From an uncultured Acidobacteriota bacterium (GTDB lineage: Bacteria > Acidobacteriota > Vicinamibacteria > Fen-336), in assembly GCA_963720545.1 (NCBI GenBank), contig OY970399.1:512001-576000 (forward strand): DNA of 64,000 bases. Reading direction: 5' to 3'. A program made the translations under genes and the position numbers. This document shows positions 1 to 64,000 of this stretch, piece by piece. The number at the start of each line of letters is the position of its first letter. Positions within the stretch are counted from its first letter, which is position 1. Under the pieces are notes generated by a model, which was given only the letters and a program-made list of their open reading frames with translations, was not told where the DNA came from and did not search any database.

Positions 1-133
1 ACCAGTCGGTGATGTCGGCGCTCCTGTCGAGCGCGGTGATGGGCGCCTCGCGATGGCTCGCTGCCGAGGCAGCCATCGGAATAGCCAGGGACAGGGCCGC
101 GAGCGCGGCGGTCGAGCGCATCCATTTCTTCAT
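1..133 (-). CDS. DUF4331-family secreted protein, 5' part (runs off the window edge)
   Basis: Read manually, not in the ORF track. ATG at 133 with GGAG upstream gives MKKWMRSTAALAALSLAIPMAASAASHREAPITALDRSADITDW: a signal peptide followed by the SHREAP...DITD N-terminus typical of DUF4331. Confidence 0.8.
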   Translation of the reverse strand, partial: MKKWMRSTAALAALSLAIPMAASAASHREAPITALDRSADITDW

Positions 134-342
134 GCCGGATCTCCACCGATGCGGCCACGGAAGTGTGGCCGCCTGTCGTGGAATACGAGCCGACATCACA
201 CATCAGATTGGATACGGCCATCCGAGGGCGGGCCAAGAGGGTGGAACGCGCCCCCGGGAGGACGACCGTTCGGGGCCGCGGCTCGGTATCCGCCACACGA
301 GAAGCGGCACCGGAACTGCGGCTCCTGAGGCCGCCACACTAG

Positions 343-2271
343 ATGGTTGCGTCCCCCGGGAGCAACGTCAGTCTGCGGCGTGGGGTCGCTAAGCGCAGTG
401 GCTTGCGCCACACATGTGTTCTGCGCACATCCTATACTTCCGCCATCGCGCCCCTAGCGTTTCTCCTCTTCGCGCTTGCTGCCATTGTCGCGCCGGGCAT
501 CCAGCTGCAGCGGCGGCTGGGCGGCGGCGTGGATCCGGCGCTGGTCCTGCCGATCGGGTTCGTTTTCGCGTCGGCGGCCTACGGCGCCGCCAGCGTCTGC
601 GGGATACCCTGGGTCTTTGTATTGCTGACGCTGGCACCTTGTCTGGACCTCGTCTTGTGGCGAACGCCGTGGCGCACGGAGCCGTCGCCGGACCTGCGCG
701 GTGCGCTGCTGCCGATCGCCGCCATCGTCTGCCTCTTCGCCCTCACGGAGTATCGCCAGAACCGGGTCGCCGCGAACGGCGACTTCCTGTTCGACCGCGT
801 CGACCCGGAGGATCAGGCGTTCCACGCCGGCCTCACCCACGAGCTGAGCCACGGCTATCCGCCGCAGGTGCCCGGTCTCAGCGGCTATCCCCTGGCCTAC
901 CACTTCGGCTGGCCCTTCGTGCGCGCGGCGGCGGCCCGCTGGACCGGGCTCACGCCCTATGACCTGATGAGCCGCTACGACCTGACGCTCGCGGCGATTG
1001 CGCTTGTGTTGGCAGTGCGGGCCGCGACCGCGGCACTGGGCGGGTCGGCCCTGGCCGTGAACCTCGCTCCGTGGACGCTGCTGCTATGCGGATACTCCTG
1101 GGTGCTGAGCGCGCATCGCGCCGAGTGGTGGTTCGCTTCTTTTCCCGGCGAACTCCTTCCCGACCTGTTCCACGCGAATTCGGTGGTGCCGGCGCTCGCC
1201 ATAGGCGTCGGCTCCCTCCTGTGCGCAAGCCGCGGCAAGCTTGTGCTGGCGGCGCTGCTGGCGGCCGCCCTGCCCTTTTTCAAGATCTTCCTCGCTGCCC
1301 AGATTCTTGCCGGCCTCTGCGCCGCCTTCGTTTTGGTGAAGCGGCGCAGCGCGACGCTGGCCGTGGCGCTGCCGATGCTCGCCGCGACGCTCTTCCTGGT
1401 GGCGAGCGAAGAGGCGAACACCCGCGTGCGTGTGGCGCTCGAGTTTCTGGGGCCGGTGCTGCGCACGCGCCAGACTCTGCGCCTGGTCGCGCTTTCTGGC
1501 GCTTCGCTGCTCGCGTTCGCCGTCGTCTGGCTGGTGCTCTCGCTCGGTGCTCGGCTCCTGTGCGGCGGCGCGCTCTGGCGGGCCATGCGCTCGCAATCGC
1601 TCATCGCGGTAACCCTGGCGACGGCCGCGATCATCGGCTGGCCGCTTGGGCTCATCGTCACACTGCGCACCGCGGAGCCTTACGCGCGCGTCTTCCAGGC
1701 TGACGACGCTCTCTATTTCATGGACCAGAGCGGCCCGCTGCTCTGGATCTTCGCGGTGCTCTCGGTGGCAGCGTGGCGGTCGCGCGTTGCGCGCGGCCTG
1801 GGGCTGGCCGCCATGGCGCTCGCGCTGGTGTCTACCACGCAGTACGTTGCCCACAAGTGGCACCTCAGGCCGACGGTCATGCCGGCCGCGATGGTGCGGG
1901 CCATGACCGACCTGGCCGCCGATGCGCGTCCTGGCGACGTCGTACTCCAGGTCCCTGGCCCGAAGCGCTACCCGCCGCCGCCGCTGGTCCTGATCCCACT
2001 GCGTATCACCTACACGCAGACAATTCCCTACATGACCCAATTCGCGTCACGGGCCGACCTCGACACCCGCCTGGCCCTGGTGCGGCGCTTCTTCGCAACC
2101 GACAACGCGGCGGAAGCCCGCGAGATTGCGGCGCAACTGGGCGCGCGCTACTTCGCGCTGTACGGATCGGACACCGTCAACTTCGACCCGGCCGCGCACG
2201 CGGCCTTCCGCAACATCCACCGCGAGTCGAACGTCTCTGTCTACGCGATCCCGCCGCCGGCTTCGCCGTAG
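343..2271 (+). CDS. Polytopic membrane protein, possibly a GT-C-fold glycosyltransferase-like protein (start uncertain, maybe about 445)
   Basis: 642-aa ORF with more than 12 hydrophobic segments, a loop with D..FH and YH motifs, and a soluble C-terminal domain. The first ~34 codons look non-coding. Confidence 0.6.
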   Translation: MVASPGSNVSLRRGVAKRSGLRHTCVLRTSYTSAIAPLAFLLFALAAIVAPGIQLQRRLGGGVDPALVLPIGFVFASAAYGAASVCGIPWVFVLLTLAPCLDLVLWRTPWRTEPSPDLRGALLPIAAIVCLFALTEYRQNRVAANGDFLFDRVDPEDQAFHAGLTHELSHGYPPQVPGLSGYPLAYHFGWPFVRAAAARWTGLTPYDLMSRYDLTLAAIALVLAVRAATAALGGSALAVNLAPWTLLLCGYSWVLSAHRAEWWFASFPGELLPDLFHANSVVPALAIGVGSLLCASRGKLVLAALLAAALPFFKIFLAAQILAGLCAAFVLVKRRSATLAVALPMLAATLFLVASEEANTRVRVALEFLGPVLRTRQTLRLVALSGASLLAFAVVWLVLSLGARLLCGGALWRAMRSQSLIAVTLATAAIIGWPLGLIVTLRTAEPYARVFQADDALYFMDQSGPLLWIFAVLSVAAWRSRVARGLGLAAMALALVSTTQYVAHKWHLRPTVMPAAMVRAMTDLAADARPGDVVLQVPGPKRYPPPPLVLIPLRITYTQTIPYMTQFASRADLDTRLALVRRFFATDNAAEAREIAAQLGARYFALYGSDTVNFDPAAHAAFRNIHRESNVSVYAIPPPASP

Positions 2272-2273
2272 GC

Positions 2274-3527
2274 CTAGAGACGCAGCCTGAGGATGACGAT
2301 GTCCTTCATGCTGGCATCCGGCGTCAGCACACCCGCCGCATTCGTCTTGTCGATCTGCGTGTTGGCGACATAGAAGAAGTCGTCGCCACAGACAGCGCCA
2401 GTAGTCGGTACCGCGAAGAGCGGATTCCCCGACTCGAGGATTTCGGCGCGCGCGATCACCGTTGGTGCCGACAAGTGGTAGCGCATGACGCGGCCCGGGC
2501 CGATGCCGTTCTGGACGCCCACGAGGCTGTCGCGATGGAAGTAGAGGCCATCGATTCCGGCTGCAACGACGTCTTCAGAAACAGCGAGATCGGTCACTGC
2601 CTTCGTCTTCAGGTCCACTGCGGACAGCCCGCGTCCCGAGCTCGCCACATAGAGATGGCGGCTGTCGTCGGACACCGCGACTCCATTCGGTCCACGGAAA
2701 GTCCCCGGCGATATGAACACCTCCAGCTCCTTGAGAGCGGCGGAGAGCCGATAGATGGCACCGGTCGTGGTGTCGCTGAGATATGCGTTGCCGTCGGCAT
2801 CGAACGCCAGGTCGTTCAGCATGTGCGCCGTACCGCTGGGCAGCAGGTACTTTCCTGCCAGCGCGCCGGTGCGCAGGTCGAAGCGAAAGAGCCCCGAGTG
2901 TCCGTTCTCGTCCGGAAACTCAGGCCCGCCTGACGCCGCTGCCCACAACTCGTGGCGGCGCGAGTCCACCTTGATCCCGAGCACGCTCACCAGGCCGTCG
3001 CGCCGCGGCGCCACGAAGTCGCTGACGGCGCCCTTCGCATCCACACGCACGATCTTCCGCTTGAGGATGCTGCCCACGAAGAGGTTGCCGGTGGCGGCGT
3101 CGCACGCGATGCCCTCGGGGAAAAGGTCCGCTTCGCGCAGCAGCGCCGCACGCTCGCTGCGGCTCACGCGCGGCGTGTGGCGTTCGAACGAGGCGACCAG
3201 CTCGTCATATCCAGGAAGCTTCGCGAACGCCGGATCGACGCCGGGATCGAACCCCAATCCCCTCTCGGCCAGGCCACGCAGCAGCGGCAGAGCCTTTGCG
3301 CCCTCGCCGCCATGCACGTAGACCTGCGTCAGGTTGAAGAGGGTTGCCGGATCGCGAGGCGAGATCGCGAGCGCGCCCTGCAACGCTTCGGCAGCGCACT
3401 TCCAATCGGCCTTGCCCGAGCACGCCGCCGCCCTGTCCAGAAACGGCATGAGCGCTTTCCGGGACCGCGGCGCCGCTTCCGGACCCATCAGGAGAGAGGC
3501 GCAAAGCCAACTTGCGAGGATTGTCAT
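2274..3527 (-). CDS. Secreted TPR + SMP-30/gluconolactonase-like beta-propeller protein
   Basis: Signal peptide, TPR-like helices, then propeller repeats (FPEGIA, LNDLAFDADGNAYLSDT, GPNGVA, GIDGL). Confidence 0.8.
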   Translation of the reverse strand: MTILASWLCASLLMGPEAAPRSRKALMPFLDRAAACSGKADWKCAAEALQGALAISPRDPATLFNLTQVYVHGGEGAKALPLLRGLAERGLGFDPGVDPAFAKLPGYDELVASFERHTPRVSRSERAALLREADLFPEGIACDAATGNLFVGSILKRKIVRVDAKGAVSDFVAPRRDGLVSVLGIKVDSRRHELWAAASGGPEFPDENGHSGLFRFDLRTGALAGKYLLPSGTAHMLNDLAFDADGNAYLSDTTTGAIYRLSAALKELEVFISPGTFRGPNGVAVSDDSRHLYVASSGRGLSAVDLKTKAVTDLAVSEDVVAAGIDGLYFHRDSLVGVQNGIGPGRVMRYHLSAPTVIARAEILESGNPLFAVPTTGAVCGDDFFYVANTQIDKTNAAGVLTPDASMKDIVILRLRL

Positions 3528-3593
3528 GACCGCAGCCTACCCCGCCCGGCGTGCTTGAATCCGGGAACGGTGTGGCCAACAATCGAACCGTCC

Positions 3594-3833
3594 ATGCCGT
3601 TCAAGAGCAAGGCCCAGCGCCGCAAGTTCGCCCAGCTCCTCGTCGAGGGCAAGATCTCCGACGAGGTCTACGAGGAGTGGAACCGCTCCACTGGCCGCAA
3701 GGAACTGCCGGAGAGACTCCACCCCGAGGCAAAGGGCAAGAAAAAGACTGCCCGCAAGAAGGCGCCCCGCAAGTCGCCGCGCAAACGCACGAAACGCCGC
3801 GCCGCTAGGACGCCTTCTTCGTTATCCACATGA
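3594..3833 (+). CDS. Small basic hypothetical protein (79 aa, MPFKSKAQRRKF...) with a Lys/Arg-rich tail
   Basis: ATG at 3594 within ORF 2952..3833. Codon usage fits the genome, and the ORF fills the gap between two minus-strand genes. Confidence 0.75.
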   Translation: MPFKSKAQRRKFAQLLVEGKISDEVYEEWNRSTGRKELPERLHPEAKGKKKTARKKAPRKSPRKRTKRRAARTPSSLST

Positions 3834-4242
3834 CGAGCGACGCCACGCCCCACAGGATAAGCGTCGGCATGACGATGCCGATCGTGAGGTGGGCGGCGAG
3901 GTGGACGATCGGACTCATCCCGAAGGTGTACTCGGGCGCGGCGTAGGAGTTTGGCATGCCCGCCATCGCGAGCACGATGCCGAGAACGGCGATCAACTGC
4001 TGCACGAACATCTGGATCGCCACGAGCGGCAGGAGGTGCTGATAGGTGCCGAAGCGTCGCTTGAACGCGAAGTATCCGTAATAAATGGCCCCCGCCCAGC
4101 TGATGACGTTCATCGACAGGAACGACGCCGCATGGCCTACTCCGGCGAGCGACACGAGGAGCCGCGCGAAGCCGACGATCGCCAGCAGCAGCAGCACCGG
4201 CCTCTGGAACGCGATGTATTCCGACAGCTTCTTGCCGAACAT
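3805..4242 (-). CDS. Hypothetical four-TM membrane protein
   Basis: ATG at 4242 preceded by AGGAGG; four hydrophobic helices. Confidence 0.75.
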   Translation of the reverse strand: MFGKKLSEYIAFQRPVLLLLAIVGFARLLVSLAGVGHAASFLSMNVISWAGAIYYGYFAFKRRFGTYQHLLPLVAIQMFVQQLIAVLGIVLAMAGMPNSYAAPEYTFGMSPIVHLAAHLTIGIVMPTLILWGVASLVMWITKKAS

Positions 4243-4258
4243 CCTGTTACCTCCTGAA

Positions 4259-4489
4259 TCAGCCGGCTGAGTGTACTCGCCTGGTCGATGCCGGATGGCG
4301 TGCCAGCCGGTCAGCTGGCCGACGCGGCCGCTGCAGCACTTCGCCCGTGCAGTTCGGGCAGCGTCCCTGCAGCGGGCCAGCAACGCACTCCCGGCAGAAC
4401 GTGCACTCGAACGTGCAGATCATCGCGTCCTGGGACTCCGGCGGCAAATCGCGGTCGCACCGTTCGCAGTTGGGACGCAGCTCGAGCAC
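4259..4489 (-). CDS. DUF1272-family Cys-rich (zinc-ribbon-like) protein
   Basis: MLELRPNCERCDRDLPP...ICTFECTFC..C...CPNC.GE..RP.RP pattern; GTG start 6 nt after a TACGAT -10-like box. Confidence 0.88.
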   Translation of the reverse strand: MLELRPNCERCDRDLPPESQDAMICTFECTFCRECVAGPLQGRCPNCTGEVLQRPRRPADRLARHPASTRRVHSAG

Positions 4490-4571
4490 GGGCAGATCGT
4501 ACGGTCTGCAACGCCCGGCCACAAGGACCACTCGCCGCCCGAGTTACCCAGCCGGATAGGGCCGGAAAGGC

Positions 4572-6194
4572 TCACCTTGTCAGGCGCTTGACCTCGCTAC
4601 CGTCGCCGGTCATCTGCCAGCGGATCAACGATACCGGGATGAGGCCGGCTGCGTTGAACTCGTCCATGAATTCGCGCAGCGAGAACTTGTCGCCGAGGGT
4701 GCGCTGGCGCTCCATCAACAGGCGCTCGATCTGGGCCTTGCCGGTGAGGTAGCTCGACCCGTAGCCCGGCTGCTCCAGGTACAGGAGCTGTTCCATCCAG
4801 TTGGTGTCGCCGTCTTCCTTGAGCCAGCCGTTCGGGGTCCAGTCGTGCGCGAACTTGCGGGCTTCGTCGGCCGTGAACTCGCGGCTGTTCTGGCGCAGGC
4901 CGGCGAGGCCGCGGGCGGCGCGGTTCGCGACCAGGATCGAGACCAGTTCCTTCGCACGCGGATGCTTCTCGAAGAGGCCGGCGTTCATCATCATCTCTTC
5001 GTTGCCCGTCGCGAAGCCTTCGGCGCGGCTGTCCCAGATGTTGTAGAGCAGCGGGCCGCGGCGGATCTCGCTTGGGTGAGGCTCCTTCGCCATGCGCGCG
5101 AGGTCGAACCAGTGCGAGCCGTGGCAGCGCATCACGAGCGGGTCGCGGAAATCCACCTGCGCGAAGAAGTCGCGGTCGGCGGGTTCCTGGTAGCCGCCCG
5201 CGCGTTCGCGCAGCGAAGGGTCCATGTAGGGCTTGATCGTCAGCACCTCGTTCGTCTCGAGGAACTTCATGTACTCGCTGACGGCTTCGGCGTACGCCGC
5301 CTGGTACGCCGCGGCCGATGCAATCGGCTGCAATTCCGGACGCGCGCGGTTGAGGTTGCGCTGCAGCGCCAGCTGCGCGCCGGCGCGCGCCAGCTCACGC
5401 TCGTGCAGGGCGCGGTCGTCCTCCCAGGTGTAGGGCGAGAGGTGCACCTTGCGCATGTACCAGTCGTAGTCGGCCCTGCCGATGCCCGACGGGCCGGTCA
5501 TGGACGGCGCCTTCCTCTCGAGCCAGGCCGAGAAGTCGTCCACGGCGGCTCGCGCCCGCTCGGCGTCCGGCACGAGCTCGGGATGGTGCTTGCGCAGCGT
5601 CTCGACCAGCTCGCCGAGGATCCTGCTCTCGGCCTTCTTCTGGCGGATGCCGAAGCGCCACAGGTCGGTGGCGCCTTCCACGAGGTTGCCCTTCGCCTGC
5701 GCGAGCGTCCCCGGCACCGCGCGCAGCCAGGTGCGGAACGCGCCGATGCGGTCGGCAGGAATCGGGAACGAATACGTCCACAGGTCGATGGCGGCCGCCT
5801 GGCCGTGTCCCTCGTGAGCCGGCGTGTCGGACTGTTCGACCCAGAGGACACGGTAGAAGCACGGGTTGCGCGACCACGGGCGCAGCACCCGGTGGTCGAA
5901 GTCGAGCCCGTTCATCTCGGCGCGCACCAGCTGCCAATCGACCTGCTCGGGGATGCTCCAGCCGTCGGGCCGCAGCGCCTCGAGGCGGGCCACCAATCGG
6001 GCGAGCCCGGCGTGCTGCCGCTTCATGGCCGCCGCGGTGTAATCGGGAACACCGTCCGTGATCTGCGGCGGCTGGAAGGCGCGCCATTCGGCGAACAGCT
6101 TGACGAGGTCCTGGTGCGTGCCGCCTGCGGCGGTCACCGCAGTCGCTGCGGAGAGCGACAAGAGCATGGCAACGACAAGTGCGCACGGTCGCAT
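4572..6194 (-). CDS. DUF885-family secreted protein
   Basis: AAGGAG RBS and ATG at 6194, signal peptide, C-terminal EG.A..EE and PGY..SY..GK..I...F.L.EF.D.F...G.IP motifs. Confidence 0.75.
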   Translation of the reverse strand: MRPCALVVAMLLSLSAATAVTAAGGTHQDLVKLFAEWRAFQPPQITDGVPDYTAAAMKRQHAGLARLVARLEALRPDGWSIPEQVDWQLVRAEMNGLDFDHRVLRPWSRNPCFYRVLWVEQSDTPAHEGHGQAAAIDLWTYSFPIPADRIGAFRTWLRAVPGTLAQAKGNLVEGATDLWRFGIRQKKAESRILGELVETLRKHHPELVPDAERARAAVDDFSAWLERKAPSMTGPSGIGRADYDWYMRKVHLSPYTWEDDRALHERELARAGAQLALQRNLNRARPELQPIASAAAYQAAYAEAVSEYMKFLETNEVLTIKPYMDPSLRERAGGYQEPADRDFFAQVDFRDPLVMRCHGSHWFDLARMAKEPHPSEIRRGPLLYNIWDSRAEGFATGNEEMMMNAGLFEKHPRAKELVSILVANRAARGLAGLRQNSREFTADEARKFAHDWTPNGWLKEDGDTNWMEQLLYLEQPGYGSSYLTGKAQIERLLMERQRTLGDKFSLREFMDEFNAAGLIPVSLIRWQMTGDGSEVKRLTR

Positions 6195-6219
6195 CGGCGG
6201 TCTCCTTCGCGGCAGGCGT

Positions 6220-7212
6220 TCACAGCGTGCGGCCAATACCCCTTTCGCGCGCCCGCGCGTAGGTGTGCAGCGCGATCGACGTGTCCTGGATGCCGAGCCC
6301 GGTCAGGTCGCAGACGGTCACCTGCGCGTCTGCGGTTCGCCCCTTGCGCGTGCCGGCGCAGAGAGCGCTCATCTCCACGACCCGCTCGTCGTCGAGGTTC
6401 GCCGCGGGTGTGGCGTGCTGCAGCTCGCCGAGGCGTGCGCTCTGCGAGCGCAGGTCTACGCCGATGAGGTCGGCCTTCACCAGCACCTCTTCGTCGAGCT
6501 CCTGCTTGCCCGCGCCGTCCGAGCCTACGGCCGTGATGTGGAGTCCGGGGTGCAGGTGCTCGGCGCGCACCAGCGGCTCGCGCGCGCCGGTGGTCGTCAC
6601 CATGATGTCGCAGGCGGCGGCGAGCTCGGCGAGCGTCGCGGCAACCGTCACCGGGATGCCCAGCTCGGCCTGCATCTCGCTCGCCACCTCCGCCGCGGCC
6701 TCCGGACGGCGGCCGAACACCAGAGCGCGCTCGATCCCGCGCACCAGGCGCAGCGCCCGCAGCTGGAAACGCGCCTGCACGCCCGTGCCGACGATGCCCG
6801 CGACAGCGGCATTGCCGCGCGCCAGGTATTTTGCCGCAAGCGCGCCGGCGATGGCGGTGCGCAGGTTGGTGAGGTAGCCGTTGTCGGCGAGCAGAGCCAT
6901 CGGGAAGCCGGTCTCTGCGGACATCAACAGCATGACGCCGCTGCCCAGCGGCAGGCCGCGCTCCTTGTTGGTGCCGAAGCCGCTCGCGATCTTCACGGCG
7001 AAACCCGGCAGCCCCTTGGCGTAGGCCGTCTTGATGTGGATCTCAGCGCGGCGCTCTTTCACGTGGATGCCCATCGGCGGCGGCACCATCACCTCGCCTT
7101 TCCGGGCAAGGCGCGCGAAGCCGTCGGCAACGGCGGCGAGCGCTGCGTCGTCGAGCGCGGCGATGCTCCGGATCTCGGCTTCGTTCAAGACCAGCAGCGG
7201 CGAATCGCTCAT
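6220..7212 (-). CDS. Ornithine cyclodeaminase / mu-crystallin family protein
   Basis: ATG at 7212; motifs LT.LRTA, G.G.QAR.Q, H.TAVGSD..GKQEL, DLTGLGIQD. Confidence 0.9.
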   Translation of the reverse strand: MSDSPLLVLNEAEIRSIAALDDAALAAVADGFARLARKGEVMVPPPMGIHVKERRAEIHIKTAYAKGLPGFAVKIASGFGTNKERGLPLGSGVMLLMSAETGFPMALLADNGYLTNLRTAIAGALAAKYLARGNAAVAGIVGTGVQARFQLRALRLVRGIERALVFGRRPEAAAEVASEMQAELGIPVTVAATLAELAAACDIMVTTTGAREPLVRAEHLHPGLHITAVGSDGAGKQELDEEVLVKADLIGVDLRSQSARLGELQHATPAANLDDERVVEMSALCAGTRKGRTADAQVTVCDLTGLGIQDTSIALHTYARARERGIGRTL

Positions 7213-7214
7213 CG

Positions 7215-9032
7215 TCACAGCCCACCCGCGCGGCCGCCGCGGCGCGGATCGGTGCTGGCGTTGAGGCCGCCCGCGTCGCGCCACGCCTGCTGATACGAGC
7301 CCATGTGGAAGTCGTAAGGCGGCAGCGGCCGCAGCTTGCCGCCCAGCTTCGCGAGGTCGCGCAGCACCCTCTCGCCGATGCGCGACTCTATCTGGATGGT
7401 GTAGTCGCTCTCCATCGGCAGCATCCGCGGCAGCACCGCGGCGTCGTACGGCGCGTAGTCGTAGTCGAGCGCGTTCGAGATCATCTGCGGCACGGTGCAG
7501 TGCACGTTGCCGGGCGAGCCCAGCGAACGCACCGGCTGGCCGTCCTTGAAGATGATGGTGTTGCTCATGACCGAGCGCATGCGGCTGCCCGGCACGCCGA
7601 GCCAGCCGGAAATGGCGCCGTCCATCGTGAAGTCGGCGTGGCTGCCGATCATCGGCACCCCGCCCACCACCATGCCGGGGATGCCGCCCGACTGCAGCGT
7701 GTTCATCATCTGCACCCAGTTGCCTTCGGCATCGACGCACGACAGCTCGCAGCTGCCCGAGGGCTGCGCCGGTTGCTTCGCGCCGCTCGTCACCGACCAG
7801 CCGAACGCCTGCAGCTGGAACGGGTTGGTCGTCAGCTCGACGTGCTTCGTCAGGTCCACGCCCTTCTTCGGCAGCGACGCCTTCAGGATGGTCGCGAGGT
7901 TCGCCTGGTACTCGTCCGACAGCCACACGTCGGACGGCACGCCGAAGAACTCGGGATCGTGCAGGTGGCCGAGTTCGTAGTGCGCGCGGCGCAGCGCCTG
8001 CGCCATGAAGTAGAGGCTCTCGGCCGATTCGGTGTAGTGGCCGAGGCGTGACACGTCCACATGGCGCAGGATGCCGAGCACCAAGGCGCAGTAAAGCCCC
8101 TGGCGCTCGGGCGGTGCTGTCTGCACGATTTCGTAAGCCTTGTGGCGATAGCGCAGCGGTTCCACCCAGCGCGGCGGGTTGCTCGAGAGGTCCTCGAGCT
8201 TCACTTCCCAGCCGAGCTTGTTGCCGAGCGCCACGAAGTCGCGCGCCCAGCCTCCCTTGGTGAAATGGTCCGGGCCTTCGTCGGCGAGCGCTCGCAGCGT
8301 CTTGGCAAGAGCCGGGTTGCGCAGCTTCTCGCCGACGGACGGCGTGAAGCCGTTCGGCGCGTAGAGCGCGCGCATCTCGGGAAACCAGGTGTTGCCTTCC
8401 AGTTCGAACTCGAGCACGGCGCGCTGGAACTCGTCCACCGGGAAGCCGTCCTCGGCCCAGGGGATTGCCGGCGCCACCACCGCCTTCCACGGCTTGGCAC
8501 CGAACTTCTCGTGCATCGCGCGCATGCCCGGCATGAAGCCCGGAATGCAGGCCATCGGCGCGCCGGCGGCAACGCCGCCGAGGCCGGGCGGATAAGGACG
8601 AAACGGCGGCAGCGTCGGGTGCAGCGTGCCCATGCTGTTGAGCTGGTACGTCTTCCCCGTTTTCGCTTCCCAGTAGAGCCAGCTCACGGTGCCGGTGTGG
8701 TTCGTCATCTCGGGCTGCACGGTCGCCTGGGTGATGCAGCCGGCGACTGTGGCATCGACGGCGTTGCCGCCGGCGGCGAGGATGTCGAGCATGGTCTGGG
8801 TGACGATGGGGCTCTGGCTCGCGGCAACCGCCTTGCGGCCGCGGATCACTTCCTTGGGGCCTTGATGCTCGAGCACCAGCGCAGGCGCTCCGCTCGCGGG
8901 CTTCCGCGGCGCCGCTGCGGCGCTGTCGCCGGCCGCGAGACCCGCGCCGCCGGCGGCGGCGATCGAGACGCCGGCTTTTCTCAGGAAGTCCCTGCGCTGC
9001 GTGGCCATCGTCTTTGTCTCCGTTCGCTCCAT
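7215..9032 (-). CDS. Tat-exported gamma-glutamyltransferase-family (Ntn-hydrolase) protein
   Basis: RRDFLR twin-arginine signal; GGNAVDA, IPG, A..AEDGF, GSPG and DPRRGG motifs of the GGT family. Confidence 0.88.
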   Translation of the reverse strand: MERTETKTMATQRRDFLRKAGVSIAAAGGAGLAAGDSAAAAPRKPASGAPALVLEHQGPKEVIRGRKAVAASQSPIVTQTMLDILAAGGNAVDATVAGCITQATVQPEMTNHTGTVSWLYWEAKTGKTYQLNSMGTLHPTLPPFRPYPPGLGGVAAGAPMACIPGFMPGMRAMHEKFGAKPWKAVVAPAIPWAEDGFPVDEFQRAVLEFELEGNTWFPEMRALYAPNGFTPSVGEKLRNPALAKTLRALADEGPDHFTKGGWARDFVALGNKLGWEVKLEDLSSNPPRWVEPLRYRHKAYEIVQTAPPERQGLYCALVLGILRHVDVSRLGHYTESAESLYFMAQALRRAHYELGHLHDPEFFGVPSDVWLSDEYQANLATILKASLPKKGVDLTKHVELTTNPFQLQAFGWSVTSGAKQPAQPSGSCELSCVDAEGNWVQMMNTLQSGGIPGMVVGGVPMIGSHADFTMDGAISGWLGVPGSRMRSVMSNTIIFKDGQPVRSLGSPGNVHCTVPQMISNALDYDYAPYDAAVLPRMLPMESDYTIQIESRIGERVLRDLAKLGGKLRPLPPYDFHMGSYQQAWRDAGGLNASTDPRRGGRAGGL

Positions 9033-9138
9033 GAACCTGTTGTCTCTCCCTGGGCGTCGCCGTCCGCCGTGACGGCGCAGCGTATCATTCTCTTCAATAC
9101 CAAGACTTCATCGCAATGAACCCTGGAGAGAGCGACCA

Positions 9139-10500
9139 ATGACATCCAAAGCCAGAGCCATCACAGCCGCAGCCGCCTGCAGCGTGTTGCTCGCGCCTGT
9201 GCACGCCGCCAGCGCCGCCCCGCCGGCGACGGCGCCGGCCGTCGCTTTCACTCACGTCGAGGTGCTGCCGATGCACCGCGAGGTGGTCCTGCACGACCAG
9301 ACGGTGGTGGTCGAGGGCGGCCTGATCCTGAAGATGGACGACGCCGCGAAGCTCGCGCCGCCCAAGGGCGCTACGGTGATCGACGGCCGCGGCAAGTTCC
9401 TGATGCCGGCGCTTGCCGAGATGCATGCGCACATTCCCGGCGGCAAGGCGAGCGACGCCGCCGTCGAGCGCACGCTGTTCCTGTATGCGGCCAACGGCAT
9501 AGGCACCATCCGCGGCATGCTCGGCGACCCGCGGCATATCTCTTACCGGGAGCGTGCCGCGCGCGGCGAACTGGTCAGCCCGCGCATCTACACGAGCGGC
9601 CCGTCGCTGAACGGCAACACCGTGCCCACCGTCGAGAGCGGCGTCAAGGCAGTCACCGACCAGAAGGCGGCCGGCTACGACTTCCTCAAGATCCACCCGG
9701 GCATCAAGCGCGACGTCTACGACGCGATCGCGGCCAAGGCCGACGAGCTCTCCCTCCCCTTCGCCGGCCACGTGCCGCTCGAGGTGGGCATCGAACGCGC
9801 CCTGGCGGCCCACCAGCGCTCCATCGACCACGTGGATGGCTACGTGGAGGGCCTGGTGCCGGATGCGTCGAAGTCGGACTGGTTCGGCATCAACCTCGTC
9901 AACGACGTGGACGAAAGGAAACTGCCGGCGCTGGTCGCGGCCACCGTCGCATCGGGCTCATGGATCGTGCCGACGCAGGTTCTGTTCGACAACCTGATGA
10001 GCGACGAGGATCCGGAGGCGATGGCGAAGCGGCCGGAGCTTCAGTATGTCGTGGGCAAGGAGCAAATCGCGCAGTGGATCACCGCGAAGAAGGAGTTTCT
10101 TGCGACACCCGCGGCCGACCGCAAGCGCTTCCTCGAGCTTCGCCGCCGCATCGTCAAGGCGCTCTACGACGGCGGCGTGCCGTTCGCGCTCGGTTCGGAT
10201 GCGCCCCAGATGTGGAACGTGCCTGGCTTCTCGATCCACCATGAGCTGCAGTCGATGGTCGACTGCGGCCTCACGCCTTACCAGGCGCTCGCCATGGGCA
10301 CGAGCGCCGTCGGCACGTACTTCGGCGAGGCGCACAACGCCGGCACGGTCACGGCCGGCAAGCGCGCCGACCTGGTGCTGCTGGGCGGCAACCCGCTCGC
10401 CGACATCAAGCAGTCGTCGAACATCGCGGGCGTGATGCTGGGCGGGCGCTACCTGAGCAAGGCCGAAATCGACCAGGGGCTCGCGGCCGAGCTTCAGTAA
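9139..10500 (+). CDS. Secreted amidohydrolase-family protein
   Basis: Signal peptide; IDGRGKFLMP, MHAH, GYDFLK, GHV, IDH, GSDAP and GKRADLVLL motifs. Confidence 0.9.
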   Translation: MTSKARAITAAAACSVLLAPVHAASAAPPATAPAVAFTHVEVLPMHREVVLHDQTVVVEGGLILKMDDAAKLAPPKGATVIDGRGKFLMPALAEMHAHIPGGKASDAAVERTLFLYAANGIGTIRGMLGDPRHISYRERAARGELVSPRIYTSGPSLNGNTVPTVESGVKAVTDQKAAGYDFLKIHPGIKRDVYDAIAAKADELSLPFAGHVPLEVGIERALAAHQRSIDHVDGYVEGLVPDASKSDWFGINLVNDVDERKLPALVAATVASGSWIVPTQVLFDNLMSDEDPEAMAKRPELQYVVGKEQIAQWITAKKEFLATPAADRKRFLELRRRIVKALYDGGVPFALGSDAPQMWNVPGFSIHHELQSMVDCGLTPYQALAMGTSAVGTYFGEAHNAGTVTAGKRADLVLLGGNPLADIKQSSNIAGVMLGGRYLSKAEIDQGLAAELQ

Positions 10501-11453
10501 CCGCGCGCCGGGTCGACCAGAGAGTCGAGCGGCTTGCCCGCCTGGAACAGGGCCAGCAGCCGCCGGAACTGCGCCATCGCATCCGGGAAGAAGGCCGGCA
10601 CCTGGTCAGCGCAGTGCGGTGAGAGCAGCACATTGTCGAGCGAGTAGAACGGGTGTCCGGCGGGCAGCGGTTCGGTCTCGAAGACGTCGAGCGCCGCGCC
10701 GCGAATTCGCCGCGCGCGCAGCGCCTCGACGAGCGGCGCCTCCTGCACCGCCGCGCCCCGGCCAACGTTGACGAGGATGGAGGTCGGCTTCAGCGCGGCG
10801 ATCTCGCGCGCCCCGACCATGCCGCGCGTCTGTGGCGTCAGGGGCGTCGCCAGGACGATGTCGTCCGAGCTTGCGCACAGCTCCTCCAGCCGGTCCGCCC
10901 CCAGCACCTCGTCCACCATCGGATCTGCCACGGACGCCTGCGGGTTCCGGCGCAGCGCCTTGATGCGCATGCCAAGGGGCTTTGCGAGCGCCGCTACTGC
11001 CCTGCCGATGTTGCCGTAGCCGACGATGCCAAGCGTGCGGCCGGCGAGCATGTCGGGCGAGAACTGTTGCCAGCGGCCCTCCGCCTGTTGGCGCAGCAAA
11101 CGGCGAAAGTCCTTGAGGAAGTGCAGCAGTCCCGCGATCGTGAACTCGGCAAGCGAGGCGCTGAAAACACCCTTGCCGTTCGTCACCCGCAGCCCGGGCC
11201 GGCCGAGGTCCGGATCGACCGCATGCTCGATGCCCGCCCAGCGGATGTGCACCCAGGTGAGCGAAGGCAGGTTGGCGACGATCTCGCTCAGGGCCGCGCG
11301 GTGCTGGCCGCACACCAGGACGCAGTCGGCCCGAGGCGCCGTGGCGAAGTCCGCGGCGCGTTCGCCGTGGAAAAGCGTCGCGTCCGGTAGATCCTGCAAA
11401 TGGTGCAGTCCGGGATCGGACGGTGCGGCGAGCACCCAGATGGTCGTCGGCAT
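10494..11453 (-). CDS. D-2-hydroxyacid dehydrogenase family protein
   Basis: GIVGYGNIG Rossmann motif, NVGRG, AALDVFETEPLP, LLSPH. Confidence 0.92.
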   Translation of the reverse strand: MPTTIWVLAAPSDPGLHHLQDLPDATLFHGERAADFATAPRADCVLVCGQHRAALSEIVANLPSLTWVHIRWAGIEHAVDPDLGRPGLRVTNGKGVFSASLAEFTIAGLLHFLKDFRRLLRQQAEGRWQQFSPDMLAGRTLGIVGYGNIGRAVAALAKPLGMRIKALRRNPQASVADPMVDEVLGADRLEELCASSDDIVLATPLTPQTRGMVGAREIAALKPTSILVNVGRGAAVQEAPLVEALRARRIRGAALDVFETEPLPAGHPFYSLDNVLLSPHCADQVPAFFPDAMAQFRRLLALFQAGKPLDSLVDPARGY

Positions 11454-11482
11454 GTGCGCCGCAGGTTAGCTCCTGGCGCCGC

Positions 11483-11515
11483 AAAGAAAAACGGCGGAGG
11501 CCGAAGCCCCCGCCG
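11483..11515 (-). terminator. Rho-independent terminator after the TonB-dependent receptor
   Basis: Minus strand reads CGGCGGGGGC-TTCG-GCCTCCGCCG followed by TTTTTCTTT. Confidence 0.9.
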
Positions 11516-11537
11516 GGTTACGAAACGTCCGCTGCGG

Positions 11538-14411
11538 TTAGAAGTCGAAGCGGATGCCGAACTGCGCCAGACGCTGCTCGCCTTGCTGGAAGTCGCCGGC
11601 GAACAACGTCGGCTGGCCGAAGTTGGACGCAGTCTGCGCCTGCACGAAGCTGCTCGCCGCCGGGTTCTTGGCGTTGAACAGGTTGAAGCCCTCGGCGATC
11701 AACTGGAAGCCGGCCTTCGGGCCAAGAGCGAAACGCTTGGCGACGCGCATGTCGAGCTGGCTGAAGCCCGAGCCGCGGAAGGCGTTGTACGTTTCGACGC
11801 CCGCCGGCAGGTCGTTGGTGGTGAGGCCGTCCCGATTGTCGTCGGTGCCGGTCAGCACATTGCGTGGGAACTTCGAGTACGCGCGGAAGCTCGCCGAAAC
11901 GGTCAGGCCGTTCCCGGGACTCCAGATCGGGCTGATGGTGACGCGGTGCCGCGCATCGCGCCACACGGGGCCTTCCTGGCGATCCTGGAACGGATCGAAT
12001 GCGTTCAGGATCTGGTAGTCGCCGAACTCGTCGGTGGCGCGCAGGCTGGTCGAGGATGAGGCCTTCGACAGCGAGTACCACGCATCGATCGAGAACTTGG
12101 TGCCGCGCTTCTTGACGCCGAGGTTGACCGCCTTGTAATGGGCGCGGCCTTTGGACAAGTCCACGCGCCAGCTGGCGCTGCCGCTCTGCGGCAGGATCGA
12201 GGCGAAGCGGCGCGAGCCGCCGTCGATGCGGACGTTGAGCGTCGGACGCACGCCCAGATCCTTCATTCGCACCCAGATGCCGTTGACGTCGAGCGCGAAA
12301 CCGTTGCCCAGGTCCTTCGAGAAGCCGAAGTTCGCCTGGTCGCTATAGGGCTGCTTGATTCGCGGGGTGGCGACATGGCTCGGCAGTGGCGGCGCGGTGG
12401 CGCTCAACTGGTTGGCGGGCAACGGGTCGCCGACGTTGAAGAACGAGCCGTCGGGGTTCTTGATGCCGGCGGTGTCGTTGACCTGGTAGACGGTGCCGAA
12501 GCTCGACTGAGCGCCCACCACCGCGAACAGCACGTTGGCGTTGGTATACGCGAAGTCGGTGTAGCGGCCGACGCCGCCACGGAACAGCAGCTTGCCGTCG
12601 CCGTTCACGTCGTACGTGAAGCCCAGGCGCGGCTGGAAGTTGTTCTTGTCCTCGGCAGACTCCTTGCCGAAGTCCTCGAGGCCAATGCACGGGCACACCG
12701 AACTGTTGCCACTGAACAGGCCGGCCTGCGCCGCCGCCTGCATTTCGCGGAAGATGATGTTGCCGGTCTGGTCGAAGGCGAATCCGGTGACGAGATCGTA
12801 GCGCAGGCCCAGGTCCAGGGTCAGCTTGTCGCTCGCACGCCAGGTGTCCTGGATGTAGGCGCCGTACTGGTTGTTCGGGATCTTGCCGACGTTGCCGCCG
12901 CTGCCGCCGCCGATCGAGCCGTTGAACGTGATGTTGCTGATGGGCGCTGTCAGGCTGTCCGCCAGGCGTGTGAACTGCGGCGAGCGGCCCGACGAGAAGG
13001 TGATGTCGAGCACCGGCGAGTAGATGAAGCTCGCGCCGATCTTGAAGTCGTGGCGGCCGCTGCTGAACGAGAAGTCGTCGCGGAACTGGTACTTCTTCTG
13101 GTTCGTCGTCTGCGGCGTGTTGACGCTCTGTCCGATGACCACGCCGTTCGGGAACAGCTGGTAAGGCAGCGTCGAGTTCTCCTTGATGGTGTTGAGGAAG
13201 TAGGAGAACTGGAACACGAACTCGTTCAGGCGGCCGCCGCCGAGGTTCGAATTGAGGTTCAGGTTGGCCGAGTGGAACTTGTTCTGGCTGAGGCCCCAGT
13301 TTTCAGGCGGCGCCTGCGGGCTCGCACCGTAGGTCAGGGTCTGGTCGTTGAAGCCGTAGCGCAGCGACAGGTAGTTGGACGGGTTCACCTGGTGCGTGAT
13401 CTTGCCGACAGCGATGCGCTCGGTGACCGGAGTGTCGAATACGCCGTCCTTGTCGGGGAACAGGCCGAGTGTGTCGACCGCCTGGGTGGTCTTTTGCGAG
13501 GTCTTTTCGACCGCGAGGAAGAAGTGGGTGCGGTCCTTGACGATCGGACCGCCGAGGCTCGCGCCGAATTGGTGGCGGCGGTAGTCCCCCTTCTCGACTC
13601 CGGAGAGCTTCTCACTCTCGGTGCGGCTGTTGAGGCTCTTGTCGCGGAAGAACTCGAACGCCGACCCGCGCAGCTCGTTGGTGCCGCTCTTGGTGACGAC
13701 CTTCATCGTGCCACCGACCGAGCGGCCGGTCTCGGCGCGGAAGCGCTGGGTCTCGACCTTGAACTCGCCGATCGAGTCGAGCGGGAATGCCTGCACCAGT
13801 CCGCCGACCGTGTCGTCGTTGTTGTCGCCGCCGTCGATCAGGTAGTTGATGTTGCGGCCGCCGCCGCCGTTGATCTGGGGCGCGAGCTGCGTCGACTTGG
13901 TCGGGTCGGTGTGAATGCCGAGGCTGACGCCGGGCACCAGCGCCGCGAGGTTCGCGAACTGGCGGCCGTTGAGGGGCAGATTGGTGATCTGCGCCTGGCT
14001 GATCACGACGCCGACGCCGGTGTCGTTCTTGTCGATGAGCGGCGCATCGCCGGTGACCGTGATTTCCTCGGTCTGGCCGACGGACAGCTTGAACTCGACC
14101 TGGGTGGTGGTGCCGACGTTCACGCCCACCTTGCGGCTGATCGGCGAAAAGCCGGTCATCTCGGCGCGCACTTCGTACTCGCCGATCGTGAGGCCGTTGA
14201 TGCTGTAGGCGCCCGTCGAGTCGGAAACGGAGGAGCGCGAAAACCCGGTGCCGATGTTCTTTGCGGTGATGGTTGCGCCGGGGACCGCGAGGCCCTGCTC
14301 GTCCACGAGCCGGCCCTCGATCGACCCGCCGGTGCCCTGGGCCAGCGCGGGCGAAGCGCCGAGCGCGGCGACGATCAGGATCGCCAACAGCGCCTTCAAT
14401 TTCTTGGTCAT
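11538..14411 (-). CDS. TonB-dependent receptor, Oar-like, with an N-terminal carboxypeptidase-regulatory-like domain
   Basis: AAGGAG RBS and ATG at 14411, signal peptide, LPLNGR.F..LA.L.PGV plug, VVTKSGTN..RGS.FEF.R, C-terminal QFGIRFDF. Confidence 0.93.
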   Translation of the reverse strand: MTKKLKALLAILIVAALGASPALAQGTGGSIEGRLVDEQGLAVPGATITAKNIGTGFSRSSVSDSTGAYSINGLTIGEYEVRAEMTGFSPISRKVGVNVGTTTQVEFKLSVGQTEEITVTGDAPLIDKNDTGVGVVISQAQITNLPLNGRQFANLAALVPGVSLGIHTDPTKSTQLAPQINGGGGRNINYLIDGGDNNDDTVGGLVQAFPLDSIGEFKVETQRFRAETGRSVGGTMKVVTKSGTNELRGSAFEFFRDKSLNSRTESEKLSGVEKGDYRRHQFGASLGGPIVKDRTHFFLAVEKTSQKTTQAVDTLGLFPDKDGVFDTPVTERIAVGKITHQVNPSNYLSLRYGFNDQTLTYGASPQAPPENWGLSQNKFHSANLNLNSNLGGGRLNEFVFQFSYFLNTIKENSTLPYQLFPNGVVIGQSVNTPQTTNQKKYQFRDDFSFSSGRHDFKIGASFIYSPVLDITFSSGRSPQFTRLADSLTAPISNITFNGSIGGGSGGNVGKIPNNQYGAYIQDTWRASDKLTLDLGLRYDLVTGFAFDQTGNIIFREMQAAAQAGLFSGNSSVCPCIGLEDFGKESAEDKNNFQPRLGFTYDVNGDGKLLFRGGVGRYTDFAYTNANVLFAVVGAQSSFGTVYQVNDTAGIKNPDGSFFNVGDPLPANQLSATAPPLPSHVATPRIKQPYSDQANFGFSKDLGNGFALDVNGIWVRMKDLGVRPTLNVRIDGGSRRFASILPQSGSASWRVDLSKGRAHYKAVNLGVKKRGTKFSIDAWYSLSKASSSTSLRATDEFGDYQILNAFDPFQDRQEGPVWRDARHRVTISPIWSPGNGLTVSASFRAYSKFPRNVLTGTDDNRDGLTTNDLPAGVETYNAFRGSGFSQLDMRVAKRFALGPKAGFQLIAEGFNLFNAKNPAASSFVQAQTASNFGQPTLFAGDFQQGEQRLAQFGIRFDF

Positions 14412-14471
14412 CAATATGTTCTCCTTGTGAGTCCACGTTCAACGGGACGGGAGGTCTTCAAGGCTTTTGAC

Positions 14472-14489
14472 ATGCAAGTGACTTGCCGT
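14472..14489 (-). promoter_or_regulatory. Putative sigma54 (-24/-12) promoter of the TonB receptor
   Basis: Minus strand ACGGCAAGTCACTTGCAT has GG-N10-GC spacing and a TTGCA -12 element. Confidence 0.65.
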
Positions 14490-14598
14490 GACATCTCCCC
14501 CGGCCGCCCCAATGAAAACAAGGACTTACGTGCTCAACCACTTGAATCAAGTTCAAGCAAACCATGAGATTGGATCGAGTCCGTCCGGTTGAATCCGT

Positions 14599-16674
14599 TC
14601 AGCGAAGCGAGCGCCGCAGCGATAGCGCGCGAGCGCGCAGTTCCGCGTCCTTCAATAAAGGTAAGAGCGACGTGAGGATCGCGTTCGCTTCACTCGCGTT
14701 GCCAGCGGCAGCTTCGGCAACAGCGAGGTTGAGGCGCGCCTCCTGGTGCTGCGGCTCGCGGCGCAACGCTTCGCGGAACAACTCCGCTGCCGCGCGCGGG
14801 TCGCCGGCCTGCACCGCGAGGACGCCGAGGCCGTTCAGCGGATCGGGATCGGCAGGCGCCAGGCTTGCCGCTCGGCGATAAGCATCGGCAGCTGCGGCAT
14901 TGCGGCCGAGGCCGCGCAGCACGTTGCCCTTGTTGGCGTACCCGCGAGCGTTGTTGGGATCGAGCGCCAGCACCAGCTCGAACGCCGCCAGCGCGTCCTG
15001 CAACCTGCCGCGCGATGCAAGCAAGGAGCCGCGCAGGTTGTGCGGCTCGGGCAGCCGCGGGTTGAGGGCGATCGCGCGGTCTTCGGCGGCGAGCGCGCCC
15101 GCCGCGTCGCCCTTGTCCGCAAGCAGCACGGCGCGCTCGTGCCAGGTGAGTGCGTCGGTGGACGCCGGCAGGTCGAGGAGCGTCGCGTCGGGCTCGATCC
15201 GCGCGGTGCGCAGCGCCGCGGCGAGGCTGCGGCGAAACATTTCGTTTCCCGGATCCTCGCCCACGAGCTCGCGGAACTGCGCGACCGCCGCCGCCTGCTC
15301 GCCGCGGCCCGCAGCCCACGTGGCCTCCTCGAAACGGTTCCAGAGCGCGACCGCATCCTTCGGGTCCCGCAGCCCGATTGCTGGCGCACTCGACGTCGCT
15401 GCGGGCTGCGCCACCACATATCCGAGTGCGCGCAGCCGCTCTTCGACTTCGGGATCGACGCTGGTCGCGGCCTGCGTCGGCGGCCGCGCCGCGATCGCCG
15501 CGAGCTGCCGCTCCATCGCAGCGATCGCGGGGCGTGAGGACGCGTAGACGTTCACCGACTCCCCCGCATCCTGCGCAATGTCGTATGCCTCCGGCCGCGG
15601 TGCCGCGATCACCTTCAGGGCACCTTCGCGCAGCGCGCGCAGCGGCGCCCAGCCGAAGCTCGCGGGATAGACCGACTCGGCATATGCCGGCTGCGGCACG
15701 GCGTTGCGGCCGAGCAGGTCGACGCCGTCGAGTCCCGACACCGGTGGCATGCCCGCAAGACGCAGCAGAGTCGGGGCGAGATCGACGCTGCGCGCCCACG
15801 GCCGCTCGCCGCCCTTCGCGATTCCGGGCCCGGCGAGGATCAGCGGTACACGCAGCGTCGATTCGTAGACGAAGAAGCCGTGGGTTTTTTCGGCGTGCTC
15901 GCCCAGGCCCTCCCCGTGGTCGGCGGTGAGTGCCACCACCACGTCCTTCGCCGCGACCGCCGCGAGCAGTCGCGACACGCAGGCATCGGCCGACGCGATC
16001 TCGGCTTCGTACGGTCGGCCCGGTGCCTGTGACCGGAACGGGTCGGGCGGGTCGTAGGGCGCATGTGGATCGTAGAAGTGTACCCAGGCGAAGAAGGGCC
16101 CGTGCTGGGCGCCGATCCACGCGGTCGCGGCTGCCGCCACCGCGTCGCAGCGGCGCTCCGACTCGAGGGCGCTCACGCCGGACGTTCGCCGTTCGATCGC
16201 GTCGTCGTAAATGTCGAAGCCGCGGCTCAGGCCGAAGCGGCGGTCGAGCACGTAGGCGCCGACGAATGCGCCGGTCGCGAGGCCGCGGGCCTTGAACCAT
16301 GTGGCGAGCGTAGCGTGCGCAGCGGGAAACACGTCGACGCCGTTGTCGTGAACGCCGTGATGCCAGGGCTCGAGCCCGGAAAGGATGGTCGCGTGCGACG
16401 GCAACGTCAGCGGCACGGAGCTGAGCGCGGTACGGAAGAAGGTGCCGCGCCGCGCCAGCGCATCGATGCCGGGCGTCTGCGCAGCGTCGCGGCCGCCATA
16501 GATGCCGACGCGGTCGGCGCGCAGCGTGTCGATGGTGATGAGCAGGACGCTCGGCGGCGGGCGGTGATCGCTGCGCCAGCGGACGGCGAGAACGGCGGCC
16601 GCCAGCAGCACGCCGACGACGGCGAGCGCCCTGCCCCGCCACCGCGGCCGGTGCAACTGGCGTGCCTGCGTCAC
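14599..16674 (-). CDS. Sulfatase-like hydrolase (alkaline phosphatase superfamily) with C-terminal TPRs
   Basis: LLITIDTLRAD, PLTLPSH, H.YDPH.PY, ADHGE, RLRALGY, then TPR repeats; N-terminal TM anchor. Confidence 0.9.
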   Translation of the reverse strand: MTQARQLHRPRWRGRALAVVGVLLAAAVLAVRWRSDHRPPPSVLLITIDTLRADRVGIYGGRDAAQTPGIDALARRGTFFRTALSSVPLTLPSHATILSGLEPWHHGVHDNGVDVFPAAHATLATWFKARGLATGAFVGAYVLDRRFGLSRGFDIYDDAIERRTSGVSALESERRCDAVAAAATAWIGAQHGPFFAWVHFYDPHAPYDPPDPFRSQAPGRPYEAEIASADACVSRLLAAVAAKDVVVALTADHGEGLGEHAEKTHGFFVYESTLRVPLILAGPGIAKGGERPWARSVDLAPTLLRLAGMPPVSGLDGVDLLGRNAVPQPAYAESVYPASFGWAPLRALREGALKVIAAPRPEAYDIAQDAGESVNVYASSRPAIAAMERQLAAIAARPPTQAATSVDPEVEERLRALGYVVAQPAATSSAPAIGLRDPKDAVALWNRFEEATWAAGRGEQAAAVAQFRELVGEDPGNEMFRRSLAAALRTARIEPDATLLDLPASTDALTWHERAVLLADKGDAAGALAAEDRAIALNPRLPEPHNLRGSLLASRGRLQDALAAFELVLALDPNNARGYANKGNVLRGLGRNAAAADAYRRAASLAPADPDPLNGLGVLAVQAGDPRAAAELFREALRREPQHQEARLNLAVAEAAAGNASEANAILTSLLPLLKDAELRARALSLRRSLR

Positions 16675-18389
16675 TTCACGACCGCGAGTCGCGTCTGCGC
16701 GGCGGCACGGGTGGCGTCGTCGCCGAGGGCCGCCTGGTAGTGGCCGCGCGCGCCCTCGACATCGCCCGCGAGGCGCGCGATCTCGCCGAGGTTGAAGTGA
16801 GCCTGGCCGTTCTGCGGATCGACCCGCAACGCACCCGAGAACGCCTCTTGCGCCGCCTGCATCCGGCCGAGGCGCGCGAGCGCCGTCCCAAGGCCGACGA
16901 ACGCGTCGGCGCTGCGCGGACCCGCACGCGTGACGCGCTCGAAGTAAGGAATCGCGGCACGCGCGTCGCCCGAGCGCAACAGGCCGTCGGCAAGGCGCAG
17001 GTTGAGGAGCGGGTTCCGCGGATCGAGGCGCACGAGCTTGCGATAGGCGGCGAGCATCTCAGCATCATTCGCGAACGGGCCACCGGCGCGACTGATCGCG
17101 AGCGCTACGTCCACCTTGTCCTTCGGGTCGGCGCCCGAGCCGCGGCCGCCCGGCCCCTGGACGTAGCCCAGGCTGCGCAGCGCTTCCGACTCCGCCGGAT
17201 CGGCCCGCGCCAGCGCCTGGGCGTCTCCCGACTTCGCGAGGTAGTCCTCGAGGGCGCGCGACAGCCGACGCGCGGTTTCGGGTTCCGAAGCAGCGAGATC
17301 GTGCGCCTCGCCGGGATCGGCGGCGACGTCGTAAAGCTCGGGACGCGGCGCGCGAATGAACTTGTAACGGCCCTCGCGCCACGCCCGCAGGTCGCTCCAG
17401 CCGAAATCGAGGCGCGGCGCCAGCGTCTCCGCGTAGAGCGGCGTGCCCGCGGCCGCGCCACCGGGGGCGAACAGGTCGTGGCCGGGAAGCGGCCCGCCGG
17501 CGTTCGCCAGTTGCAGCAGGGTGGCGGCCAGGTCCGTAGTTGCAACCGGCCGCTCGATCACCGTGCCGGCGGGGACACCGGCGGCGCGCACCAGCAGCGG
17601 CACATGCAGCGTTGTGTCGTAGACGAACAGGCTGTGGCTCTCCTCGCGGTGCTCGCCGAAGGCCTCGCCGTGATCGGCGGTCACCGCGACGATCGAGCCG
17701 CCTTCCTGGGCGCGCGCGTCCCACGCGCGCAGCAGGCCGCCGAACGACGCATCGACCGACGCGATCTCGCCGCGGTATGGGTCGTCGCCGCGGAAGACGG
17801 CCGGCGGTTCGTAGGGATGGTGCGGATCGAAGTAGTGGACCCACAGGAACACCGGTGAGCTCTGCGCACCGAGCCACGCAAGCGCGGCGGTCGTGACGTC
17901 GGCAGCCGGCCGCTCGGCGAGTTCGAAGTGGGTGCCGCCCTGGCGCCGGAAGGCATCGTCATACGTGTCGAAGCCACGGCCCAGCCCGTAACGATGGTGC
18001 AGCGGCGCCGCGGCAACGAAGGCGCCAGTCGCATAGCCGTGCGCCTTCAATGCTTCCGCCAGAGTGCGCGGCCGCGGGCCAAGCGTGAAGACACCGTTGC
18101 CGCGCACCCCGTGCTCGGGCGGCAGCAGGCCAGTAAGCAGCGAGGCGTGCGACGGCAGCGTCACCGGCGCGGCCGCGAAGGCGTGAGCGAAGCGGGCCCC
18201 GGCGCGCGCCAGCGAGTCGAGACTTGGAGTCCGCGCGCGGCTGTCGCCGTAGGACCCCAGGCGGTCGGCGCGAAGGGTGTCGATCGTCACCAGCAGGACC
18301 GAAGGCGGGACATGCTGGGCTTGCCTCGCCGGCTTGGCATTGCACGCAGCGCCGGCCAGCAGACAGAAAAACAGTGGCGCCGGCTTCAC
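16671..18389 (-). CDS. Sulfatase-like lipoprotein with C-terminal TPRs
   Basis: Lipobox-like AGAAC; LLVTIDTLRAD, PVTLPSH, HYFDPH, ADHGE, LRSLGY, TPRs; stop overlaps the next gene's start (GTGA). Confidence 0.9.
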   Translation of the reverse strand: MKPAPLFFCLLAGAACNAKPARQAQHVPPSVLLVTIDTLRADRLGSYGDSRARTPSLDSLARAGARFAHAFAAAPVTLPSHASLLTGLLPPEHGVRGNGVFTLGPRPRTLAEALKAHGYATGAFVAAAPLHHRYGLGRGFDTYDDAFRRQGGTHFELAERPAADVTTAALAWLGAQSSPVFLWVHYFDPHHPYEPPAVFRGDDPYRGEIASVDASFGGLLRAWDARAQEGGSIVAVTADHGEAFGEHREESHSLFVYDTTLHVPLLVRAAGVPAGTVIERPVATTDLAATLLQLANAGGPLPGHDLFAPGGAAAGTPLYAETLAPRLDFGWSDLRAWREGRYKFIRAPRPELYDVAADPGEAHDLAASEPETARRLSRALEDYLAKSGDAQALARADPAESEALRSLGYVQGPGGRGSGADPKDKVDVALAISRAGGPFANDAEMLAAYRKLVRLDPRNPLLNLRLADGLLRSGDARAAIPYFERVTRAGPRSADAFVGLGTALARLGRMQAAQEAFSGALRVDPQNGQAHFNLGEIARLAGDVEGARGHYQAALGDDATRAAAQTRLAVVK

Positions 18390-18402
18390 GGGGCTATGCT
18401 AC

Positions 18403-18762
18403 ATGGCGATGTTCGAGCACAAGCGGCAGCGCGTCCTCCCCACCACTCAGTTTCGCAAACGCGTCGCCAAGAGCGTGCTGCTGGCGCTTGCCATCATCGG
18501 CGGCTCGCTCCTTATCGGTGTCGTCGGCTACCGCCTGACGGAAGGCATGCCGTGGCTCGACGCCTTCCTCAACGCCTCGATGCTGATGGGCGGCATGGGG
18601 CCGGTCGGCGAGCTACACAAGAGCGCCGCCAAGGTGTTCGCCTCCCTGTTCGCCCTCTACGCCGGCCTCGTCTTCATCGTCACCGCGTCGCTGATCCTCG
18701 CGCCGCTCGTGCACCGCATGCTCCACAAGCTGCATGCCGACGCCGAAAAAGGCGGTTCGTGA
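18403..18762 (+). CDS. Small membrane protein with a potassium-channel-like TM-pore-TM layout but no GYG filter (start 18403 or 18409)
   Basis: SL.IG..GY...E...W.DAFLNASML.GGMGPV...AK.FAS.FALY.G pattern. Confidence 0.7.
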   Translation: MAMFEHKRQRVLPTTQFRKRVAKSVLLALAIIGGSLLIGVVGYRLTEGMPWLDAFLNASMLMGGMGPVGELHKSAAKVFASLFALYAGLVFIVTASLILAPLVHRMLHKLHADAEKGGS

Positions 18763-18763
18763 G

Positions 18764-20977
18764 CTAGAAGCGGTGGATGTAGCTCGCCTTCAGGAACAGG
18801 CCGCGGCGGCTCGTCTGCCACGGGCCGGTGCCGAGCGTCTGCACGGTGCCGTCCCACTCCTGGCGCTCGATCAGTGAGCCGTAGCCCGCGTAGGCGACGG
18901 TGCCGGGGAGCAGCTCCCACGAGGCCAGCAGGTCGGTGAGGACGCGGCTGCGCGAGCTGTCGTAGTTGACGATGGCGCGAAACGAGAAACGGCGGTCGAG
19001 CTGGAACGTGGTCCTGGTGTTGAGGACGTTCACGGTGAAGACGCGCTCGCCGGTGGCGCGCCGCTCGAACTCGACGCGTTCGTAGTTGAACGTCTGGTTG
19101 AGCCGCGCGGTCGGCTGGAAGCCGACCTCGGAAATGATGCGGCGCTGGTTGCCCGAGAAAGGCGACACGGGATCGTAGAAGATCGCGCGGCCGAACTCGA
19201 AGCGGTTGTTGAAGTAGAGCCAGCGCGTGATCTGCGCTTCGGTGAAGACACGAAAGCTGTTTATCGGGTAGATCTGGAACAGCCACGGCTCGCGGCCAAA
19301 CATGTAGTCGAGGCGCAGCTGCCCCTGGCGGGTCATGAAGAAGCGCACGCCGGAGACGTTGAGCCAGGTGTTGCCGCCCTGGATGCGGTCCTTGCCGAGA
19401 CGGTAGAAGGTGAAGGGCGAGACGCGCCGCAGCCACGGGTTCTCCTTCTTCGACCTCGGGTAGAGGCTCAACTGCAGGAAGCCCTGCGCCTGCGTGATGC
19501 CGACCTGGTTGACGAACGCGGTGTCCATCTGGAAGCCGCGGTCGAAGTGCTCGAGCTGGTTGTAGAAGAAGATCGTGCGGTTGCCGTACTCGTGGTACAC
19601 CTGCCCGCCAAGCCCGTCGCTGCGTGCGCCTTCGGGCGCCTCCGTCTGGGTGCCGTAGAAGGTCGCCGTCGCCTTGTGGCCGCCGCGCTTCACCGCGACA
19701 TCCGCGGCCGCGACGCGGTTGTGGGCGCTGCCGAACTCGGTGTCGGTCACGAGCCCGCCCAGGTAGCTGTCGGAGCCGAAGCTGTACTGGCCGCGCGCGA
19801 TGAAGAACCCCTTGCTGTTGCCAGGGAACGGGCTCTGCGCGTCGCTGAAGGAGCGGCCCGGCGCTTCGTCGCCGGCCGCGAGCACGGCGAAGTTCACGCG
19901 GCCCAGGGCACCCGAGGTCTTGGTGCCCCAGAGCGGATCGACGATGCGGCGGGTGTGCACCGCGGTGCGCATGATGGCGTCGCCGTTCACGCCTGCCATC
20001 TCGAAGGTGCCGAGGCCCTCCATGAAAAATGGCCTCTTCTCGGCGAAGAACAGCGGGAAGCGGTTGTTGACGTCCACCTGGAACGCGTCGCTCTCCACCT
20101 GGCTGAAGTCGGGGTTGAGCGTGCCTTCGATGGTGGCCGCGGAGGTGATTCCGTACTTCACCGACAGGCCGGCATCGGGGTCGTTGTTGGCCCGCCCGAA
20201 GCCGAGCGCCGAAGTGCGCTGCTCGCTGCGGCCGAAGGTGGCGCTCGGGATCACCTCTAGCGTCAGCGGCCGGCGCACGTCGCGCAGCGTCATCAGCGCC
20301 TGGCTGCCGAAGGTGCTGGCGCTTGCCGGAATTGCCGGCCATGAGACGGATACGCCGAGACGGCTCACCCGCCGCCAGAACAGGATGCCCATCCGCACCT
20401 GCTCGCCGCTCGTGAAGCGGACGGTGGTGAGCGGGACGCGAATCTCGACATCGTAGCCCTGGGCGGTGCGTCGGCCGGCGCTGTCCCAGACGAAGTCGGG
20501 GGCGTTGTTCTCGCCGGCGCTCGCCGAGTTGAGGATGTCGCCCTGCACGCCCAGCGGGTTGACGAACAGGTCGTACGAGCTCTGGCCGTTGCCCAGCGAA
20601 TCGAGGCTGAGACCGACCCAGTCGTCGTTGAAGAGGCCGTCGCGCCGGCTCAGCGTGCCGCGCACGCCCGCAGGTTCCGGGTCGATGCAATGGAAGGCGA
20701 AGTAGAGGTACTTGTCGTCGTAGGCGCCGCGGACTTCGGTCGTCTGCGGCAACGTGCTGCCGTTCAGCGGGTTATAGCTGAGCCACGAGACGGGGGCGAG
20801 CGGCGCGGCCTGCCAGGCGGCATCGTCGAGGTTGCCGTCGATCGCCGGCGCCGCCGCGGCGCGCGGCAGTTCGAAAAGCTCTTTCTCCGCAGCGGCCGCG
20901 GCCGTGCCTGCGACCGGCGCCAGCGCGGCACAGGTGAAAAGGAGCGCCTTGGCCACGCCGCGGGACAGAGTTCTCAT
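18764..20977 (-). CDS. CBM9-like sugar-binding domain + DUF5916 outer-membrane protein
   Basis: P.IDG.LDD.AW, YD...LY.AF, NPDFSQVESD, F..EKRPFF.EG, aromatic C-terminus KASYIHRF. Confidence 0.88.
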   Translation of the reverse strand: MRTLSRGVAKALLFTCAALAPVAGTAAAAAEKELFELPRAAAAPAIDGNLDDAAWQAAPLAPVSWLSYNPLNGSTLPQTTEVRGAYDDKYLYFAFHCIDPEPAGVRGTLSRRDGLFNDDWVGLSLDSLGNGQSSYDLFVNPLGVQGDILNSASAGENNAPDFVWDSAGRRTAQGYDVEIRVPLTTVRFTSGEQVRMGILFWRRVSRLGVSVSWPAIPASASTFGSQALMTLRDVRRPLTLEVIPSATFGRSEQRTSALGFGRANNDPDAGLSVKYGITSAATIEGTLNPDFSQVESDAFQVDVNNRFPLFFAEKRPFFMEGLGTFEMAGVNGDAIMRTAVHTRRIVDPLWGTKTSGALGRVNFAVLAAGDEAPGRSFSDAQSPFPGNSKGFFIARGQYSFGSDSYLGGLVTDTEFGSAHNRVAAADVAVKRGGHKATATFYGTQTEAPEGARSDGLGGQVYHEYGNRTIFFYNQLEHFDRGFQMDTAFVNQVGITQAQGFLQLSLYPRSKKENPWLRRVSPFTFYRLGKDRIQGGNTWLNVSGVRFFMTRQGQLRLDYMFGREPWLFQIYPINSFRVFTEAQITRWLYFNNRFEFGRAIFYDPVSPFSGNQRRIISEVGFQPTARLNQTFNYERVEFERRATGERVFTVNVLNTRTTFQLDRRFSFRAIVNYDSSRSRVLTDLLASWELLPGTVAYAGYGSLIERQEWDGTVQTLGTGPWQTSRRGLFLKASYIHRF

Positions 20978-21027
20978 CCGGTATTGAGACGACGGCCGCC
21001 GCGTCCAGGTTTACCGAAAAGCCGGCG

Positions 21028-23751
21028 TCAGCGTTTGAAGAGCTTCTTGAGGCGCGCAGCCGCGTCGGCGATGCCCGTGGGCGCCGGAGTGCCCTTCCCC
21101 TTCGGCTGGGCGCCTGCCGGCGGCGGGTTTGGCGGTGGTTCGAGGGCGGCGAGGGCCGCCTTGGCGCCGGGGAGGTTCGGCTGCAGCTCGAGCGCCTTCT
21201 TCAATGACGTGGCGGCGCGCGCCTTGAGCCCGGTGAGGTGATAGACGGTGCCGAGGGCGAAATGGGCGTCGGCGTAGTTGGGGGCCTCGTCGATGACGCT
21301 TTGCAGCGTGCGCTCGGCGCGCTTGGCGCCCCCGGGCATGTGCGAGTACGCGCGGCCGAGGGCCACGAGGCCGCGGAGCCGCGACGGGCCCTGCACCCGG
21401 GGTATCGCCGACTCCAGCGGGAAGATGGCGTCGGCGAAGCGGCCCGCCGCCACCAACGACTCGCCCTCGGCGATGCGCGACTCGCCGTCCGGCTGCGCCG
21501 TCACCGCGGCGGTCGGCGGCTCGGCCTGCGCTTGCGCCGCCGCGGCCGCCGGGCGGCGCTTCTGCGGATGCAGTTGCTCGTAGGCGGCGCGGCCGGCCGC
21601 GGTCTTGAGCGAGTCGAACGCTTCTCCCAGCTTGACGAACACCGCGTTGCGCTTTTCCTTCAGGTCGAGGAGCGAGTTGGCGAGCGCCGCGTCGGGATGG
21701 AAAGTGCGCGCCAGCCGGAAGTACGCGTCCTTGATCTGCGCATCGCTGGCGCCGCGATCGACGAGCAGGATCTCGTAGTAGTCGCGCGCCTTGAGGCTCG
21801 CGAAGGCATCCTCGATCTCGCGGCGCCGCGTCTGGGTTGGCGGCGGCTCCGGCGGCGGCGCGGCCGGTTGCGGCGGCGATGCTCGCTGATATTGCTGCGG
21901 TTGCTGGTGCTGCTGCTGCCGCGGGCGCTGCGGCGGCGCCGGCTGGCGTGCCGCCGGTGGCGGCGCCGCCTGGCTCGGCGGGATCGTGTGCGCCGGCGTG
22001 TGGTGCTCCAGCACCGGCTGCGGCGGCGGCACGTAGCGAATCGACGGCCCGCCGCCCTGCGAGCGGTGGCTGCCGGTGCGCGGCATGTACTCGACCATAC
22101 CGGTGAGCAGCAGGCCGAACAGGCTGCGCTCGGAGTCCTCGGTCGGCACCGGCAGCAGCTGCACGACCTCTTTCGCCGTCATGGTGCCGTCGATGCGTGA
22201 CAGCAGGAAGGCGTCGGTGGGCGTGAGGTTCAGTTTCTGGAAGCGCAGCATCGGGTTCGTGGACAGCGTCAGCACGCGGTCGCGGCTGCCGAGCGTCTTC
22301 TGCACGAGCTCCGGATCCTGGATGCGGCGCGTCAGCTCGAGGATCATGTAGCCGGGCAGGATGCGCGACGACAGGTCTTCGTGTTCGATCGCGTCCTGTG
22401 ACATCTCCTCGAACACGTAGCTGCCGTCGGTGCGGCCGGCGACGTTCGAGAGGATCTCGCGCACATGCAGCGCCACGTGGTCCTCGAGGCGCCCGCGGTC
22501 GAGGATGCCGAGCTCGGCGAGCACCGTGCCGAGCCGCCGCCGCTGGCCGAGCACCAGCGTGGTGGCGCGGTCGAGGTCGTCCTGGCTGATGACGCCGTAG
22601 CGCACCAGCACGTCGCCCAGGCGCTCGCCCGGAACGTCGCTGCTGCCGAGCAGGATGTGGCCGCGGCCGATGCGCAGGCTGCGCAGTTCGTTCTTGTCCT
22701 TGCCGTAGACGAAGTGCAGCTGGCCGCTCTTGCCGCCGATGTAGATGTCGCGCATCAGCGCGAACAAGGGGGTCGGGTCGCCCGTGGGCTGCGGCAGCAC
22801 CAGCGGCGTGACCGGTCGCGGCGTCGGCGTGCGCGGCGCCCGCATCGAACCGGGCATGATGGTCGCGGCTTCCGGCATCGCCGCCGCCACCGCGGTCGCG
22901 GCCTGGTAGCCGGGCAGGTTGCGCAGCGCCGTTGCGAACTCCGCGGTCGTCTGGTAGCGCTGGTCGGGATTGCGCGCCAGTGCCTTGGTGATGACCGGCA
23001 GCACGCTCTGCGAGTCGGGATCGGCGGCGAGCTCGAACTTCGGCTCTTCGTTGATGATCTTGTAGAGCGTCGACAGCACGCTCTCGGCCTGGAACAGACG
23101 CCGCCCGGTCATCAGCTCGTAGAGCACGGTGCCGGTCGAGAAGACGTCGCTGCGGCCGTCGGCGAGCTGGCCCCTCACCTGCTCGGGCGACATGTAGTAC
23201 GCGGTTCCCACCACGGTGCCGACGCCGGTGGCCGACGCGGTCGTGAGCCGCGCCACGCCGAAGTCCATGATCTTCACCGTGCCGTCCTCGGTGAGGAAGA
23301 TGTTCGCGGGCTTGACGTCGCGGTGAACGATGCCGACGGTGTGCGCGTGACCCAGGCCCTCGAGCGCCTGCAGCATGATGTCGATCTTCTGGCGAAACGG
23401 CGGCTCCGGCCCGTCGCGCATCAGCTGGAAGAGGTCGCGCCCCTGCAGGAACTCCATCGCGATGTACGGCGAGCCGTCGGTGTGGTAGCCGAGGTCGAAG
23501 ATGCCGACCACGTTCGGGTGGCTCATGCGCGCGACCGCGCGCGCCTCGCGCTCGAAGCGGTGCTTCTGCTCCGGGTCCTCGGCGGCTTGCGGCAGCATGA
23601 CCTTGAGCGCCACGTTGCGCTCGAGGAACGGGTCGTTCGCCTGGTAGACGGCGCCCATGGCACCCTTGCCGACCCGGCGCACGATGTCGTACTTCCCGAT
23701 GCGGCCGGAAATCTCCCCGAGATCGGCCGCCGGGTGAGGGTTATCGCTCAA
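21028..23751 (-). CDS. Ser/Thr protein kinase fused to DUF4388-like, DnaJ (J) and TPR domains
   Basis: GKGAMG, VALK, HRDVKPAN, DFG and YMSPE kinase motifs; RLGDVLV/RLGTVL repeats; DYYEIL...IKDAYFRLARTFHPD J domain; C-terminal TPRs; TTG start with AAAGGA RBS. Confidence 0.88.
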   Translation of the reverse strand: MSDNPHPAADLGEISGRIGKYDIVRRVGKGAMGAVYQANDPFLERNVALKVMLPQAAEDPEQKHRFEREARAVARMSHPNVVGIFDLGYHTDGSPYIAMEFLQGRDLFQLMRDGPEPPFRQKIDIMLQALEGLGHAHTVGIVHRDVKPANIFLTEDGTVKIMDFGVARLTTASATGVGTVVGTAYYMSPEQVRGQLADGRSDVFSTGTVLYELMTGRRLFQAESVLSTLYKIINEEPKFELAADPDSQSVLPVITKALARNPDQRYQTTAEFATALRNLPGYQAATAVAAAMPEAATIMPGSMRAPRTPTPRPVTPLVLPQPTGDPTPLFALMRDIYIGGKSGQLHFVYGKDKNELRSLRIGRGHILLGSSDVPGERLGDVLVRYGVISQDDLDRATTLVLGQRRRLGTVLAELGILDRGRLEDHVALHVREILSNVAGRTDGSYVFEEMSQDAIEHEDLSSRILPGYMILELTRRIQDPELVQKTLGSRDRVLTLSTNPMLRFQKLNLTPTDAFLLSRIDGTMTAKEVVQLLPVPTEDSERSLFGLLLTGMVEYMPRTGSHRSQGGGPSIRYVPPPQPVLEHHTPAHTIPPSQAAPPPAARQPAPPQRPRQQQHQQPQQYQRASPPQPAAPPPEPPPTQTRRREIEDAFASLKARDYYEILLVDRGASDAQIKDAYFRLARTFHPDAALANSLLDLKEKRNAVFVKLGEAFDSLKTAAGRAAYEQLHPQKRRPAAAAAQAQAEPPTAAVTAQPDGESRIAEGESLVAAGRFADAIFPLESAIPRVQGPSRLRGLVALGRAYSHMPGGAKRAERTLQSVIDEAPNYADAHFALGTVYHLTGLKARAATSLKKALELQPNLPGAKAALAALEPPPNPPPAGAQPKGKGTPAPTGIADAAARLKKLFKR

Positions 23752-23817
23752 CCAATGTCCTTTGCGGCGTAGTGTAATCGACCTTCCGGTTCGACCCTTG
23801 TGCTAGCCTGCGCGGCG

Positions 23818-25185
23818 ATGAATTGCCCGTTTCGCCGGTCGGTCGCGGCGGCTGCCGCCATCGCGATTTCCCTTGGCGCGGCGCGCCTTTTCGCGGCACC
23901 GCCGGCGCCGGCCCCGGTGGCGCGCGCCACGCTGGCACTGGTCGGCGGACAGGTGATCGACGGTTACGAAGGGCCACCCATCCACGACGGGGTCGTGCTC
24001 ATCGGCGGTGAGCGCATCCTCGCGGTCGGCAAGCGCGGCGAGGTCGATGTCCCCGAGGGCGTCAAGGTCATCGACACCCGCGGCATGAGCGTCCTGCCCG
24101 GGCTCATGGACATGCACGTGCACTTGATGCTCCTCGGCCACGCCGACTACGAGCACTGGGACCACACCTACATGCAGCGCTTCCGCAACGAGATCATGCC
24201 GATCGCCGCGCGCCAGCTGCTGATGGCCGGGGTCACCACGGTGCGCGACCTGGGCGCGCCGCTCGAGGACATCCTGGCGGTGCGCGAGCGCATCGCGAAG
24301 GGCGAGATTCCCGGGCCGCGGGTCTTTGCCTCCGGACCCTTCATCCAGAAGGCGCCGTACTTCGAGTACGAGAAGTTCGTGCGCTGGGGCGTGGACGGCG
24401 CCGACGACGCGCGCGCCAAGGTGCAGAAGATCATCGACGCGGGCGTCGACTTCATCAAGCTCATCGACCAGGACCAGATGACCGAGGCCGAAGTGGCCGC
24501 GGTGGTCGAAACCGCGCACAAGGCCGGCAAGCAGGTGATCGCGCACGCGCATCGCGAAGACGAGATCCGCATCGGCCTGAAGTATGGCGTGGACGGGTTC
24601 GAGCACACCGGGCTCGCCACCTCGCCGGGCTATCCGGAGGACATCCTGGCCGGGCTGCGCAAGCGCAACAACACGCTCTTCTGGTGCCCGACCGTCGAGG
24701 GCCTGCTGCTCGCCGAATACACCGCACGCACCTTCCCCGAGCGCCTCGACGACCCCGACTGGCAGAAGGACATGCCGCGCGAGATCGCCACCGACATCCG
24801 CCGCTCGCTAGACAACATCACGGCGCTCGACTACTTCACGCTCACCTTCCGCCGCCTGCCGACGCTGAAACAGAAGTTCCAGCAGCTGCGCGACACCGGC
24901 GTCACGCTGATGGTCGGCACCGACAGCGGCATCCCCGGCAACTTCAACAACGATTCCACCTGGCGCGAGCTCGACACCTGGGTGAAGTTCGGGATGACAC
25001 CGATGCAGGCGATCGCCGGAGCGACGCGCTGGCCGGCGCGCTTCCTGCGTAGGGACAAGGAGCTCGGCACCCTGCGGACCGGCGCCTATGCCGACGTCAT
25101 CGCCGTGAAGGGCGACGTGCTCGCGAACATCGGCCTGCTGCAGCGCGTGGACGTGGTGGTGAAGAACGGCGCGCGAGTGAAGTAG
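23818..25185 (+). CDS. Secreted amidohydrolase (Xaa-Pro dipeptidase-like)
   Basis: VLPGLMDMHVH, GVTTVRDLG, AHAH, EH, GTDSG, G.YAD.IAV.G motifs. Confidence 0.9.
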   Translation: MNCPFRRSVAAAAAIAISLGAARLFAAPPAPAPVARATLALVGGQVIDGYEGPPIHDGVVLIGGERILAVGKRGEVDVPEGVKVIDTRGMSVLPGLMDMHVHLMLLGHADYEHWDHTYMQRFRNEIMPIAARQLLMAGVTTVRDLGAPLEDILAVRERIAKGEIPGPRVFASGPFIQKAPYFEYEKFVRWGVDGADDARAKVQKIIDAGVDFIKLIDQDQMTEAEVAAVVETAHKAGKQVIAHAHREDEIRIGLKYGVDGFEHTGLATSPGYPEDILAGLRKRNNTLFWCPTVEGLLLAEYTARTFPERLDDPDWQKDMPREIATDIRRSLDNITALDYFTLTFRRLPTLKQKFQQLRDTGVTLMVGTDSGIPGNFNNDSTWRELDTWVKFGMTPMQAIAGATRWPARFLRRDKELGTLRTGAYADVIAVKGDVLANIGLLQRVDVVVKNGARVK

Positions 25186-25187
25186 CG

Positions 25188-25451
25188 ATGGGCAACTTCA
25201 TGGGCGGCAGCGCGCCGGCGATGGCGGGACAGATCGCCGAGGGCTTCATCCTGCTGAGCGCGCAGACACTGAAGGGCTACCAGCCGGGCGAGCTGCAGCT
25301 GCTGCGCGGCGAGCTCGACAAGCACCTGCGCGAGGTGCGCGCCACCATCACGCCGCCCGACGACGCGCTCGCCGCCGCGGCCCGCAACCGCAAGATCGCA
25401 AGGATCAGCTCCGCGCTGCAGGTGGTGCTGAACCAGATCAACACGCGTTGA
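25188..25451 (+). CDS. Small helical hypothetical protein (87 aa)
   Basis: Starts 2 nt after the amidohydrolase stop and overlaps the symporter start (TTGA); normal codon usage. Confidence 0.7.
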   Translation: MGNFMGGSAPAMAGQIAEGFILLSAQTLKGYQPGELQLLRGELDKHLREVRATITPPDDALAAAARNRKIARISSALQVVLNQINTR

Positions 25452-26896
25452 AGCTGACGCCGGCGGCGATCGCCGTCCTCCTCAGCTACGTGCTCGCGAT
25501 CACCGCGTTTGGCACCTGGCTCGGCCGCCGCCAGCGCTCGGTGCGCGACTACTTCCTCGCCGGCCGCTCGGTGCCGTGGTGGGCCATCGCCGCGTGCGTG
25601 GTGGCGACCGAGACCAGCACCCTCACCTTCATCGGCATTCCCGGCACCGCGTATCTCGGCAACTGGAAGTTCCTGCAGCTCGCGTTCGGCTACATCGTGG
25701 CGCGTTTCATCATCGCCGGGCTGTTCCTGCCCGCCTACTTCCGCGGCGACCTCTACACCTCCTACGAGCTCCTCGACCGCCGCTTCGGCACGCCCGTGCG
25801 CGCCACGTCCGCGGGCATCTTCCTGCTCTACCGCACGCTCGGCGACGGCATTCGCCTGCACGCGGCAGCGCTGGTGCTGTCGATCGCCGCCGGCGTGCCC
25901 GAGTGGTGGTGCATTGCCGTGCTGGGCATCGCGATGATCCTCTACACCGAGGAGGGCGGCGTCAGCGCCACCATCTGGACCGACACCATCCAGATGTTCG
26001 TCTACCTCGCGGGCGCGCTCGTGTGCCTGGTGGCGGTGATCCACGCGCTGCCGGTGTCCTTTGGCACCGCCATGCAAACGGCGAGCGCCGCCGGCAAGAC
26101 TCAGGTGTTCGACTTTTCCTTCGACCTGCGCCAGCCGTACACCTTCTGGGCCGGCCTGCTTGGCGGCGCGTTCCTGGCGCTCGCCACCCACGGCACCGAC
26201 CACTACCTGGTGCAGCGCATGCTGGTCGCGAAGAGCCAGCGCGACGCGGCCGCCGGCATCATCGCCTCGGGCTTCCTGGTGTGCGCGCAGTTCGTGCTGT
26301 TCCTGGCGCTCGGCGCGCTCTTCTGGGTGTACTACGGCGGCAAGGCGTTTGCCCGCGGCGACCTGGTGCTGCCGACCTTCGTCACCGAGACGCTGCCGGG
26401 GCCGTGGGTGGGCTTCATCCTCGCCGCCATCGTCGCCGCAGCGCTCTCGCCCTCGCTCAACTCGATGGCGTCCGCCACGCTGCGCGATTTCTACCTGCCG
26501 TATTTTCGCCCGCAGGCGGACGAGCCGACACAGATGCGGGTGGCGCGCGCCTTCACCGTCTTCTGGGGCGTCTGTCAGATCGCCGTCGCGATCGCGGCGC
26601 AGCAGGTGCCGTCGGCGCTCGAGGCCGGGCTCGCGACGCTCGGTTATGCGTCGGGTCCCACCGTCGGCGCCTTCCTGCTGTGCCTGCTCACCACCCGCGC
26701 CACCACCTCGGGCACCCTCGTCGGCATGCTCGGCGGGCTGCTCATCAGCTTGTCCACCGGACTGCTGGCGCCGTGGATCATCGGCGCTCCCGGCGTCGCC
26801 TGGACCTGGAACGTGCTGGTCGGCGCCGTGATGACCTACGCGATCGGCCTGCTGGCGAGCGGCCGGCCCGTGCCCGGCCGGACCCTGACTCAATAG
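25448..26896 (+). CDS. Sodium:solute symporter (SSS family)
   Basis: DYFLAGRS.PWW, ATETS..TF.G.PG, Y...GG..A.IWTD.IQ, VQR.L, about 13 TM helices. Confidence 0.93.
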   Translation: MKLTPAAIAVLLSYVLAITAFGTWLGRRQRSVRDYFLAGRSVPWWAIAACVVATETSTLTFIGIPGTAYLGNWKFLQLAFGYIVARFIIAGLFLPAYFRGDLYTSYELLDRRFGTPVRATSAGIFLLYRTLGDGIRLHAAALVLSIAAGVPEWWCIAVLGIAMILYTEEGGVSATIWTDTIQMFVYLAGALVCLVAVIHALPVSFGTAMQTASAAGKTQVFDFSFDLRQPYTFWAGLLGGAFLALATHGTDHYLVQRMLVAKSQRDAAAGIIASGFLVCAQFVLFLALGALFWVYYGGKAFARGDLVLPTFVTETLPGPWVGFILAAIVAAALSPSLNSMASATLRDFYLPYFRPQADEPTQMRVARAFTVFWGVCQIAVAIAAQQVPSALEAGLATLGYASGPTVGAFLLCLLTTRATTSGTLVGMLGGLLISLSTGLLAPWIIGAPGVAWTWNVLVGAVMTYAIGLLASGRPVPGRTLTQ

Positions 26897-28200
26897 AGAA
26901 GGTACGGCGTGCGCGTGCGGCGAAACGCTGCGACGTCGGCCTCGTCGGCGGCGACGATCGCGGCCGGGTCGAGGCCGCGTTCGAGACGTTCGCGCAGCGC
27001 CTTCGTGCCCACGAGCCGGTCGAGCGCAGCACCGCCGTCGCGAAACTGCAGCTCGCGGCGGTGGCGGCGCATCAGGAACGAGAGCAGCTCAACGCCAAGG
27101 CGATAAGGCGAGCCGGAAGCCGCGGCATCGGCCGCCACGCGCACGCCGGGGCATTCTTCACCGGCGAACTTCGGCGCCGGCGCGGCGGCACTCGCCCGCG
27201 GCGTGAACCGCAGCGGCGTCAGCGTGTAGCCGTCGATCCGCACGTCACGAGCCAGCGCTTCCGCGTCCAGCCAGGGCGCGCCGATGACGGCGAACGGGTC
27301 GTCGCTGCCACGGCCTTCACTGACGTTCACCGCCTCGAGCAGGCAGGTGCCGGGATAAGCCATGGCGGCGTCTGCGCTGCGCAGGTTCGGCGACGGCGCC
27401 ACCCAGGGAAGCCCGGTGGCGCGCCAGGTCATGTCGCGCCGCCAGTTCGCGATCTTGACGACATCGAGAGTCGGCGCCGGCTGCATCGATGCGGTCAGCA
27501 GGCGCGCCATCTCCCCCGCGGTCAGGCCGAAGACGAGCGGTCCGGGCAGGCGGCTGAGGAGCGAGCGCGGCACCGAACCATCGGCGGGCGGACCTTCGAC
27601 GCGCACGCCGCCGAGAGGGTTGGGGCGGTCGAGCACGACGCAGCGCAGGACGGCGCGGCCGGCCGCTTCGAGCGTCAGAGACACCGTCGCGAGGTACGTG
27701 TAGAAGCGCACGCCGGCGTCCTGGACGTCGATCACCAGCGCGTCGAGCCCGGCAAGGTCTGCGGCCTGCGGCGCGCCTTTCTCTCCATACAGGCTCACGA
27801 CCGGGATACCCGAGTCGGGATCGGTTCCTGACGCGACTTTCTCCCCCGCCGCCGCGCGACCGCGCAGCCCATGCTCAGGAGTGAAGAGCCGCACCACGCG
27901 CACTTGTGCGGTTCGCAGCACGTCGATCGCATGCCGCCCGTCGCGGGTCACCGACGCCGCATGCGCGAGCAGTCCAACGCGCTTCCCGATGAGTCCTGAC
28001 TCTCCCCCCGTTGCGACGACGTCCAGACCAGTTGCGACGACATCGGCTGCGAAAGGAATGTCGGCCTCAGTCTGGGCCGAAGCTGGCGGCGCCTCTCGCG
28101 CCGCCAGCGAAGCCCCGAGGAGCACTGCTGACCGGGCGACGAGGGGTCTCGTTGCGACTGCAACAGGAAGGGATTGCAGGAATTTGCGGCGCTGTATCAC
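26890..28200 (-). CDS. namZ: Exo-beta-N-acetylmuramidase NamZ (DUF1343), Tat-exported
   Basis: RRKFL Tat motif; LFTPEHG.RG, SLYG, D.QD.G.RFYTY, LDRPNP.GG, W..PSPN, SEGRG. Confidence 0.9.
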   Translation of the reverse strand: MIQRRKFLQSLPVAVATRPLVARSAVLLGASLAAREAPPASAQTEADIPFAADVVATGLDVVATGGESGLIGKRVGLLAHAASVTRDGRHAIDVLRTAQVRVVRLFTPEHGLRGRAAAGEKVASGTDPDSGIPVVSLYGEKGAPQAADLAGLDALVIDVQDAGVRFYTYLATVSLTLEAAGRAVLRCVVLDRPNPLGGVRVEGPPADGSVPRSLLSRLPGPLVFGLTAGEMARLLTASMQPAPTLDVVKIANWRRDMTWRATGLPWVAPSPNLRSADAAMAYPGTCLLEAVNVSEGRGSDDPFAVIGAPWLDAEALARDVRIDGYTLTPLRFTPRASAAAPAPKFAGEECPGVRVAADAAASGSPYRLGVELLSFLMRRHRRELQFRDGGAALDRLVGTKALRERLERGLDPAAIVAADEADVAAFRRTRTPYLLY

Positions 28201-28224
28201 TGGCGGTTTGTCACCGCGCTCGGG

Positions 28225-31092
28225 TCACTGCGAAACGAGGCCGCGGACGACGGCGTCGGCGACGGCGGGGCGCACCTGGCGGATGAGGTTGTTGTCGCGC
28301 GTCGGGTGCACGCGGTTCGTCAGCAGGATCACGAACAGCTTGCGCTTCGGGTCGAGCCACATCGAGGTGCCGGTGAAGCCGGTGTGGCCGAAAGACTCGG
28401 GCGAAAACAGCGACCCGGACGACGAGTTCTCCCCGGGCGTGTCCCAGCCGAGCGCGCGACTCGAGCCGGGAATGCCGGCGCGTGTGGTGAAACGCTCGAG
28501 GGTGGCGCGCGAGACGATGCGGCGCTGTCCGTAGACGCCGCCGTTGAGGAGCATCTGCGCGAACTTCGCGAGGTCGCCGGCGGTCGCGAACAAGCCCGCG
28601 TGCGGCGCGACGCCGCCGAGCGCATACGCGTTCTCGTCGTGCACCTCGCCGTGCACCACGCGCTTGCGCCACGGGTCGTTCTCGGTGGGCGCTATCCTCG
28701 GCAGCAGCTCCTTGCCGGGCCGATACATCGTGTCGTTCATCCCCAGCGGCGCGAAGATCCGCTCGCGTGCGAAGGCGTCGAGGGTCTGGCCGCTGACGCG
28801 CTCGAGGATCTCGCCGAGCAGGATCAGGCCGAGGTCGCTGTAAAGCGACTTCGTCCCCGGCTCGTAGACGAGGTCCATGGCGGCGATCCGGGTGACGAAC
28901 GCGTCCTGGCCCTTCGTGTCCTTGTAGAGCGGCGCCCACCAGTCGAGGCCCGACGAGTGCGTCAGCAGGTGCGCCACCGTGACCTTGTCCTTCGCGCCGC
29001 CGTGGAACGCGGGAATGAAGTTCCGCACCGGTTCGCTCAGCGTCAGCTTGCCCTCGTCGACGAGGATCATCGCCATGGTCGTGGTGACGATGACCTTGGT
29101 GAGGCTCGCGAGATCGTAGAGCGTGTCGGTCGTGACCTCGGGCGAGCCGGAGTCGTAAGTCTGGCGGCCGAACGCCTTGAGGTCCACGAGGCTGCCCTGG
29201 TGCCCGACGGCGAGCACCCCGCCCGGAAACGCCTTGGCCGTGACGAAGCCGTCGACCACGGCATCCACCGCGCGCATGGCGTCGGGCGCAAAACCGGCGG
29301 CTTCGGGTGCGGAGCGCGCGAGGGTCATGGCGTAACTCGGGATCGGGACGCCCTGGCCGCGGTCGTAGAGGCCAGGAAGGGTGACGGGCAGCTTACCGCT
29401 GACCGGGAATTCGCCGAAGAGGGCGGCGGTCGCGGCGCGCTGGCTCGACTCCGCGGAGCCGTAGGCGGCGACATAGGCTGGCGTGCGCGGAAACTGCTGC
29501 AGCAGGTAGGGGCTGCCGTAGGACACGATCACCACCGGCCGGCCGGCGAGCAGCAGCCGGTCGATGAGGCGCGCGTGCGACGCGCTCATCGCGGCAGTGC
29601 CCTTCGTCGCCATCACCTTGACGAAGGCCGACACCACGACGTGGGTGTGCTCGGGGACCGCGGCGAGGATCTTCTGCGTCGTCTCCTGCGACACCTCGGG
29701 GCCGAGCGTAAAGGTGGTCGTGGGGATGCGCCGCGCTTCCAGTTCGTCCTCGACGATGCCCTGGATCGCGTCGTTGCGGCTGTCGCTCGACATCACCAGG
29801 TGCAGGATGCGCAAAGGCTCGTCGGCGTGCAGCGGCAAGATGTTCTGGTCGTTGCGCACCACCGTGATCGACTGGCGCGCGATCTCGCTCGCCTTCTCGA
29901 CGTCCTCGGGCCGCCCGACTTCGTCCGCCACCTTCGCGATGTCGACGATGCGCTCCTTCGCAAGCCCGGCCTTGTCCTTCAACGCCAGCACCCGCAGCAC
30001 CGACTCGTCGAGCCGCGACTCGAGGATCTGTCCGTCGCGCACGGCGCGCGCGATGGTGGCGATTGCCACCTGTGGATCGGGCGGCAGCAGGATCATGTCG
30101 GCGCCGGCGTTGATGGCGCGCACCGCCGCCTCGCCGGTCCACGCGAGCTTGACGCCCGCCATGTCGAGCGCATCGGTCACCACCAGCCCGCGAAAGCCGA
30201 GCTCGCCGCGCAGCAGGTCGGCGATGACCGGCCTGGAGAGCGAGGCGGGCGCGCCCGAGGGGTCGAGCGCCGCCGAGGCGATGTGGCCGAGCATCACTGC
30301 GTCCACGCCGGTCTCGATGGCGCGGCGGAACGGCACCAGCTCCACCTTCTCGAGGCGCGCGCGGTCGCCGGGAATGGTGGCAAGCTGCAGGTGGCTGTCG
30401 ACCGCGGTGTCGCCGTGGCCGGGGAAGTGCTTCACGGTCGTCAGCAGCCCGCCCTTGCGCGCGCCTTGCAGGAACGCCGCCACCATGCGCGCCACGAGTT
30501 CCGGGTCTTCGCCGAACGAGCGCGTGTTGATGATGGGATTGTCGGGGTTGTTGTTGACGTCGGCCACCGGCGCGAAGCCCCAGTGGATGCCCAGAGCGCG
30601 CGCCTCGCGCGCCGTCACTTCGCCTTCGTAGCGCGCCAGGTCCTCGGAACCGGCGGCACCGGTCGCCATCGCGGTCGGCAGGGGCACGGCACCCTTGCGG
30701 ATGCGCATCGAGACGCCGCGCTCGACGTCGGCCGCGACCAGCAGCGGCACGTCGGCAATCGACTGCAGGTCGTTGAGGATACGCGGCAGTGCTTCCGTCT
30801 CCGACTCGAACATGACGACGCAACCGACCTTGAGCCGCGAGACGTAGTCGCGCAGCTGGCGTGCGTCCTTGTTGCGGGAGTGACGGTAGGTGCCGTAGGC
30901 GCGCACGCCGATCAGCTGCGCTGCCTTCTCCTCGAGCGTGAGGCGCGCCAGGGTCTTGCGTGCCCAGGGCGACACCGGCGCCGCGCCGCGTTCGGCCGGC
31001 CCCGCCACCGACGACGGCTTGCGGCAGGCCCCCGCCGCGCCCGCGATGAGGACCGCGCAGCCGGCGATCGCCGCGAGCAGCGGCCGTTTCAC
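28225..31092 (-). CDS. GH3 beta-N-acetylglucosaminidase fused to a beta-lactamase-like serine hydrolase (NagZ-AmiE-type lipoprotein)
   Basis: Lipobox AGAC; GH3 motifs APVADVN.NP.NP.I..RSFGEDP, KHFPGHG, VTDAL; C-terminal ASLTK (SxxK), LLTHSSGL, YSD, GHTGFTG. Confidence 0.92.
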   Translation of the reverse strand: MKRPLLAAIAGCAVLIAGAAGACRKPSSVAGPAERGAAPVSPWARKTLARLTLEEKAAQLIGVRAYGTYRHSRNKDARQLRDYVSRLKVGCVVMFESETEALPRILNDLQSIADVPLLVAADVERGVSMRIRKGAVPLPTAMATGAAGSEDLARYEGEVTAREARALGIHWGFAPVADVNNNPDNPIINTRSFGEDPELVARMVAAFLQGARKGGLLTTVKHFPGHGDTAVDSHLQLATIPGDRARLEKVELVPFRRAIETGVDAVMLGHIASAALDPSGAPASLSRPVIADLLRGELGFRGLVVTDALDMAGVKLAWTGEAAVRAINAGADMILLPPDPQVAIATIARAVRDGQILESRLDESVLRVLALKDKAGLAKERIVDIAKVADEVGRPEDVEKASEIARQSITVVRNDQNILPLHADEPLRILHLVMSSDSRNDAIQGIVEDELEARRIPTTTFTLGPEVSQETTQKILAAVPEHTHVVVSAFVKVMATKGTAAMSASHARLIDRLLLAGRPVVIVSYGSPYLLQQFPRTPAYVAAYGSAESSQRAATAALFGEFPVSGKLPVTLPGLYDRGQGVPIPSYAMTLARSAPEAAGFAPDAMRAVDAVVDGFVTAKAFPGGVLAVGHQGSLVDLKAFGRQTYDSGSPEVTTDTLYDLASLTKVIVTTTMAMILVDEGKLTLSEPVRNFIPAFHGGAKDKVTVAHLLTHSSGLDWWAPLYKDTKGQDAFVTRIAAMDLVYEPGTKSLYSDLGLILLGEILERVSGQTLDAFARERIFAPLGMNDTMYRPGKELLPRIAPTENDPWRKRVVHGEVHDENAYALGGVAPHAGLFATAGDLAKFAQMLLNGGVYGQRRIVSRATLERFTTRAGIPGSSRALGWDTPGENSSSGSLFSPESFGHTGFTGTSMWLDPKRKLFVILLTNRVHPTRDNNLIRQVRPAVADAVVRGLVSQ

Positions 31093-32276
31093 CGCCGCGA
31101 GCCGCCCGACGCGGCGGCGGCCGCCGGAGGGGCGGCTTCGTCACGGAAGGCGCCGTCGCGGTAGCTGGCCACGGCACCCGGCAGGAGCAGCGCCTCGTGC
31201 GAGAAGACCACGACACCGGAAGCGCCGGCGGCGCGTGCATCCCAGACGCGATCGACGGTGTCCTGGGCGCTGATGCGCCACGCGCCGATACCCGCCCACA
31301 GCTGCCGCCCCGGCGGCACCAGCGCGCGGATCGCGCCGACCTGCCGGTGGTAGAGGGAGGCGCTCTCGGTGTAGATCATCGGGCAAAGCGCGTCGAGCAC
31401 GCCGTTGTCGATCCAAAGCGGCCACGCCTGGAATTTCTCGCCGACAGCCACCTTCGGGTCGGGCACCACCGCCGCGGACACGACGACGCCGGGGCGGGCG
31501 GCGCGGGCCGCATCCGCCAGGCGCGAGGCCAGCCGGCTCAGCGCATCGCGCCGATAGTCGGCGAACGCGTCGGGCGCGCGCAAAGCCTGCGCCAGAAGCT
31601 GCGAGTCGCTGACGTCGCCGTGCCGACCGGAGAAGCCTTCGAGCGCCGCGCGCGAATAATCGAACTCGGCGTTCGGGTAGCGGATGAAGTCGAGGTGGAG
31701 GCCGGCAACCGGGTAGGTGTCGAGCAACTCGCGCACCACGGCCTCGAGGTGCTCCGGCACGCCGGACGCGGAGGGCGAGAGGTAGTAGCCCTCGACATCC
31801 GGCTTGCCGGCGCCGGCCGCGCGCACCACCGGCGCGATGAGCGAGGGCGCCCCCTGGAGCTGCAACACACGCCGCGCCGCGGAGCGCGGCACCATCAGCC
31901 ACTCGGGATGCCGCGCCACAACGTTGTCGGCAGGGACGCCCTGTCCGAAATTCGCCGACAGCAACACGTTGACCCAGGCGTGGACCGACATTCCGTAGCG
32001 ATCCGCGCGGGCGATGGCACGCGCGAGGGGGTCGAACGAGGCCGGCTGGCCCGCAAGGACGGGGCTGCGCGCGACGAGCCGCGAGCTATAGAAGGCGTCG
32101 CCGCGACCGCGGACCTGGACGAAAATGGTGTTGAGGCCGGCTTCGTGGGCGCGATCGACGATGTCGTCTACCGACTGCGGCGAGGCCAGCGCGGTGCGGA
32201 CGATCCAGACCCCCCGGGTCTCCGGAACGGGAGCGGCCTGAAAGGCAGCCAGAAACAGGGCAAGTGCCGGGAACAT
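31089..32276 (-). CDS. Glycosyl hydrolase-like family 10 (GHL10/DUF187, YddW/DigH-like)
   Basis: E.RG.W, GLNT.FVQVR.RGDA.Y.S, FDPLA, HAW.N, G.HLD.IRYP, PM.Y. Confidence 0.88.
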   Translation of the reverse strand: MFPALALFLAAFQAAPVPETRGVWIVRTALASPQSVDDIVDRAHEAGLNTIFVQVRGRGDAFYSSRLVARSPVLAGQPASFDPLARAIARADRYGMSVHAWVNVLLSANFGQGVPADNVVARHPEWLMVPRSAARRVLQLQGAPSLIAPVVRAAGAGKPDVEGYYLSPSASGVPEHLEAVVRELLDTYPVAGLHLDFIRYPNAEFDYSRAALEGFSGRHGDVSDSQLLAQALRAPDAFADYRRDALSRLASRLADAARAARPGVVVSAAVVPDPKVAVGEKFQAWPLWIDNGVLDALCPMIYTESASLYHRQVGAIRALVPPGRQLWAGIGAWRISAQDTVDRVWDARAAGASGVVVFSHEALLLPGAVASYRDGAFRDEAAPPAAAAASGGSRR

Positions 32277-32329
32277 AGCGGTTTGCGATGGTATCAGGGC
32301 CCTTCACGGAAGCGCAAGTAAGCTAGCGC

Positions 32330-32350
32330 ACTTAAAGTAACTCTTTAAGT
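32330..32350. promoter_or_regulatory. AT-rich inverted repeat in a divergent promoter region (candidate operator)
   Basis: ACTTAAAG-N5-CTTTAAGT, a perfect 8-bp dyad. Confidence 0.45.
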
Positions 32351-32400
32351 CGCCCCGACGCTCCCGGTTGCCCAAAACCTGCGTGCTATCATCCAGAGCG

Positions 32401-33024
32401 ATGAGGGTTTGGGCGCTTTTTCTCGCTGCAGCGGCCTTGGGGGCCCCGGCGCCCCCGCCAGGCGCCGCCGATTGGGCGCGCAAGATCGAACTGCGCCACC
32501 GCGCTTCGGCCGACCTCACCGCGCGCTTCACCCAGACCTATCGTTCGAAGATGCTGGGCCGGCAGATCGTCGAAAAGGGCACGGTCACCATCAAGCGTCC
32601 CGGCCGCATGCTCTGGGAATACCTCGAACCCGAAAAGAAGGTGTTCGTGAGCGACGGCCGGCAGATCTTCTTCTACGTGCCGGCCGACAAGCAGGTGATC
32701 CGCCGTGACCAGCCGGGCGACAAGGGCGTGGCGCTCTCGCTGCTCTCGGGCCAGGCCGACCTGCTCAGCCAGTTCGACGTCGTTCTGGAGCAAAACGAGT
32801 CGGGCGCGCCGCGGCTGCGGCTCACGCCGAAGAAGCCCGACCCCGAAGTGGAGCGGGTGTTTCTCGAGACCGATGCGCAGAACCGCATCACGGTGATCGA
32901 CGTGAAGGACACGCAGGGCAACGAAAGCCGTTTCGCGTTCGACAACATCCGCGAGAACGTCGGCATCAAGGATTCGATATTCCGCTTCGTCGTCCCGAAG
33001 GGCGTCGAGGTGATCTCCGGATGA
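32401..33024 (+). CDS. lolA: Outer-membrane lipoprotein carrier protein LolA
   Basis: A.F.Q, G....KRPGRM.WEY..PE....VSDG, F.F..PKGVEVI. Confidence 0.88.
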   Translation: MRVWALFLAAAALGAPAPPPGAADWARKIELRHRASADLTARFTQTYRSKMLGRQIVEKGTVTIKRPGRMLWEYLEPEKKVFVSDGRQIFFYVPADKQVIRRDQPGDKGVALSLLSGQADLLSQFDVVLEQNESGAPRLRLTPKKPDPEVERVFLETDAQNRITVIDVKDTQGNESRFAFDNIRENVGIKDSIFRFVVPKGVEVISG

Positions 33025-34841
33025 AGCTGGCGCGGTCCTTCTGCGTCGCGCTGGCACTGGCGGCCGCGGCCGGTTGCGCCACGAGCGCCGCGTTCCGCGC
33101 CGGCGAAAAGGCCGAGCGGCAGGGCCAGTTCGACAAGGCGGTGCTCGAGTACTCGAAGGCGGTCAAGGAGAACCCGGGCAACCTCACGTACCAGAAGATG
33201 CTGGAGCGCGCGCGCCTGCGGTCTTCCGAAGATCACGTCGCGTCGGCCCGCCGCCTCGAGGCGCGCGGCCTGCTCAAGGAGGCGCTCGACGAGCTGCGGC
33301 TCGCGAACGACCTGCGGCCCAGCGTGACGCTGGCGCAGGACATCGAGCGGCTCGAAACCATGCGCCGCGCCGGCATCGCGGCCTCGACGGTTGACGATGT
33401 CAAGCTCGAGGCGCGCGAACGCTCGTTCCCCGGTCTCGCCCTCGGCCCCGAGGCGCGCGAGCCGCTGGGACTGACGTTCCGCGGCTCGAGCCTGCGCGAG
33501 GCCTACGAGGCGCTGGGCCGTGCGGTCGGCGTCAACTTCGTCTTCGATCCCGACTACCGCGACACCACCGTCAACCTCGACCTGCGCGGCGCCTCCTTCG
33601 AACAGGCGCTGCTGGCGCTCGGCAACGCCGGCAAGACCTTCCATCGCGTCGGCGACGCGCACATGATGCTCGTCATCCCCGACACCGCCGACAAGCGCCG
33701 CGAGTTCGAGCGCCAGGTGGTGAAGACCTTCTTCCTCTCGAACGCCGACCTCAAGGAATCGGTCGACCTGCTGCGCATCGTGCTGGGCGCGCGGCGCGTG
33801 GCGCCGCTGCCCGGCGCCAACGCCATCACCATCAACGACACCCCCGAGAAGGTCGCGGCCGCCGAGCGCATCATCGACGTCATCGACAAGCGCCGTGCCG
33901 AGGTGGTGGTGGAAGTCGAGATCCTCGAGGTGAACCGCCAGAAGCTGAAGGAATACGGCATCGAGATCTCCTCGGGCATCGACGCCTTGCCCGGCATCGC
34001 GGGCCTCGCCTTCCCGCGCCAGGATCCCGCGAACCCGAACACCCTCGACCAGAACCCCTACCGCCGCTCCAACATCGTCATCAGCCAGCTGCCCGGCGTC
34101 ATCTACCGCCTGCTGCAGACCGACTCCGCCACCCGCATCCTCGCGAACCCGCAGATCCGCACCACCGAGGGCGAGACGGCGCAGGCGCGCTTCGGCGACC
34201 AGGTGCCGGTGCCGGTCACCACCTTCACGCCGCTCGCGACCGGCGGCGTGCAGCAGCAGCCCGTGACCTCGTTCGACTACAAGAACGTCGGCGTCAACAT
34301 CGACATCACGCCGCGCGTCCACCACGACGGCGAGGTCAGCCTGATCCTGAAGCTGGACATCTCCGCTGTCGGTCCGGCGGGTTTCCAGGGCCTGCCCACC
34401 TTCAACAGCCGCACGGTCACCAACCAGATCCGCCTGCGCGACGGCGAGACCAACATCATCGCCGGCCTCATCAGCGACACCGAGCGCAAGGCGATGCGCG
34501 GGCTGCCCGGGCTCGCCAGCCTGCCGTTCCTCGGCAAGCTGTTCGCGAACAACCGCGACGAGGAGATCCAGACGGACATCGTCATGACGCTGACGCCGCA
34601 CGTGGTGTCGCGCCCCAAGCTGAGCGTCGAGGACCTGCGCGCCTTCACGCTCGGCAGCGAAACCTCGCCGCTCCTCTTCGACGTGCCGGCCGTGCCTGCG
34701 CCGAGCGTGACGCCGCTGCCGGCGACACCGCGCATCGGCGGGCCTGCGGGCGACGAGCCGCGCCGCGCCGAGCCCATCCGCCCGCCGCCGCCATCGCCAA
34801 CGCCCGCGCCGACACCGACGCCGACTCCGGGCGATCGGTAG
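33021..34841 (+). CDS. Secretin (type II/III secretion system GspD-like) lipoprotein with N-terminal TPR
   Basis: Lipobox AAGC; TF.LSN secretin-N domain, ILANPQIR..EG..A, VGVN..ITP.V, RL.DGET.IIAGL, GLPGL..LP.LG.LF, IV..LTPH; Pro/Thr-rich tail. Confidence 0.9.
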   Translation: MKLARSFCVALALAAAAGCATSAAFRAGEKAERQGQFDKAVLEYSKAVKENPGNLTYQKMLERARLRSSEDHVASARRLEARGLLKEALDELRLANDLRPSVTLAQDIERLETMRRAGIAASTVDDVKLEARERSFPGLALGPEAREPLGLTFRGSSLREAYEALGRAVGVNFVFDPDYRDTTVNLDLRGASFEQALLALGNAGKTFHRVGDAHMMLVIPDTADKRREFERQVVKTFFLSNADLKESVDLLRIVLGARRVAPLPGANAITINDTPEKVAAAERIIDVIDKRRAEVVVEVEILEVNRQKLKEYGIEISSGIDALPGIAGLAFPRQDPANPNTLDQNPYRRSNIVISQLPGVIYRLLQTDSATRILANPQIRTTEGETAQARFGDQVPVPVTTFTPLATGGVQQQPVTSFDYKNVGVNIDITPRVHHDGEVSLILKLDISAVGPAGFQGLPTFNSRTVTNQIRLRDGETNIIAGLISDTERKAMRGLPGLASLPFLGKLFANNRDEEIQTDIVMTLTPHVVSRPKLSVEDLRAFTLGSETSPLLFDVPAVPAPSVTPLPATPRIGGPAGDEPRRAEPIRPPPPSPTPAPTPTPTPGDR

Positions 34842-34861
34842 TACTCTCGGAGGCGACCGTC

Positions 34862-35134
34862 ATGCTCTCCCGCCTGCGCCACATCTTCACGCTGCTCACC
34901 GACCCGAAGATGCCCAAGCTGCCGCGCATCATCGTGCTGCTCGCGATCCTCTACGGGATCCTGCCGTTCGACTTCGTGCCCGATTTCGCGCCGGTCATCG
35001 GCTGGATGGACGACCTCGTCGTGCTGTGGCTCGGCATCCGCTGGCTGCTGAAGAGCGCCGCAGGGCGGCGAGGCGGCGACATCTCGCAGCCGCAGCCGGG
35101 CGTCATCGACACCACCGCCGAACGCCTTCGCTAG
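34862..35134 (+). CDS. DUF1232 (YkvA-like) small membrane protein
   Basis: Y..LP.D.VPDF.PV.G..DD motif; GGAGG RBS. Confidence 0.88.
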   Translation: MLSRLRHIFTLLTDPKMPKLPRIIVLLAILYGILPFDFVPDFAPVIGWMDDLVVLWLGIRWLLKSAAGRRGGDISQPQPGVIDTTAERLR

Positions 35135-35214
35135 GCGCGCCCGCCCGGCACTCAGTCGTCATCGAGCTTGAGAGCAGGGAGGATATCCCGTATGCATGAG
35201 GGCGGAGGTGCGCT

Positions 35215-36015
35215 TTGCTCTTGCTCGCGATGGTCATGGTCGTAGCCCCGCTGGAAGTGGCCGCCGGCAACATGGTCCGCTGGTCGGTGCCGGGTACGAA
35301 GCGCTGTGCCGCCGGCAAGCGTTCCTGGGCGGCGCTGCAGGAAACCTGCTACTACCCGATCGACCTCGAGCAGGCCGCGGGCGTCCTGAGAGTGCGCCGC
35401 TACGGCGCCGGTGCTCCGGCCGCGGCAAGTGTCAAGGTCGTAGTGCCCGCGCCTGAGAAGCAGGACATCGTCCTCGAAGACATCCCGCAGGCCCACCCAT
35501 CCGCCGCCGATCGGCGCCGCAATGCACGCGACCAGGCTCTCGTCGCGAAGCTGTGGGTGAAGCGCGAAGGCCCGGCGCGCTTCACGCTGCCACTGGCGCC
35601 GCCGGCGAGTCCGCTGCCCGAAGGCAACGGCTTCGGCTCGATGTGGGTGTTCAACACCCCGCCGGGTTCGTCCGAACTGCACACCGGGGTCGATTACGCG
35701 CTGCCCGCCGGCACACCATTGAAAGCTGTCGCCGACGGCACGGTGGCGATCGCCGAGGATCTTTTCTTCGCCGGCAAGTCGGTCTTCATCGATCACGGTA
35801 ACGGCCTCGTCAGCATGTACTTCCACCTGTCGGAAATTCGCGTGCAGGCGAACCAGGACGTGAAGGGCGGCGAAACGATCGGCCTCGTGGGCGCAACCGG
35901 CCGCGTCACCGGCCCGCATCTGCACCTTGGCATTCGCTGGCACGGCCTGCGCGTTGACCCGCAGCTGCTGTTCGGCGACCCCGCGAAGATCCCGCCGGTC
36001 GAGACGCAGCCTTAG
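35215..36015 (+). CDS. M23-family metallopeptidase
   Basis: HTGVD (HxxxD), IDHG.G..S.Y.HL, GATGRVTGPHLH; GGAGG before a TTG start. Confidence 0.9.
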   Translation: MLLLAMVMVVAPLEVAAGNMVRWSVPGTKRCAAGKRSWAALQETCYYPIDLEQAAGVLRVRRYGAGAPAAASVKVVVPAPEKQDIVLEDIPQAHPSAADRRRNARDQALVAKLWVKREGPARFTLPLAPPASPLPEGNGFGSMWVFNTPPGSSELHTGVDYALPAGTPLKAVADGTVAIAEDLFFAGKSVFIDHGNGLVSMYFHLSEIRVQANQDVKGGETIGLVGATGRVTGPHLHLGIRWHGLRVDPQLLFGDPAKIPPVETQP

Positions 36016-37301
36016 GCGACTTTTTCGATCTTCACCTTGCTGACGCGGTTCTTCTCGACGTCCACGACCGTCAGCCGGTAGCCGTCGGTCTCCACCACCT
36101 CCCCGCCGCGCGGCACCGAGCCGAGGCGGTCGAGCATGAAGCCGGCGACCGTCTCGAACTCGCTCGATTCGGGAACCGGCACCTGGTAGCGCTCGCGCAG
36201 TGTCGCGGCCGAGAGGGTGCCCTCGACGACCATGGCGCCGTCGCGCAGGCGCTCGACCGGACGCTCTTCCCAGTCGTGCTCGTCGTGGATCTCGCCGACG
36301 ATTTCCTCGAGCAGGTCCTCGAGCGTCACGATGCCCGCGACCGAGCCGTGCTCGTCGAGCACGATCGCGAGGTGGATGCGGCGCCGCTGCAGGTCCTTGA
36401 GGAGCGGACCGACCTTCTTGGTCTCGGGCACGAAGTGCACCGGCCGCAGCAGCTTGCGCAGCAGGATCGGCTCGTGGTGCTCGAGCACCGGCAGCAGGTC
36501 CTTGACGTAGACGACGCCGATGATGTTGTCCACCGACTCCTCGAACACCGGGATGCGCGAGAAGCCGCCCTCGATGATGGCGTTCGCGACTTCGGTGGGC
36601 GGCGTTGCGGCGTCGATCGCGAACACCTTCGGCCGCGGAATCATGACCTTGCGCACCGGCGTGTCGGAGAAGTCGAAGACGCTGTGGATCATCTCCAGCT
36701 CGCTCGCGTCGAGGACGCCTTGCTCCTTGCCTTCGCGAATCAGGTGCTTCAGCTCCTCATGCGAGACGAACGAGTTGCTCGGCGGGTTGCGGATGCCGAA
36801 CAGGCGCAGCACGGCGCGCGTCGAGGCGGTGAGGATGCGGATGAATACCTTGGAGGCCTGCGACAGCATCAGCAGCGGCCAGGAAACCACGAGCGCGGCG
36901 CTCTCGGCGTAGCGCAGCGCGATGCCCTTCGGCACCAGTTCGCCAATCGTCAGTTCGACGTAGACGATGCCCGCGCCGACCAGCACCGCTGCCGCCCACG
37001 GCAGGTGCGCAAAGTACGGGTTCGCCATGAGTGCCGGCTCGACGTGGCGGCTCGCGAGGTAGCCGCCGAGGAGGCCGGCGAGCGTTCCCATGAGCGTGAC
37101 ACCCATCTGCACCGTCGCCAGGAAAGAGTCGGGATTGTCCTGCAGGCGCTGCACGCGCAGGGCCGCCTTGCTGCCTTCGTCGGCGAGGGCCTGGATGCGG
37201 CTGCGCTTCGCGGAGATGACGGCGATCTCGGCGCCGGAGAAAAACCCGTTCCCCAGCAGGCACAACACGATAGCGATGATGAGAACGACGGGACCAGCCA
37301 T
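36012..37301 (-). CDS. Hemolysin-family / CNNM protein (DUF21-CBS-CorC_HlyC)
   Basis: NGFFS.AE.A, FLAT.Q.G.T, GEL.PK, FSR.PV, DEHG...G.VT.EDL.EEIVG.I.DE. Confidence 0.93.
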   Translation of the reverse strand: MAGPVVLIIAIVLCLLGNGFFSGAEIAVISAKRSRIQALADEGSKAALRVQRLQDNPDSFLATVQMGVTLMGTLAGLLGGYLASRHVEPALMANPYFAHLPWAAAVLVGAGIVYVELTIGELVPKGIALRYAESAALVVSWPLLMLSQASKVFIRILTASTRAVLRLFGIRNPPSNSFVSHEELKHLIREGKEQGVLDASELEMIHSVFDFSDTPVRKVMIPRPKVFAIDAATPPTEVANAIIEGGFSRIPVFEESVDNIIGVVYVKDLLPVLEHHEPILLRKLLRPVHFVPETKKVGPLLKDLQRRRIHLAIVLDEHGSVAGIVTLEDLLEEIVGEIHDEHDWEERPVERLRDGAMVVEGTLSAATLRERYQVPVPESSEFETVAGFMLDRLGSVPRGGEVVETDGYRLTVVDVEKNRVSKVKIEKVA

Positions 37302-37442
37302 GTTTGGCGGTGATTCTAGCAGGCCGGGAAGGTCGCCTCCGGTTGTCAGCGGAAGCCCCCATTTGATAACTTGAGGCGTACCCTCACCTTTCCGCTATCC
37401 GCTTTCCGCACTGATGCTTACCTCGAACGGGGAGAGACTTCC

Positions 37443-38861
37443 TTGGCCAATGGCGAGATTTTCGACGTCACCATAGTCGGCAGCGGCCCGGGAGGCTACG
37501 TGGCCGCCATTCGGGCCGCCCAGATGGGCCTGAAGGCGGCGGTGGTGGAACGCGATCCGCTGGGCACCGGCGGCACCTGCCTGCAGCGCGGCTGCATCCC
37601 GACAAAGGCCCTGCTGCACACCGCCGACCTCTACGAGGACCTGAAAAACGGCAAGGAATTCGGCGTCCGCGCCGACAACATTGCGCTCGACATGGAAGCG
37701 CTGATGAACCGCAAGCAGCGCATCGTCCAGCGCCTCAGCAAGGGCATCGGCGGCTACTTGTTCAAGAAGAACGGCGTCAAGCTGTTTGCCGGCCAGGGGC
37801 GCCTCGAGAGTGCGCGCAGCGTCGTCGTCAAGGGCGAGGCCGGCGAGACGCGCATCGAGACGAAGAACGTCATCATCGCCACCGGTTCGCAGCCGAAATC
37901 GCTGCCGGGAATGGCGCCCGACGGCAAGTCGATCATGACCTCGGACGACATCCTCGAGATCAGGCACGTGCCGCGCAGCCTCACCGTCATCGGCGCCGGC
38001 GCCGTCGGCATCGAGTTCGCGTCGATCTTCGCGCGCTACGGTTCCGACGTGACGGTGATCGAGCTGCTGCCGCGGGTGCTGCCGCTCGAAGACGAGGAGA
38101 TCTCGGCCGAGGCGCAGAAGCAGCTCGGCAAGTACATGAAGATCTTCACCGGCGCCAAGACCGAGGGCGCCCTCAAGACCGTCAACGGCGTCGAGGTGGC
38201 GTTTCGCACCGCCGCCGGCGAGCAGAAGAGCGTCACCTCCGAGATCCTGCTGGTGGCCGTGGGCCGCGGACCGGTCACCGACGGCCTCAACCTCGAAGCG
38301 ACGAAGGTGGAGCTCGACCGCGGCTACCTCAAGGTCAACAACCTCATGCAGACCGCCGAGCCCGGCATCTTCGCGATCGGCGACGTGGTCACGATCGACG
38401 GGCCGCACCCGCAGCTCGCGCACGTCGCTTCGTTCGAGGGCATCGGCGTCGCCGAGCGCCTCGCCGGCAAGCCGACCGAGCCGGTCAACTACGATCGCGT
38501 GCCCTCCGCAACCTACTGCCGCCCCGAGGTCGCGGGCGTCGGGCTGACCGAGGCGGAGGCGAAGAAGCGCGGCTACGACGTCAAGGTCGGCCGCTTCCCG
38601 TTCGGCAACCTGGCGAAGCCGCGCATTCTCGGCCACGACGCAGGTTTCGTGAAGGTGGTGTCCGAGGCGAAGTACGACGAGGTGCTCGGCATCCACATCG
38701 TCGGCCCGCACGCGACCGACCTGATCTCGGAAGCCTGCGTGGCGCTGCGACTCGAAGCCACCACCGACGAGATCGCGAGGACCATGCATCCGCACCCGAC
38801 GCTGCCGGAGGCGCTCATGCAGGCCGCCGAGGCAGTGTACGGCCATGCGATAGATGCCTAA
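37443..38861 (+). CDS. lpdA: Dihydrolipoyl dehydrogenase (E3)
   Basis: GSGPGGY, GGTCL..GCIP.K, GAGA.G.E, HPHPTL.E; TTG at 37443 after a GGGGAG RBS. Confidence 0.96.
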   Translation: MANGEIFDVTIVGSGPGGYVAAIRAAQMGLKAAVVERDPLGTGGTCLQRGCIPTKALLHTADLYEDLKNGKEFGVRADNIALDMEALMNRKQRIVQRLSKGIGGYLFKKNGVKLFAGQGRLESARSVVVKGEAGETRIETKNVIIATGSQPKSLPGMAPDGKSIMTSDDILEIRHVPRSLTVIGAGAVGIEFASIFARYGSDVTVIELLPRVLPLEDEEISAEAQKQLGKYMKIFTGAKTEGALKTVNGVEVAFRTAAGEQKSVTSEILLVAVGRGPVTDGLNLEATKVELDRGYLKVNNLMQTAEPGIFAIGDVVTIDGPHPQLAHVASFEGIGVAERLAGKPTEPVNYDRVPSATYCRPEVAGVGLTEAEAKKRGYDVKVGRFPFGNLAKPRILGHDAGFVKVVSEAKYDEVLGIHIVGPHATDLISEACVALRLEATTDEIARTMHPHPTLPEALMQAAEAVYGHAIDA

Positions 38862-39912
38862 GCCCGCGGCCGGCCGGCTCGACACGGTGCAGCTGCTCGA
38901 GCTGTACCGCTTCATGAAGCTGAACCGCATGGTCGAGGAGAAGCTCACCAACCTCTACCGCCAGAACCAGGTGGTGGGCGGCCTCTACCGCAGCCTCGGG
39001 CAGGAGGCGTGTTCCGTGGGCAGCGCTTACGCGCTCGAGCCGGGCGACATCTTCACGCCTCTGATCCGCAACCTCGGCGCCATCTTCGTGCGCGGCGGCG
39101 AGCCGCGGCAGGTGTTCGCGCAGTACATGGCGCGCGCCGGCGGCCCGACCCGCGGCCGCGACCTCAACACCCACTTCGGCTGGCTGTCGCCGCAGGGCAG
39201 CATGCTGGCCGTGATCTCGATGCTCGGCGACATGGTCGCGATCCTCACCGGCGCGGTGCTCGCGGAGCGCATGCAGGGCCGCAGCACGGTGGCGCTCAAC
39301 TGGATCGGCGACGGCGGCACCTCCACGGGTGCCTTCCACGAGGGCTGGAACCTCGCCTGCGTGCAGAAAGCGCCGCTCGTGCTGATCGTCGAGAACAACA
39401 AGTGGGCGTACTCGACGCCGACGCGCCGGCAAATGGCGAACACCAACATCGTCGACCGCGCCGCGGGCTACGGCTGCGCCGGCGCCAGCGTCGACGGCAA
39501 CGACGTGCTCGCCGTCTACGAGACGACACGCCGCGCCATCGAGCGGGCGCGCGCCGGCGACGGTCCGACGCTCATCGAAGCCGACACCATGCGCATGCGC
39601 GGCCATGCCGAGCACGACGACATGAAGTACGTGCCGCCGGAGCAGATAGAGGAATGGCACCAGCGCGACCCGATCGCGCGCTTCGAGAAGCAGCTGCTGG
39701 ACGGCGCGGTGTGCACGCGCGCCGACCTCGACAGCATCGTCGCAACGCTCGACGCGCAGCTGCGCGAGGACGTGGCGTGGGCCGAGGCGTCGCCATTCCC
39801 GGAAGGCGAGACGGCGCTGGGCGGCGTGTACGGCGATCGCGAGACCGCCGACGCGACGCCGCTCATCGTCAGGGAGTTTCGGCGGCGCGCGGCCGAGGCG
39901 GGCGGCGGCTGA
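38854..39912 (+). CDS. 2-oxoacid dehydrogenase E1 alpha subunit (TPP-dependent)
   Basis: GQEA, GDG.TS.G.FHE..N...NN TPP motif, GHAEHD. Confidence 0.92.
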   Translation: MPKPAAGRLDTVQLLELYRFMKLNRMVEEKLTNLYRQNQVVGGLYRSLGQEACSVGSAYALEPGDIFTPLIRNLGAIFVRGGEPRQVFAQYMARAGGPTRGRDLNTHFGWLSPQGSMLAVISMLGDMVAILTGAVLAERMQGRSTVALNWIGDGGTSTGAFHEGWNLACVQKAPLVLIVENNKWAYSTPTRRQMANTNIVDRAAGYGCAGASVDGNDVLAVYETTRRAIERARAGDGPTLIEADTMRMRGHAEHDDMKYVPPEQIEEWHQRDPIARFEKQLLDGAVCTRADLDSIVATLDAQLREDVAWAEASPFPEGETALGGVYGDRETADATPLIVREFRRRAAEAGGG

Positions 39913-40886
39913 TGGCGCTCCTCACCTACCTCGAGGCCATCCGCCTGGCGATGCTCGAGGAGATGGAACAGGACCCCCGGGTCTTCGTCATCGGCGAGGA
40001 TGTCGCGACCTACGGCGGGGCGTTCCGCGTCACCGCGGGGTTTCTCGACAAGTTCGGCGCGGCCCGCGTCATCGACACGCCAATCTCCGAAAACGCCATC
40101 GTCGGCGCCGCGATCGGCGCGGCGCTCATGGGCATGCGCCCGATCGCCGAGATGCAGTTCATCGACTTCATCGCCTGCGCCTTCGACCCGATCGTCAACT
40201 ACGCGGCCAAGAGCCGCTACCGCTGGGGCGGCGGCGTGCCGATCGTGATCCGCGGCCCGAGCGGCGGCGGCGTGCGCGGCGGCCCGTTCCACAGCCAGAA
40301 CCCTGAGTCCTACTTCATGAACGTGCCGGGGCTCAAGATCGTGGCGCCGGCCTTCCCTTCCGACGCGAAGGGCCTGATGACCGCGGCTATTCGCGATCCC
40401 GATCCGGTGCTCTATCTCGAGCACAAGTACCTCTACCGGCGCATCAAGGACGAAGTGGCCGAGGGCGAAATCGTGGTCCCGATCGGCAAGGCCAGGGTGG
40501 TGCGCGCCGGCGCCGACGTCTCGGTCGTCACCTATGCGGCCATGGTGCACGTCGCCATGGAGGCTGCGGAAGCCGCGGCCCGCGACGGCATCGACGTCGA
40601 GATCCTCGACCTGCGCACGTTGCTGCCGCTCGACGAGGAAGCGGTCCTGCAGACCGCGGCAAAGACCGGCCGCGTGATCCTGCTGCACGAGCCGACGCGC
40701 ACCGGCGGACCCGGGGGCGAGCTGGCGGCGCTCATCGCCGAGAAGGCGTTCGAGCATCTCGACGCGCCGATCGTGCGGGTGGCGCCGCCCGACACGCCGG
40801 TGCCCTATGCGCCGACGCTCGAGGACTTCTTCCTGCCGAATGCCGCCAAGCTCGGCGAGGCCATCCGGGCGCTGGCCCACTACTGA
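39912..40886 (+). CDS. 2-oxoacid dehydrogenase E1 beta subunit
   Basis: ATG overlaps the alpha stop (TGATG); GEDV...GG.F, DTPISE, AEMQF.DF, HSQ, DLRTL.PLD. Confidence 0.93.
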   Translation: MALLTYLEAIRLAMLEEMEQDPRVFVIGEDVATYGGAFRVTAGFLDKFGAARVIDTPISENAIVGAAIGAALMGMRPIAEMQFIDFIACAFDPIVNYAAKSRYRWGGGVPIVIRGPSGGGVRGGPFHSQNPESYFMNVPGLKIVAPAFPSDAKGLMTAAIRDPDPVLYLEHKYLYRRIKDEVAEGEIVVPIGKARVVRAGADVSVVTYAAMVHVAMEAAEAAARDGIDVEILDLRTLLPLDEEAVLQTAAKTGRVILLHEPTRTGGPGGELAALIAEKAFEHLDAPIVRVAPPDTPVPYAPTLEDFFLPNAAKLGEAIRALAHY

Positions 40887-40917
40887 CCTTGGTAGAATTT
40901 CGCTCTAAGGAGCCATC

Positions 40918-42384
40918 ATGACCGACGTGATCATGCCCCAGATGGGCGAGTCCATCGCCGAAGGCACGCTGACGCGATGGATGAAGAAGGTCGGCGACCG
41001 CATCGAGCGCGACGAACCGTTGTTCGAGATCTCGACCGACAAGGTCGACGCCGAGATTCCGGCGCCCGCGGCTGGCATCCTCACCGAGATCAGGGTCGAG
41101 GCCGGCGCCACGGTGCCCATCAACACCGTCGTCGGCATCATCGGCAGCGGCGATGCCGCCGCGGCGCCCGCGCCGCAAGCGCCGGCCGTCGCGCCCGCGC
41201 CGGCGGCACCAGCACCTCCGTCCGCGCCCACGGCTGCGCCCGCTCCTTCGGCCGCTCCCGCCGCGGCACCACCGGCTGCCGCGCCGCAAGGTGACGGCGC
41301 GTCCACGCCGCCACCCCAACGCGCTCCTGCCGCACCGGCCCCCGCGCCCCAGCCCGCTCAGGCAACAGCAGCCGCGCCGCCCACCGCGCCTGCCGCGCGC
41401 TCCGAAATGAGTGTCGACGAGCTGCGCCGCACGCGCTCCTCGCCGGTGGTCCGCAAGATCGCGTCCGAGTTCAACGTGGACATCAGCCAGGTCGAGGGCA
41501 GCGGCATTTCCGGCCGCGTCACCAAGCGCGACATCCTCAGCCACCTCGAGGGACGCCCCGGCACACCCGCCGGCTTTGACACCGGCGCCACGATGCCGCC
41601 CGCCACCGCGGCGACGTTGCCGCCCACGATGGGGCTCGGCGGCGACAGCGGAGAGACAGCGCCGTCCGCCATCCCTGCCTATCGCCCGGGCGAGCGCATC
41701 GAGGTCGTGCCGATGTCGCCCATCCGCCGCAAGACCGCCGAGCACATGACGCAAAGCAAGCGCATCTCGGCGCACGTCTCGACCGTGTGGGAAGTCGACA
41801 TGTCGCGCGTCGACCACTTGCGCCGCAAGCACGGCCCGGCCTACGCCGAGCGCTACTCCGTCAAGCTCACGTTCCTGCCGTTCGTGCTCAAGGCGACGCT
41901 CGACGCGCTCAAGGCGAATCCGGTGCTCAACACCAGCGTCGAGGGCGGCAACATCATCTACAAGAAGGACATCAACCTCGGCATCGCCGTGGCGCTCGAC
42001 TGGGGCCTCATCGTGCCCGTGATCCGCAATGCCGACGAGAAGAACCTGCTGGGGCTGGCGCGTGCCACCAATGACCTCGCCGAACGCGCGCGCGCCAAGA
42101 AACTCAAGGTGGACGAAATCCAGGGCGGCACCTTCACCATCACCAACCCGGGCGTCTTCGGCAGCCTGTTCGGCACGCCGATCATCAACCAGCCGCAGGT
42201 CGCGATTCTCGGCCTCGGCACCATCGAGAAGCGTCCGGTGGTGCGCGAAGACGCGATCGCCATCCGCACCATGGCCTACTTCGCCCTGACCTTCGACCAC
42301 CGGATCGTGGACGGCGCCGATGCCGACCGCTTCATGGCGCACCTCAAGAAGTCGCTGCAGGAGTTCGACGAAGGGAGCCTCTAA
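40918..42384 (+). CDS. Dihydrolipoamide acyltransferase (E2)
   Basis: Lipoyl domain (STDKV), Ala/Pro linker, E3-binding domain SP.VR..A...GSG..GRVT..D, catalytic DHR..DG. Confidence 0.95.
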   Translation: MTDVIMPQMGESIAEGTLTRWMKKVGDRIERDEPLFEISTDKVDAEIPAPAAGILTEIRVEAGATVPINTVVGIIGSGDAAAAPAPQAPAVAPAPAAPAPPSAPTAAPAPSAAPAAAPPAAAPQGDGASTPPPQRAPAAPAPAPQPAQATAAAPPTAPAARSEMSVDELRRTRSSPVVRKIASEFNVDISQVEGSGISGRVTKRDILSHLEGRPGTPAGFDTGATMPPATAATLPPTMGLGGDSGETAPSAIPAYRPGERIEVVPMSPIRRKTAEHMTQSKRISAHVSTVWEVDMSRVDHLRRKHGPAYAERYSVKLTFLPFVLKATLDALKANPVLNTSVEGGNIIYKKDINLGIAVALDWGLIVPVIRNADEKNLLGLARATNDLAERARAKKLKVDEIQGGTFTITNPGVFGSLFGTPIINQPQVAILGLGTIEKRPVVREDAIAIRTMAYFALTFDHRIVDGADADRFMAHLKKSLQEFDEGSL

Positions 42385-42385
42385 G

Positions 42386-43072
42386 CTGCGCGCCCGCCGC
42401 CTCGGCCGCGTGCCCTACGCCGAAGGCCTGCGCCTGCAGGCGCAGCTGGTGGCGGAGCGCCAGCAGGACCTGGTCGAAGACACCCTGCTGCTCCTCGAGC
42501 ACGATCCGGTGTTCACTCTCGGCCGCAACGCGCGCAAGGAGCACGTGCTGTTCCCCGAGGAATGGCTGCGCGGCCGCGGCTTCGAGGTGTTCGAGTCCGG
42601 GCGCGGCGGCGACGTCACCTACCATGGCCCCGGCCAGCTGGTCGGCTACCCGATCTTCAAGCTGCCGCCCGCGCGCCGCGATGTGCACCGCTACGTGCGG
42701 GCGCTCGAAGACGTGATGATCCGGACCTGCGCCGCCTACGGAATCTCGGCGGGACGCGTCGCGGGAATGACGGGCGCCTGGGTCGGGGAGCAGAAGATCG
42801 GCGCCATCGGCGTGCGCATCGCCCGCTGGGTGACCTCCCACGGTTTCGCGCTCAACGTCAACAATTCGCTCGAGCCGTTTTCCCTCATTGTTCCGTGCGG
42901 CATCGCCGGCAAGGGTGTCACGAGCCTCGGCGCGCTGCTCGGCCGTGAAGAGCCGCTCGAGCGCGTGATGGACCGCATCGAGGAAAACGTCGGCGCGTTG
43001 CTGGCGCCCCGCAACGACGCCGACGCCGAGGCGGCTACCGAGACGGCGCGGCCGGCCGCAGCGCTGCGCTGA
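42386..43072 (+). CDS. lipB: Lipoyl(octanoyl) transferase LipB (probable CTG start)
   Basis: LLEH.PV.TLGR, RGG.VTYHGPGQ, KI.AIG, HG.ALN, I.PCG. Confidence 0.93.
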   Translation: MRARRLGRVPYAEGLRLQAQLVAERQQDLVEDTLLLLEHDPVFTLGRNARKEHVLFPEEWLRGRGFEVFESGRGGDVTYHGPGQLVGYPIFKLPPARRDVHRYVRALEDVMIRTCAAYGISAGRVAGMTGAWVGEQKIGAIGVRIARWVTSHGFALNVNNSLEPFSLIVPCGIAGKGVTSLGALLGREEPLERVMDRIEENVGALLAPRNDADAEAATETARPAAALR

Positions 43073-44411
43073 TTCGCTCCGCCAGCACCGCGGCGTCGGC
43101 GATGGCGGCGTTGATCGAGACACCGCGGCAGCCGTTGCCGCCGACGAACAGGGCGCCGCGGCTCGCTGCCAGCGCCTCGATGCGCGCGACGCGCGCGGTG
43201 TGGCCGGGCGCGTACTGCGGGATCCCGGCGCGATGCCGAAAGACGCGCACGAAGCGTGGCGCCGCGGTGATGCCCATGACGCGCCGCAGGTCGGAGCGCG
43301 CCGCGACCTCCAGCTCCTGGTCGGAAAGCTCGAGCACCTGCGGCGCCGCCGCCCCGCCGAGCATGGCGCGCAGCAGCGCGTGCCCGGCTGGGGCACGGTT
43401 CGCGAAGATCGCCGAATCCCAGAGCACCCCGAGGGTTTTCAAACCCTCGCCGCGGCCGGCGAGCACGCCGAAGCCGTCGAGCGGCCGCGACAGGTCGGCG
43501 CTGCGGTAACCGAGCGCCACCACCGCCACGTCCGCGGCGCCGATCGCCAACAGCTCCCGCGCGAGCAGCGCGTCGATGCCGGCGACCACCTCTGCGGCGG
43601 CGGCAGGCGGACAGCAGAGCGCAACGGCGTCGGCGACGAGCGTCTCGCCGGTGCGCAACTGCAGTCGGAAGCCGCCTTCCGGGCGGTCGATGTCGATGCG
43701 CGCAACCGCCGCTTTGGTGCGCAGCGCCGGGCCCACGCTGCGCGCCAGGCTCGCGGCGAGCGTCGCGACACCACCGCGCAGCGAGACCAGCCGGGCCCGG
43801 TGGCGGCCGCCGCGGCGGCGCGCCAGCATGCCGCGGAACAGGCTTCCGTGCTCTTGCTCGAGGCGGCAAAGTGCCGGGAACGCGGCGCCGCTCGACAGCT
43901 CGCGCGGGTCGCCCGCGAAGACGCCCGCCGCCATCACGTCGGCGATGGCCGCCGCTGCCTCCTCGCCCAGGCGCCGTGCGAGGAACGCGTGTACGGTCTC
44001 GTCGCCGCTTTCCGCCGACGCAGTGCCCCGGGGCACGAACGGCTCGCGCAGCAGGCGCAGCTTGCCGCGCGCGCTGAGCAGCCGGCTGCGGGCAAACGAC
44101 GCGGGCCCCGTGGGCACGCGATGCAGCTCCCGGCCGCGATAGACGTAGCGCCGCCGCGCGTTGGCGTTGCTCGATTCGATCGCATCCTCGAGGCCGAGTG
44201 CCGCGATCAGCGAGCGGGTGGCCGGCTGGTTGTCGAGCCAGCCGTTGGCGCCGGCTTCGACCGTGTAGCCGTCGGCCTCCAGGGTGCACAGCTTGCCGCC
44301 CGCGCCTTGCGCCGCTTCGAGCACCACCGCCGTGATGCCGCCCTGCGCCAGGAGGCCGTGCGCGAGCGCCAGCCCGGAGACGCCGCCGCCGACGATCGCG
44401 ACCCGTTTCAC
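43035..44411 (-). CDS. hemG: Protoporphyrinogen/coproporphyrinogen oxidase (HemY-type FAD enzyme)
   Basis: GTG at 44411; VAIVGGG.SGL, E.GAN, G.FAGDP..LS, GFG.L, IPQY..GH. Confidence 0.9.
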   Translation of the reverse strand: MKRVAIVGGGVSGLALAHGLLAQGGITAVVLEAAQGAGGKLCTLEADGYTVEAGANGWLDNQPATRSLIAALGLEDAIESSNANARRRYVYRGRELHRVPTGPASFARSRLLSARGKLRLLREPFVPRGTASAESGDETVHAFLARRLGEEAAAAIADVMAAGVFAGDPRELSSGAAFPALCRLEQEHGSLFRGMLARRRGGRHRARLVSLRGGVATLAASLARSVGPALRTKAAVARIDIDRPEGGFRLQLRTGETLVADAVALCCPPAAAAEVVAGIDALLARELLAIGAADVAVVALGYRSADLSRPLDGFGVLAGRGEGLKTLGVLWDSAIFANRAPAGHALLRAMLGGAAAPQVLELSDQELEVAARSDLRRVMGITAAPRFVRVFRHRAGIPQYAPGHTARVARIEALAASRGALFVGGNGCRGVSINAAIADAAVLAERISAALRPAAPSR

Positions 44412-44422
44412 TGGTGGGCGGC

Positions 44423-45814
44423 CTACACCGTCCGCGAAAAACCGGTGCGTGCCGAGGCGCCGCGGCGATACCGGTCGAACACCATGCAGACGTTGCGCAC
44501 CAGCAGGCGCCCGCGTTCGGTCACCGCCACCTCGGTGGCGTCGGGCGTCACCGCAACGATGCCGTCTTCGCTGAGCGCGCCGCGCAGCTCGGCCAGCTCG
44601 GCGGCGAAGTAGTCGCGGAACGACACGCCGAAGCGGCTCTCGACCGCGCGCGCCGCGACGCGAAAGTTGCACATCAGTTCCGCGATCACATGCCGCCGCA
44701 GCCGGTCGTCGGCGTCGAGGCGAAAGCCGCGCTCGATCGGGAAGCGGCCGCGGTCGAGCGCTTCGTAGTACTCGCTCAGCTTCTTAACGTTCTGCGCGAA
44801 CGCCCCGGAGACGTCGCCGATGGCGGAAACACCGCAGCCGACCATGTCCGGCGCGGGCCGCGTGGTGTAGCCCATGAAGTTACGGTGCAGGATGCCGGCG
44901 CGCGCGGCGATCGCGAGTTCGTCCTCCGGCACCGCGAAGTGGTCCATGCCGATCGCGGCATAGCCGGCGCCGAGGAAGCGTTCGCGCGCCATGAGGAAGA
45001 GCGCCATCTTCTCCTCGGCCGAGGGCAGCGCCTCTGGCGACAGCGTGCGCTGATGGCCCTTCATCCACGGCACGTGCGCGTAGGAATAGATCGCGGTGCG
45101 CTCCGGCCGGTTGCGCAACACGCTGTCGAGCGTGCGCGCGAAGCCGTCGCGGGTCTGCCGCGGCAGCCCGTAGATCAGGTCGACGTTGGTCGAGCGGAAA
45201 CCCGCGGCGCGCGCCTGCGCCAGCAGCGTCCAGGTTTCTTCCTCCGACTGGATGCGGTTGACCGCCTGCTGCACGGGCGCGTCGAAGTCCTGCACGCCCA
45301 GCGAAAGGCGGTTGAAGCCGAGGCGCCGCAGCGTATCGATGTGCTCGGCCGTGGTGACGCGCGGGTCCACCTCGATGGCCGCTTCGCCCTGCGGGTCGAG
45401 GTCGAAGTGCTGCGCGACCACGTCCTGCAGCTCCTGCATCTGCGCGGGAGCCAGGTACGTGGGGGTGCCGCCGCCCCAGTGATACTGCACCACGCGGCGG
45501 CGGCCGCCGAGTGCGCCGGCAAGCATCGCCAGCTCGCGGTGCAGGTAGCCGAGGTACTTTTCGGCCACCGAGCGGTTCTTGGTGATGATCACCATGCAGC
45601 CGCAGAAAGTGCAGCGCTCTTCGCAGAAGGGCAGGTGGAGGTAGAGCGACAGCGGCTGATCCGGTGCTCGCGCCGCGGCGGCCAGCTGCTCGCGGTATGC
45701 GGGCTCGTCGAACGCGCTGCTGAACTCGAGCGCGGTCGGATACGACGTGTAGCGCGGACCGGGCCGGTCGTAGGCCCGCAGCAGCTCCAGCGGCACGGCC
45801 GCGGCGGCGCTCAA
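44423..45814 (-). CDS. hemN: Oxygen-independent coproporphyrinogen III dehydrogenase
   Basis: YD.PGPRYTSYP N-terminus, CEERCTFC radical SAM motif, HWGGGTPT, IGMDHF, HRNFMGYT. Confidence 0.95.
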   Translation of the reverse strand: MSAAAAVPLELLRAYDRPGPRYTSYPTALEFSSAFDEPAYREQLAAAARAPDQPLSLYLHLPFCEERCTFCGCMVIITKNRSVAEKYLGYLHRELAMLAGALGGRRRVVQYHWGGGTPTYLAPAQMQELQDVVAQHFDLDPQGEAAIEVDPRVTTAEHIDTLRRLGFNRLSLGVQDFDAPVQQAVNRIQSEEETWTLLAQARAAGFRSTNVDLIYGLPRQTRDGFARTLDSVLRNRPERTAIYSYAHVPWMKGHQRTLSPEALPSAEEKMALFLMARERFLGAGYAAIGMDHFAVPEDELAIAARAGILHRNFMGYTTRPAPDMVGCGVSAIGDVSGAFAQNVKKLSEYYEALDRGRFPIERGFRLDADDRLRRHVIAELMCNFRVAARAVESRFGVSFRDYFAAELAELRGALSEDGIVAVTPDATEVAVTERGRLLVRNVCMVFDRYRRGASARTGFSRTV

Positions 45815-46887
45815 GCGCTCACCCGCTCGCTTTGCTCGCGCACCGCGTCCACCAGCACCTGCGCGTGATCGGGCGGCGTCATCGGCAGGATGCCGTGGCC
45901 GAGGTTGAAGATGTGTCCGCCGCCGGCGCGCGCGGCGGCCGCCAGCACGGCGGCGATGCGCTCACGGATCGCCTGCGGCGGCGCCAGCAGCACGGCGGGA
46001 TCGAGGTTCCCCTGCAGCGCCGGGCCGCGCCCGAGCTTCTGCCGCGCGTCGTCGAGGTCCACGCGCCAGTCCACCCCCACCACGTCGGCGCGCACGTCGC
46101 GCACCCGCGACAGCCGCCCGGCCGAGCCTTCGCCGGCATAGTAGATCCGCGGCGGGCTGGCACCTTGTGGACTGGCACTCGCCACGGCGTCCATCACCTG
46201 GCGCGCATAGGGAATCGCGAACGTCTCGTCGTCGTCCTTCGACAGGATGCCGGCCCAGCTGTCGAACAGCATCACCGCCTGCGCACCCGCCTCGGCCTGC
46301 GCCGCCAGCGACAGGGCCGCCGTCGCCGCGCAGATGGCGAGCAGGCGGTGCGCGGTGGCCGGGTCGTTGTAGAGGAGCGACTTCAGCGCAGCGAAGTTCT
46401 TCGTGCCGCCACCCTCGACGAGGTAGGCCGCGACGGTGAACGGCGCGCCGGCAAAGCCGATGAGCGGTACCGTTGGCGGCAGCGCGCCGCGCACCAGCCG
46501 CAGCGTCTCCAGCAGCCAGGGTGTTGCTTCGGCGGCGGGTGCGACGCGCAGCGTATCGACGTCGGCCGGCGTGCGGATGGTGCGCGCCAGCTTCGGTCCG
46601 GGGGCAAAAGCCACGTCAACCCCCATGCCCGGCAGGCCGATGAGAATGTCGGAGAAGACGATCGCCGCGTCCACGCCGAAGCGGCGGATCGGCTGCAAGG
46701 TCAGTTCGCAGGCGATCTCCGGGGTCTTGCAGCTCGTCAGGAAATCGTAGCGCTCACGCACCGCGCGGTACTCCGGCAGGTAGCGCCCGGCCTGGCGCAT
46801 CATCCACACCGGCGTGCGCGGTACGTCCTCGCCGCGGCACGCGCGCAGGAAGAGCGCGTCTTCGTGCTGGCTGCGCGGCTCACTCAT
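45811..46887 (-). CDS. hemE: Uroporphyrinogen decarboxylase
   Basis: PVWMMRQAGRYLPEY, AAI.FSDIL, LIGFAGAPFT, QGNLDP, IFNLGHGI. Confidence 0.97.
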   Translation of the reverse strand: MSEPRSQHEDALFLRACRGEDVPRTPVWMMRQAGRYLPEYRAVRERYDFLTSCKTPEIACELTLQPIRRFGVDAAIVFSDILIGLPGMGVDVAFAPGPKLARTIRTPADVDTLRVAPAAEATPWLLETLRLVRGALPPTVPLIGFAGAPFTVAAYLVEGGGTKNFAALKSLLYNDPATAHRLLAICAATAALSLAAQAEAGAQAVMLFDSWAGILSKDDDETFAIPYARQVMDAVASASPQGASPPRIYYAGEGSAGRLSRVRDVRADVVGVDWRVDLDDARQKLGRGPALQGNLDPAVLLAPPQAIRERIAAVLAAAARAGGGHIFNLGHGILPMTPPDHAQVLVDAVREQSERVSA

Positions 46888-48184
46888 GGGCAATGCGCAT
46901 CGCCTCGGCGGCCGCCGCGACGGTTGCGTCGATCTGGGCATCGGTGTGGGCGATGGAGATGAAGTTGGCCTCGAACTGCGACGGGGCGAGGAAAAAGCCG
47001 CGGTCGAGCATCACGTGGAAGAAACGGCCATAGCGCGTGGCGTCGCTGGCCTTCGCCGAGGGCCAGTCGACGACCGCGTCTGCGGTGAAGAACAGCGTCC
47101 ACATGGACGCGGCGCGCTGGATGCGGCACGGCACGCCCTGTGCGGCGATGGCCCCCGCGATGCCCTGCTCGAGCCGCGCGCCGAGGGCTTCGAGCCGCGT
47201 GTAGAGATCGGGCATCGCGGCAATCGTGCGCAGCGTCGCGAGCCCTGCCGCCATGCCGAGCGGGTTGCCCGACAGCGTACCCGCCTGGTACACGGGCCCT
47301 TCCGGGGCCACCTGGCTCATCAGGTCGCGGCGCCCGCCGTAGGCTGCGACCGGCAGGCCGCCGCCGACGATCTTGCCGAGGGTCGTGAGGTCGGGCCGCA
47401 CCGAGAACCGCTCCTGCGCGCCACCGCGGCTCACGCGGAAGCCGGTCATCACCTCGTCGAAGATGAGGAGCGCGCCGTGCTCGTCGCACAGCGCGCGCAG
47501 ACCGCCCAGGAAGCCCGCGGCCGGCACGACCACGCCCATGTTGCCGACCACCGGTTCGACGATGAGCGCGGCAACCTTGCCGGGATTGGCGGCAAACAGC
47601 GCGGACACATCGGCGAGGTCGTTGAAGCGGGCGTTCAGTGTATCGCGCGCCGTGGCCGGCGTGACCCCGGGGCTGTCCGGCGTGCCGAAGGTCGCGGCAC
47701 CCGAGCCGGCGCGGATCAGGAACGAGTCGGCATGGCCGTGGTAGCAGCCCTCGAACTTGATGACACGATCCCGGCCGGTAGCCGCACGCGCCAGCCGGAT
47801 CGCGGACATGGTGGCCTCGGTGCCCGAGTTCACCATGCGCACCTTCTCGATCGCCGGCATGAGGCTCGTCAGCAGCTCGCCCATCTCCACTTCGAGCCGG
47901 CTCGGCGCGCCGAACGAGATGCCGGCCCGGGCTTGCTCACGCACCGCCGCAACCACCGCCGGGTGCGAGTGGCCCAGGATCATCGGACCCCACGAACCGA
48001 TGTAGTCGACGAGCGCCCGGCCGTCCTCGTCGAAGACCAGCGAGCCTGCGGCGCGGGCGATGAACCGCGGGCTGCCGCCGACTGCGCGGTAGGCGCGCAC
48101 CGGCGAATTGACGCCGCCCGGCAGCACCTTCCCCGCCCGCTCGAAGAGCAACTCGCTGGCGGTCGTTTCGCTCGCTTGCGTCAT
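46880..48184 (-). CDS. hemL: Glutamate-1-semialdehyde 2,1-aminomutase
   Basis: PGGVNSPVRA, SWGP.ILGH, NSGTEATM, FDEVMTGFR, GKI.GGGLP, YQAGTLSGNP. Confidence 0.97.
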   Translation of the reverse strand: MTQASETTASELLFERAGKVLPGGVNSPVRAYRAVGGSPRFIARAAGSLVFDEDGRALVDYIGSWGPMILGHSHPAVVAAVREQARAGISFGAPSRLEVEMGELLTSLMPAIEKVRMVNSGTEATMSAIRLARAATGRDRVIKFEGCYHGHADSFLIRAGSGAATFGTPDSPGVTPATARDTLNARFNDLADVSALFAANPGKVAALIVEPVVGNMGVVVPAAGFLGGLRALCDEHGALLIFDEVMTGFRVSRGGAQERFSVRPDLTTLGKIVGGGLPVAAYGGRRDLMSQVAPEGPVYQAGTLSGNPLGMAAGLATLRTIAAMPDLYTRLEALGARLEQGIAGAIAAQGVPCRIQRAASMWTLFFTADAVVDWPSAKASDATRYGRFFHVMLDRGFFLAPSQFEANFISIAHTDAQIDATVAAAAEAMRIAHE

Positions 48185-48187
48185 GGT

Positions 48188-49171
48188 TCACGCCAGCAGG
48201 CGCGCAGCCTCCTTCGCGAAGTAGGTCAGGATCACGTCGGCGCCCGCGCGGCGGATCGCGATCAGCGACTCCAGCATGGCGCGTTCGCCGTCGATCCAGC
48301 CGTTGGCGGCCGCGGCGCGCAGCATCGCGTACTCGCCCGAGACGTGGTAGGCGCAGACCGGCGCCGCGAAGCGCTGCTTCACTCGCCAGATGACGTCGAG
48401 ATACGGGAGCGCCGGCTTCACCATGACGACGTCGGCGCCCTCTTCGAGATCGAGCGCCACCTCGCGCAGCGCTTCGTCGGAATTGGCGGGATCCATCTGG
48501 TAGCCGCGGCGGTCGCCGAAGGACGGCGTCGAGCCGGCGGCTTCACGAAACGGCCCGTAGAAAGCCGATGCGTACTTCGCCGCGTACGACACCAGCACCA
48601 CGTCGCTGCGTCCGGCGGCGTCGAGAGCGCGACGGATGACGCCGACGCGGCCGTCCATCATGTCGGAGGGCGCAACCACGTCGGCGCCGGCCTCCGCGTA
48701 GACGAGCGCTGCCTGCGCCAGCAGCGGCAGCGTCGCGTCGTTGTCCACCTCGACGCCGCGCGCATCCTCGTGCAGCGGCCCGCAGTGGCCGTGGTCGGTG
48801 TACTCGCACAGGCACACGTCGGCCCACAGCGACATCTGCGGCAACTCAACCCGCAGGGCGCGCAGCGCCGCCGGCACCGGCCCGTTCGGATCCCACGCCG
48901 CCGTCCCGTGCGCGTTCTTCGCGTCAGGGATGCCGAAGAGGATGACGCCCGGCACGCCGAGCGAGTGCAGCTCACGGCATTCCCCTAGCAGCAGGTCGAC
49001 GCTGAGGCGGTCGCAACCGGGCATCGCGCCGATGGGCACGCGCACGTTCTCGCCGCCGCACACGAACAGCGGCGCGATCAGGTCGCTCGGCGCGAGCCGC
49101 GTCTGCGCGAACATCCGGCGCAGCGTCTCGGTGCGCCGCAGGCGCCGCGGCCGCGACAGCGGATAGCTCAA
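48188..49171 (-). CDS. hemB: Porphobilinogen synthase (Zn-type)
   Basis: TTG at 49171 overlaps the hemD stop; RPRRLR, CLCEYT.HGHC, APSDMMDGR, FYGPFREA, MVKP. Confidence 0.97.
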   Translation of the reverse strand: MSYPLSRPRRLRRTETLRRMFAQTRLAPSDLIAPLFVCGGENVRVPIGAMPGCDRLSVDLLLGECRELHSLGVPGVILFGIPDAKNAHGTAAWDPNGPVPAALRALRVELPQMSLWADVCLCEYTDHGHCGPLHEDARGVEVDNDATLPLLAQAALVYAEAGADVVAPSDMMDGRVGVIRRALDAAGRSDVVLVSYAAKYASAFYGPFREAAGSTPSFGDRRGYQMDPANSDEALREVALDLEEGADVVMVKPALPYLDVIWRVKQRFAAPVCAYHVSGEYAMLRAAAANGWIDGERAMLESLIAIRRAGADVILTYFAKEAARLLA

Positions 49172-49959
49172 TGGAGCCGCACCCTGCGACCTTCGATTGC
49201 GGCCATCACCGCTTCCGCCAGGCCGTCCACCGTGCGGCAGCGCGGTTCGACGTCGGCGGGCGCGCCCAGCGACGCGAGCGCTGCCGACGTCGTCGGCCCG
49301 ACACTGGCCACCACGGTCCTCTTCACAAGCACCCGAAGCGAAGCATCGTCGAACGCCGCGGCCAGTGAAAAGGCGGCGGACGGCGCAAGGAACGTCACCG
49401 CGGCGATCTCGCCGGCATCGAGCAGCGCGCGGAAGCGCCCTGTCTCCGCGGGCTCGGTGGCGCTGGTCGTGTAGGCAACCGGGTCGCAGACCGTGAAGCC
49501 CATCGCCTCGAGGCGCAATCGGAAGTCGGGAGCGGCGCGCTCCGAGCGCGGCCACAGCACCCGGCCGCGACCAACTGCGTCGAGAGCCGCCGCGAGCCCT
49601 GCCGCGCCCGCGTCCGGTGCCGCCACCACCACGTCCGGCGCGATGTCCTCGGCAAGCAGCGCTTCGGCAGTCGCCGGCCCGGCCGCCGCCACCAACGGGC
49701 GCTCGGCACATCGCGCCAGCAGCATCGTGAAGCCGCGGCCGCACGCAGCCGCAACCGCGCGCCGGCTCGTGAACGCGACGCTGCGGAACGTCGCGAGGTC
49801 GCGAAGCGCCGCGTCGAGCGGGGCGAAGTCGCCGGGCTCGCCAATGGCGGTGGCGGCAAGGGGAAACGGCGCCGCGCCGCGCCGCGCCAGCGCTTGCCAG
49901 AGCGGGCCGCCCGCGCCCTCGTCGCGGGTGATGACGACGATGGGCCGTGCCGCGTTCAT
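49168..49959 (-). CDS. hemD: Uroporphyrinogen-III synthase
   Basis: V.ITR, FTS..AV, GP.TA.AL, V.Y.T, F..PSA, SVGP.T..AL...G; lies between hemC and hemB. Confidence 0.88.
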   Translation of the reverse strand: MNAARPIVVITRDEGAGGPLWQALARRGAAPFPLAATAIGEPGDFAPLDAALRDLATFRSVAFTSRRAVAAACGRGFTMLLARCAERPLVAAAGPATAEALLAEDIAPDVVVAAPDAGAAGLAAALDAVGRGRVLWPRSERAAPDFRLRLEAMGFTVCDPVAYTTSATEPAETGRFRALLDAGEIAAVTFLAPSAAFSLAAAFDDASLRVLVKRTVVASVGPTTSAALASLGAPADVEPRCRTVDGLAEAVMAAIEGRRVRLH

Positions 49960-50933
49960 CGTTCCACCGCCGCGGCCAGCGCAGGATTGGCGGCGTGCGC
50001 CGCGCGCACTTCAGAAAGGATGGCGCTGGCACCCTCGGCGAGCGCGCGGCCTCCAAGGACATCGCCGAACGCAACCGCAGCCGCCTCGCTCGTGACCTCC
50101 TCGACAGCACGCTGCCGCACCACTTGCTGTCCATTGACGCTTGCGACCATCGCATCGAGCTGCAGGCGGCCGTCCTGCCAGGTGCCCAGAGCGCCCACCG
50201 GCGCCTGACAGCCGCCTTCGACGCGATGGAGGAACGCCCGCTCGGCAGCCACCGCCAGGCGGGTCGGCCCATGGTCGAGCGCCGCGGCCAGCGCGCATGC
50301 GCGTGCGTCGCCGCTGCGCACCTGCACGGCAAGCGCCCCCTGTCCCGGCGCCGGCACGAAGTCACGCGCGTCGAGCAGCTCGCTCACACGCCGTGCGAGC
50401 CCCAGGCGCGCGAGCCCGGCCTGCGCCAGGATCACGGCGTCGCAGTCGCCGCGGTCGAGTTTCGCGAGGCGGGTCGGCACGTTGCCGCGCAGGTCGCACA
50501 CGCGCAGGTCGGGGCGGGCCGCGAGCAGCTGCGCGCGGCGGCGCAGCGACGACGTGCCGATGCGCGCGCCGCGGCCGAGCTGCCGCAACCCGCCGCCGGC
50601 GCGCGACACCAACGCGTCGCGCGGATCCTCGCGTTCCAGGATCGCGGCAAGCTGCAGGCCGGCGCCCGGCGCCGTCTGCAGGTCCTTGAGGCTGTGGACG
50701 GCGATGTCGACGCGCCCTTCTAACAGTGCATCCTCGATCTCGCGCGTGAAGACCCCCTGGGTGCCGATGGCGGCGAACGCCGCGGCGGCGGCCTGGTCAC
50801 CGGCGGTCCGGACGACGACCACCTCGATGCCGAGCCCAGGCGTCGCCTCCAGGAGCCGTTCGCGGACATGCCCGGCCTGCCACAAGGCCAGGGCGCTGCC
50901 GCGCGTGCCGAGCCGCAGCGCTGCGTCAGCCAA
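49956..50933 (-). CDS. hemC: Hydroxymethylbilane synthase
   Basis: TTG at 50933; GTRGS.LA.WQA, AVHSLKD, GTSSLRR, RGNV.TR, EGGC. Confidence 0.96.
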   Translation of the reverse strand: MADAALRLGTRGSALALWQAGHVRERLLEATPGLGIEVVVVRTAGDQAAAAAFAAIGTQGVFTREIEDALLEGRVDIAVHSLKDLQTAPGAGLQLAAILEREDPRDALVSRAGGGLRQLGRGARIGTSSLRRRAQLLAARPDLRVCDLRGNVPTRLAKLDRGDCDAVILAQAGLARLGLARRVSELLDARDFVPAPGQGALAVQVRSGDARACALAAALDHGPTRLAVAAERAFLHRVEGGCQAPVGALGTWQDGRLQLDAMVASVNGQQVVRQRAVEEVTSEAAAVAFGDVLGGRALAEGASAILSEVRAAHAANPALAAAVER

Positions 50934-52200
50934 GGATGTCCTCGTGCTCGGGCGTGAGCCCGAACAACTCGTGTGCCGCGCGCAGCCGCGCGCTGCCCTC
51001 GGCGGTGCGCGGGTCGATGCCGCGCAACTGGCTGGCCGGTGCCTGCAGCAGTTTGTTGACGAGCGCACGCGTGAGCCGCTCGATGTCGCGGCGATGCTCG
51101 GCCGGGAAGCCCGCGAGGTGGCGCTCGACCTCGGCTTCGCGGATCGACTCGAAGCGTGCGCGCAGCCGGCGCTCGAACGGCGGCCGGCGGAAGCTCTCGT
51201 CCCACGCGACGAAGCGGCCGCACTCCTGCGCGACGATGTTCTCGACCTTGCGCACTTCCGCCTCGCGCAGGCTCTGGTTGCGGGCCACCACCTCACCGAC
51301 GTCGTCGATCGACACCAGCGTGACGCCGACGCCGTTAACCGCGGCGCCCGGTTCGACCGCGCGCGGCACCGAGACGTCGATCACCAACAGCGGCCGGCCC
51401 GCGCGACGCGACACGCAGCGATCGAGCGCGGCGCGGGTGAGCAGCGGCGCTTCGGTGCGCACGGCCACCAGCACCACGTCAACGTCGTCGAGGACCGTGT
51501 CGATGTCCTCGAGCCCGACGGCCCGGCCGCGCACTTCCCTGGCCAGGGCCTGCGCGCGCGCCGCGGTGCGGTTCGCGACATAGAGCGCCGCGGCACGCTT
51601 GTCGGCCGCGTGCAGCGCCAGCAGCCTGCCGGTCTCGCCCGCGCCGATCACCAGCACCTTGCGGCTCGCGAACCCGGCCGTGCCGCGCGCGGCGAGCGAC
51701 ACCGCGGCCGACGCCACCGACAAGGCGCCCCTGGCAAGCGCCGTTTCCGCGCGTCCGCGCCGTCCTGCGCCGAGCGCCGCGGCCACCAGCCGCTCGAGCC
51801 GCGGACCCGAGGCGCCCGCCGCACGCGACAGCGCCAGCGCGTCCTTCACCTGGCCGAGGATCTCGGTTTCGCCGAGGATCCGCGACTCGAGGCCGCAGGC
51901 GACTCGCAACAGGTGGCGGCAGGCCGCCTCATCCGAGGCACGCCGCGCCGCGGCTGCCAGGGCCTGCTCACGCTCGGCGCCGAGCGTGCGCGCGACGAAG
52001 CTGTCAAAGGCGCCGCGGTCCGGCGCGAATGCGTACACTTCCGCGCGGTTGCAGGTGCTGAGCACCAGCGCTTCGCGCCAGACGCCGGCCGCGATGCCCT
52101 CGCGCAGCAGCTCCTGCGCCGCGGCGGCATCACGCGCCGCGTGTTCGCGCAGTTCCACCGCCGCTACACGGTGATCGACGCCAAGAAGTTGAAGATCCAT
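50926..52200 (-). CDS. hemA: Glutamyl-tRNA reductase
   Basis: LSTCNR catalytic Cys, GL.S...GE..ILGQVK, IGAGE, D.SVPR; GAGAGGG SD directly before the ATG. Confidence 0.95.
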   Translation of the reverse strand: MDLQLLGVDHRVAAVELREHAARDAAAAQELLREGIAAGVWREALVLSTCNRAEVYAFAPDRGAFDSFVARTLGAEREQALAAAARRASDEAACRHLLRVACGLESRILGETEILGQVKDALALSRAAGASGPRLERLVAAALGAGRRGRAETALARGALSVASAAVSLAARGTAGFASRKVLVIGAGETGRLLALHAADKRAAALYVANRTAARAQALAREVRGRAVGLEDIDTVLDDVDVVLVAVRTEAPLLTRAALDRCVSRRAGRPLLVIDVSVPRAVEPGAAVNGVGVTLVSIDDVGEVVARNQSLREAEVRKVENIVAQECGRFVAWDESFRRPPFERRLRARFESIREAEVERHLAGFPAEHRRDIERLTRALVNKLLQAPASQLRGIDPRTAEGSARLRAAHELFGLTPEHEDILG

Positions 52201-52329
52201 CCCTCTCGTACCCGTTCCTGCACGCGCGACCTCGTGGACGGTGGGCGCGTGTTCCAGGGCAAGCGCCCCGGAGTCCTTGCTGAGTTGACCTGCGAAGGAC
52301 CGTTAGAACGGCGGGGGGCGGGAGAAGAG
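52201..52329 (-). promoter_or_regulatory. Putative translational attenuator RNA structure that sequesters the hemA ribosome-binding site
   Basis: Three hairpins in the 102-nt intergenic mRNA. They are closed by pairing of the upstream ORF's last codons (CCGUUC, CUUCUC) with GAACGG and GAGAGG just before the hemA AUG. Folded by eye. Confidence 0.55.
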
Positions 52330-52788
52330 CGACGGCGTGAACGCGGCGCGTCTTGCCGAAATGGCGGAGACGACGCCCACGCGCGCATGTCGAAGCCGCG
52401 GCACCAGAAGCTGGGCGCGGCCAAGAAGCGCCGTGACCAGCAGGATGGTGGCGACGATCGGCGCGAGCGAGCCGGGAAGCAGGAAAATGCCGTCGGCGTT
52501 GGCAACAGAATCGACAGGTGGCGCCGCCACGCCAAGATGCAGCGCCACCACCAGTACGCCGAGCACGACCAGCTTGCGCGTGGAGAACGGACGGCCGCGG
52601 CGCCACAGTTCGCGCAGCGCGGCGACGACGGCAAGGGCCGCTCCCCAGCGCACGAAATCGAGCGCGCCGAAGTCGGCCCGGGCAATGCGCGAAAGAAGCA
52701 GCCAGACGTGGAACAGGACCAGCGGCACGCCGGATGCGGCGCCCGCGATCCACAACAACTTCCGGCCAGTCAAGGTCTTGCCAGTCAC
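52303..52788 (-). CDS. Four-TM membrane protein with a C-terminal RPPP (RAPP-like) motif; candidate ribosome-arrest leader of the hem operon
   Basis: 161 aa, four hydrophobic helices, His27 and His84 within helices, ends ...TPSLFSRPPPF-stop, 102 nt upstream of hemA. Confidence 0.7.
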   Translation of the reverse strand: MTGKTLTGRKLLWIAGAASGVPLVLFHVWLLLSRIARADFGALDFVRWGAALAVVAALRELWRRGRPFSTRKLVVLGVLVVALHLGVAAPPVDSVANADGIFLLPGSLAPIVATILLVTALLGRAQLLVPRLRHARVGVVSAISARRAAFTPSLFSRPPPF

Positions 52789-52800
52789 CTGCTGCCGACC

Positions 52801-53562
52801 TTACGACGCCGGAGTGCCCCGGTCAAGGCTGATCTGCCCCGGCTGGCGGCGCAGCTCGTCCACCAGCCGCGCGTTGCGCAGGGCCACCACCAGGAACTCG
52901 GCGATGGTTTCGCCGGTGGCCACGTCGTCGAGGCCGAAATCGTCGATCTGGTCGCTCTGCACGTCGATCGCCCCCACCACCTCGCCGCCGTCCATCAGCG
53001 GCACCACCATCTCGGAGCGCGTGTCGAGGACGTCGCGGCGATAGTCGGGGTCGCGGCGCACGTCGCTCACCACCTGCGGCGCGCGCTTGCGCACCGCGCG
53101 GCCGATGATGCCGGCAGCCGGGGCCTGCGCGCGTCCCGCCGACTGGCGGCTCACGCCCTCGCGTCCGGCCCACCGCCCGATCAGGACGCCATCGGTATCG
53201 AGCACGGTGACCGCGACCGAGTTGTAGTTCATCTTTTCCTGGATGGCGCGCGCCGCCTCCTGCATGAGCGCATCGGATTCGAGGATGGACGCGACCCGGT
53301 GGATGACCGAGTTGAGCATGGCCAGGTGGTCGGCGCGGCGCTGGTGGAGGCGCGACTGCGCCCGCAGCGCGGACACTTCCTCGCTGAGTTCACCCAGGCG
53401 CGCGAGCGCCAACCCGTCGGGCCCGCCGCCGGCCCTGTGCGTCGCCGGCCTGCGAACCGCCGGTGCGGCCCGCCTCGCCTTCTTCAGCGGGTTCCTCGTG
53501 GTCGTCTTCTTCTTCACCGCTTTTTTCTTCACCGCGGTCTTCCTGCTGGCGCGCGACTTCAT
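52801..53562 (-). CDS. Stand-alone GAF-domain protein with a Lys/Arg-rich N-terminal tail
   Basis: ATG at 53562 overlaps the menG stop (ATGA); GIIGRA......V.DVR.DP.Y....TRSE..VPL...G..VGAIDVQS....F...D GAF signature. Confidence 0.85.
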   Translation of the reverse strand: MKSRASRKTAVKKKAVKKKTTTRNPLKKARRAAPAVRRPATHRAGGGPDGLALARLGELSEEVSALRAQSRLHQRRADHLAMLNSVIHRVASILESDALMQEAARAIQEKMNYNSVAVTVLDTDGVLIGRWAGREGVSRQSAGRAQAPAAGIIGRAVRKRAPQVVSDVRRDPDYRRDVLDTRSEMVVPLMDGGEVVGAIDVQSDQIDDFGLDDVATGETIAEFLVVALRNARLVDELRRQPGQISLDRGTPAS

Positions 53563-54308
53563 CGGGGTTTCTCCGCTCGGTAGAGATGGGCAATGCCGGA
53601 CGTCAGCGATTCCGCGGTGATGGCGGCGAATCCGTTGCGCTCGAGCAGCTCGCAGAAGCGCTGCGGCTCCGGGAACCGCGCGATCGACGACGGCAGGTAT
53701 TCGTAGGCCGAGCGGTCGCCGCTGACGAGCGCGCCGACGCGCGGCAGGACGTGGCGCGAGTAGGAACGGTACAAGGCACCCATGAGGCCGCGTGGGTTCG
53801 AGAACTCGAGTATCAGGAAGCGCCCGCCCGGGCGCAGCACCCGCGCCACCTCGGCCATGGCCTGCTCGAGACGCAGCACGTTGCGGATGCCGAACGAGAC
53901 ACACGCGGCATCGAAGGACGCTGCGGCAAACGACAGGTTCTCCGCATCGCCGCCGAGGAGCGTCGCACGCCCGGCGAGTCCGGCGCGTTCGAGCTTGCCG
54001 TGTCCCAGCGACAGCATCCCCGACGAAAGGTCGATGCCGGCGCCGGTGGTGCCGCCGGTCTTGCGCAGCGCTGCGCGCAGGACATCGGCGGTGCCGGTGC
54101 ACAGGTCGAGGAGTCGCTCGCCGTTTTGCAGTTCCAGCCGCTTCACCAGGCGCCGCCGCCAGCGCAGGTCGGTGCCGCCGGAGAGCAGGTGGTTGAGCAG
54201 GTCGTAGCGGTGCGCGATGCGGTCGAACATCGACCGCACGGCCGCTTTCTCGGGGGCGCCGGGCGTCGGACCGGGCAACACCGCCGACGAGCTCCTCACC
54301 ACGGCCAC
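53559..54308 (-). CDS. menG: Demethylmenaquinone methyltransferase (UbiE/MenG family)
   Basis: MFD.IA.RYD.LN..LS.G.D..WR, LDLCTGT.D, FG.RN, RVL.PGG, AY.YL..SI. Confidence 0.92.
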   Translation of the reverse strand: MAVVRSSSAVLPGPTPGAPEKAAVRSMFDRIAHRYDLLNHLLSGGTDLRWRRRLVKRLELQNGERLLDLCTGTADVLRAALRKTGGTTGAGIDLSSGMLSLGHGKLERAGLAGRATLLGGDAENLSFAAASFDAACVSFGIRNVLRLEQAMAEVARVLRPGGRFLILEFSNPRGLMGALYRSYSRHVLPRVGALVSGDRSAYEYLPSSIARFPEPQRFCELLERNGFAAITAESLTSGIAHLYRAEKPR

Positions 54309-54315
54309 CTGCGAA

Positions 54316-55179
54316 TTATAGAAGGACGAGGGCGGTCACGGTGGCCGCAAGGTACAGGACGCTGATCCAGCCGTTCACGGTGAAGAACGCGGCGTTCACG
54401 CGCGACAGGTCGGAGGCGCTCACCAGGCTGTGCTCGTACACGAGCAGCAGCGCCACCAGCGCCACCCCGAGGAGGTAGGCGGGGTGCAGCGGATGGAACC
54501 AGTAGACCGAGGCGAGCGATGCCACCGCCAACACGTGCAGGCCGCGCGCGATCCCGAGCGCCGTCGCGACTCCGAAGCGTGCGGGCAGCGACCGCAGGCC
54601 GGCGCCGCGGTCGAAGTCGGCGTCCTGGCACGAATAGATGACGTCGAAGCCCGCCACCCAAAACAGCACGCCGAAGCCGACGAGGAACGGCACCACCGCG
54701 AAGCTGCCGCGGATGGCGAGCCATGCGCCGACGGGCGCAATCGCAAGTGCGACGCCAAGGACGAGGTGCGACAGCGACGTGAACCGCTTGGTATACGAGT
54801 AGCCGCAGACGATTGCCAGCGCCAAAGGCGCCAGCACTCCGCACAGCGGGTTGAGCGCGACCGCCGCTGCCACGAATGCCGCGGCCGACAGCGCCACGAA
54901 CAACCAGACATGCAGCCGCGCCAGCCGGCCCGACGGCAGCTCGCGGCCGCTGGTGCGCGGGTTGCGCGCATCGATGTCGTGATCGGCGAGGCGGTTGAAA
55001 CCCATGGCCGCGCTGCGCGCGCCGACCATGGCCACGACGATGAGCGCCACCTGGCGCAGCGTGACCCCGTTGCCGCCGGCAAGCGCCGCCGCCGCGAGCG
55101 CGAACGGCAACGCAAACAGCGAATGCGAGAAGCGGATCATCCGCCCGTAGTCGACGACACGCCCGCCGGCGGTGATCAT
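54316..55179 (-). CDS. mqnP: UbiA-family prenyltransferase of the futalosine pathway
   Basis: ATG at 55179; HS.FALPFA, ARS.AM..NR..D...D..NPRT..R, YS..KR, FD..Y..QD...D, N.AFF..NG. Confidence 0.88.
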   Translation of the reverse strand: MITAGGRVVDYGRMIRFSHSLFALPFALAAAALAGGNGVTLRQVALIVVAMVGARSAAMGFNRLADHDIDARNPRTSGRELPSGRLARLHVWLFVALSAAAFVAAAVALNPLCGVLAPLALAIVCGYSYTKRFTSLSHLVLGVALAIAPVGAWLAIRGSFAVVPFLVGFGVLFWVAGFDVIYSCQDADFDRGAGLRSLPARFGVATALGIARGLHVLAVASLASVYWFHPLHPAYLLGVALVALLLVYEHSLVSASDLSRVNAAFFTVNGWISVLYLAATVTALVLL

Positions 55180-55193
55180 GGCCGCGCCTCGCG

Positions 55194-56378
55194 TCAGACG
55201 GGACGCGGGCGGGCTTCGCCGGACACCAGGAACTCGAACGGATCTCCCGGTGCCGTGTAGGCCGAGGCATGCACCAGCTGCGCGCGCTTGCCCGGCGCGA
55301 TGGTGCCGAGATCGTCGAGGCCGAGGGCGCTGGCGCCGGCCACGGTGGCCATGCGGACCAGCGTCTCGGCGCCGAGCGTCGGCACCGCGCGGCGCAGCGC
55401 GCCGATGTCGTCCATCAGGTCGAGTGTCGGCACGCTCGCGAGGCTGTCGGTGCCGATGCAGACGTTGATGCCGGCATCCACCATCTTCTGCACCGGCGGC
55501 AGCCCCACCTTGAGGTTGCGGTTGCTGCGCGGGCAAACCGCGATCGACACGCCCGACGCCGCAAGGTCCGCGACGTCGTCGTCGTCGGCCTGCGTGCAGT
55601 GCGCGGCGATCAGCTTCGGCCGCAGCACGCCGATCGAACGCAGGTACGCGACGGGGCTGATGCCGGGCGCCTGGAACGGCACCGGGCCGACGCGCCGCTT
55701 GAGGAAGTCGGACCAGTCGCCGTTGCCGGTCATGAAGAAGCGCATCTCGGCGGGCGATTCGGCGAGGTGAATGGTCGCCGGCGCACCCTGCGCCGACATC
55801 AGCGTGAACAGGTCGCGCGACACCGAGTGCGGCGCGTGCGCGCCCATCATCACGCGCACGTCGCTCTCGCCAAGCTCGGGGTCGAGCTGCGCCAGCCGTG
55901 CCAACGCCTTGTCGAGGACCGTCTTTGCCTGCGCCGGGTCCCAGCCGATCAGTTCGTAGAAGACGACCGCGTGCAGCGGCGAGTTGGCCAGCAGGTCGAG
56001 GTGCGCGAGCGTGTTGGAGATGTCGCCGACGGCGACCGTACCCGTCGTCTCCAGCGCGCGCAGCGCGTCCTGGACCTTGAGCCGCACCACCTGGGCGTTC
56101 TCGTCGCGGCGCGCGTCGATCAGGTTCTGCACCCACGGCACGAAGCCGAGCGAAAAATCGATGCGGTGGCGCAGGTGCGACAGCTCGATGTGGCAATGGG
56201 CGTTCACGAGACCGGGCAGGAGGACGCCTGGACCGAGACGGCGCACGGGTCCCTGCGGCTCCCCCGCCTCGCCGGCGAGGCCGACCCAGACCACGCGACC
56301 GTCCTGGACCGCCACCCGCCCGTTCGGCAAGGGCGGCCGATCCATCGGCACCACCCAGGACGACGTCAGTATCTGCAC
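55194..56378 (-). CDS. Amidohydrolase, probable aminodeoxyfutalosine deaminase
   Basis: PGL.NAH.H.E, H.AES, CPRSN, GTDS; sits inside the mqn cluster, and the function is inferred from that context. Confidence 0.72.
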   Translation of the reverse strand: MQILTSSWVVPMDRPPLPNGRVAVQDGRVVWVGLAGEAGEPQGPVRRLGPGVLLPGLVNAHCHIELSHLRHRIDFSLGFVPWVQNLIDARRDENAQVVRLKVQDALRALETTGTVAVGDISNTLAHLDLLANSPLHAVVFYELIGWDPAQAKTVLDKALARLAQLDPELGESDVRVMMGAHAPHSVSRDLFTLMSAQGAPATIHLAESPAEMRFFMTGNGDWSDFLKRRVGPVPFQAPGISPVAYLRSIGVLRPKLIAAHCTQADDDDVADLAASGVSIAVCPRSNRNLKVGLPPVQKMVDAGINVCIGTDSLASVPTLDLMDDIGALRRAVPTLGAETLVRMATVAGASALGLDDLGTIAPGKRAQLVHASAYTAPGDPFEFLVSGEARPRPV

Positions 56379-56454
56379 CGTCTCGAATGATAACGCTTCG
56401 AGCCGCGAACCGCGGCGCTATACTGGCGCGATTTCATCCATTGGAGGGCGAACA

Positions 56455-57402
56455 ATGTCAGCGTTCCGAGGCGTCTGGGCGGGCGCGGTGGTGGTGGCGT
56501 CAGCGGCCGCGTTTTTCACCTTGTCGCAGCCGGCTGCGGCGCAGGACTGGAAAGGCATGGGCCGCATCGAGGGCCGTGTCGTCGACGCCGACGGCAAGCC
56601 GGTCGTCGGCGCGGACCTGAAGCTCGAGCTCGTCGGCCGCGGCGCGGGCGCAACCGCGAAGACCGACAAGAACGGCCGCTGGGCGCTGGGCGGCATCGCC
56701 GCCGGCCGCTGGAACATCGACATCTCGGCGCCCGGATACAAGACCAGCAAGACCTACCTCGACCTGCACTCGGAAACGGAGCGGCCCAAGCCCCCGGTGA
56801 CCGTCCTCGAGAAGGACACTCCCACCGGACCGCCGCCGGAAGTGCTCGCTGCAGTGAAGGCGGGTGACGAAGCGTTCGCAGCCGGCAAGTTCCCCGAAGC
56901 GCGCGCCGAATACGAGAAGCTCCTCGCCATGCGCCCCGACCTCGCCGACACCCTGCACCTGCAGATCGCGCGCTGCTACGACCAGGAAGGCAATTTCCCG
57001 AAGGAGCTCGAACACCTCAAGGCGCTCATCGAGATCGACCCGACCAACAACAACTTCCGCTTCCTCGCCGGCCAGGTCGCGATCAAGTCGGGCCAGGTGG
57101 ACGACGGCCTCACGTTCCTGAAGGGCGTCAACGACTCGGGCGTCACCGACCCCAACGTCTTCTTCAACGTGGCTGTGCTGTTGCTGAATGCCGGGCGCAG
57201 CGACGACGCGGTCGTCTACCTCACCAAGAGCATCACCCTCGACCCCAACTACGCCGACGGCTACTTCCAGCGGGGCCTCGCCTACATCGGCGCCGGCAAA
57301 ACGGCCGAAGCCCGCGCCGACCTGGAAAAATTCATCGCCCTCGCCCCCGCCGACTCGCGAGCCGACATGGCGAAGAAAGCTTTGGAGCAACTGCCGAAGT
57401 GA
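56455..57402 (+). CDS. Secreted carboxypeptidase-regulatory-like domain + TPR protein
   Basis: GGAG RBS and ATG at 56455, signal peptide, G.V.D..G.P..GA, TD..G, several TPR repeats. Confidence 0.85.
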   Translation: MSAFRGVWAGAVVVASAAAFFTLSQPAAAQDWKGMGRIEGRVVDADGKPVVGADLKLELVGRGAGATAKTDKNGRWALGGIAAGRWNIDISAPGYKTSKTYLDLHSETERPKPPVTVLEKDTPTGPPPEVLAAVKAGDEAFAAGKFPEARAEYEKLLAMRPDLADTLHLQIARCYDQEGNFPKELEHLKALIEIDPTNNNFRFLAGQVAIKSGQVDDGLTFLKGVNDSGVTDPNVFFNVAVLLLNAGRSDDAVVYLTKSITLDPNYADGYFQRGLAYIGAGKTAEARADLEKFIALAPADSRADMAKKALEQLPK

Positions 57403-57507
57403 AGCGCATCGGGATTGTTCAGCGGCAGTAGGAGTGTTGCGAGGAGACTCTTCGCGCTCTGCCGACGACATGGAGCGCTCAGAGAAACGGGCCGGGAGGC
57501 GGCGGGG

Positions 57508-58653
57508 CTACTGGATGACGGGGAGTTCGACGCGGACGCCGGGGGCGAGGGTCTTCTGCTTCACCGGCGGGGCAGTCCAGCAGTAGGGGTCGCCGACGAT
57601 TTCGTAGTTCATGGTGCGGCGCTTGGGGACGAAGCCGGCCACCTGGATGTTGCGGGCGATCTCGGCTTCGGTGAGGCGGAAGTGGGCGCCGGCGGCCGAG
57701 ACCACGTTCTCCTCGATCATCAGGCTGCCGAAGTCGTTCGCGCCGAAGCGCAGCGAGATCTGGCCGATCTTGCCGCCCTGGGTCACCCACGAAGCCTGCA
57801 CGTTCTCGAAATTGTCGAGCATCACCCGCGCGACCGCGAGGGTGCGCAGGTACTGGAACGAAGTGAGCTCGTCGCCGGCGATCGCGGTGTTGGAGGGCTG
57901 GAAGGTCCAGGCGATGAACGCGGTGAAGCCGCCGGTTTTGTCCTGCAGCTCGCGCAGGCGGATGAGGTGTTCGATGCGCTCCTCGAGCGTCTCGACGTGG
58001 CCGAACATCATGGTGGCGGTGGTGCGCAGGCCTTGTGCGTGGGCCACTTCCATCACTTCGAGCCAGTCGGCGGTGGTGCCTTTCGCGATGCCGATCACCC
58101 CGCGCACGCGATCGGAGAGGATCTCGGCGCCGCCGCCGGGGATTGAGTCGAGGCCCGCGCCGATCAGGCGCCGGACGGTCTCGCCGGTCGAGAGGTTCGA
58201 CACCTTGTTGATGTGCTTCACCTCGGTTGGCGACAGGCCGTGGATCCAAAGCTGCGGGTACTTGCCCTTCATCCAGGCGAAGAGCTCCTCGTAGAACTCG
58301 ATACCGAGGTCGGGGTGCAGGCCGCCCTGCAGCAGGATCTGCCGGCCGCCGAGCGCGATCGTTTCCTCGATCTTCTCGCTCAGCTGCTCCTTCGTCAGCA
58401 AATAGCCTTCCTTGTCGGGAAGGTCGCGGTAGAAGGCACAGAACGAGCACTGCGCGGTGCACACGTTCGTGTAGTTGATGTTGCGGTCGATGATGTAGGT
58501 GACGCGGCCTTCGGGGTGCAGCCGCTCGCGCACCGAGTCGGCCAGCTGGCCGAGCGACAGCAGGTCGGCGTCGCGCAGCAGCTCGAGCCCTTCGGCGGCG
58601 CTCAGCCGCTCCCCCGTGTGGACTCTCGCCGCTATCGCCTCAAAGCTCGCCAT
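57508..58653 (-). CDS. mqnC: Cyclic dehypoxanthinyl futalosine synthase (radical SAM)
   Basis: DRNINYTNVC...C.FCAF, LLQGG.HP, PGGGAEIL, QASW.TQG, GAND.GS.M.EENVV..AG. Confidence 0.94.
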   Translation of the reverse strand: MASFEAIAARVHTGERLSAAEGLELLRDADLLSLGQLADSVRERLHPEGRVTYIIDRNINYTNVCTAQCSFCAFYRDLPDKEGYLLTKEQLSEKIEETIALGGRQILLQGGLHPDLGIEFYEELFAWMKGKYPQLWIHGLSPTEVKHINKVSNLSTGETVRRLIGAGLDSIPGGGAEILSDRVRGVIGIAKGTTADWLEVMEVAHAQGLRTTATMMFGHVETLEERIEHLIRLRELQDKTGGFTAFIAWTFQPSNTAIAGDELTSFQYLRTLAVARVMLDNFENVQASWVTQGGKIGQISLRFGANDFGSLMIEENVVSAAGAHFRLTEAEIARNIQVAGFVPKRRTMNYEIVGDPYCWTAPPVKQKTLAPGVRVELPVIQ

Positions 58654-59429
58654 AGAACCTCAGGGGCGGTACTTGCCGAATGACGCCCACGGCCCGCGCC
58701 CGCCCGTAAAACTCCAAAAGCCCCGCGTACTCTTCGTCCCCGAGGCGGAACCTGATGTTGTCCCGCAGGTAGGCTTCCTTCACCTTCGCCTCGAGCCCGG
58801 CCATGCCATTGTATCGCGCGGCTATGGCGGGAATCTCCACCAGGCCTCGCGCAGCGGCGCCGCCGAGGCCGGCCAGTTGGCCGCCGGTCACGGCCCCCGG
58901 GCGGCCCGCCCAGAAGGCGTAGACGAAAGGCAGGCCAGTCAGCTCTTTCCAGGCGCTGCCGAAGTCGAGGACCTCGGCATCGCCACGGTACGCGAGAGCG
59001 GTGTCGCCGATGACGAGCGCCGCGTCGGCTCGTTGCAGCATGGCGTCCACATCCGGCGCGACGGTGACCGTGTCGGTAGGCCGTGACGCCCTTCGCGGCG
59101 AGCAGCACGCGCAGCAGCGCGACGCTCGTGCGGCTCGAGATGTCGAGCGCGACGCTGCGAATCGAGGTGACCGGCCGGCGGTGGTAGAGGCACACCGAAC
59201 GCACGGCGCCGCGGCTTGCGATGCCGATGCCCTTGACGATGGCGTAGTCGCCATTCGCGTATTCGATCGACGGGATCGTGCCGAGGTCGATGGTCCCGCC
59301 GTGCAGCGCGTCGGCGATCCGCGAAGGGATCTCGCGCACCAGCTCGAAGCGGGTGTCGGTGTCGAGGCCGGCGAGGAGGGGTTCGACGTTGAGGTACGAG
59401 ACGGCCCCCAGCCGGACGACGCCGCTCAC
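58640..59429 (-). CDS. mqnA: Chorismate dehydratase MqnA, interrupted by a frameshift near 59080
   Basis: N-half R.G.VSYLN..PL...G.V.SV...SRTSV.L is in one frame; C-half L.IGD.AL...D....W...TGLPFV.A.W is in another. Confidence 0.85.
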
Positions 59430-60536
59430 CACTCCTTGACGATGTTGAAAACGGTGTCGCGCTCGACGGGACGGCGGCCCGCCTCGCGAATCAGCCGGCA
59501 CAGCTCGTGGACCGTCAGCATCTGCGCCGTCGGCGCACCGGCGTCGTGCGCGATCTTCTCTTCCGTCACCGTGCCGTCGAGGTCGTCGGCGCCGAACGAC
59601 AGGCCCACCTGCGCGAGGCGCGGGCCGATCATGATCCAGTAACGACTTGATGTGCGGGATGTTGTCGAGCATCAGGCGGCCGACGGCTATCGCCTTCAGG
59701 TCGTCGAAGCCGGTCGTCTCCGGCGCCTTCACGGCGGGGGCTTCCCACGGCTGGAACGCGAGCGGGATGAAGGTGACGAAGCCGCCGGTCTCGTCCTGCA
59801 GCGCGCGCAGCTTCACCAGGTGGTCGACGCGGTCCTCGACCGACTCGATGTGGCCGTAGAGCATCGTGCAATTGGTCGGGATGCCGAGTTGGTGCGCGGT
59901 GCGGTGCACGTCCAGCCACTGCTCGGCGTCGGCCTTGCCCTTCACGATCTTGTTGCGCGTTTCCTTCGCGAAGATCTCGGCGCCGCCGCCGGGCATCGAG
60001 TCGAGTCCGGCCGCGTGCAGCTCGGTGAGGACGTCCTTGACCGGTTTCCGGTAGAGGCGATGGAAGAAAAAGATCTCGACCGCCGTGAACGCCTTGACGT
60101 GGATCTGCGGGCGGATCTTCTTGATGCCGCGCATCATGTCGAGGTGGTAGTCCCAGGTGAGCCCGTTGTGCAGGCCGCCAACGATGTGCACTTCCTTCAC
60201 CGGCGCCGGCAGCTTGTCCACGGTCGCGAAGATCTCGTCGAGCGACATGGAATAGGCGCGCGGGTCGTCCTTCGGGGTTGCGGAGAAGGCGCAGAAGTCG
60301 CAGGTGGCGACGCACACGTTGGTGTGGTTGATGTGGGTATTCCACACGAAGTAGCCGACGTCGCCGTGGCGCTTCTCGCGCACGTGGTTCGCGAGCGCCC
60401 CCAGGCCGAGCAGGTCGTGGGTGTTGTAGAGGGCGACCCCGTCCTCGAAGGTGAGGCGCCGGCCGAGGAGCACCTTCTCCCGGATGGGCTCCAAACCCTT
60501 GTCGCGCAGTGTGCTCTCCGCTAGCGTAAGGCTCAT
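59426..60536 (-). CDS. mqnE: Aminofutalosine synthase MqnE (radical SAM), interrupted by a frameshift near 59641
   Basis: GGAGA RBS and ATG at 60536; N.TNVC...C.FC.F, E.HIVGG, H.KAFTAVEI, PGGGAEIF; continues YWIM...FGADD.DGT..EE.I.H.AGA after one extra T. Confidence 0.9.
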
Positions 60537-60561
60537 GTTTCTCCGTAACTTGGCGAGATAG

Positions 60562-62377
60562 ATTATCACTGCGGACCGCTTCACCGACCTGCGGTCGTTC
60601 CTCGACGCGCTGCGTGCCGACGGGGATCTGGCGGTGGTCGAAGCACCGGTCGACCCACGCCTGGAGGCGGCCGAAATCCACCGCCGCGTGATCGCCGCAG
60701 GCGGGCCAGCGCTGCTCTTCACGAACCCGAAGGGCGCCGACTTTCCGCTGGTTACGAACCTGTTCGGCACCGCGCGGCGCGCGGAGCGTGCGTTCGGGCG
60801 CAACGCCGCGCCGTTCATCAAGCGCGCGGTGGAGCTGGCGCAGACGGCGCTGCCGCCGACGGCGGCGAAGCTGTGGAGCGCGCGCGATGTGCTGAAGGGC
60901 GCGGCGCGCATCGGAATGAAGCGGCGCCGCGCCGGAGCGGTGATTGAGAAGTGGGCGGAGACGCCGCGGCTCGACCGGTTGCCGGTGCTCACCTGCTGGC
61001 CTGAAGACGGGGGTCCCTTCGTCACGCTGCCCCTCGTCCTCACAGCGCATCCCGACGGCCACGGCACGAACCTCGGCATGTACCGGCTGCAGGTGCACTC
61101 GCCGTCCGTGACCGGCATGCACTGGCAGATCGGCAAGGGCGGCGGCTTCCACTACGCCGTCGCGGAAGCGCGCGGCGAGGCGCTGCCGGCCACCGTGTTC
61201 CTCGGCGGTCCGCCGGCGCTGATCCTGGCGGCGATCGCGCCATTGCCCGAGAACGTGCCCGAGCTGATGCTCGCGTCACTCATCGCCGGCGAGAAGCTCG
61301 AGACGATCGCCGGCCACGGGCCGCACCCGCTCATCGCCAATGCCGAGTTTGCGCTGATCGGCTCGGTGCCGCCGCGCGTGCGCCGGCCCGAGGGCCCGTT
61401 CGGCGACCACTACGGCTACTACTCGCTGCAGCACGACTACCCCGTCTTCAACCTCAGCCGCATCGCGCATCGCAAGGACGCGATCTATCCGGCGACCGTC
61501 GTCGGCAAGCCGCGGCAGGAAGACTTCTTCATCGGCGACCTGCTGCAGGAGCTGCTGTCGCCGCTCTTCCCGCTGGTGATGCCCGGCGTCCTCTCGCTGT
61601 GGTCGTACGGCGAGACCGGCTACCACTCGCTCGCCGCGGCGGTGGTGCGCGAACGCTACCGGCGCGAGGCGATGGCGAGCGCCTTCCGCATCCTCGGCGA
61701 AGGCCAGCTGTCGCTCACCAAGTTCCTGCTGGTCACCGACCGCAGCGTGAACCTGAAGGACTTCCCCGCAACGCTCGACCCACATCCTGGAGCGCACGCA
61801 GCCGCAGACCGACCTCTACTTGTTCTCGAACCTGTCGATGGACACGCTCGACTACACCGGCCCACGGGTGAACGAGGGTTCGAAGGGCGTGTGGCTCGGC
61901 CTCGGCGATCCGGTGCGCCAGCTGCCGCGCGCGTTCTCTCCGTCTGCCGACGTGCCGCGCGGCTTCCGCGACGTGCGAGTGTTCTCTCCCGGCTGCCTCG
62001 TCGTGGGCGGCCCGCCGCACGCGGAGGAAGAGGGGGCCGCGCAGCGGCTGGCCGAGTCGCAGGCTTTGGACGGCTGGCAACTCGTGGTCCTCACCGACGA
62101 ACCGGCGCGAGCGGCGAAGAGCGCGATGAACTTCCTTTGGACCACCTTCACGCGCTTCGAACCCGCCCGCGACGTCCACGCCCGCAGCCGGACGCTGGCC
62201 GGCACTCACGTCAGTTTCGAGTTCCCCATCGTCATCGACGCCCGTCTCAAGCCCGGTTTCCCGGCCGAACTCTTCTGCAATCCGGACACGGCCCGCACGG
62301 TCAGTGACCGGTGGCTTGAATATTTCCCGGCAAAAAACGTTTCAATGGGTGACTCGGACGCAGCCCATCTCGACTGA
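60562..62377 (+). CDS. UbiD-family decarboxylase (MqnL-like), frameshift near 61780, start codon unclear
   Basis: F.DLR.FL..L...GDL, GGPALLF, N.FG, N.GMYR.Q, EGPFGDH.GYY; continues DTLDY in the second frame. Confidence 0.88.
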
Positions 62378-62485
62378 CATCCGGACAAATGTCAGGAAAT
62401 GTTAAATGGACAGAAAACCCTTGTCTTGATTGGAGTTACGGCTAGACTCCCCCGGGTTCGGCGGTCGTAAACCCCAGACAAAATC

Positions 62486-63703
62486 ATGATCAGAAAGCGC
62501 AGCGCCATCGGGGCGCTTACCGGCCTTTTGTTGTTTCCCACCGGCAAGGTGGGGAATGTGGATCTCCCGGTCCCGGCAGCCGCGCTGCCGATCGCCGCGC
62601 TGAACGTCGTGGCAGGCGTCATCCCCCGCAACTCCACCTTGTCGGCGGCGCTGCAGCCGGCCCTCGAACCGGGCGACATCCACCGCCTCGTGGACGTCGC
62701 CCGGCCGGTCTACGACCTCGCGCGCGTCTCCGTCGGCCACCCGTTTCGCGTCGCGACCGACGCAGAAGGCATCTTCCGCGCGTTCAGCTACGCGATCGAC
62801 GAACTGAAGACGCTGCGCGTGCAGGAAGCGCAGGGCGAACTGCACGCGGAGATCGTCAGCCGCGACTACGAGAAGGCCACGAGCGTCGTCTCGGGCACCA
62901 TCGACTCCAGCCTGTTCCTGGCCGTGAGCCGCGCCGGCGAAGAAGACCAGCTCGCCGTCGACCTTGCCGACATCTTCGCCTGGGACGTCGACTTCAACAC
63001 CGAGATCCAGGCGGGCGACTCGTTCCGCGTCGCCGTGGAGAAGCTGACGCTCGACGGCGAGTTCAAGCGCTACGGGCGCATCCTTTCGGCCGAGTTCGTG
63101 CGCGGCACGCGGGTGCTGTCCGCGGTGAGCTTCGGCGACGACAACGCCGGTGCCACGCCTTCCTACTACTCCGCCGACGGCAAGCCGCTGCGCAAGGCGT
63201 TCCTGCGCTCGCCACTCAAGTTCACGCGCATCTCGTCGGGCTTCGGCTCACGCATGCACCCGATCCTCGGCTACCGCCGGGCGCATCCGGCCGTCGACTT
63301 CGCGGCGCCCACCGGCACGCCGGTGATGGCGGCCGGCAACGGCGTCGTGCTGCTCGCCGGCCGCAGCGGCGGGCTGGGCAATGCCGTGCGCATCCGCCAC
63401 CCCAACGGTTACGAGACGATCTACGGCCACCTCTCGCGCATCTTCGTGCGCCAGGGAGATCACGTGTCGCAGGGCGAGCGCATCGGCGCCGTCGGCCAGA
63501 CCGGCCTCGCCACCGGCCCGCACCTCGACTACCGCATGGTGAGCCGCGGGGTCTACCTCAACCCGCTGCGCGTGGTGCTGCCGTCGGCCGAACCGATCCC
63601 CGACGTGGAGCGGGCCCGTTTCGACGCGGTGGCGCGCGAGCGCATGGCGCTCCTCGACGGAGCCAGCGCCGGCGCCGCCGCTTCGCACATCGCCGCCCGC
63701 TAG
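62486..63703 (+). CDS. M23-family peptidoglycan DD-endopeptidase (MepM-like)
   Basis: IF.WD.DF...I..GD.F, FLRSPL.F.RISS.F..R.HP, H..VD.AAP.GTP, TGPHLDY. Confidence 0.9.
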   Translation: MIRKRSAIGALTGLLLFPTGKVGNVDLPVPAAALPIAALNVVAGVIPRNSTLSAALQPALEPGDIHRLVDVARPVYDLARVSVGHPFRVATDAEGIFRAFSYAIDELKTLRVQEAQGELHAEIVSRDYEKATSVVSGTIDSSLFLAVSRAGEEDQLAVDLADIFAWDVDFNTEIQAGDSFRVAVEKLTLDGEFKRYGRILSAEFVRGTRVLSAVSFGDDNAGATPSYYSADGKPLRKAFLRSPLKFTRISSGFGSRMHPILGYRRAHPAVDFAAPTGTPVMAAGNGVVLLAGRSGGLGNAVRIRHPNGYETIYGHLSRIFVRQGDHVSQGERIGAVGQTGLATGPHLDYRMVSRGVYLNPLRVVLPSAEPIPDVERARFDAVARERMALLDGASAGAAASHIAAR

Positions 63704-63721
63704 TTAGACTGCCGGCCGCAC

Positions 63722-64000
63722 ATGGCCCACACCATCCTGCGCCTGCTCGTCGTGTTCGTGCCGATCACCATCTGGCTCGGCGTGAGCCACGCCTCGCCGT
63801 CGGCGATCTTCATCTGCGCCTGCCTTGCGATCCTGCCGCTCGCCGGCCTGATGGGCGAAGCCACCGAGAACCTGACGCACCACACCGGCCCGGGCATCGG
63901 CGGGCTGCTGAACGCCACCTTCGGCAACGCCGCCGAGCTGATCATCGCCTTCATGGCGCTGCGCGCCGGCGAGGTCGAGATCGTCAAGGCCTCCCTCACC
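63722..64000 (+). CDS. cax: Calcium/proton exchanger (CaCA family), partial
   Basis: Read manually from ATG 63722: ...AI.PLA.LMG.ATE.L....[18 protein letters not shown].....G...VKASL; runs off the window. Confidence 0.88.

Follow-up and report, generated by a model that had tools for sequence, protein, structure and literature searches.

An Acidobacteriota membrane protein family with a C-terminal RxPP motif, a probable stalling leader and possible heme sensor, precedes heme-supply genes

Introduction

Bacteria are known to control heme synthesis at glutamyl-tRNA reductase mainly through protein turnover and transcriptional regulation. In a soil Acidobacteriota genome (GCA_963720545.1, contig OY970399.1), the gene for this enzyme, hemA, lies directly behind a small ORF on the same strand, and the locus raises the question of whether this ORF is a gene and, if so, whether its translation could set the expression of the operon behind it. 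We analyzed the 64,000 nt from position 512,001 to 576,000 of the contig, a stretch referred to here as the window and used for all numbering below.

Results

The leader ORF is a gene ahead of a hem operon

The features of the locus are as follows.

52303..52788, minus strand: leader (putative sensor) gene, 161 aa, predicted GTG start and TAA stop, with coding-like GC3, homologues, predicted helices and synonymous variation
52201..52302, minus strand: 102-nt spacer from leader to hemA, with no Rfam family and no terminator-like site
50926..52200, minus strand: hemA (glutamyl-tRNA reductase; GlutR_N, Shikimate_DH and GlutR_dimer domains), which opens the presumed regulated operon
43038..50900, minus strand: rest of the hem operon, namely hemC, hemD, hemB, hemL, hemE, a radical-SAM HemN-type gene and an amine-oxidase HemY-type gene

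A sequence-only reading of this DNA had placed a 161-aa ORF at these positions, ending 102 nt before an operon given as hemA-C-D-B-L-E-N-G. The ORF, now assigned to the minus strand, and the length of the spacer are both borne out, as is the gene order from hemA through the HemN-type gene; the last gene, in contrast, is of the amine-oxidase HemY type and not of the flavodoxin HemG type. Menaquinone genes lie directly upstream of the leader.

The DNA around the leader is 72% G+C, a composition at which long spurious ORFs are common, and many such frames are listed in the window. The G+C content of the leader by codon position is 0.735/0.525/0.809, which resembles the neighbouring genes, while the frames overlapping it show no coding-like pattern. 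Its GC3 of 0.81 is somewhat below the 0.88-0.92 of the neighbours. Homologues were detected down to 23% identity, two of the nearer ones being 85% and 47% identical, and on soil and rhizosphere metagenome contigs three of the four substitutions are synonymous in the leader frame, the other being Ile to Leu, with an in-frame 3-nt insertion as the lone indel. Based on this coding-like composition, these distant homologues and this mostly synonymous, frame-keeping variation, the leader ORF is a real gene. A chance open frame or functionless gene remnant, for which the abundance of spurious ORFs and the slightly low GC3 could be cited, is exceedingly improbable and for practical purposes ruled out, given a protein family kept with invariant residues across several classes of the phylum. 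The single RNA-library contig found here spans only 52314-52591 and is too short for a claim about transcription or the 3' end.

Six invariant residues and an arrest-type C-terminus define the family

The leader has no Pfam or NCBIfam match, and its family is unannotated and unnamed, with members found only in Acidobacteriota. A search of genome contigs for leader-related DNA with the single protein found none, while a search with a four-sequence alignment found two loci; a metagenome-contig search found two, of which one (L056) was examined. We aligned 34 members (mean column identity 30%), compared the neighbourhoods of 28 genomic loci and considered 15 further database members. Only six positions are invariant across the alignment: His27, Trp48, His84, Arg157, Pro159 and Pro160. 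These and the other elements of the leader lie as follows.

52708..52710, minus strand: His27 codon, helix 1, invariant in 34/34 members
52645..52647, minus strand: Trp48 codon, start of helix 2, invariant in 34/34 members
52537..52539, minus strand: His84 codon, helix 3, invariant in 34/34 members
52420..52488, minus strand: helix 4 (residues 101-123, from AlphaFold2 and linker analysis), which would be just outside the exit tunnel when the ribosome is at the motif
52321..52419, minus strand: linker, residues 124-156, conserved across the family in length and not in sequence
52309..52320, minus strand: R157-P158-P159-P160 codons, the RxPP arrest-type motif as aligned, followed by Phe and the stop (arrest activity of RxPP as described in PMC12992588)

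The four-residue motif is R-[P/A/G]-P-P in all 28 genomic loci (17 RPPP, 10 RAPP, 1 RGPP), throughout the 34-member alignment (21, 12 and 1, respectively) and in 15/15 further database members; position 158 is thus P, A or G. Among full-length members of the alignment, 1-10 residues (median 3) separate the motif from the stop. According to PMC12992588, RxPP with G, A, S or P at x induces arrest, the Arg is irreplaceable, and replacing Ala with Pro keeps arrest only partly in ApdA and ApdP. The invariance of R157 in 34/34 members, while its flanking residues vary, gives comparative support for an irreplaceable Arg. Counting against the arrest reading, RPPP includes the classical EF-P-relieved PPP. 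Elsewhere in the source genome the motif is depleted: a crude set of 2592 ORFs contains 32 occurrences of R[AGP]PP, where composition predicts 82 and the reversed motif gives 100.

The linker between helix 4 and the motif keeps its length (quartiles 31-33 residues across the family) and has diverged in sequence, with a pairwise identity of 0.15 versus 0.37 for helices 1-3. In the leader, R124, the first charged residue past helix 4, is 33 residues from R157, close to the roughly 34 proposed by the sequence-only reading. The other protein features that it had described also stand: His27 in LVLFHVWL, His84 in VVALHLG and a terminal LFSRPPPF before the stop are all read in the sequence, AlphaFold2 predicts four helices as it had, and the ending matches the published arrest-competent set with A, G or P at x (as given in PMC12992588). 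It had asked that the membrane histidines, the RxPP and the helix-to-motif spacing be conserved despite divergence elsewhere. All three comparisons gave the predicted outcome, and W48 is the only invariant residue besides these histidines and motif residues.

The predicted fold could hold a ligand between two histidines

AlphaFold2 places the helices of the leader at residues 5-37, 42-64, 70-88 and 104-128 (mean pLDDT 74), with lower confidence in helix 4 and the tail (pLDDT 54-79). His27 and His84 lie on different helices, both about two thirds of the way along a helix running from cytoplasm to periplasm, in a topology derived from the charge distribution. Two conserved histidines at similar depth on different membrane helices are the arrangement sought in bis-His heme b bundles. 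The 161-aa protein contains no cysteine, and the family alignment has no conserved Cys column. The leader model found no heme-protein match by Foldseek against the PDB (best E 2.8), and a wide VIA-align search returned generic helical hairpins (best Z 6.9) and no heme protein.

The leader always precedes a co-directional gene, mostly for heme synthesis or probable heme uptake

In all 28 loci a co-directional gene follows the leader across a spacer of 49-192 nt. This gene is hemA in 5/28, a Cytochrom_C_asm (HemX-like) gene in 6/28, a TonB-dependent receptor in 11/28 plus one behind a p242-like stretch, and in 5/28 a 242-aa membrane protein (p242) whose look-up in a protein atlas gave unnamed clusters only. 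Behind the HemX-like gene, hemA was present in 3/3 of the loci scanned (of the six) and hemC was confirmed in two. The gene order in one genome is leader, p242, TonB receptor and ccmABCEF. Another genome carries two leader copies, one ahead of HemX-like, hemA and hemC genes and the other ahead of p242, and across the family tree the class of output has switched several times. In two genomes of one genus the leader has an Nramp-family metal transporter gene divergently upstream of it.

The best NCBIfam match of the linked TonB receptors was to the heme/hemoglobin receptor family (TIGR01785/TIGR01786) in 6/6 tested, versus 0/9 control TonB receptors from the same genomes; the linked receptors score 150-238 bits, below the curated cut-off of 317. 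FRAP and NPNL boxes, which we take to be a heme-receptor signature, are both present in only 2/10 linked receptors. Heme genes as neighbours in other genomes had been proposed as a check of the sequence-only reading, and hemA, HemX-like genes and heme-type receptors are indeed found there, along with p242; that reading had not foreseen TonB receptors as an output.

RNA-based support for ribosome-binding-site unmasking is absent

We then considered how translation of the leader could be coupled to hemA. A search of 51900-53100 against Rfam returned only a sub-threshold match to COG2908 RNA inside hemA (E 0.25). A promoter/terminator scan gave no promoter-like sites and two terminator-like sites, both inside the leader ORF and within the shuffle expectation of 0.8 +/- 1.0. 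The minimum free energy fold of the spacer has a z of -1.93.

In 11/28 loci the stall-proximal region is predicted to be the favoured pairing partner of the downstream ribosome-binding site, and summed expected pairs with that site come to 138.8 for this 43-nt region versus 33.7 for the 170 nt upstream of it. When a 30-nt stall-site footprint was forced unpaired, predicted accessibility of the downstream ribosome-binding site went from 0.35 to 0.36 over the 28 loci and, for hemA in the window, from 0.28 to 0.30, which is no gain. The pairing between the stall-proximal region and the hemA ribosome-binding site was not above that seen under synonymous recoding (13/70 recodings reached the predicted pairing) or base shuffling (34/70). 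With the footprint, recoding and shuffle tests all null, we do not claim unmasking of the ribosome-binding site by a stalled ribosome. An excess of C over G in the spacers, a hint of Rho sites, occurs in 20/28 loci, is strong only in three related genomes and is absent from the window spacer (-0.02). Coupling of the Rho type, as in CruR, is a possible route.

Discussion

Comparison with known arrest systems

The leader has the hallmarks of RAPP-like arrest peptides: an RxPP near the C-terminus, fewer than 300 aa, predicted membrane helices, a co-directional downstream gene and avoidance of the motif. Judged by sequence, the family fits the RAPP-type arrest leader class, with what would be a new sensor and a new target pathway. 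As the family always carries a known stalling motif and always precedes heme-supply genes, the leader is probably a stalling switch, and possibly a heme-sensing one.

One close parallel is CruR (Bp2923, DUF2946/PF11162) of Bordetella pertussis, in which, as described in PMC9426467, a TonB-receptor operon stays on because arrest at RAPP holds off Rho termination within a 162-bp spacer, and the ligand relieves the arrest. Both systems have a small upstream ORF, a RAPP-type motif within a few residues of the stop, a conserved sensor-to-motif spacing and a long G+C-rich spacer, and the sister loci of the leader share with CruR a TonB-dependent receptor downstream; that arrest would hold the operon on is carried over to the leader by analogy only. 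Unlike CruR, the leader has four predicted membrane helices in place of an exported domain, two membrane histidines and a tryptophan as its candidate sensor residues, heme synthesis as its target and mostly RPPP as its motif. None of the 34 members matches DUF2946 (PF11162) at E up to 1, and CxxC or CxxxC copper-binding motifs and cysteine are absent, which sets the family outside DUF2946, CruR and CutF. CutF of Rhodobacter capsulatus, also a DUF2946 protein, is, per PMC9973294, likewise a nascent-chain sensor that needs co-translational export or insertion, has a proline-rich stalling-like motif at its C-terminus and controls the next gene on the same mRNA. There, however, copper prolongs the stall and opens a stem-loop over the Shine-Dalgarno sequence, an unmasking that found no in silico support for the leader.

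[quoted passage not shown] They belong to another phylum, are likened here by description and not by sequence comparison, and precede metal-related, thioredoxin-related or ECF sigma genes and not heme genes (PMC12992588). The survey in that paper covered only RAPP and RGPP, so RPPP members would have been missed.

SecM, MifM, VemP, ApdA and ApdP, as described in PMC7897499, PMC10987492 and PMC10951233, are released from arrest by a pulling force on a segment about one tunnel length from the stall, as proposed for the leader, and ApdA, ApdP and SecM share an R-A/G-P-P-type core motif with it. Sec/YidC monitoring substrates nevertheless form a different group: none of the 28 loci has a sec or yidC gene downstream, and all have hemA, HemX-like, TonB-receptor or p242 genes there. 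The invariant membrane histidines suggest a ligand and not a read-out of translocon capacity.

A model for ligand-controlled stalling

We give roughly even credence to a cis-acting RxPP arrest leader in which a ligand, likely heme b, controls a stall that sets expression of the downstream gene. The gene, its motif, its invariant residues, the conserved spacing and the neighbourhood are observed; the stall, its ligand, a force mechanism, the sign of the control and the way in which hemA is coupled are inferred. In this model the leader would be inserted into the inner membrane during synthesis, with both termini in the cytoplasm and its four helices across the membrane. With the ribosome at R157-P158-P159 and Pro160-tRNA in the A site, peptide-bond formation would stall, at a moment when helix 4 would have just cleared the exit tunnel, some 33-36 residues away from the catalytic centre. 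Docking of helix 4 onto helices 1-3 would then govern the rate at which the stall is pulled free. This docking in turn would depend on a ligand, most likely heme b, bound by His27 and His84; Trp48 would be close by, with all three residues nearer the periplasm. How long the stall lasts would determine expression of whatever follows the leader, which is the hemA operon here and, in other genomes, either a heme-type TonB-dependent receptor or a HemX-like gene together with hemA. If CruR is a guide, prolonged stalling in the absence of ligand would hold the operon on, perhaps because Rho-dependent termination in the spacer is blocked, and release helped by the ligand would switch it off.

More specifically, and tentatively, at something short of an even chance, the leader would be the first arrest peptide that responds to heme: while still nascent, its four-helix protein would capture heme between two histidines, and the resulting pull on the RxPP stall would set the output. 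Read in this way, it might be a swappable sensor module serving a heme-synthesis operon or, in sister genomes, a heme-type outer-membrane receptor.

Alternative explanations

An RxPP arrest leader with another signal, be it iron, zinc or copper, the redox state of the quinone pool or membrane-insertion capacity, is unlikely. The two histidines could hold a metal ion, perhaps in a dimer, and the precedents lean that way, as copper is what the known RAPP leaders ahead of TonB receptors sense (PMC9426467, PMC9973294) and metal genes prevail in the published lists of genes downstream of RAPP leaders. The divergent Nramp-family gene, the upstream menaquinone genes and the sub-cut-off heme assignment of the receptors point in the same direction. 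Against this, 11/28 loci head hemA or HemX-like genes and not metal genes, the linked receptors separate from their controls as heme-type, and for a metal the family offers neither Cys nor Met, and a third or fourth conserved ligand is missing. On general grounds, joint induction of hemA and an uptake receptor would be coherent for heme shortage and less so for iron, and the missing sec and yidC neighbours speak against insertion capacity.

It is distinctly unlikely that the leader is an ordinary, stable, small heme-handling membrane protein, such as a heme b-binding partner of HemX/CcsA-like proteins, of p242 or of a receptor pathway; its RxPP would then have a role in the completed protein, such as that of a binding tail, with no regulatory stalling. 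It does adjoin HemX-like membrane proteins in 6/28 loci and p242 in 5-6, the good conservation of its sensor part is what a folded protein would show, and unmasking found no support in the RNA tests. HemX of Bacillus and Staphylococcus, a CcsA-like membrane protein of hemA operons, tunes glutamyl-tRNA reductase, controlling its abundance in Staphylococcus aureus (PMC5801465). The leader, however, is half the size of HemX, and neither it nor any of the 34 members matches Cytochrom_C_asm (PF01578), so it is not itself HemX/CcsA-like. Since the source genome has no HemX-like gene, a HemX-dependent model is not applicable here. Also against this reading, the motif is exactly the arrest-competent R-[A/G/P]-P-P set, always 1-10 residues from the stop, and is depleted elsewhere in the genome, and the leader always comes ahead of a co-directional partner, across a spacer of 49-192 nt. 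A binding tail would hardly explain a linker kept in length and not in sequence.

Implications

Full-text literature searches returned no arrest peptide for tetrapyrrole synthesis, and none appeared in the searched parts of the supplements to the main RAPP survey. Surveys limited to RAPP and RGPP miss RPPP-type leaders, which are the majority of this family. If the heme-sensing arrest leader proposed here is real, it would add a cofactor to the copper and secretion capacity that nascent chains are known to sense, in a case where a membrane protein is loaded with its cofactor during translation and the loading is registered as mechanical force. It would also represent a swappable sensor module that balances the making of heme against its import, and would offer a simple way to put heme homeostasis to the test in Acidobacteria, a soil phylum that is dominant but little studied.

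The leader gene in the window

The 161-aa ORF ending in LFSRPPPF that the sequence-only reading had placed 102 nt before hemA is present as described, and its residues His27 and His84 do lie inside hydrophobic helices. The leader and its downstream gene are:

52303..52788, minus strand, leader ORF, 161 codons, GTG start and TAA stop
50926..52200, minus strand, hemA, three glutamyl-tRNA reductase domains

The operon had been read as hemA-C-D-B-L-E-N-G, and this order stands for hemA, hemC, hemD, hemB, a hemL-type aminotransferase gene, hemE, and a radical-SAM HemN-type gene, while the last gene is of the amine-oxidase HemY type. On the same strand, 5' of the leader, are a GAF-domain gene, ubiE/menG, an MqnP-like prenyltransferase gene, an aminofutalosine-deaminase-like gene, and more mqn genes, among them radical SAM genes. 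Window 43038-61136 (minus strand) is a single long cluster running from these futalosine-pathway menaquinone genes through the GAF gene and the leader to the complete hem operon, with the pathways for two respiratory cofactors, menaquinone and heme, adjoining in it. The GAF-domain gene is at window 52801-53600 on the minus strand, its start being uncertain; its product is rich in lysine over an N-terminal stretch, and 12 nt lie between the end of the gene and the leader GTG. GAF domains are able to bind tetrapyrroles or nucleotides; this neighbor of the leader was not conserved in the other genomes examined.

The leader has GC contents of 0.735/0.525/0.809 by codon position, a pattern like that of the neighboring genes, and no coding-like pattern of this kind was found in the overlapping frames. 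No Pfam or NCBIfam model matches the protein. AlphaFold2 predicts helices at residues 5-37, 42-64, 70-88, and 104-128 with a mean pLDDT of 74 (86-89 for helices 1-3 and 54-79 for helix 4 and the tail), and 33 residues lead from R124 to R157, the arginine of the C-terminal R-[P/A/G]-P-P motif. Natural variation over the leader region was read from contigs from one RNA library and from three metagenome runs on soil-type samples. Three of the four listed substitutions in the leader frame are synonymous (V140, R131, and F45), and the remaining one changes Ile115 to Leu. The ORF contains a single indel, 3 nt inserted in frame at window 52342 in one metagenome contig (run X1), within the linker between helix 4 and the motif, and natural variants therefore differ by one residue in linker length. 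The leader is a real gene. The only RNA-library contig (run X20) covers window 52314-52591, a 278-nt insert between adapter sequences, and its minus-strand end is the first base of the Pro159 codon, within the RPPP codons; this is a single fragment, and chance or DNA carry-over could account for where it ends.

Distribution, invariant residues, and linker length

An exhaustive HMMER search of 1.84 billion representatives retrieved 10 leader homologues at E up to 0.001, and profile searches of whole genomes located the gene in 12 of 78 from the same order and in at least 18 of 401 sampled across the phylum (eight candidates scored per genome in the latter). Two named relatives with homologues are Acidobacteriota/Vicinamibacterales metagenome-assembled genomes; the database names of family members, some of them from Thermoanaerobaculia, are all "hypothetical protein."

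The motif stands at the C-terminus of all 28 genomic open frames (17 RPPP, 10 RAPP, and 1 RGPP), and RAPP or RPPP lies 1-5 residues from the end in 15/15 further database members. The sole exception in any list is a 116-aa database entry, P0008, which ends before the motif region and is taken as a truncated record. For the alignment we used 34 sequences, 27 from genomic loci and 7 from databases, excluding P0008 and an N-terminally cut copy from genome G287. As the sequence-only reading had anticipated, the transmembrane histidines and the terminal RxPP persist amid divergence elsewhere: mean column identity is 30%, and the only invariant columns are H27, W48, H84, R157, P159, and P160, with 1-10 residues (median 3) after the motif. 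The expected constancy of the helix-to-RxPP spacing was also borne out. Counted up to the motif Arg, starting at the first charged residue behind helix 4, the linker has a median length of 32 residues (quartiles 31 and 33), with a mean pairwise identity of 0.15 versus 0.37 for helices 1-3. Four low outliers (7, 11, 20, and 24) have no charged residue right after helix 4, and three of them, all except the 24-residue one, come to about 30-35 residues when re-read by eye. A segment that need only span the ribosome exit tunnel would keep its length and not its sequence in this way.

Genes behind the leader

A co-directional gene follows the leader in 28/28 loci, 49-192 nt away (median 122 nt). By Pfam, it is hemA in five loci (the window, G063, G437, G257, and G297), a HemX/CcsA-like Cytochrom_C_asm gene of 270-310 aa in six, and a gene with a TonB-receptor Plug domain in 12; in five loci it is p242, whose product is a multi-pass membrane protein about 242 aa long. 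The hemA operon goes on in G437 and G297 with hemC, hemB, hemL, hemE, and hemN-type genes. Behind the HemX-like gene, hemA was found in 3/3 loci scanned (G037, G020, and G028), and the presence of hemC was confirmed for G037 and G016. The latter genome has two leader copies, one before HemX-like, hemA, and hemC genes and the other before p242. Genes 5' of the leader vary between genomes, and the conserved link is therefore that of the leader to its downstream gene. In two loci of one genus (L033 and L034, from G028 and G006), an Nramp-family metal transporter gene is divergent, just upstream of the leader/HemX-like/hemA cluster. No HemX-like gene was found in G000, the window's own genome, whereas in six relatives one stands between leader and hemA; the only two Cytochrom_C_asm hits of G000 lie together at G000:C1:2408509-2410629, outside the window, in a ccmC/ccmF-type arrangement.

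Copies of p242 directly behind a leader:

L065:8434-9165 (G210)
L027:2113-2835 (G016)
L023:2009-2734 (G040)
L026:2009-2734 (G046)
L024:845-1570 (G039)

No Pfam or NCBIfam family includes p242, and none of its Atlas neighbors is named. In G210, the leader is followed by p242, then a heme-type TonB receptor, then ccmA-B-C-E-F, the ccm genes being heme-handling cytochrome c maturation genes. In G392, one of the 12 Plug-domain loci, the downstream frame starts p242-like and reads through into the TonB receptor. The p242 protein may be an inner-membrane component of the same heme system.

NCBIfam was run on 6 of the 12 leader-linked TonB receptors, and the best hits of 6/6 were TIGR01785/TIGR01786, the heme/hemoglobin and hemoglobin/transferrin/lactoferrin receptor families, at 150-238 bits, well above the siderophore model and under the curated cut-off (about 317-324 bits). 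In four of the six, one full-length stretch aligns to both models, and in two to TIGR01786 only. In contrast, a heme-type best hit was obtained for 0/9 control receptors from three of the same genomes, which carry 18-30 such genes each (siderophore 3, B12 2, TOL_0244 2, ZnuD 1, nothing 1). FRAP and NPNL boxes mark heme receptors, and both are present in only 2/10 linked receptors. This comparison points, inconclusively, to the linked receptors being heme receptors.

The neighbors expected from the sequence-only reading, namely heme genes, do recur behind leaders as hemA, HemX-like genes, and heme-type TonB receptors (below the curated cut-off), and in every case the leader, a conserved membrane-protein gene, stands first, ahead of either a gene for heme supply or one of unknown role. 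When the downstream class is mapped on a maximum-likelihood tree (34 proteins, bootstrap not fully settled), 13 changes are needed versus a minimum possible 4; in well-supported clades, hemA occurs alongside HemX-like outputs and TonB alongside p242 outputs, and RGPP and RAPP occur together inside one 100/99 clade. The 13 changes and mixed clades argue that the sensor has been re-wired several times between heme synthesis and heme import.

Possible routes from stall to hemA

In the minimum-energy fold (z = -1.93), the hemA Shine-Dalgarno and start region is paired with the codons just before the motif. When wide flanks are included, the downstream ribosome-binding site is predicted to pair preferentially with the stall-proximal 43-nt region in 11/28 loci; this region has 138.8 summed expected pairs, and the 170 nt preceding it have 33.7. 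With a 30-nt footprint kept unpaired at the presumed stall site, predicted ribosome-binding-site accessibility was unchanged across 28 loci (mean 0.35 to 0.36; decoy footprints 0.36 and 0.34), with a gain of 0.15 or more in 1/28 and a change from 0.28 to 0.30 in the window. The window pairing (10.9 expected pairs) was reached by 13/70 synonymous recodings and 34/70 base shuffles. Because of the footprint test and these controls, we do not claim unmasking of the ribosome-binding site.

The leader-hemA spacer has no Rfam match and no terminator-like site. In CruR (PMC9426467), RAPP arrest keeps Rho from terminating transcription in a G+C-rich spacer of 162 bp, and the arrest is relieved by copper; by analogy, such a Rho route is offered as another way from stall to hemA. 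An excess of C over G, a weak Rho-site hint, occurs in the spacers of 20/28 loci and is absent in the window. Three spacers of 49-55 nt (L023, L024, and L026, from G040, G039, and G046) are strongly C-rich and G-poor (C 0.44-0.49, G 0.10-0.13). In them, the codons immediately ahead of RAPP are joined to the stretch preceding the next start codon by a conserved long hairpin, in which one change appears compensatory; since the three genomes are close kin, this is weak evidence.

Comparison with known arrest peptides

According to PMC12992588, the Arg of RxPP arrest motifs is irreplaceable, the Ala of RAPP can be replaced by Gly and less well by Ser, Asp, or Pro, and random screens yielded RxPP with G, A, S, or P at x. 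There, RAPP/RGPP concentrate close to the C-terminal end of small proteins, secreted or membrane-bound, that are encoded upstream of functionally diverse genes. Seven Streptomyces proteins, including four that have four membrane helices with conserved residues, stall in vitro in an Arg-dependent manner. That survey did not take in RPPP. The 30 most enriched RAPP downstream products in its supplement include TonB receptors, copper genes, secD, and ubiquinol oxidases and no heme-synthesis gene, and the searchable part of the supplement gave no match to heme, glutamyl-tRNA reductase, porphobilinogen, or cytochrome c assembly/biogenesis, which does not prove absence. CutF (PMC9973294) and CruR (PMC9426467) are DUF2946 proteins with Cys motifs, whereas the leader has no cysteine; 0/34 family members match DUF2946. 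No arrest peptide linked to heme or hemA was retrieved by full-text searching of the accessible literature.

Among 2592 coding-like ORFs of G000, a crude set, R[AGP]PP occurs 32 times versus 82 predicted from composition. There are 100 occurrences of the reversed motif and 225 of A[AGP]PP, the latter versus 131 expected. This depletion of R[AGP]PP agrees with the proteome-wide avoidance of RAPP-like motifs reported in PMC12992588. Only five ORFs of the set, the leader among them, have R[AGP]PP within 12 residues of the end. The other four (G000:C1:3722510-3723259, 632768-633583, 2020848-2021237, and 51463-52695, outside the window), one ending RRPPPA, may be further arrest candidates or mis-called frames.

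Proposed mechanism

Judging from charge distribution, the N-terminus, the helix 2-3 loop (RRGRPFSTRK), and the C-tail are probably cytoplasmic, and with that topology His27, His84, Trp48, and the frequent Pro105 would all be towards the periplasmic side. By analogy with known arrest peptides, the ribosome would stall with P159 in the P site and helix 4 just outside the tunnel. If helix 4 then docked onto helices 1-3 loaded with ligand, the stall would be pulled free; lacking ligand, the stall would last and the downstream genes would be expressed.

The classic heme b site is bis-His ligation within a helix bundle, and the leader's outputs include heme synthesis, heme-type receptors, and once a neighborhood with ccm genes; for these two reasons heme is the best candidate ligand. 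It is possible, if rather unlikely, that the same arrest leader senses metal, quinone redox state, or insertion capacity instead. We consider it improbable that the product is a stable membrane protein that handles heme and uses its tail for something else, and that the ORF is meaningless is scarcely credible. With heme as the ligand of an arrest leader, one "heme is short" signal would make sense for all of these heme outputs. The observation that began this work is confirmed, and its interpretation, as far as comparison between genomes can speak to it, passes every comparative test set for it. We propose that the gene encodes an arrest leader of the RAPP-like type in which both the sensor domain and the target pathway are new.

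Follow-up and report, generated by a model that had tools for sequence, protein, structure and literature searches.

Ligand sensing by RAPP-type arrest peptides has been shown for copper; a bacterial arrest peptide that responds to heme was not found in print in the literature searched, with most subscription journals lying outside it. According to the available text of the respective reports, CruR of Bordetella pertussis (Bp2923, DUF2946/PF11162; PMC9426467) is encoded by an upstream ORF that ends in a C-terminal RAPP, keeps a conserved motif spacing of 45 residues and is followed by a long intergenic region. It heads a TonB-receptor operon, is exported by a signal peptide and carries a CxxC copper site; the ligand relieves the arrest and uptake is switched off. 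In CutF of Rhodobacter capsulatus (bioRxiv 10.1101/2025.02.05.636593), the ligand is sensed outside the cytoplasm, translation stalls at a C-terminal PPP, and the stalled ribosome melts a Shine-Dalgarno (SD) stem. ApdA/ApdP, SecM and MifM (PMC10951233, PMC10987492, PMC12992588) have an R-x-P/P core near the C-terminus and an SD that is exposed by arrest; the members tested act as Sec/YidC monitors and are found ahead of sec/yidC or other genes. A survey in EMBO J (PMC12992588), which extracted RAPP and RGPP only, reports RAPP upstream ORFs before TonB receptors and metal genes. The words 'heme', 'hemA' and 'RPPP' are absent from its main text, and the portion of its supplement that was searched contains no glutamyl, heme, hemin or cytochrome c entries and five hemoglobin-type rows, the two listed being Cys-type leaders.

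The window considered here, a stretch of 64,000 nucleotides from an uncultured Acidobacteriota bacterium, holds a leader ORF ahead of hemA (Table 1). An arrest-dependent switch of some kind is very likely at this leader, and the ORF probably encodes a heme-sensing arrest peptide that switches heme supply at the level of translation. The balance tips slightly toward a specific form of this switch, in which the four-helix nascent chain, still attached to the ribosome, binds heme between two His residues in the outer leaflet, and translation of heme synthesis or import genes stops once the stall is released. By a similarly narrow measure, the evidence favors one portable leader that controls synthesis operons where heme is made and operons for a receptor or for cytochrome c maturation in a large group of Acidobacteria whose heme auxotrophy had gone unremarked.

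Table 1. Coordinates of the leader, the hemA junction and the downstream operon in the window.
Feature	Position	Strand	Basis or remark
Leader ORF, 161 aa, four predicted TM helices, candidate heme-sensing arrest peptide	52303..52788	-	AlphaFold, family alignments
His27, candidate heme ligand, outer half of helix 1	52708..52710	-	invariant 64/64; membrane side inferred from loop charges
Arg47-Trp48, outer end of helix 2	52645..52650	-	W 64/64; R 62/64, K in the other 2
His84, candidate second heme ligand, outer end of helix 3	52537..52539	-	invariant 64/64; 73 residues before the arrest Arg
R157-P158-P159-P160, arrest-like motif	52309..52320	-	predicted P-site codon 52314-52312, A-site codon 52311-52309 (analogy with ApdA/ApdP)
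Anti-SD strand, the leader's last ten codons	52306..52335	-	pairs with hemA SD and AUG in several registers; mostly beneath the assumed footprint 52327-52299
Spacer hairpin H1, less stable	52273..52300	-	mean pair probability 0.81-0.98; 5' edge touches the footprint
Spacer hairpin H2, GCUU loop	52254..52271	-	mean pair probability 1.0
Spacer hairpin H3	52221..52251	-	mean pair probability 0.99
GAACGG, 3' strand of the initially drawn closing stem, minor register	52212..52217	-	folding
hemA SD GAGAGGG and ATG, masked in the free state	52198..52207	-	folding models
hemA, glutamyl-tRNA reductase, first regulated gene	50926..52200	-	TIGR01035, 324 bits, over cut-off; Pfam
hemC, hemD, hemB, hemL, hemE, hemN, hemY-type protoporphyrinogen oxidase	43035..50933	-	stop/start overlapping or <=11 nt apart

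The leader family and its gene contexts

Judged by its sequence, the leader belongs to an unnamed four-helix membrane family. The 161-residue protein matches no Pfam family at E <= 1 and no NCBIfam model; the families matched at E <= 0.1 by 64 leader-family members do not include PF11162, and PF01794 appears among them as a weak match in two members. AlphaFold places helices at residues 6-37, 42-63, 70-88 and 98-123 with modest confidence (pLDDT 72), and the loops are basic inside and acidic outside, the positive-inside pattern. The 64-sequence alignment has six invariant columns (H27, W48, H84, R157, P159 and P160), and besides the arrest motif and one Leu face its most conserved residues are two His, one Trp and one Arg. 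In the predicted topology, H27 and H84 lie in the periplasmic half of the parallel helices 1 and 3, and R47-W48 would share that half of the membrane. The combination of two His, an Arg and a Trp at the outer leaflet is suited to a heme b site, with Arg47-Trp48 as a candidate propionate contact and stacking residue. Fold searches with the leader model returned no heme protein (best Z 7.0) and no Foldseek match. The window protein contains no Cys, and the family alignment shows neither a conserved Cys column nor a conserved acidic third ligand.

His27 and His84 are 58-59 residues apart in 55 of 59 loci, and the distance from His84 to the arrest Arg is 72-81 residues in 50 loci, 62 in eight and 68 in one. 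With this spacing, helices 1-3 would already lie in the membrane during a stall, and helix 4 would be positioned at the tunnel exit. Relatives of the leader were found by sequence search in the class Vicinamibacteria and the phylum Acidobacteriota, in at least 57 of 301 class genomes and at least 19 of 401 phylum genomes, both lower bounds, with 11 (class) and 8 (phylum) candidates scored per genome. Thirty unnamed ESM Atlas clusters match the leader, the three listed being commonest in Acidobacteriota; the absence of longer fused forms among 8000 candidates is weak evidence.

The leader ends in SRPPPF, directly before its stop codon. Across all 59 loci the motif keeps its Arg and its last two Pro without exception, the second position being Pro in 44, Ala in 14 and Gly in one, and the motif lies 1-10 residues from the stop codon. 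RAPP (53) or RPPP (18) stands within the last 25 residues of 71 of the 73 proteins listed, the other two appearing truncated, and ends of this type occur in 6 of the 3362 called genes of the source genome. By analogy with ApdA and ApdP, in which an Ala-to-Pro change to RPPP partly keeps arrest, ribosomes would be expected to stall at RPPP in the leader; RPPP is described there as a weaker staller than RAPP or RGPP (PMC12992588). The PPP stall of CutF is reportedly relieved by EF-P (bioRxiv 10.1101/2025.02.05.636593), and the source genome has two EF-P-like genes (G000:C1:133111-133662 and 2473770-2474327).

The leader is the first gene in all 63 loci, and in all 59 class loci it lies on the same strand, 47-208 nt before the next gene, a distance that contrasts with the overlap of other operon genes. 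The gene that follows belongs to a heme-synthesis operon in 13 loci, encodes a TonB receptor of heme-like type in 39 and is an unnamed membrane gene linked to such receptors in 11; the counts within the class are 13, 37 and 9. Seven of the 13 hem-type loci open with hemA and six with a ccsA-type gene, and some of these operons include ferrochelatase. The receptor of the 37 class loci has 880 residues, and in many cases an unnamed membrane protein of 235 aa comes next; in nine other loci that membrane gene stands directly under the leader. In the four loci outside the class, the leader precedes either a receptor of a second clade, which shares 26-28% identity with the first, or the membrane gene and then such a receptor, and one of these loci continues into ccmA, ccmB, ccmC and ccmE. 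On a tree that left out rows L095 and L096, the three contexts need only three changes, the hem-type leaders falling in one clade together with one other locus, so that the contexts represent few independent events and Fisher tests overstate their association. Despite this kinship, each leader context still concerns heme supply or delivery.

No second leader copy occurs before 13 other hemA loci, and none at 25 receptor loci fetched as leaderless, three of which have too short a stretch upstream. The leader is optional, and the heme-like receptor of the source genome (G000:C1:1542113-1544746) does without one; that receptor gene is divergent from a two-component pair, and ferrochelatase (G000:C1:1274229-1275269) lies apart from the hem operon. 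Within that operon, hemC, hemE, hemN and the oxidase were assigned by model scans, and the labels hemD, hemB and hemL were read from sequence. A GAF-domain gene ends 12 nt before the leader, with ubiE-, ubiA- and amidohydrolase-family genes further upstream (52801-56378, minus strand), so the leader may here be read from a longer quinone-synthesis transcript; the genes upstream of the leader differ among relatives. Elsewhere in the family, the spacers of four of the 59 loci (L067, L073, L082, L085) contain tandem 7-8 nt repeats in 3-6 copies, and L109:2097-5063 joins a membrane protein and a heme-like TonB receptor in one 989-codon frame, by fusion or by a missing stop.

Predicted RNA pairing at the leader-hemA junction

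The leader stop codon (52303) and the hemA start codon, an ATG at 52200, are separated by 102 nt. The initial annotation had drawn a four-way RNA junction across this region, with three hairpins inside a closing stem (CCGUUC/GAACGG) and the leader's CUUCUC codons paired with the SD. All five helices are complementary as drawn, but they occur together in only 1, 77 and 85 of 2000 sampled structures in three folding windows, or 0.05-4% of the ensemble, and the lowest-energy fold that contains them all reaches -61.3 kcal/mol versus an optimum of -66.6. On these grounds, the exact four-way junction was rejected as the dominant fold. The closing stem is its weakest part, with a pair probability of 0.01-0.27 in four of five windows and of 0.92 in the tightest only. 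The inner hairpins are robust (mean pair probability 0.81-1.0), H2 and H3 being certain and H1 likely in the folding models. The contact between CUUCUC and GAGAGG, one G-U pair included, is likewise present, and the leader's last codons engage at least four SD bases in 2000, 1719 and 1838 of 2000 samples (86-100%). CUUCUC/GAGAGG is the register of the wide windows; a short window has CUCUU/GAGAG as an alternative to it, plus CCGUC/GAUGG across the AUG. The SD mask is thus real in the folding model, and the topology first drawn is one minor register of it.

The fold of 52190-52340 has an energy of -66.6 kcal/mol (z = -2.93), equaled by one of 200 shuffled sequences. The region therefore folds better than its shuffled controls, but 8 of the 120 comparable junctions between genes of this genome also reach z <= -2.9, as an early caution about chance pairing at high GC had anticipated, and the shuffle z-score was rejected as proof of structure. 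The intergenic portion folded alone gives z = -0.7. In line with the initial annotation, the intergenic region contains no terminator-like site; nor was a sigma-70-like promoter found in 52100-53100, and an independent hemA promoter starting in the intergenic region would have spoken against the proposed coupling. Six Rfam covariance-model matches have E 0.23-9.7, all far below the gathering score. The search for DNA of close relatives that could reveal covariation at the junction yielded an empty viral scan, one distant locus in metagenomes and distant members only in the family search. RNA reads come from one run, as a single adapter-flanked 278-nt piece (52314-52591) whose end coincides with the predicted P-site codon; a lone fragment of this kind is no evidence.

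The effect of a stalled ribosome was modeled by holding its assumed footprint unpaired, from 13 nt on the 5' side to 15 nt on the 3' side of the first P-site base, and by computing an opening cost, the ensemble cost of unpairing positions -15 to +5 around the downstream start. At hemA this cost drops by 7.6 kcal/mol, from 19.1 in the free state to 11.4 with the footprint. Three of 120 control genes cost at least 19.1 and 43 cost at least 11.4, which makes the start unusually closed in the free state and unremarkable in the stalled one. A drop of 7.6 or more occurs in one of 120 control gene pairs, whose median is 0.15. In the stalled model, the SD re-pairs weakly in a local hairpin with hemA codons 5-7, which means that it is loosened to a normal level, not freed. 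The earlier proposal that a stall on RPPP uncovers the hemA SD passes every computational test applied, both for the coupling itself, which recurs across the family, and for its position on the motif, but overstates the extent of exposure.

Over the first 59 loci, with downstream start codons chosen by eye, the median drop is 2.6 kcal/mol, rising to 3.1 over 30 sequence clusters (p ~1e-8 against the 120 control gene pairs, which derive from our own gene calls in one genome, the source). The drop is at least 2 kcal/mol in 35 loci and smaller in 24; when the folds include more upstream context, the cluster median is down to 1.6. Any G-rich SD can pair with Pro codons, so synonymous recoding of the tails served as a control. 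Native codons outdo their recodings in masking at 47 of the 59 loci and in 25 of the 30 clusters, compared with 58 of 120 controls, and none of 12 recodings equals native masking at the window locus. CCT, a rare codon, makes up 32 of 118 motif Pro codons versus 48 of 858 in downstream genes, and fills the P-site codon in 24 of 59 loci; since CCT and a following CCN spell the anti-SD core, this excess fits a codon choice tuned to the mask.

Another 30 leader-receptor loci, for which the starts were set by a rule, give a median drop of 3.1 and better masking by native than by recoded tails in 18 of 30 (p = 0.004). The same receptor without a leader (16 loci) opens at 9.7, whereas leader loci open at 9.1 when stalled and 14.1 when free. 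These two groups derive from 79 loci after the removal of 13 duplicates, nine loci without the receptor 5' end, five with short flanks, three without a start call and three whose RPPP is in another frame. In L199, L216 and L234, the RPPP end lies in a different frame from the His motif, through sequencing error or decay. When the footprint is slid along the leader, the mean effect is absent 12 or more codons upstream and reaches a plateau around the motif, with a peak on RPPP in the window. The letters of the helix differ by lineage, and L016, L068, L072 and L082 have 8 to 10 uninterrupted pairs. Exchanging tails and ribosome-binding sites between loci gives -17.2 kcal/mol for swapped versus -19.0 for native pairs (p ~0.002), a difference that is confounded by genome GC and carries little weight. 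In folding models, masking of the downstream start and its release by a footprint on RPPP appear to be family-wide, and codon choice tuned across the family to mask the start site points to regulation.

The ORF, its motif, the invariant residues, the gene contexts and the complementarity are read directly from sequence, masking and its release come from folding models, and arrest, heme as the ligand and the direction of control are inferred. The switch proposed from these features would operate as follows. With no ribosome present, the leader's last codons would pair with the hemA SD and AUG across the three spacer hairpins. A ribosome would stall with Pro159 in the P site and Pro160 in the A site, at a point where helices 1-3, with His27, Arg47, Trp48 and His84, would be in the membrane and helix 4 would be leaving the tunnel. 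It would then cover the anti-SD strand, bring the opening cost of the start to a normal level and permit translation of the coupled hemA-hemY operon. Plentiful heme, the candidate ligand, might bind between the two His and fold the nascent domain, pulling the chain off the arrest, for which the pull proposed for copper and CruR (PMC9426467) offers an analog. The mask would re-form, possibly followed by Rho termination. Low heme would be the on state. Heme would thereby limit its own synthesis here and, in relatives unable to make it, its own uptake, a negative feedback in both cases.

Possible heme import and competing readings

All seven receptors scanned have as their best models the heme/hemoglobin receptors TIGR01785/TIGR01786, at 169-251 bits versus cut-offs of 317-324; the same models cover transferrin and lactoferrin receptors. 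FRAP and NPNL are motifs of TonB-dependent heme receptors. A regular expression found motifs like these in none of 29 receptors, and the receptor consensus bears a YRHP...PNxxxKPE stretch at a like place. Heme is a likely candidate substrate by sequence resemblance. The unnamed partner membrane protein has no Pfam family match and is a candidate inner-membrane heme carrier; representatives at L054:4840-5547, L047:2024-2749 and L045:2149-2871 belong to a polytopic family of 224-242 aa whose Atlas clusters are commonest in Actinomycetota and Chloroflexota.

A heme-copper oxidase is encoded in all 62 leader genomes tested. Of 49 uptake-type genomes, those with no leader-hem operon, 37 have no hemA and 31 lack hemA, hemC and hemE together, while 18 keep at least one of the three. 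In the class sample, hemA occurs in 12 of 44 uptake-type genomes versus 196 of 244 genomes without a leader, so that most heme-making genomes of the class do without it. Within one family, the counts are 10 of 24 versus 28 of 30; kin are not independent in any of these comparisons. In another family (f4), hemA is missing from 24 of 27 genomes, and leader and receptor are missing as well. The 31 genomes lacking all three genes are near-complete or draft Acidobacteriota genomes in which heme-copper oxidases were found and hemA, hemC and hemE were not. Heme auxotrophy is possibly widespread in these Acidobacteriota; a literature search on heme auxotrophy in this group found nothing.

The most direct competitor retains the arrest-and-unmask switch but has the two His bind a metal ion (iron, copper or zinc). 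The characterized ligand-sensing relatives CruR and CutF both sense copper (PMC9426467; bioRxiv 10.1101/2025.02.05.636593), His pairs bind metals, and the receptor models extend to transferrin and lactoferrin receptors. This reading is nevertheless unlikely. Conserved Cys or acidic third ligands are absent, conserved Arg and Trp adjoin the His pair, and no metal-homeostasis gene was recognized among the recurrent downstream clusters. Additionally, iron shortage should raise uptake and lower synthesis, opposite responses that the switch, with the same polarity before both kinds of genes, would not deliver; shortage of heme is therefore the more fitting signal. A different objection concerns the output, in that a heme-sensing arrest peptide might act mainly through Rho-dependent termination, with SD pairing secondary. 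CruR acts through Rho in the available account (PMC9426467), and the source genome has two copies of Rho over the cut-off and a third strong match (G000:C1:2933402-2934634, 785932-787167 and 1833367-1834458). Eight loci of one genus (L010, L016, L019, L047, L053, L061, L071, L083), which have a DRAPP motif and a His-to-Arg spacing of 62, have C/U-rich spacers of 47-55 nt that are poor in G (C 19-27, G 5-8) and show no clear SD; this genus may use Rho or another output. For the family at large, a primary role of Rho is improbable, as the codon choice is tuned family-wide to mask the start site, the C>G skew near the motif follows from Pro codons, and the spacer at the hemA junction is balanced in composition (C 0.33, G 0.35) and filled by stable hairpins. 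The Rho and SD-masking outputs are compatible, not exclusive.

The initial annotation had likened the locus to secM-secA and mifM-yidC2, and the masking logic fits that likeness. A monitor of this type, in which membrane insertion alone releases the arrest with no ligand, would agree with the typical function of RAPP-type arrest peptides that carry localization signals (PMC10987492), and at the point of stalling helix 4 would be on its way into the membrane. It is, however, a very doubtful account of this family, since no sec or yidC gene was recognized downstream in 63 loci and the invariant H27, W48 and H84 would be left unexplained; the invariant His and the heme-only contexts point to a heme sensor, not an export monitor. 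The leader might finally be an ordinary operon gene for a heme-binding membrane chaperone or carrier, with RPPP and the pairing as a by-product of Pro codons and a G-rich SD at 69% GC. Any CCN run pairs with a G-rich SD, swapped pairs come close to native ones in energy, and the exact fold is not unique. There is little likelihood of this, given the invariant Arg, a motif held near the stop codon, the 47-208 nt spacer, the conserved His-to-Arg spacing, the first-gene position kept in 63 of 63 loci, and recoding and control-pair tests that point to regulation. The heme-sensing arrest peptide remains the preferred reading.

Comparison with described systems

If this reading is true, the leader would represent a candidate arrest peptide family, as yet unnamed, that senses heme and has a family-wide, control-tested SD mask, adding a new level of feedback control on bacterial heme biosynthesis and an example of a polytopic membrane protein whose co-translational folding is switched by a cofactor. 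In E. coli a simple reporter would suffice to test the switch, which might also find use as a genetically encoded heme sensor acting at translation. The heme reading would also assign a likely substrate to the unnamed membrane family and to two TonB receptor clades that lack annotation. Many Vicinamibacteria-related lineages are flagged as possible heme auxotrophs, which may matter for their culture.

The leader shares with RAPP-type peptides an R-x-P-P core and the form of a small membrane protein, and departs from Sec/YidC substrates of that group in its targets, which are hemA, ccsA, a TonB receptor or the membrane gene in 63 of 63 loci. HssS of Staphylococcus aureus, as described in the available text (PMC11237747), likewise senses heme at the outer membrane interface, with a conserved Arg at the propionates and an aromatic pocket. 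It is a dimeric histidine kinase that controls efflux-pump transcription, and no homology to it is claimed. Outside the window, the source genome has a 93-aa upstream ORF (G000:C1:1920903-1921184, minus strand) with an N-terminal hydrophobic stretch, a C-x-x-x-x-H-C-x-x-C motif and a C-terminal RGPP, 112 nt before genes whose labels, read from sequence, are a secreted protein, a solute-binding-like protein, a permease-like protein and a TonB receptor; this ORF looks like a CruR/DUF2946-type metal sensor.

CutF resembles the proposed switch in sensing its ligand outside the cytoplasm and in the melting of an SD stem by a ribosome stalled at a C-terminal motif. In the available account, copper acts through Cys to cause the CutF stall and turn a detoxifying gene on, whereas the ligand of the leader would release the stall and its sensor is predicted to be polytopic. 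CruR is similar in gene layout, in heading a TonB-receptor operon and in the relief of arrest by its ligand. Relative to the DUF2946 proteins, the leader has no PF11162 match and no CxxC/CxxxC motif, so that only the spacing principle is shared. In place of an exported CxxC protein with a 45-residue spacing and a Rho-mediated output, the leader family offers four helices, two His with an Arg-Trp pair, a spacing of mostly 72-81 residues, heme-related targets and predicted SD masking.
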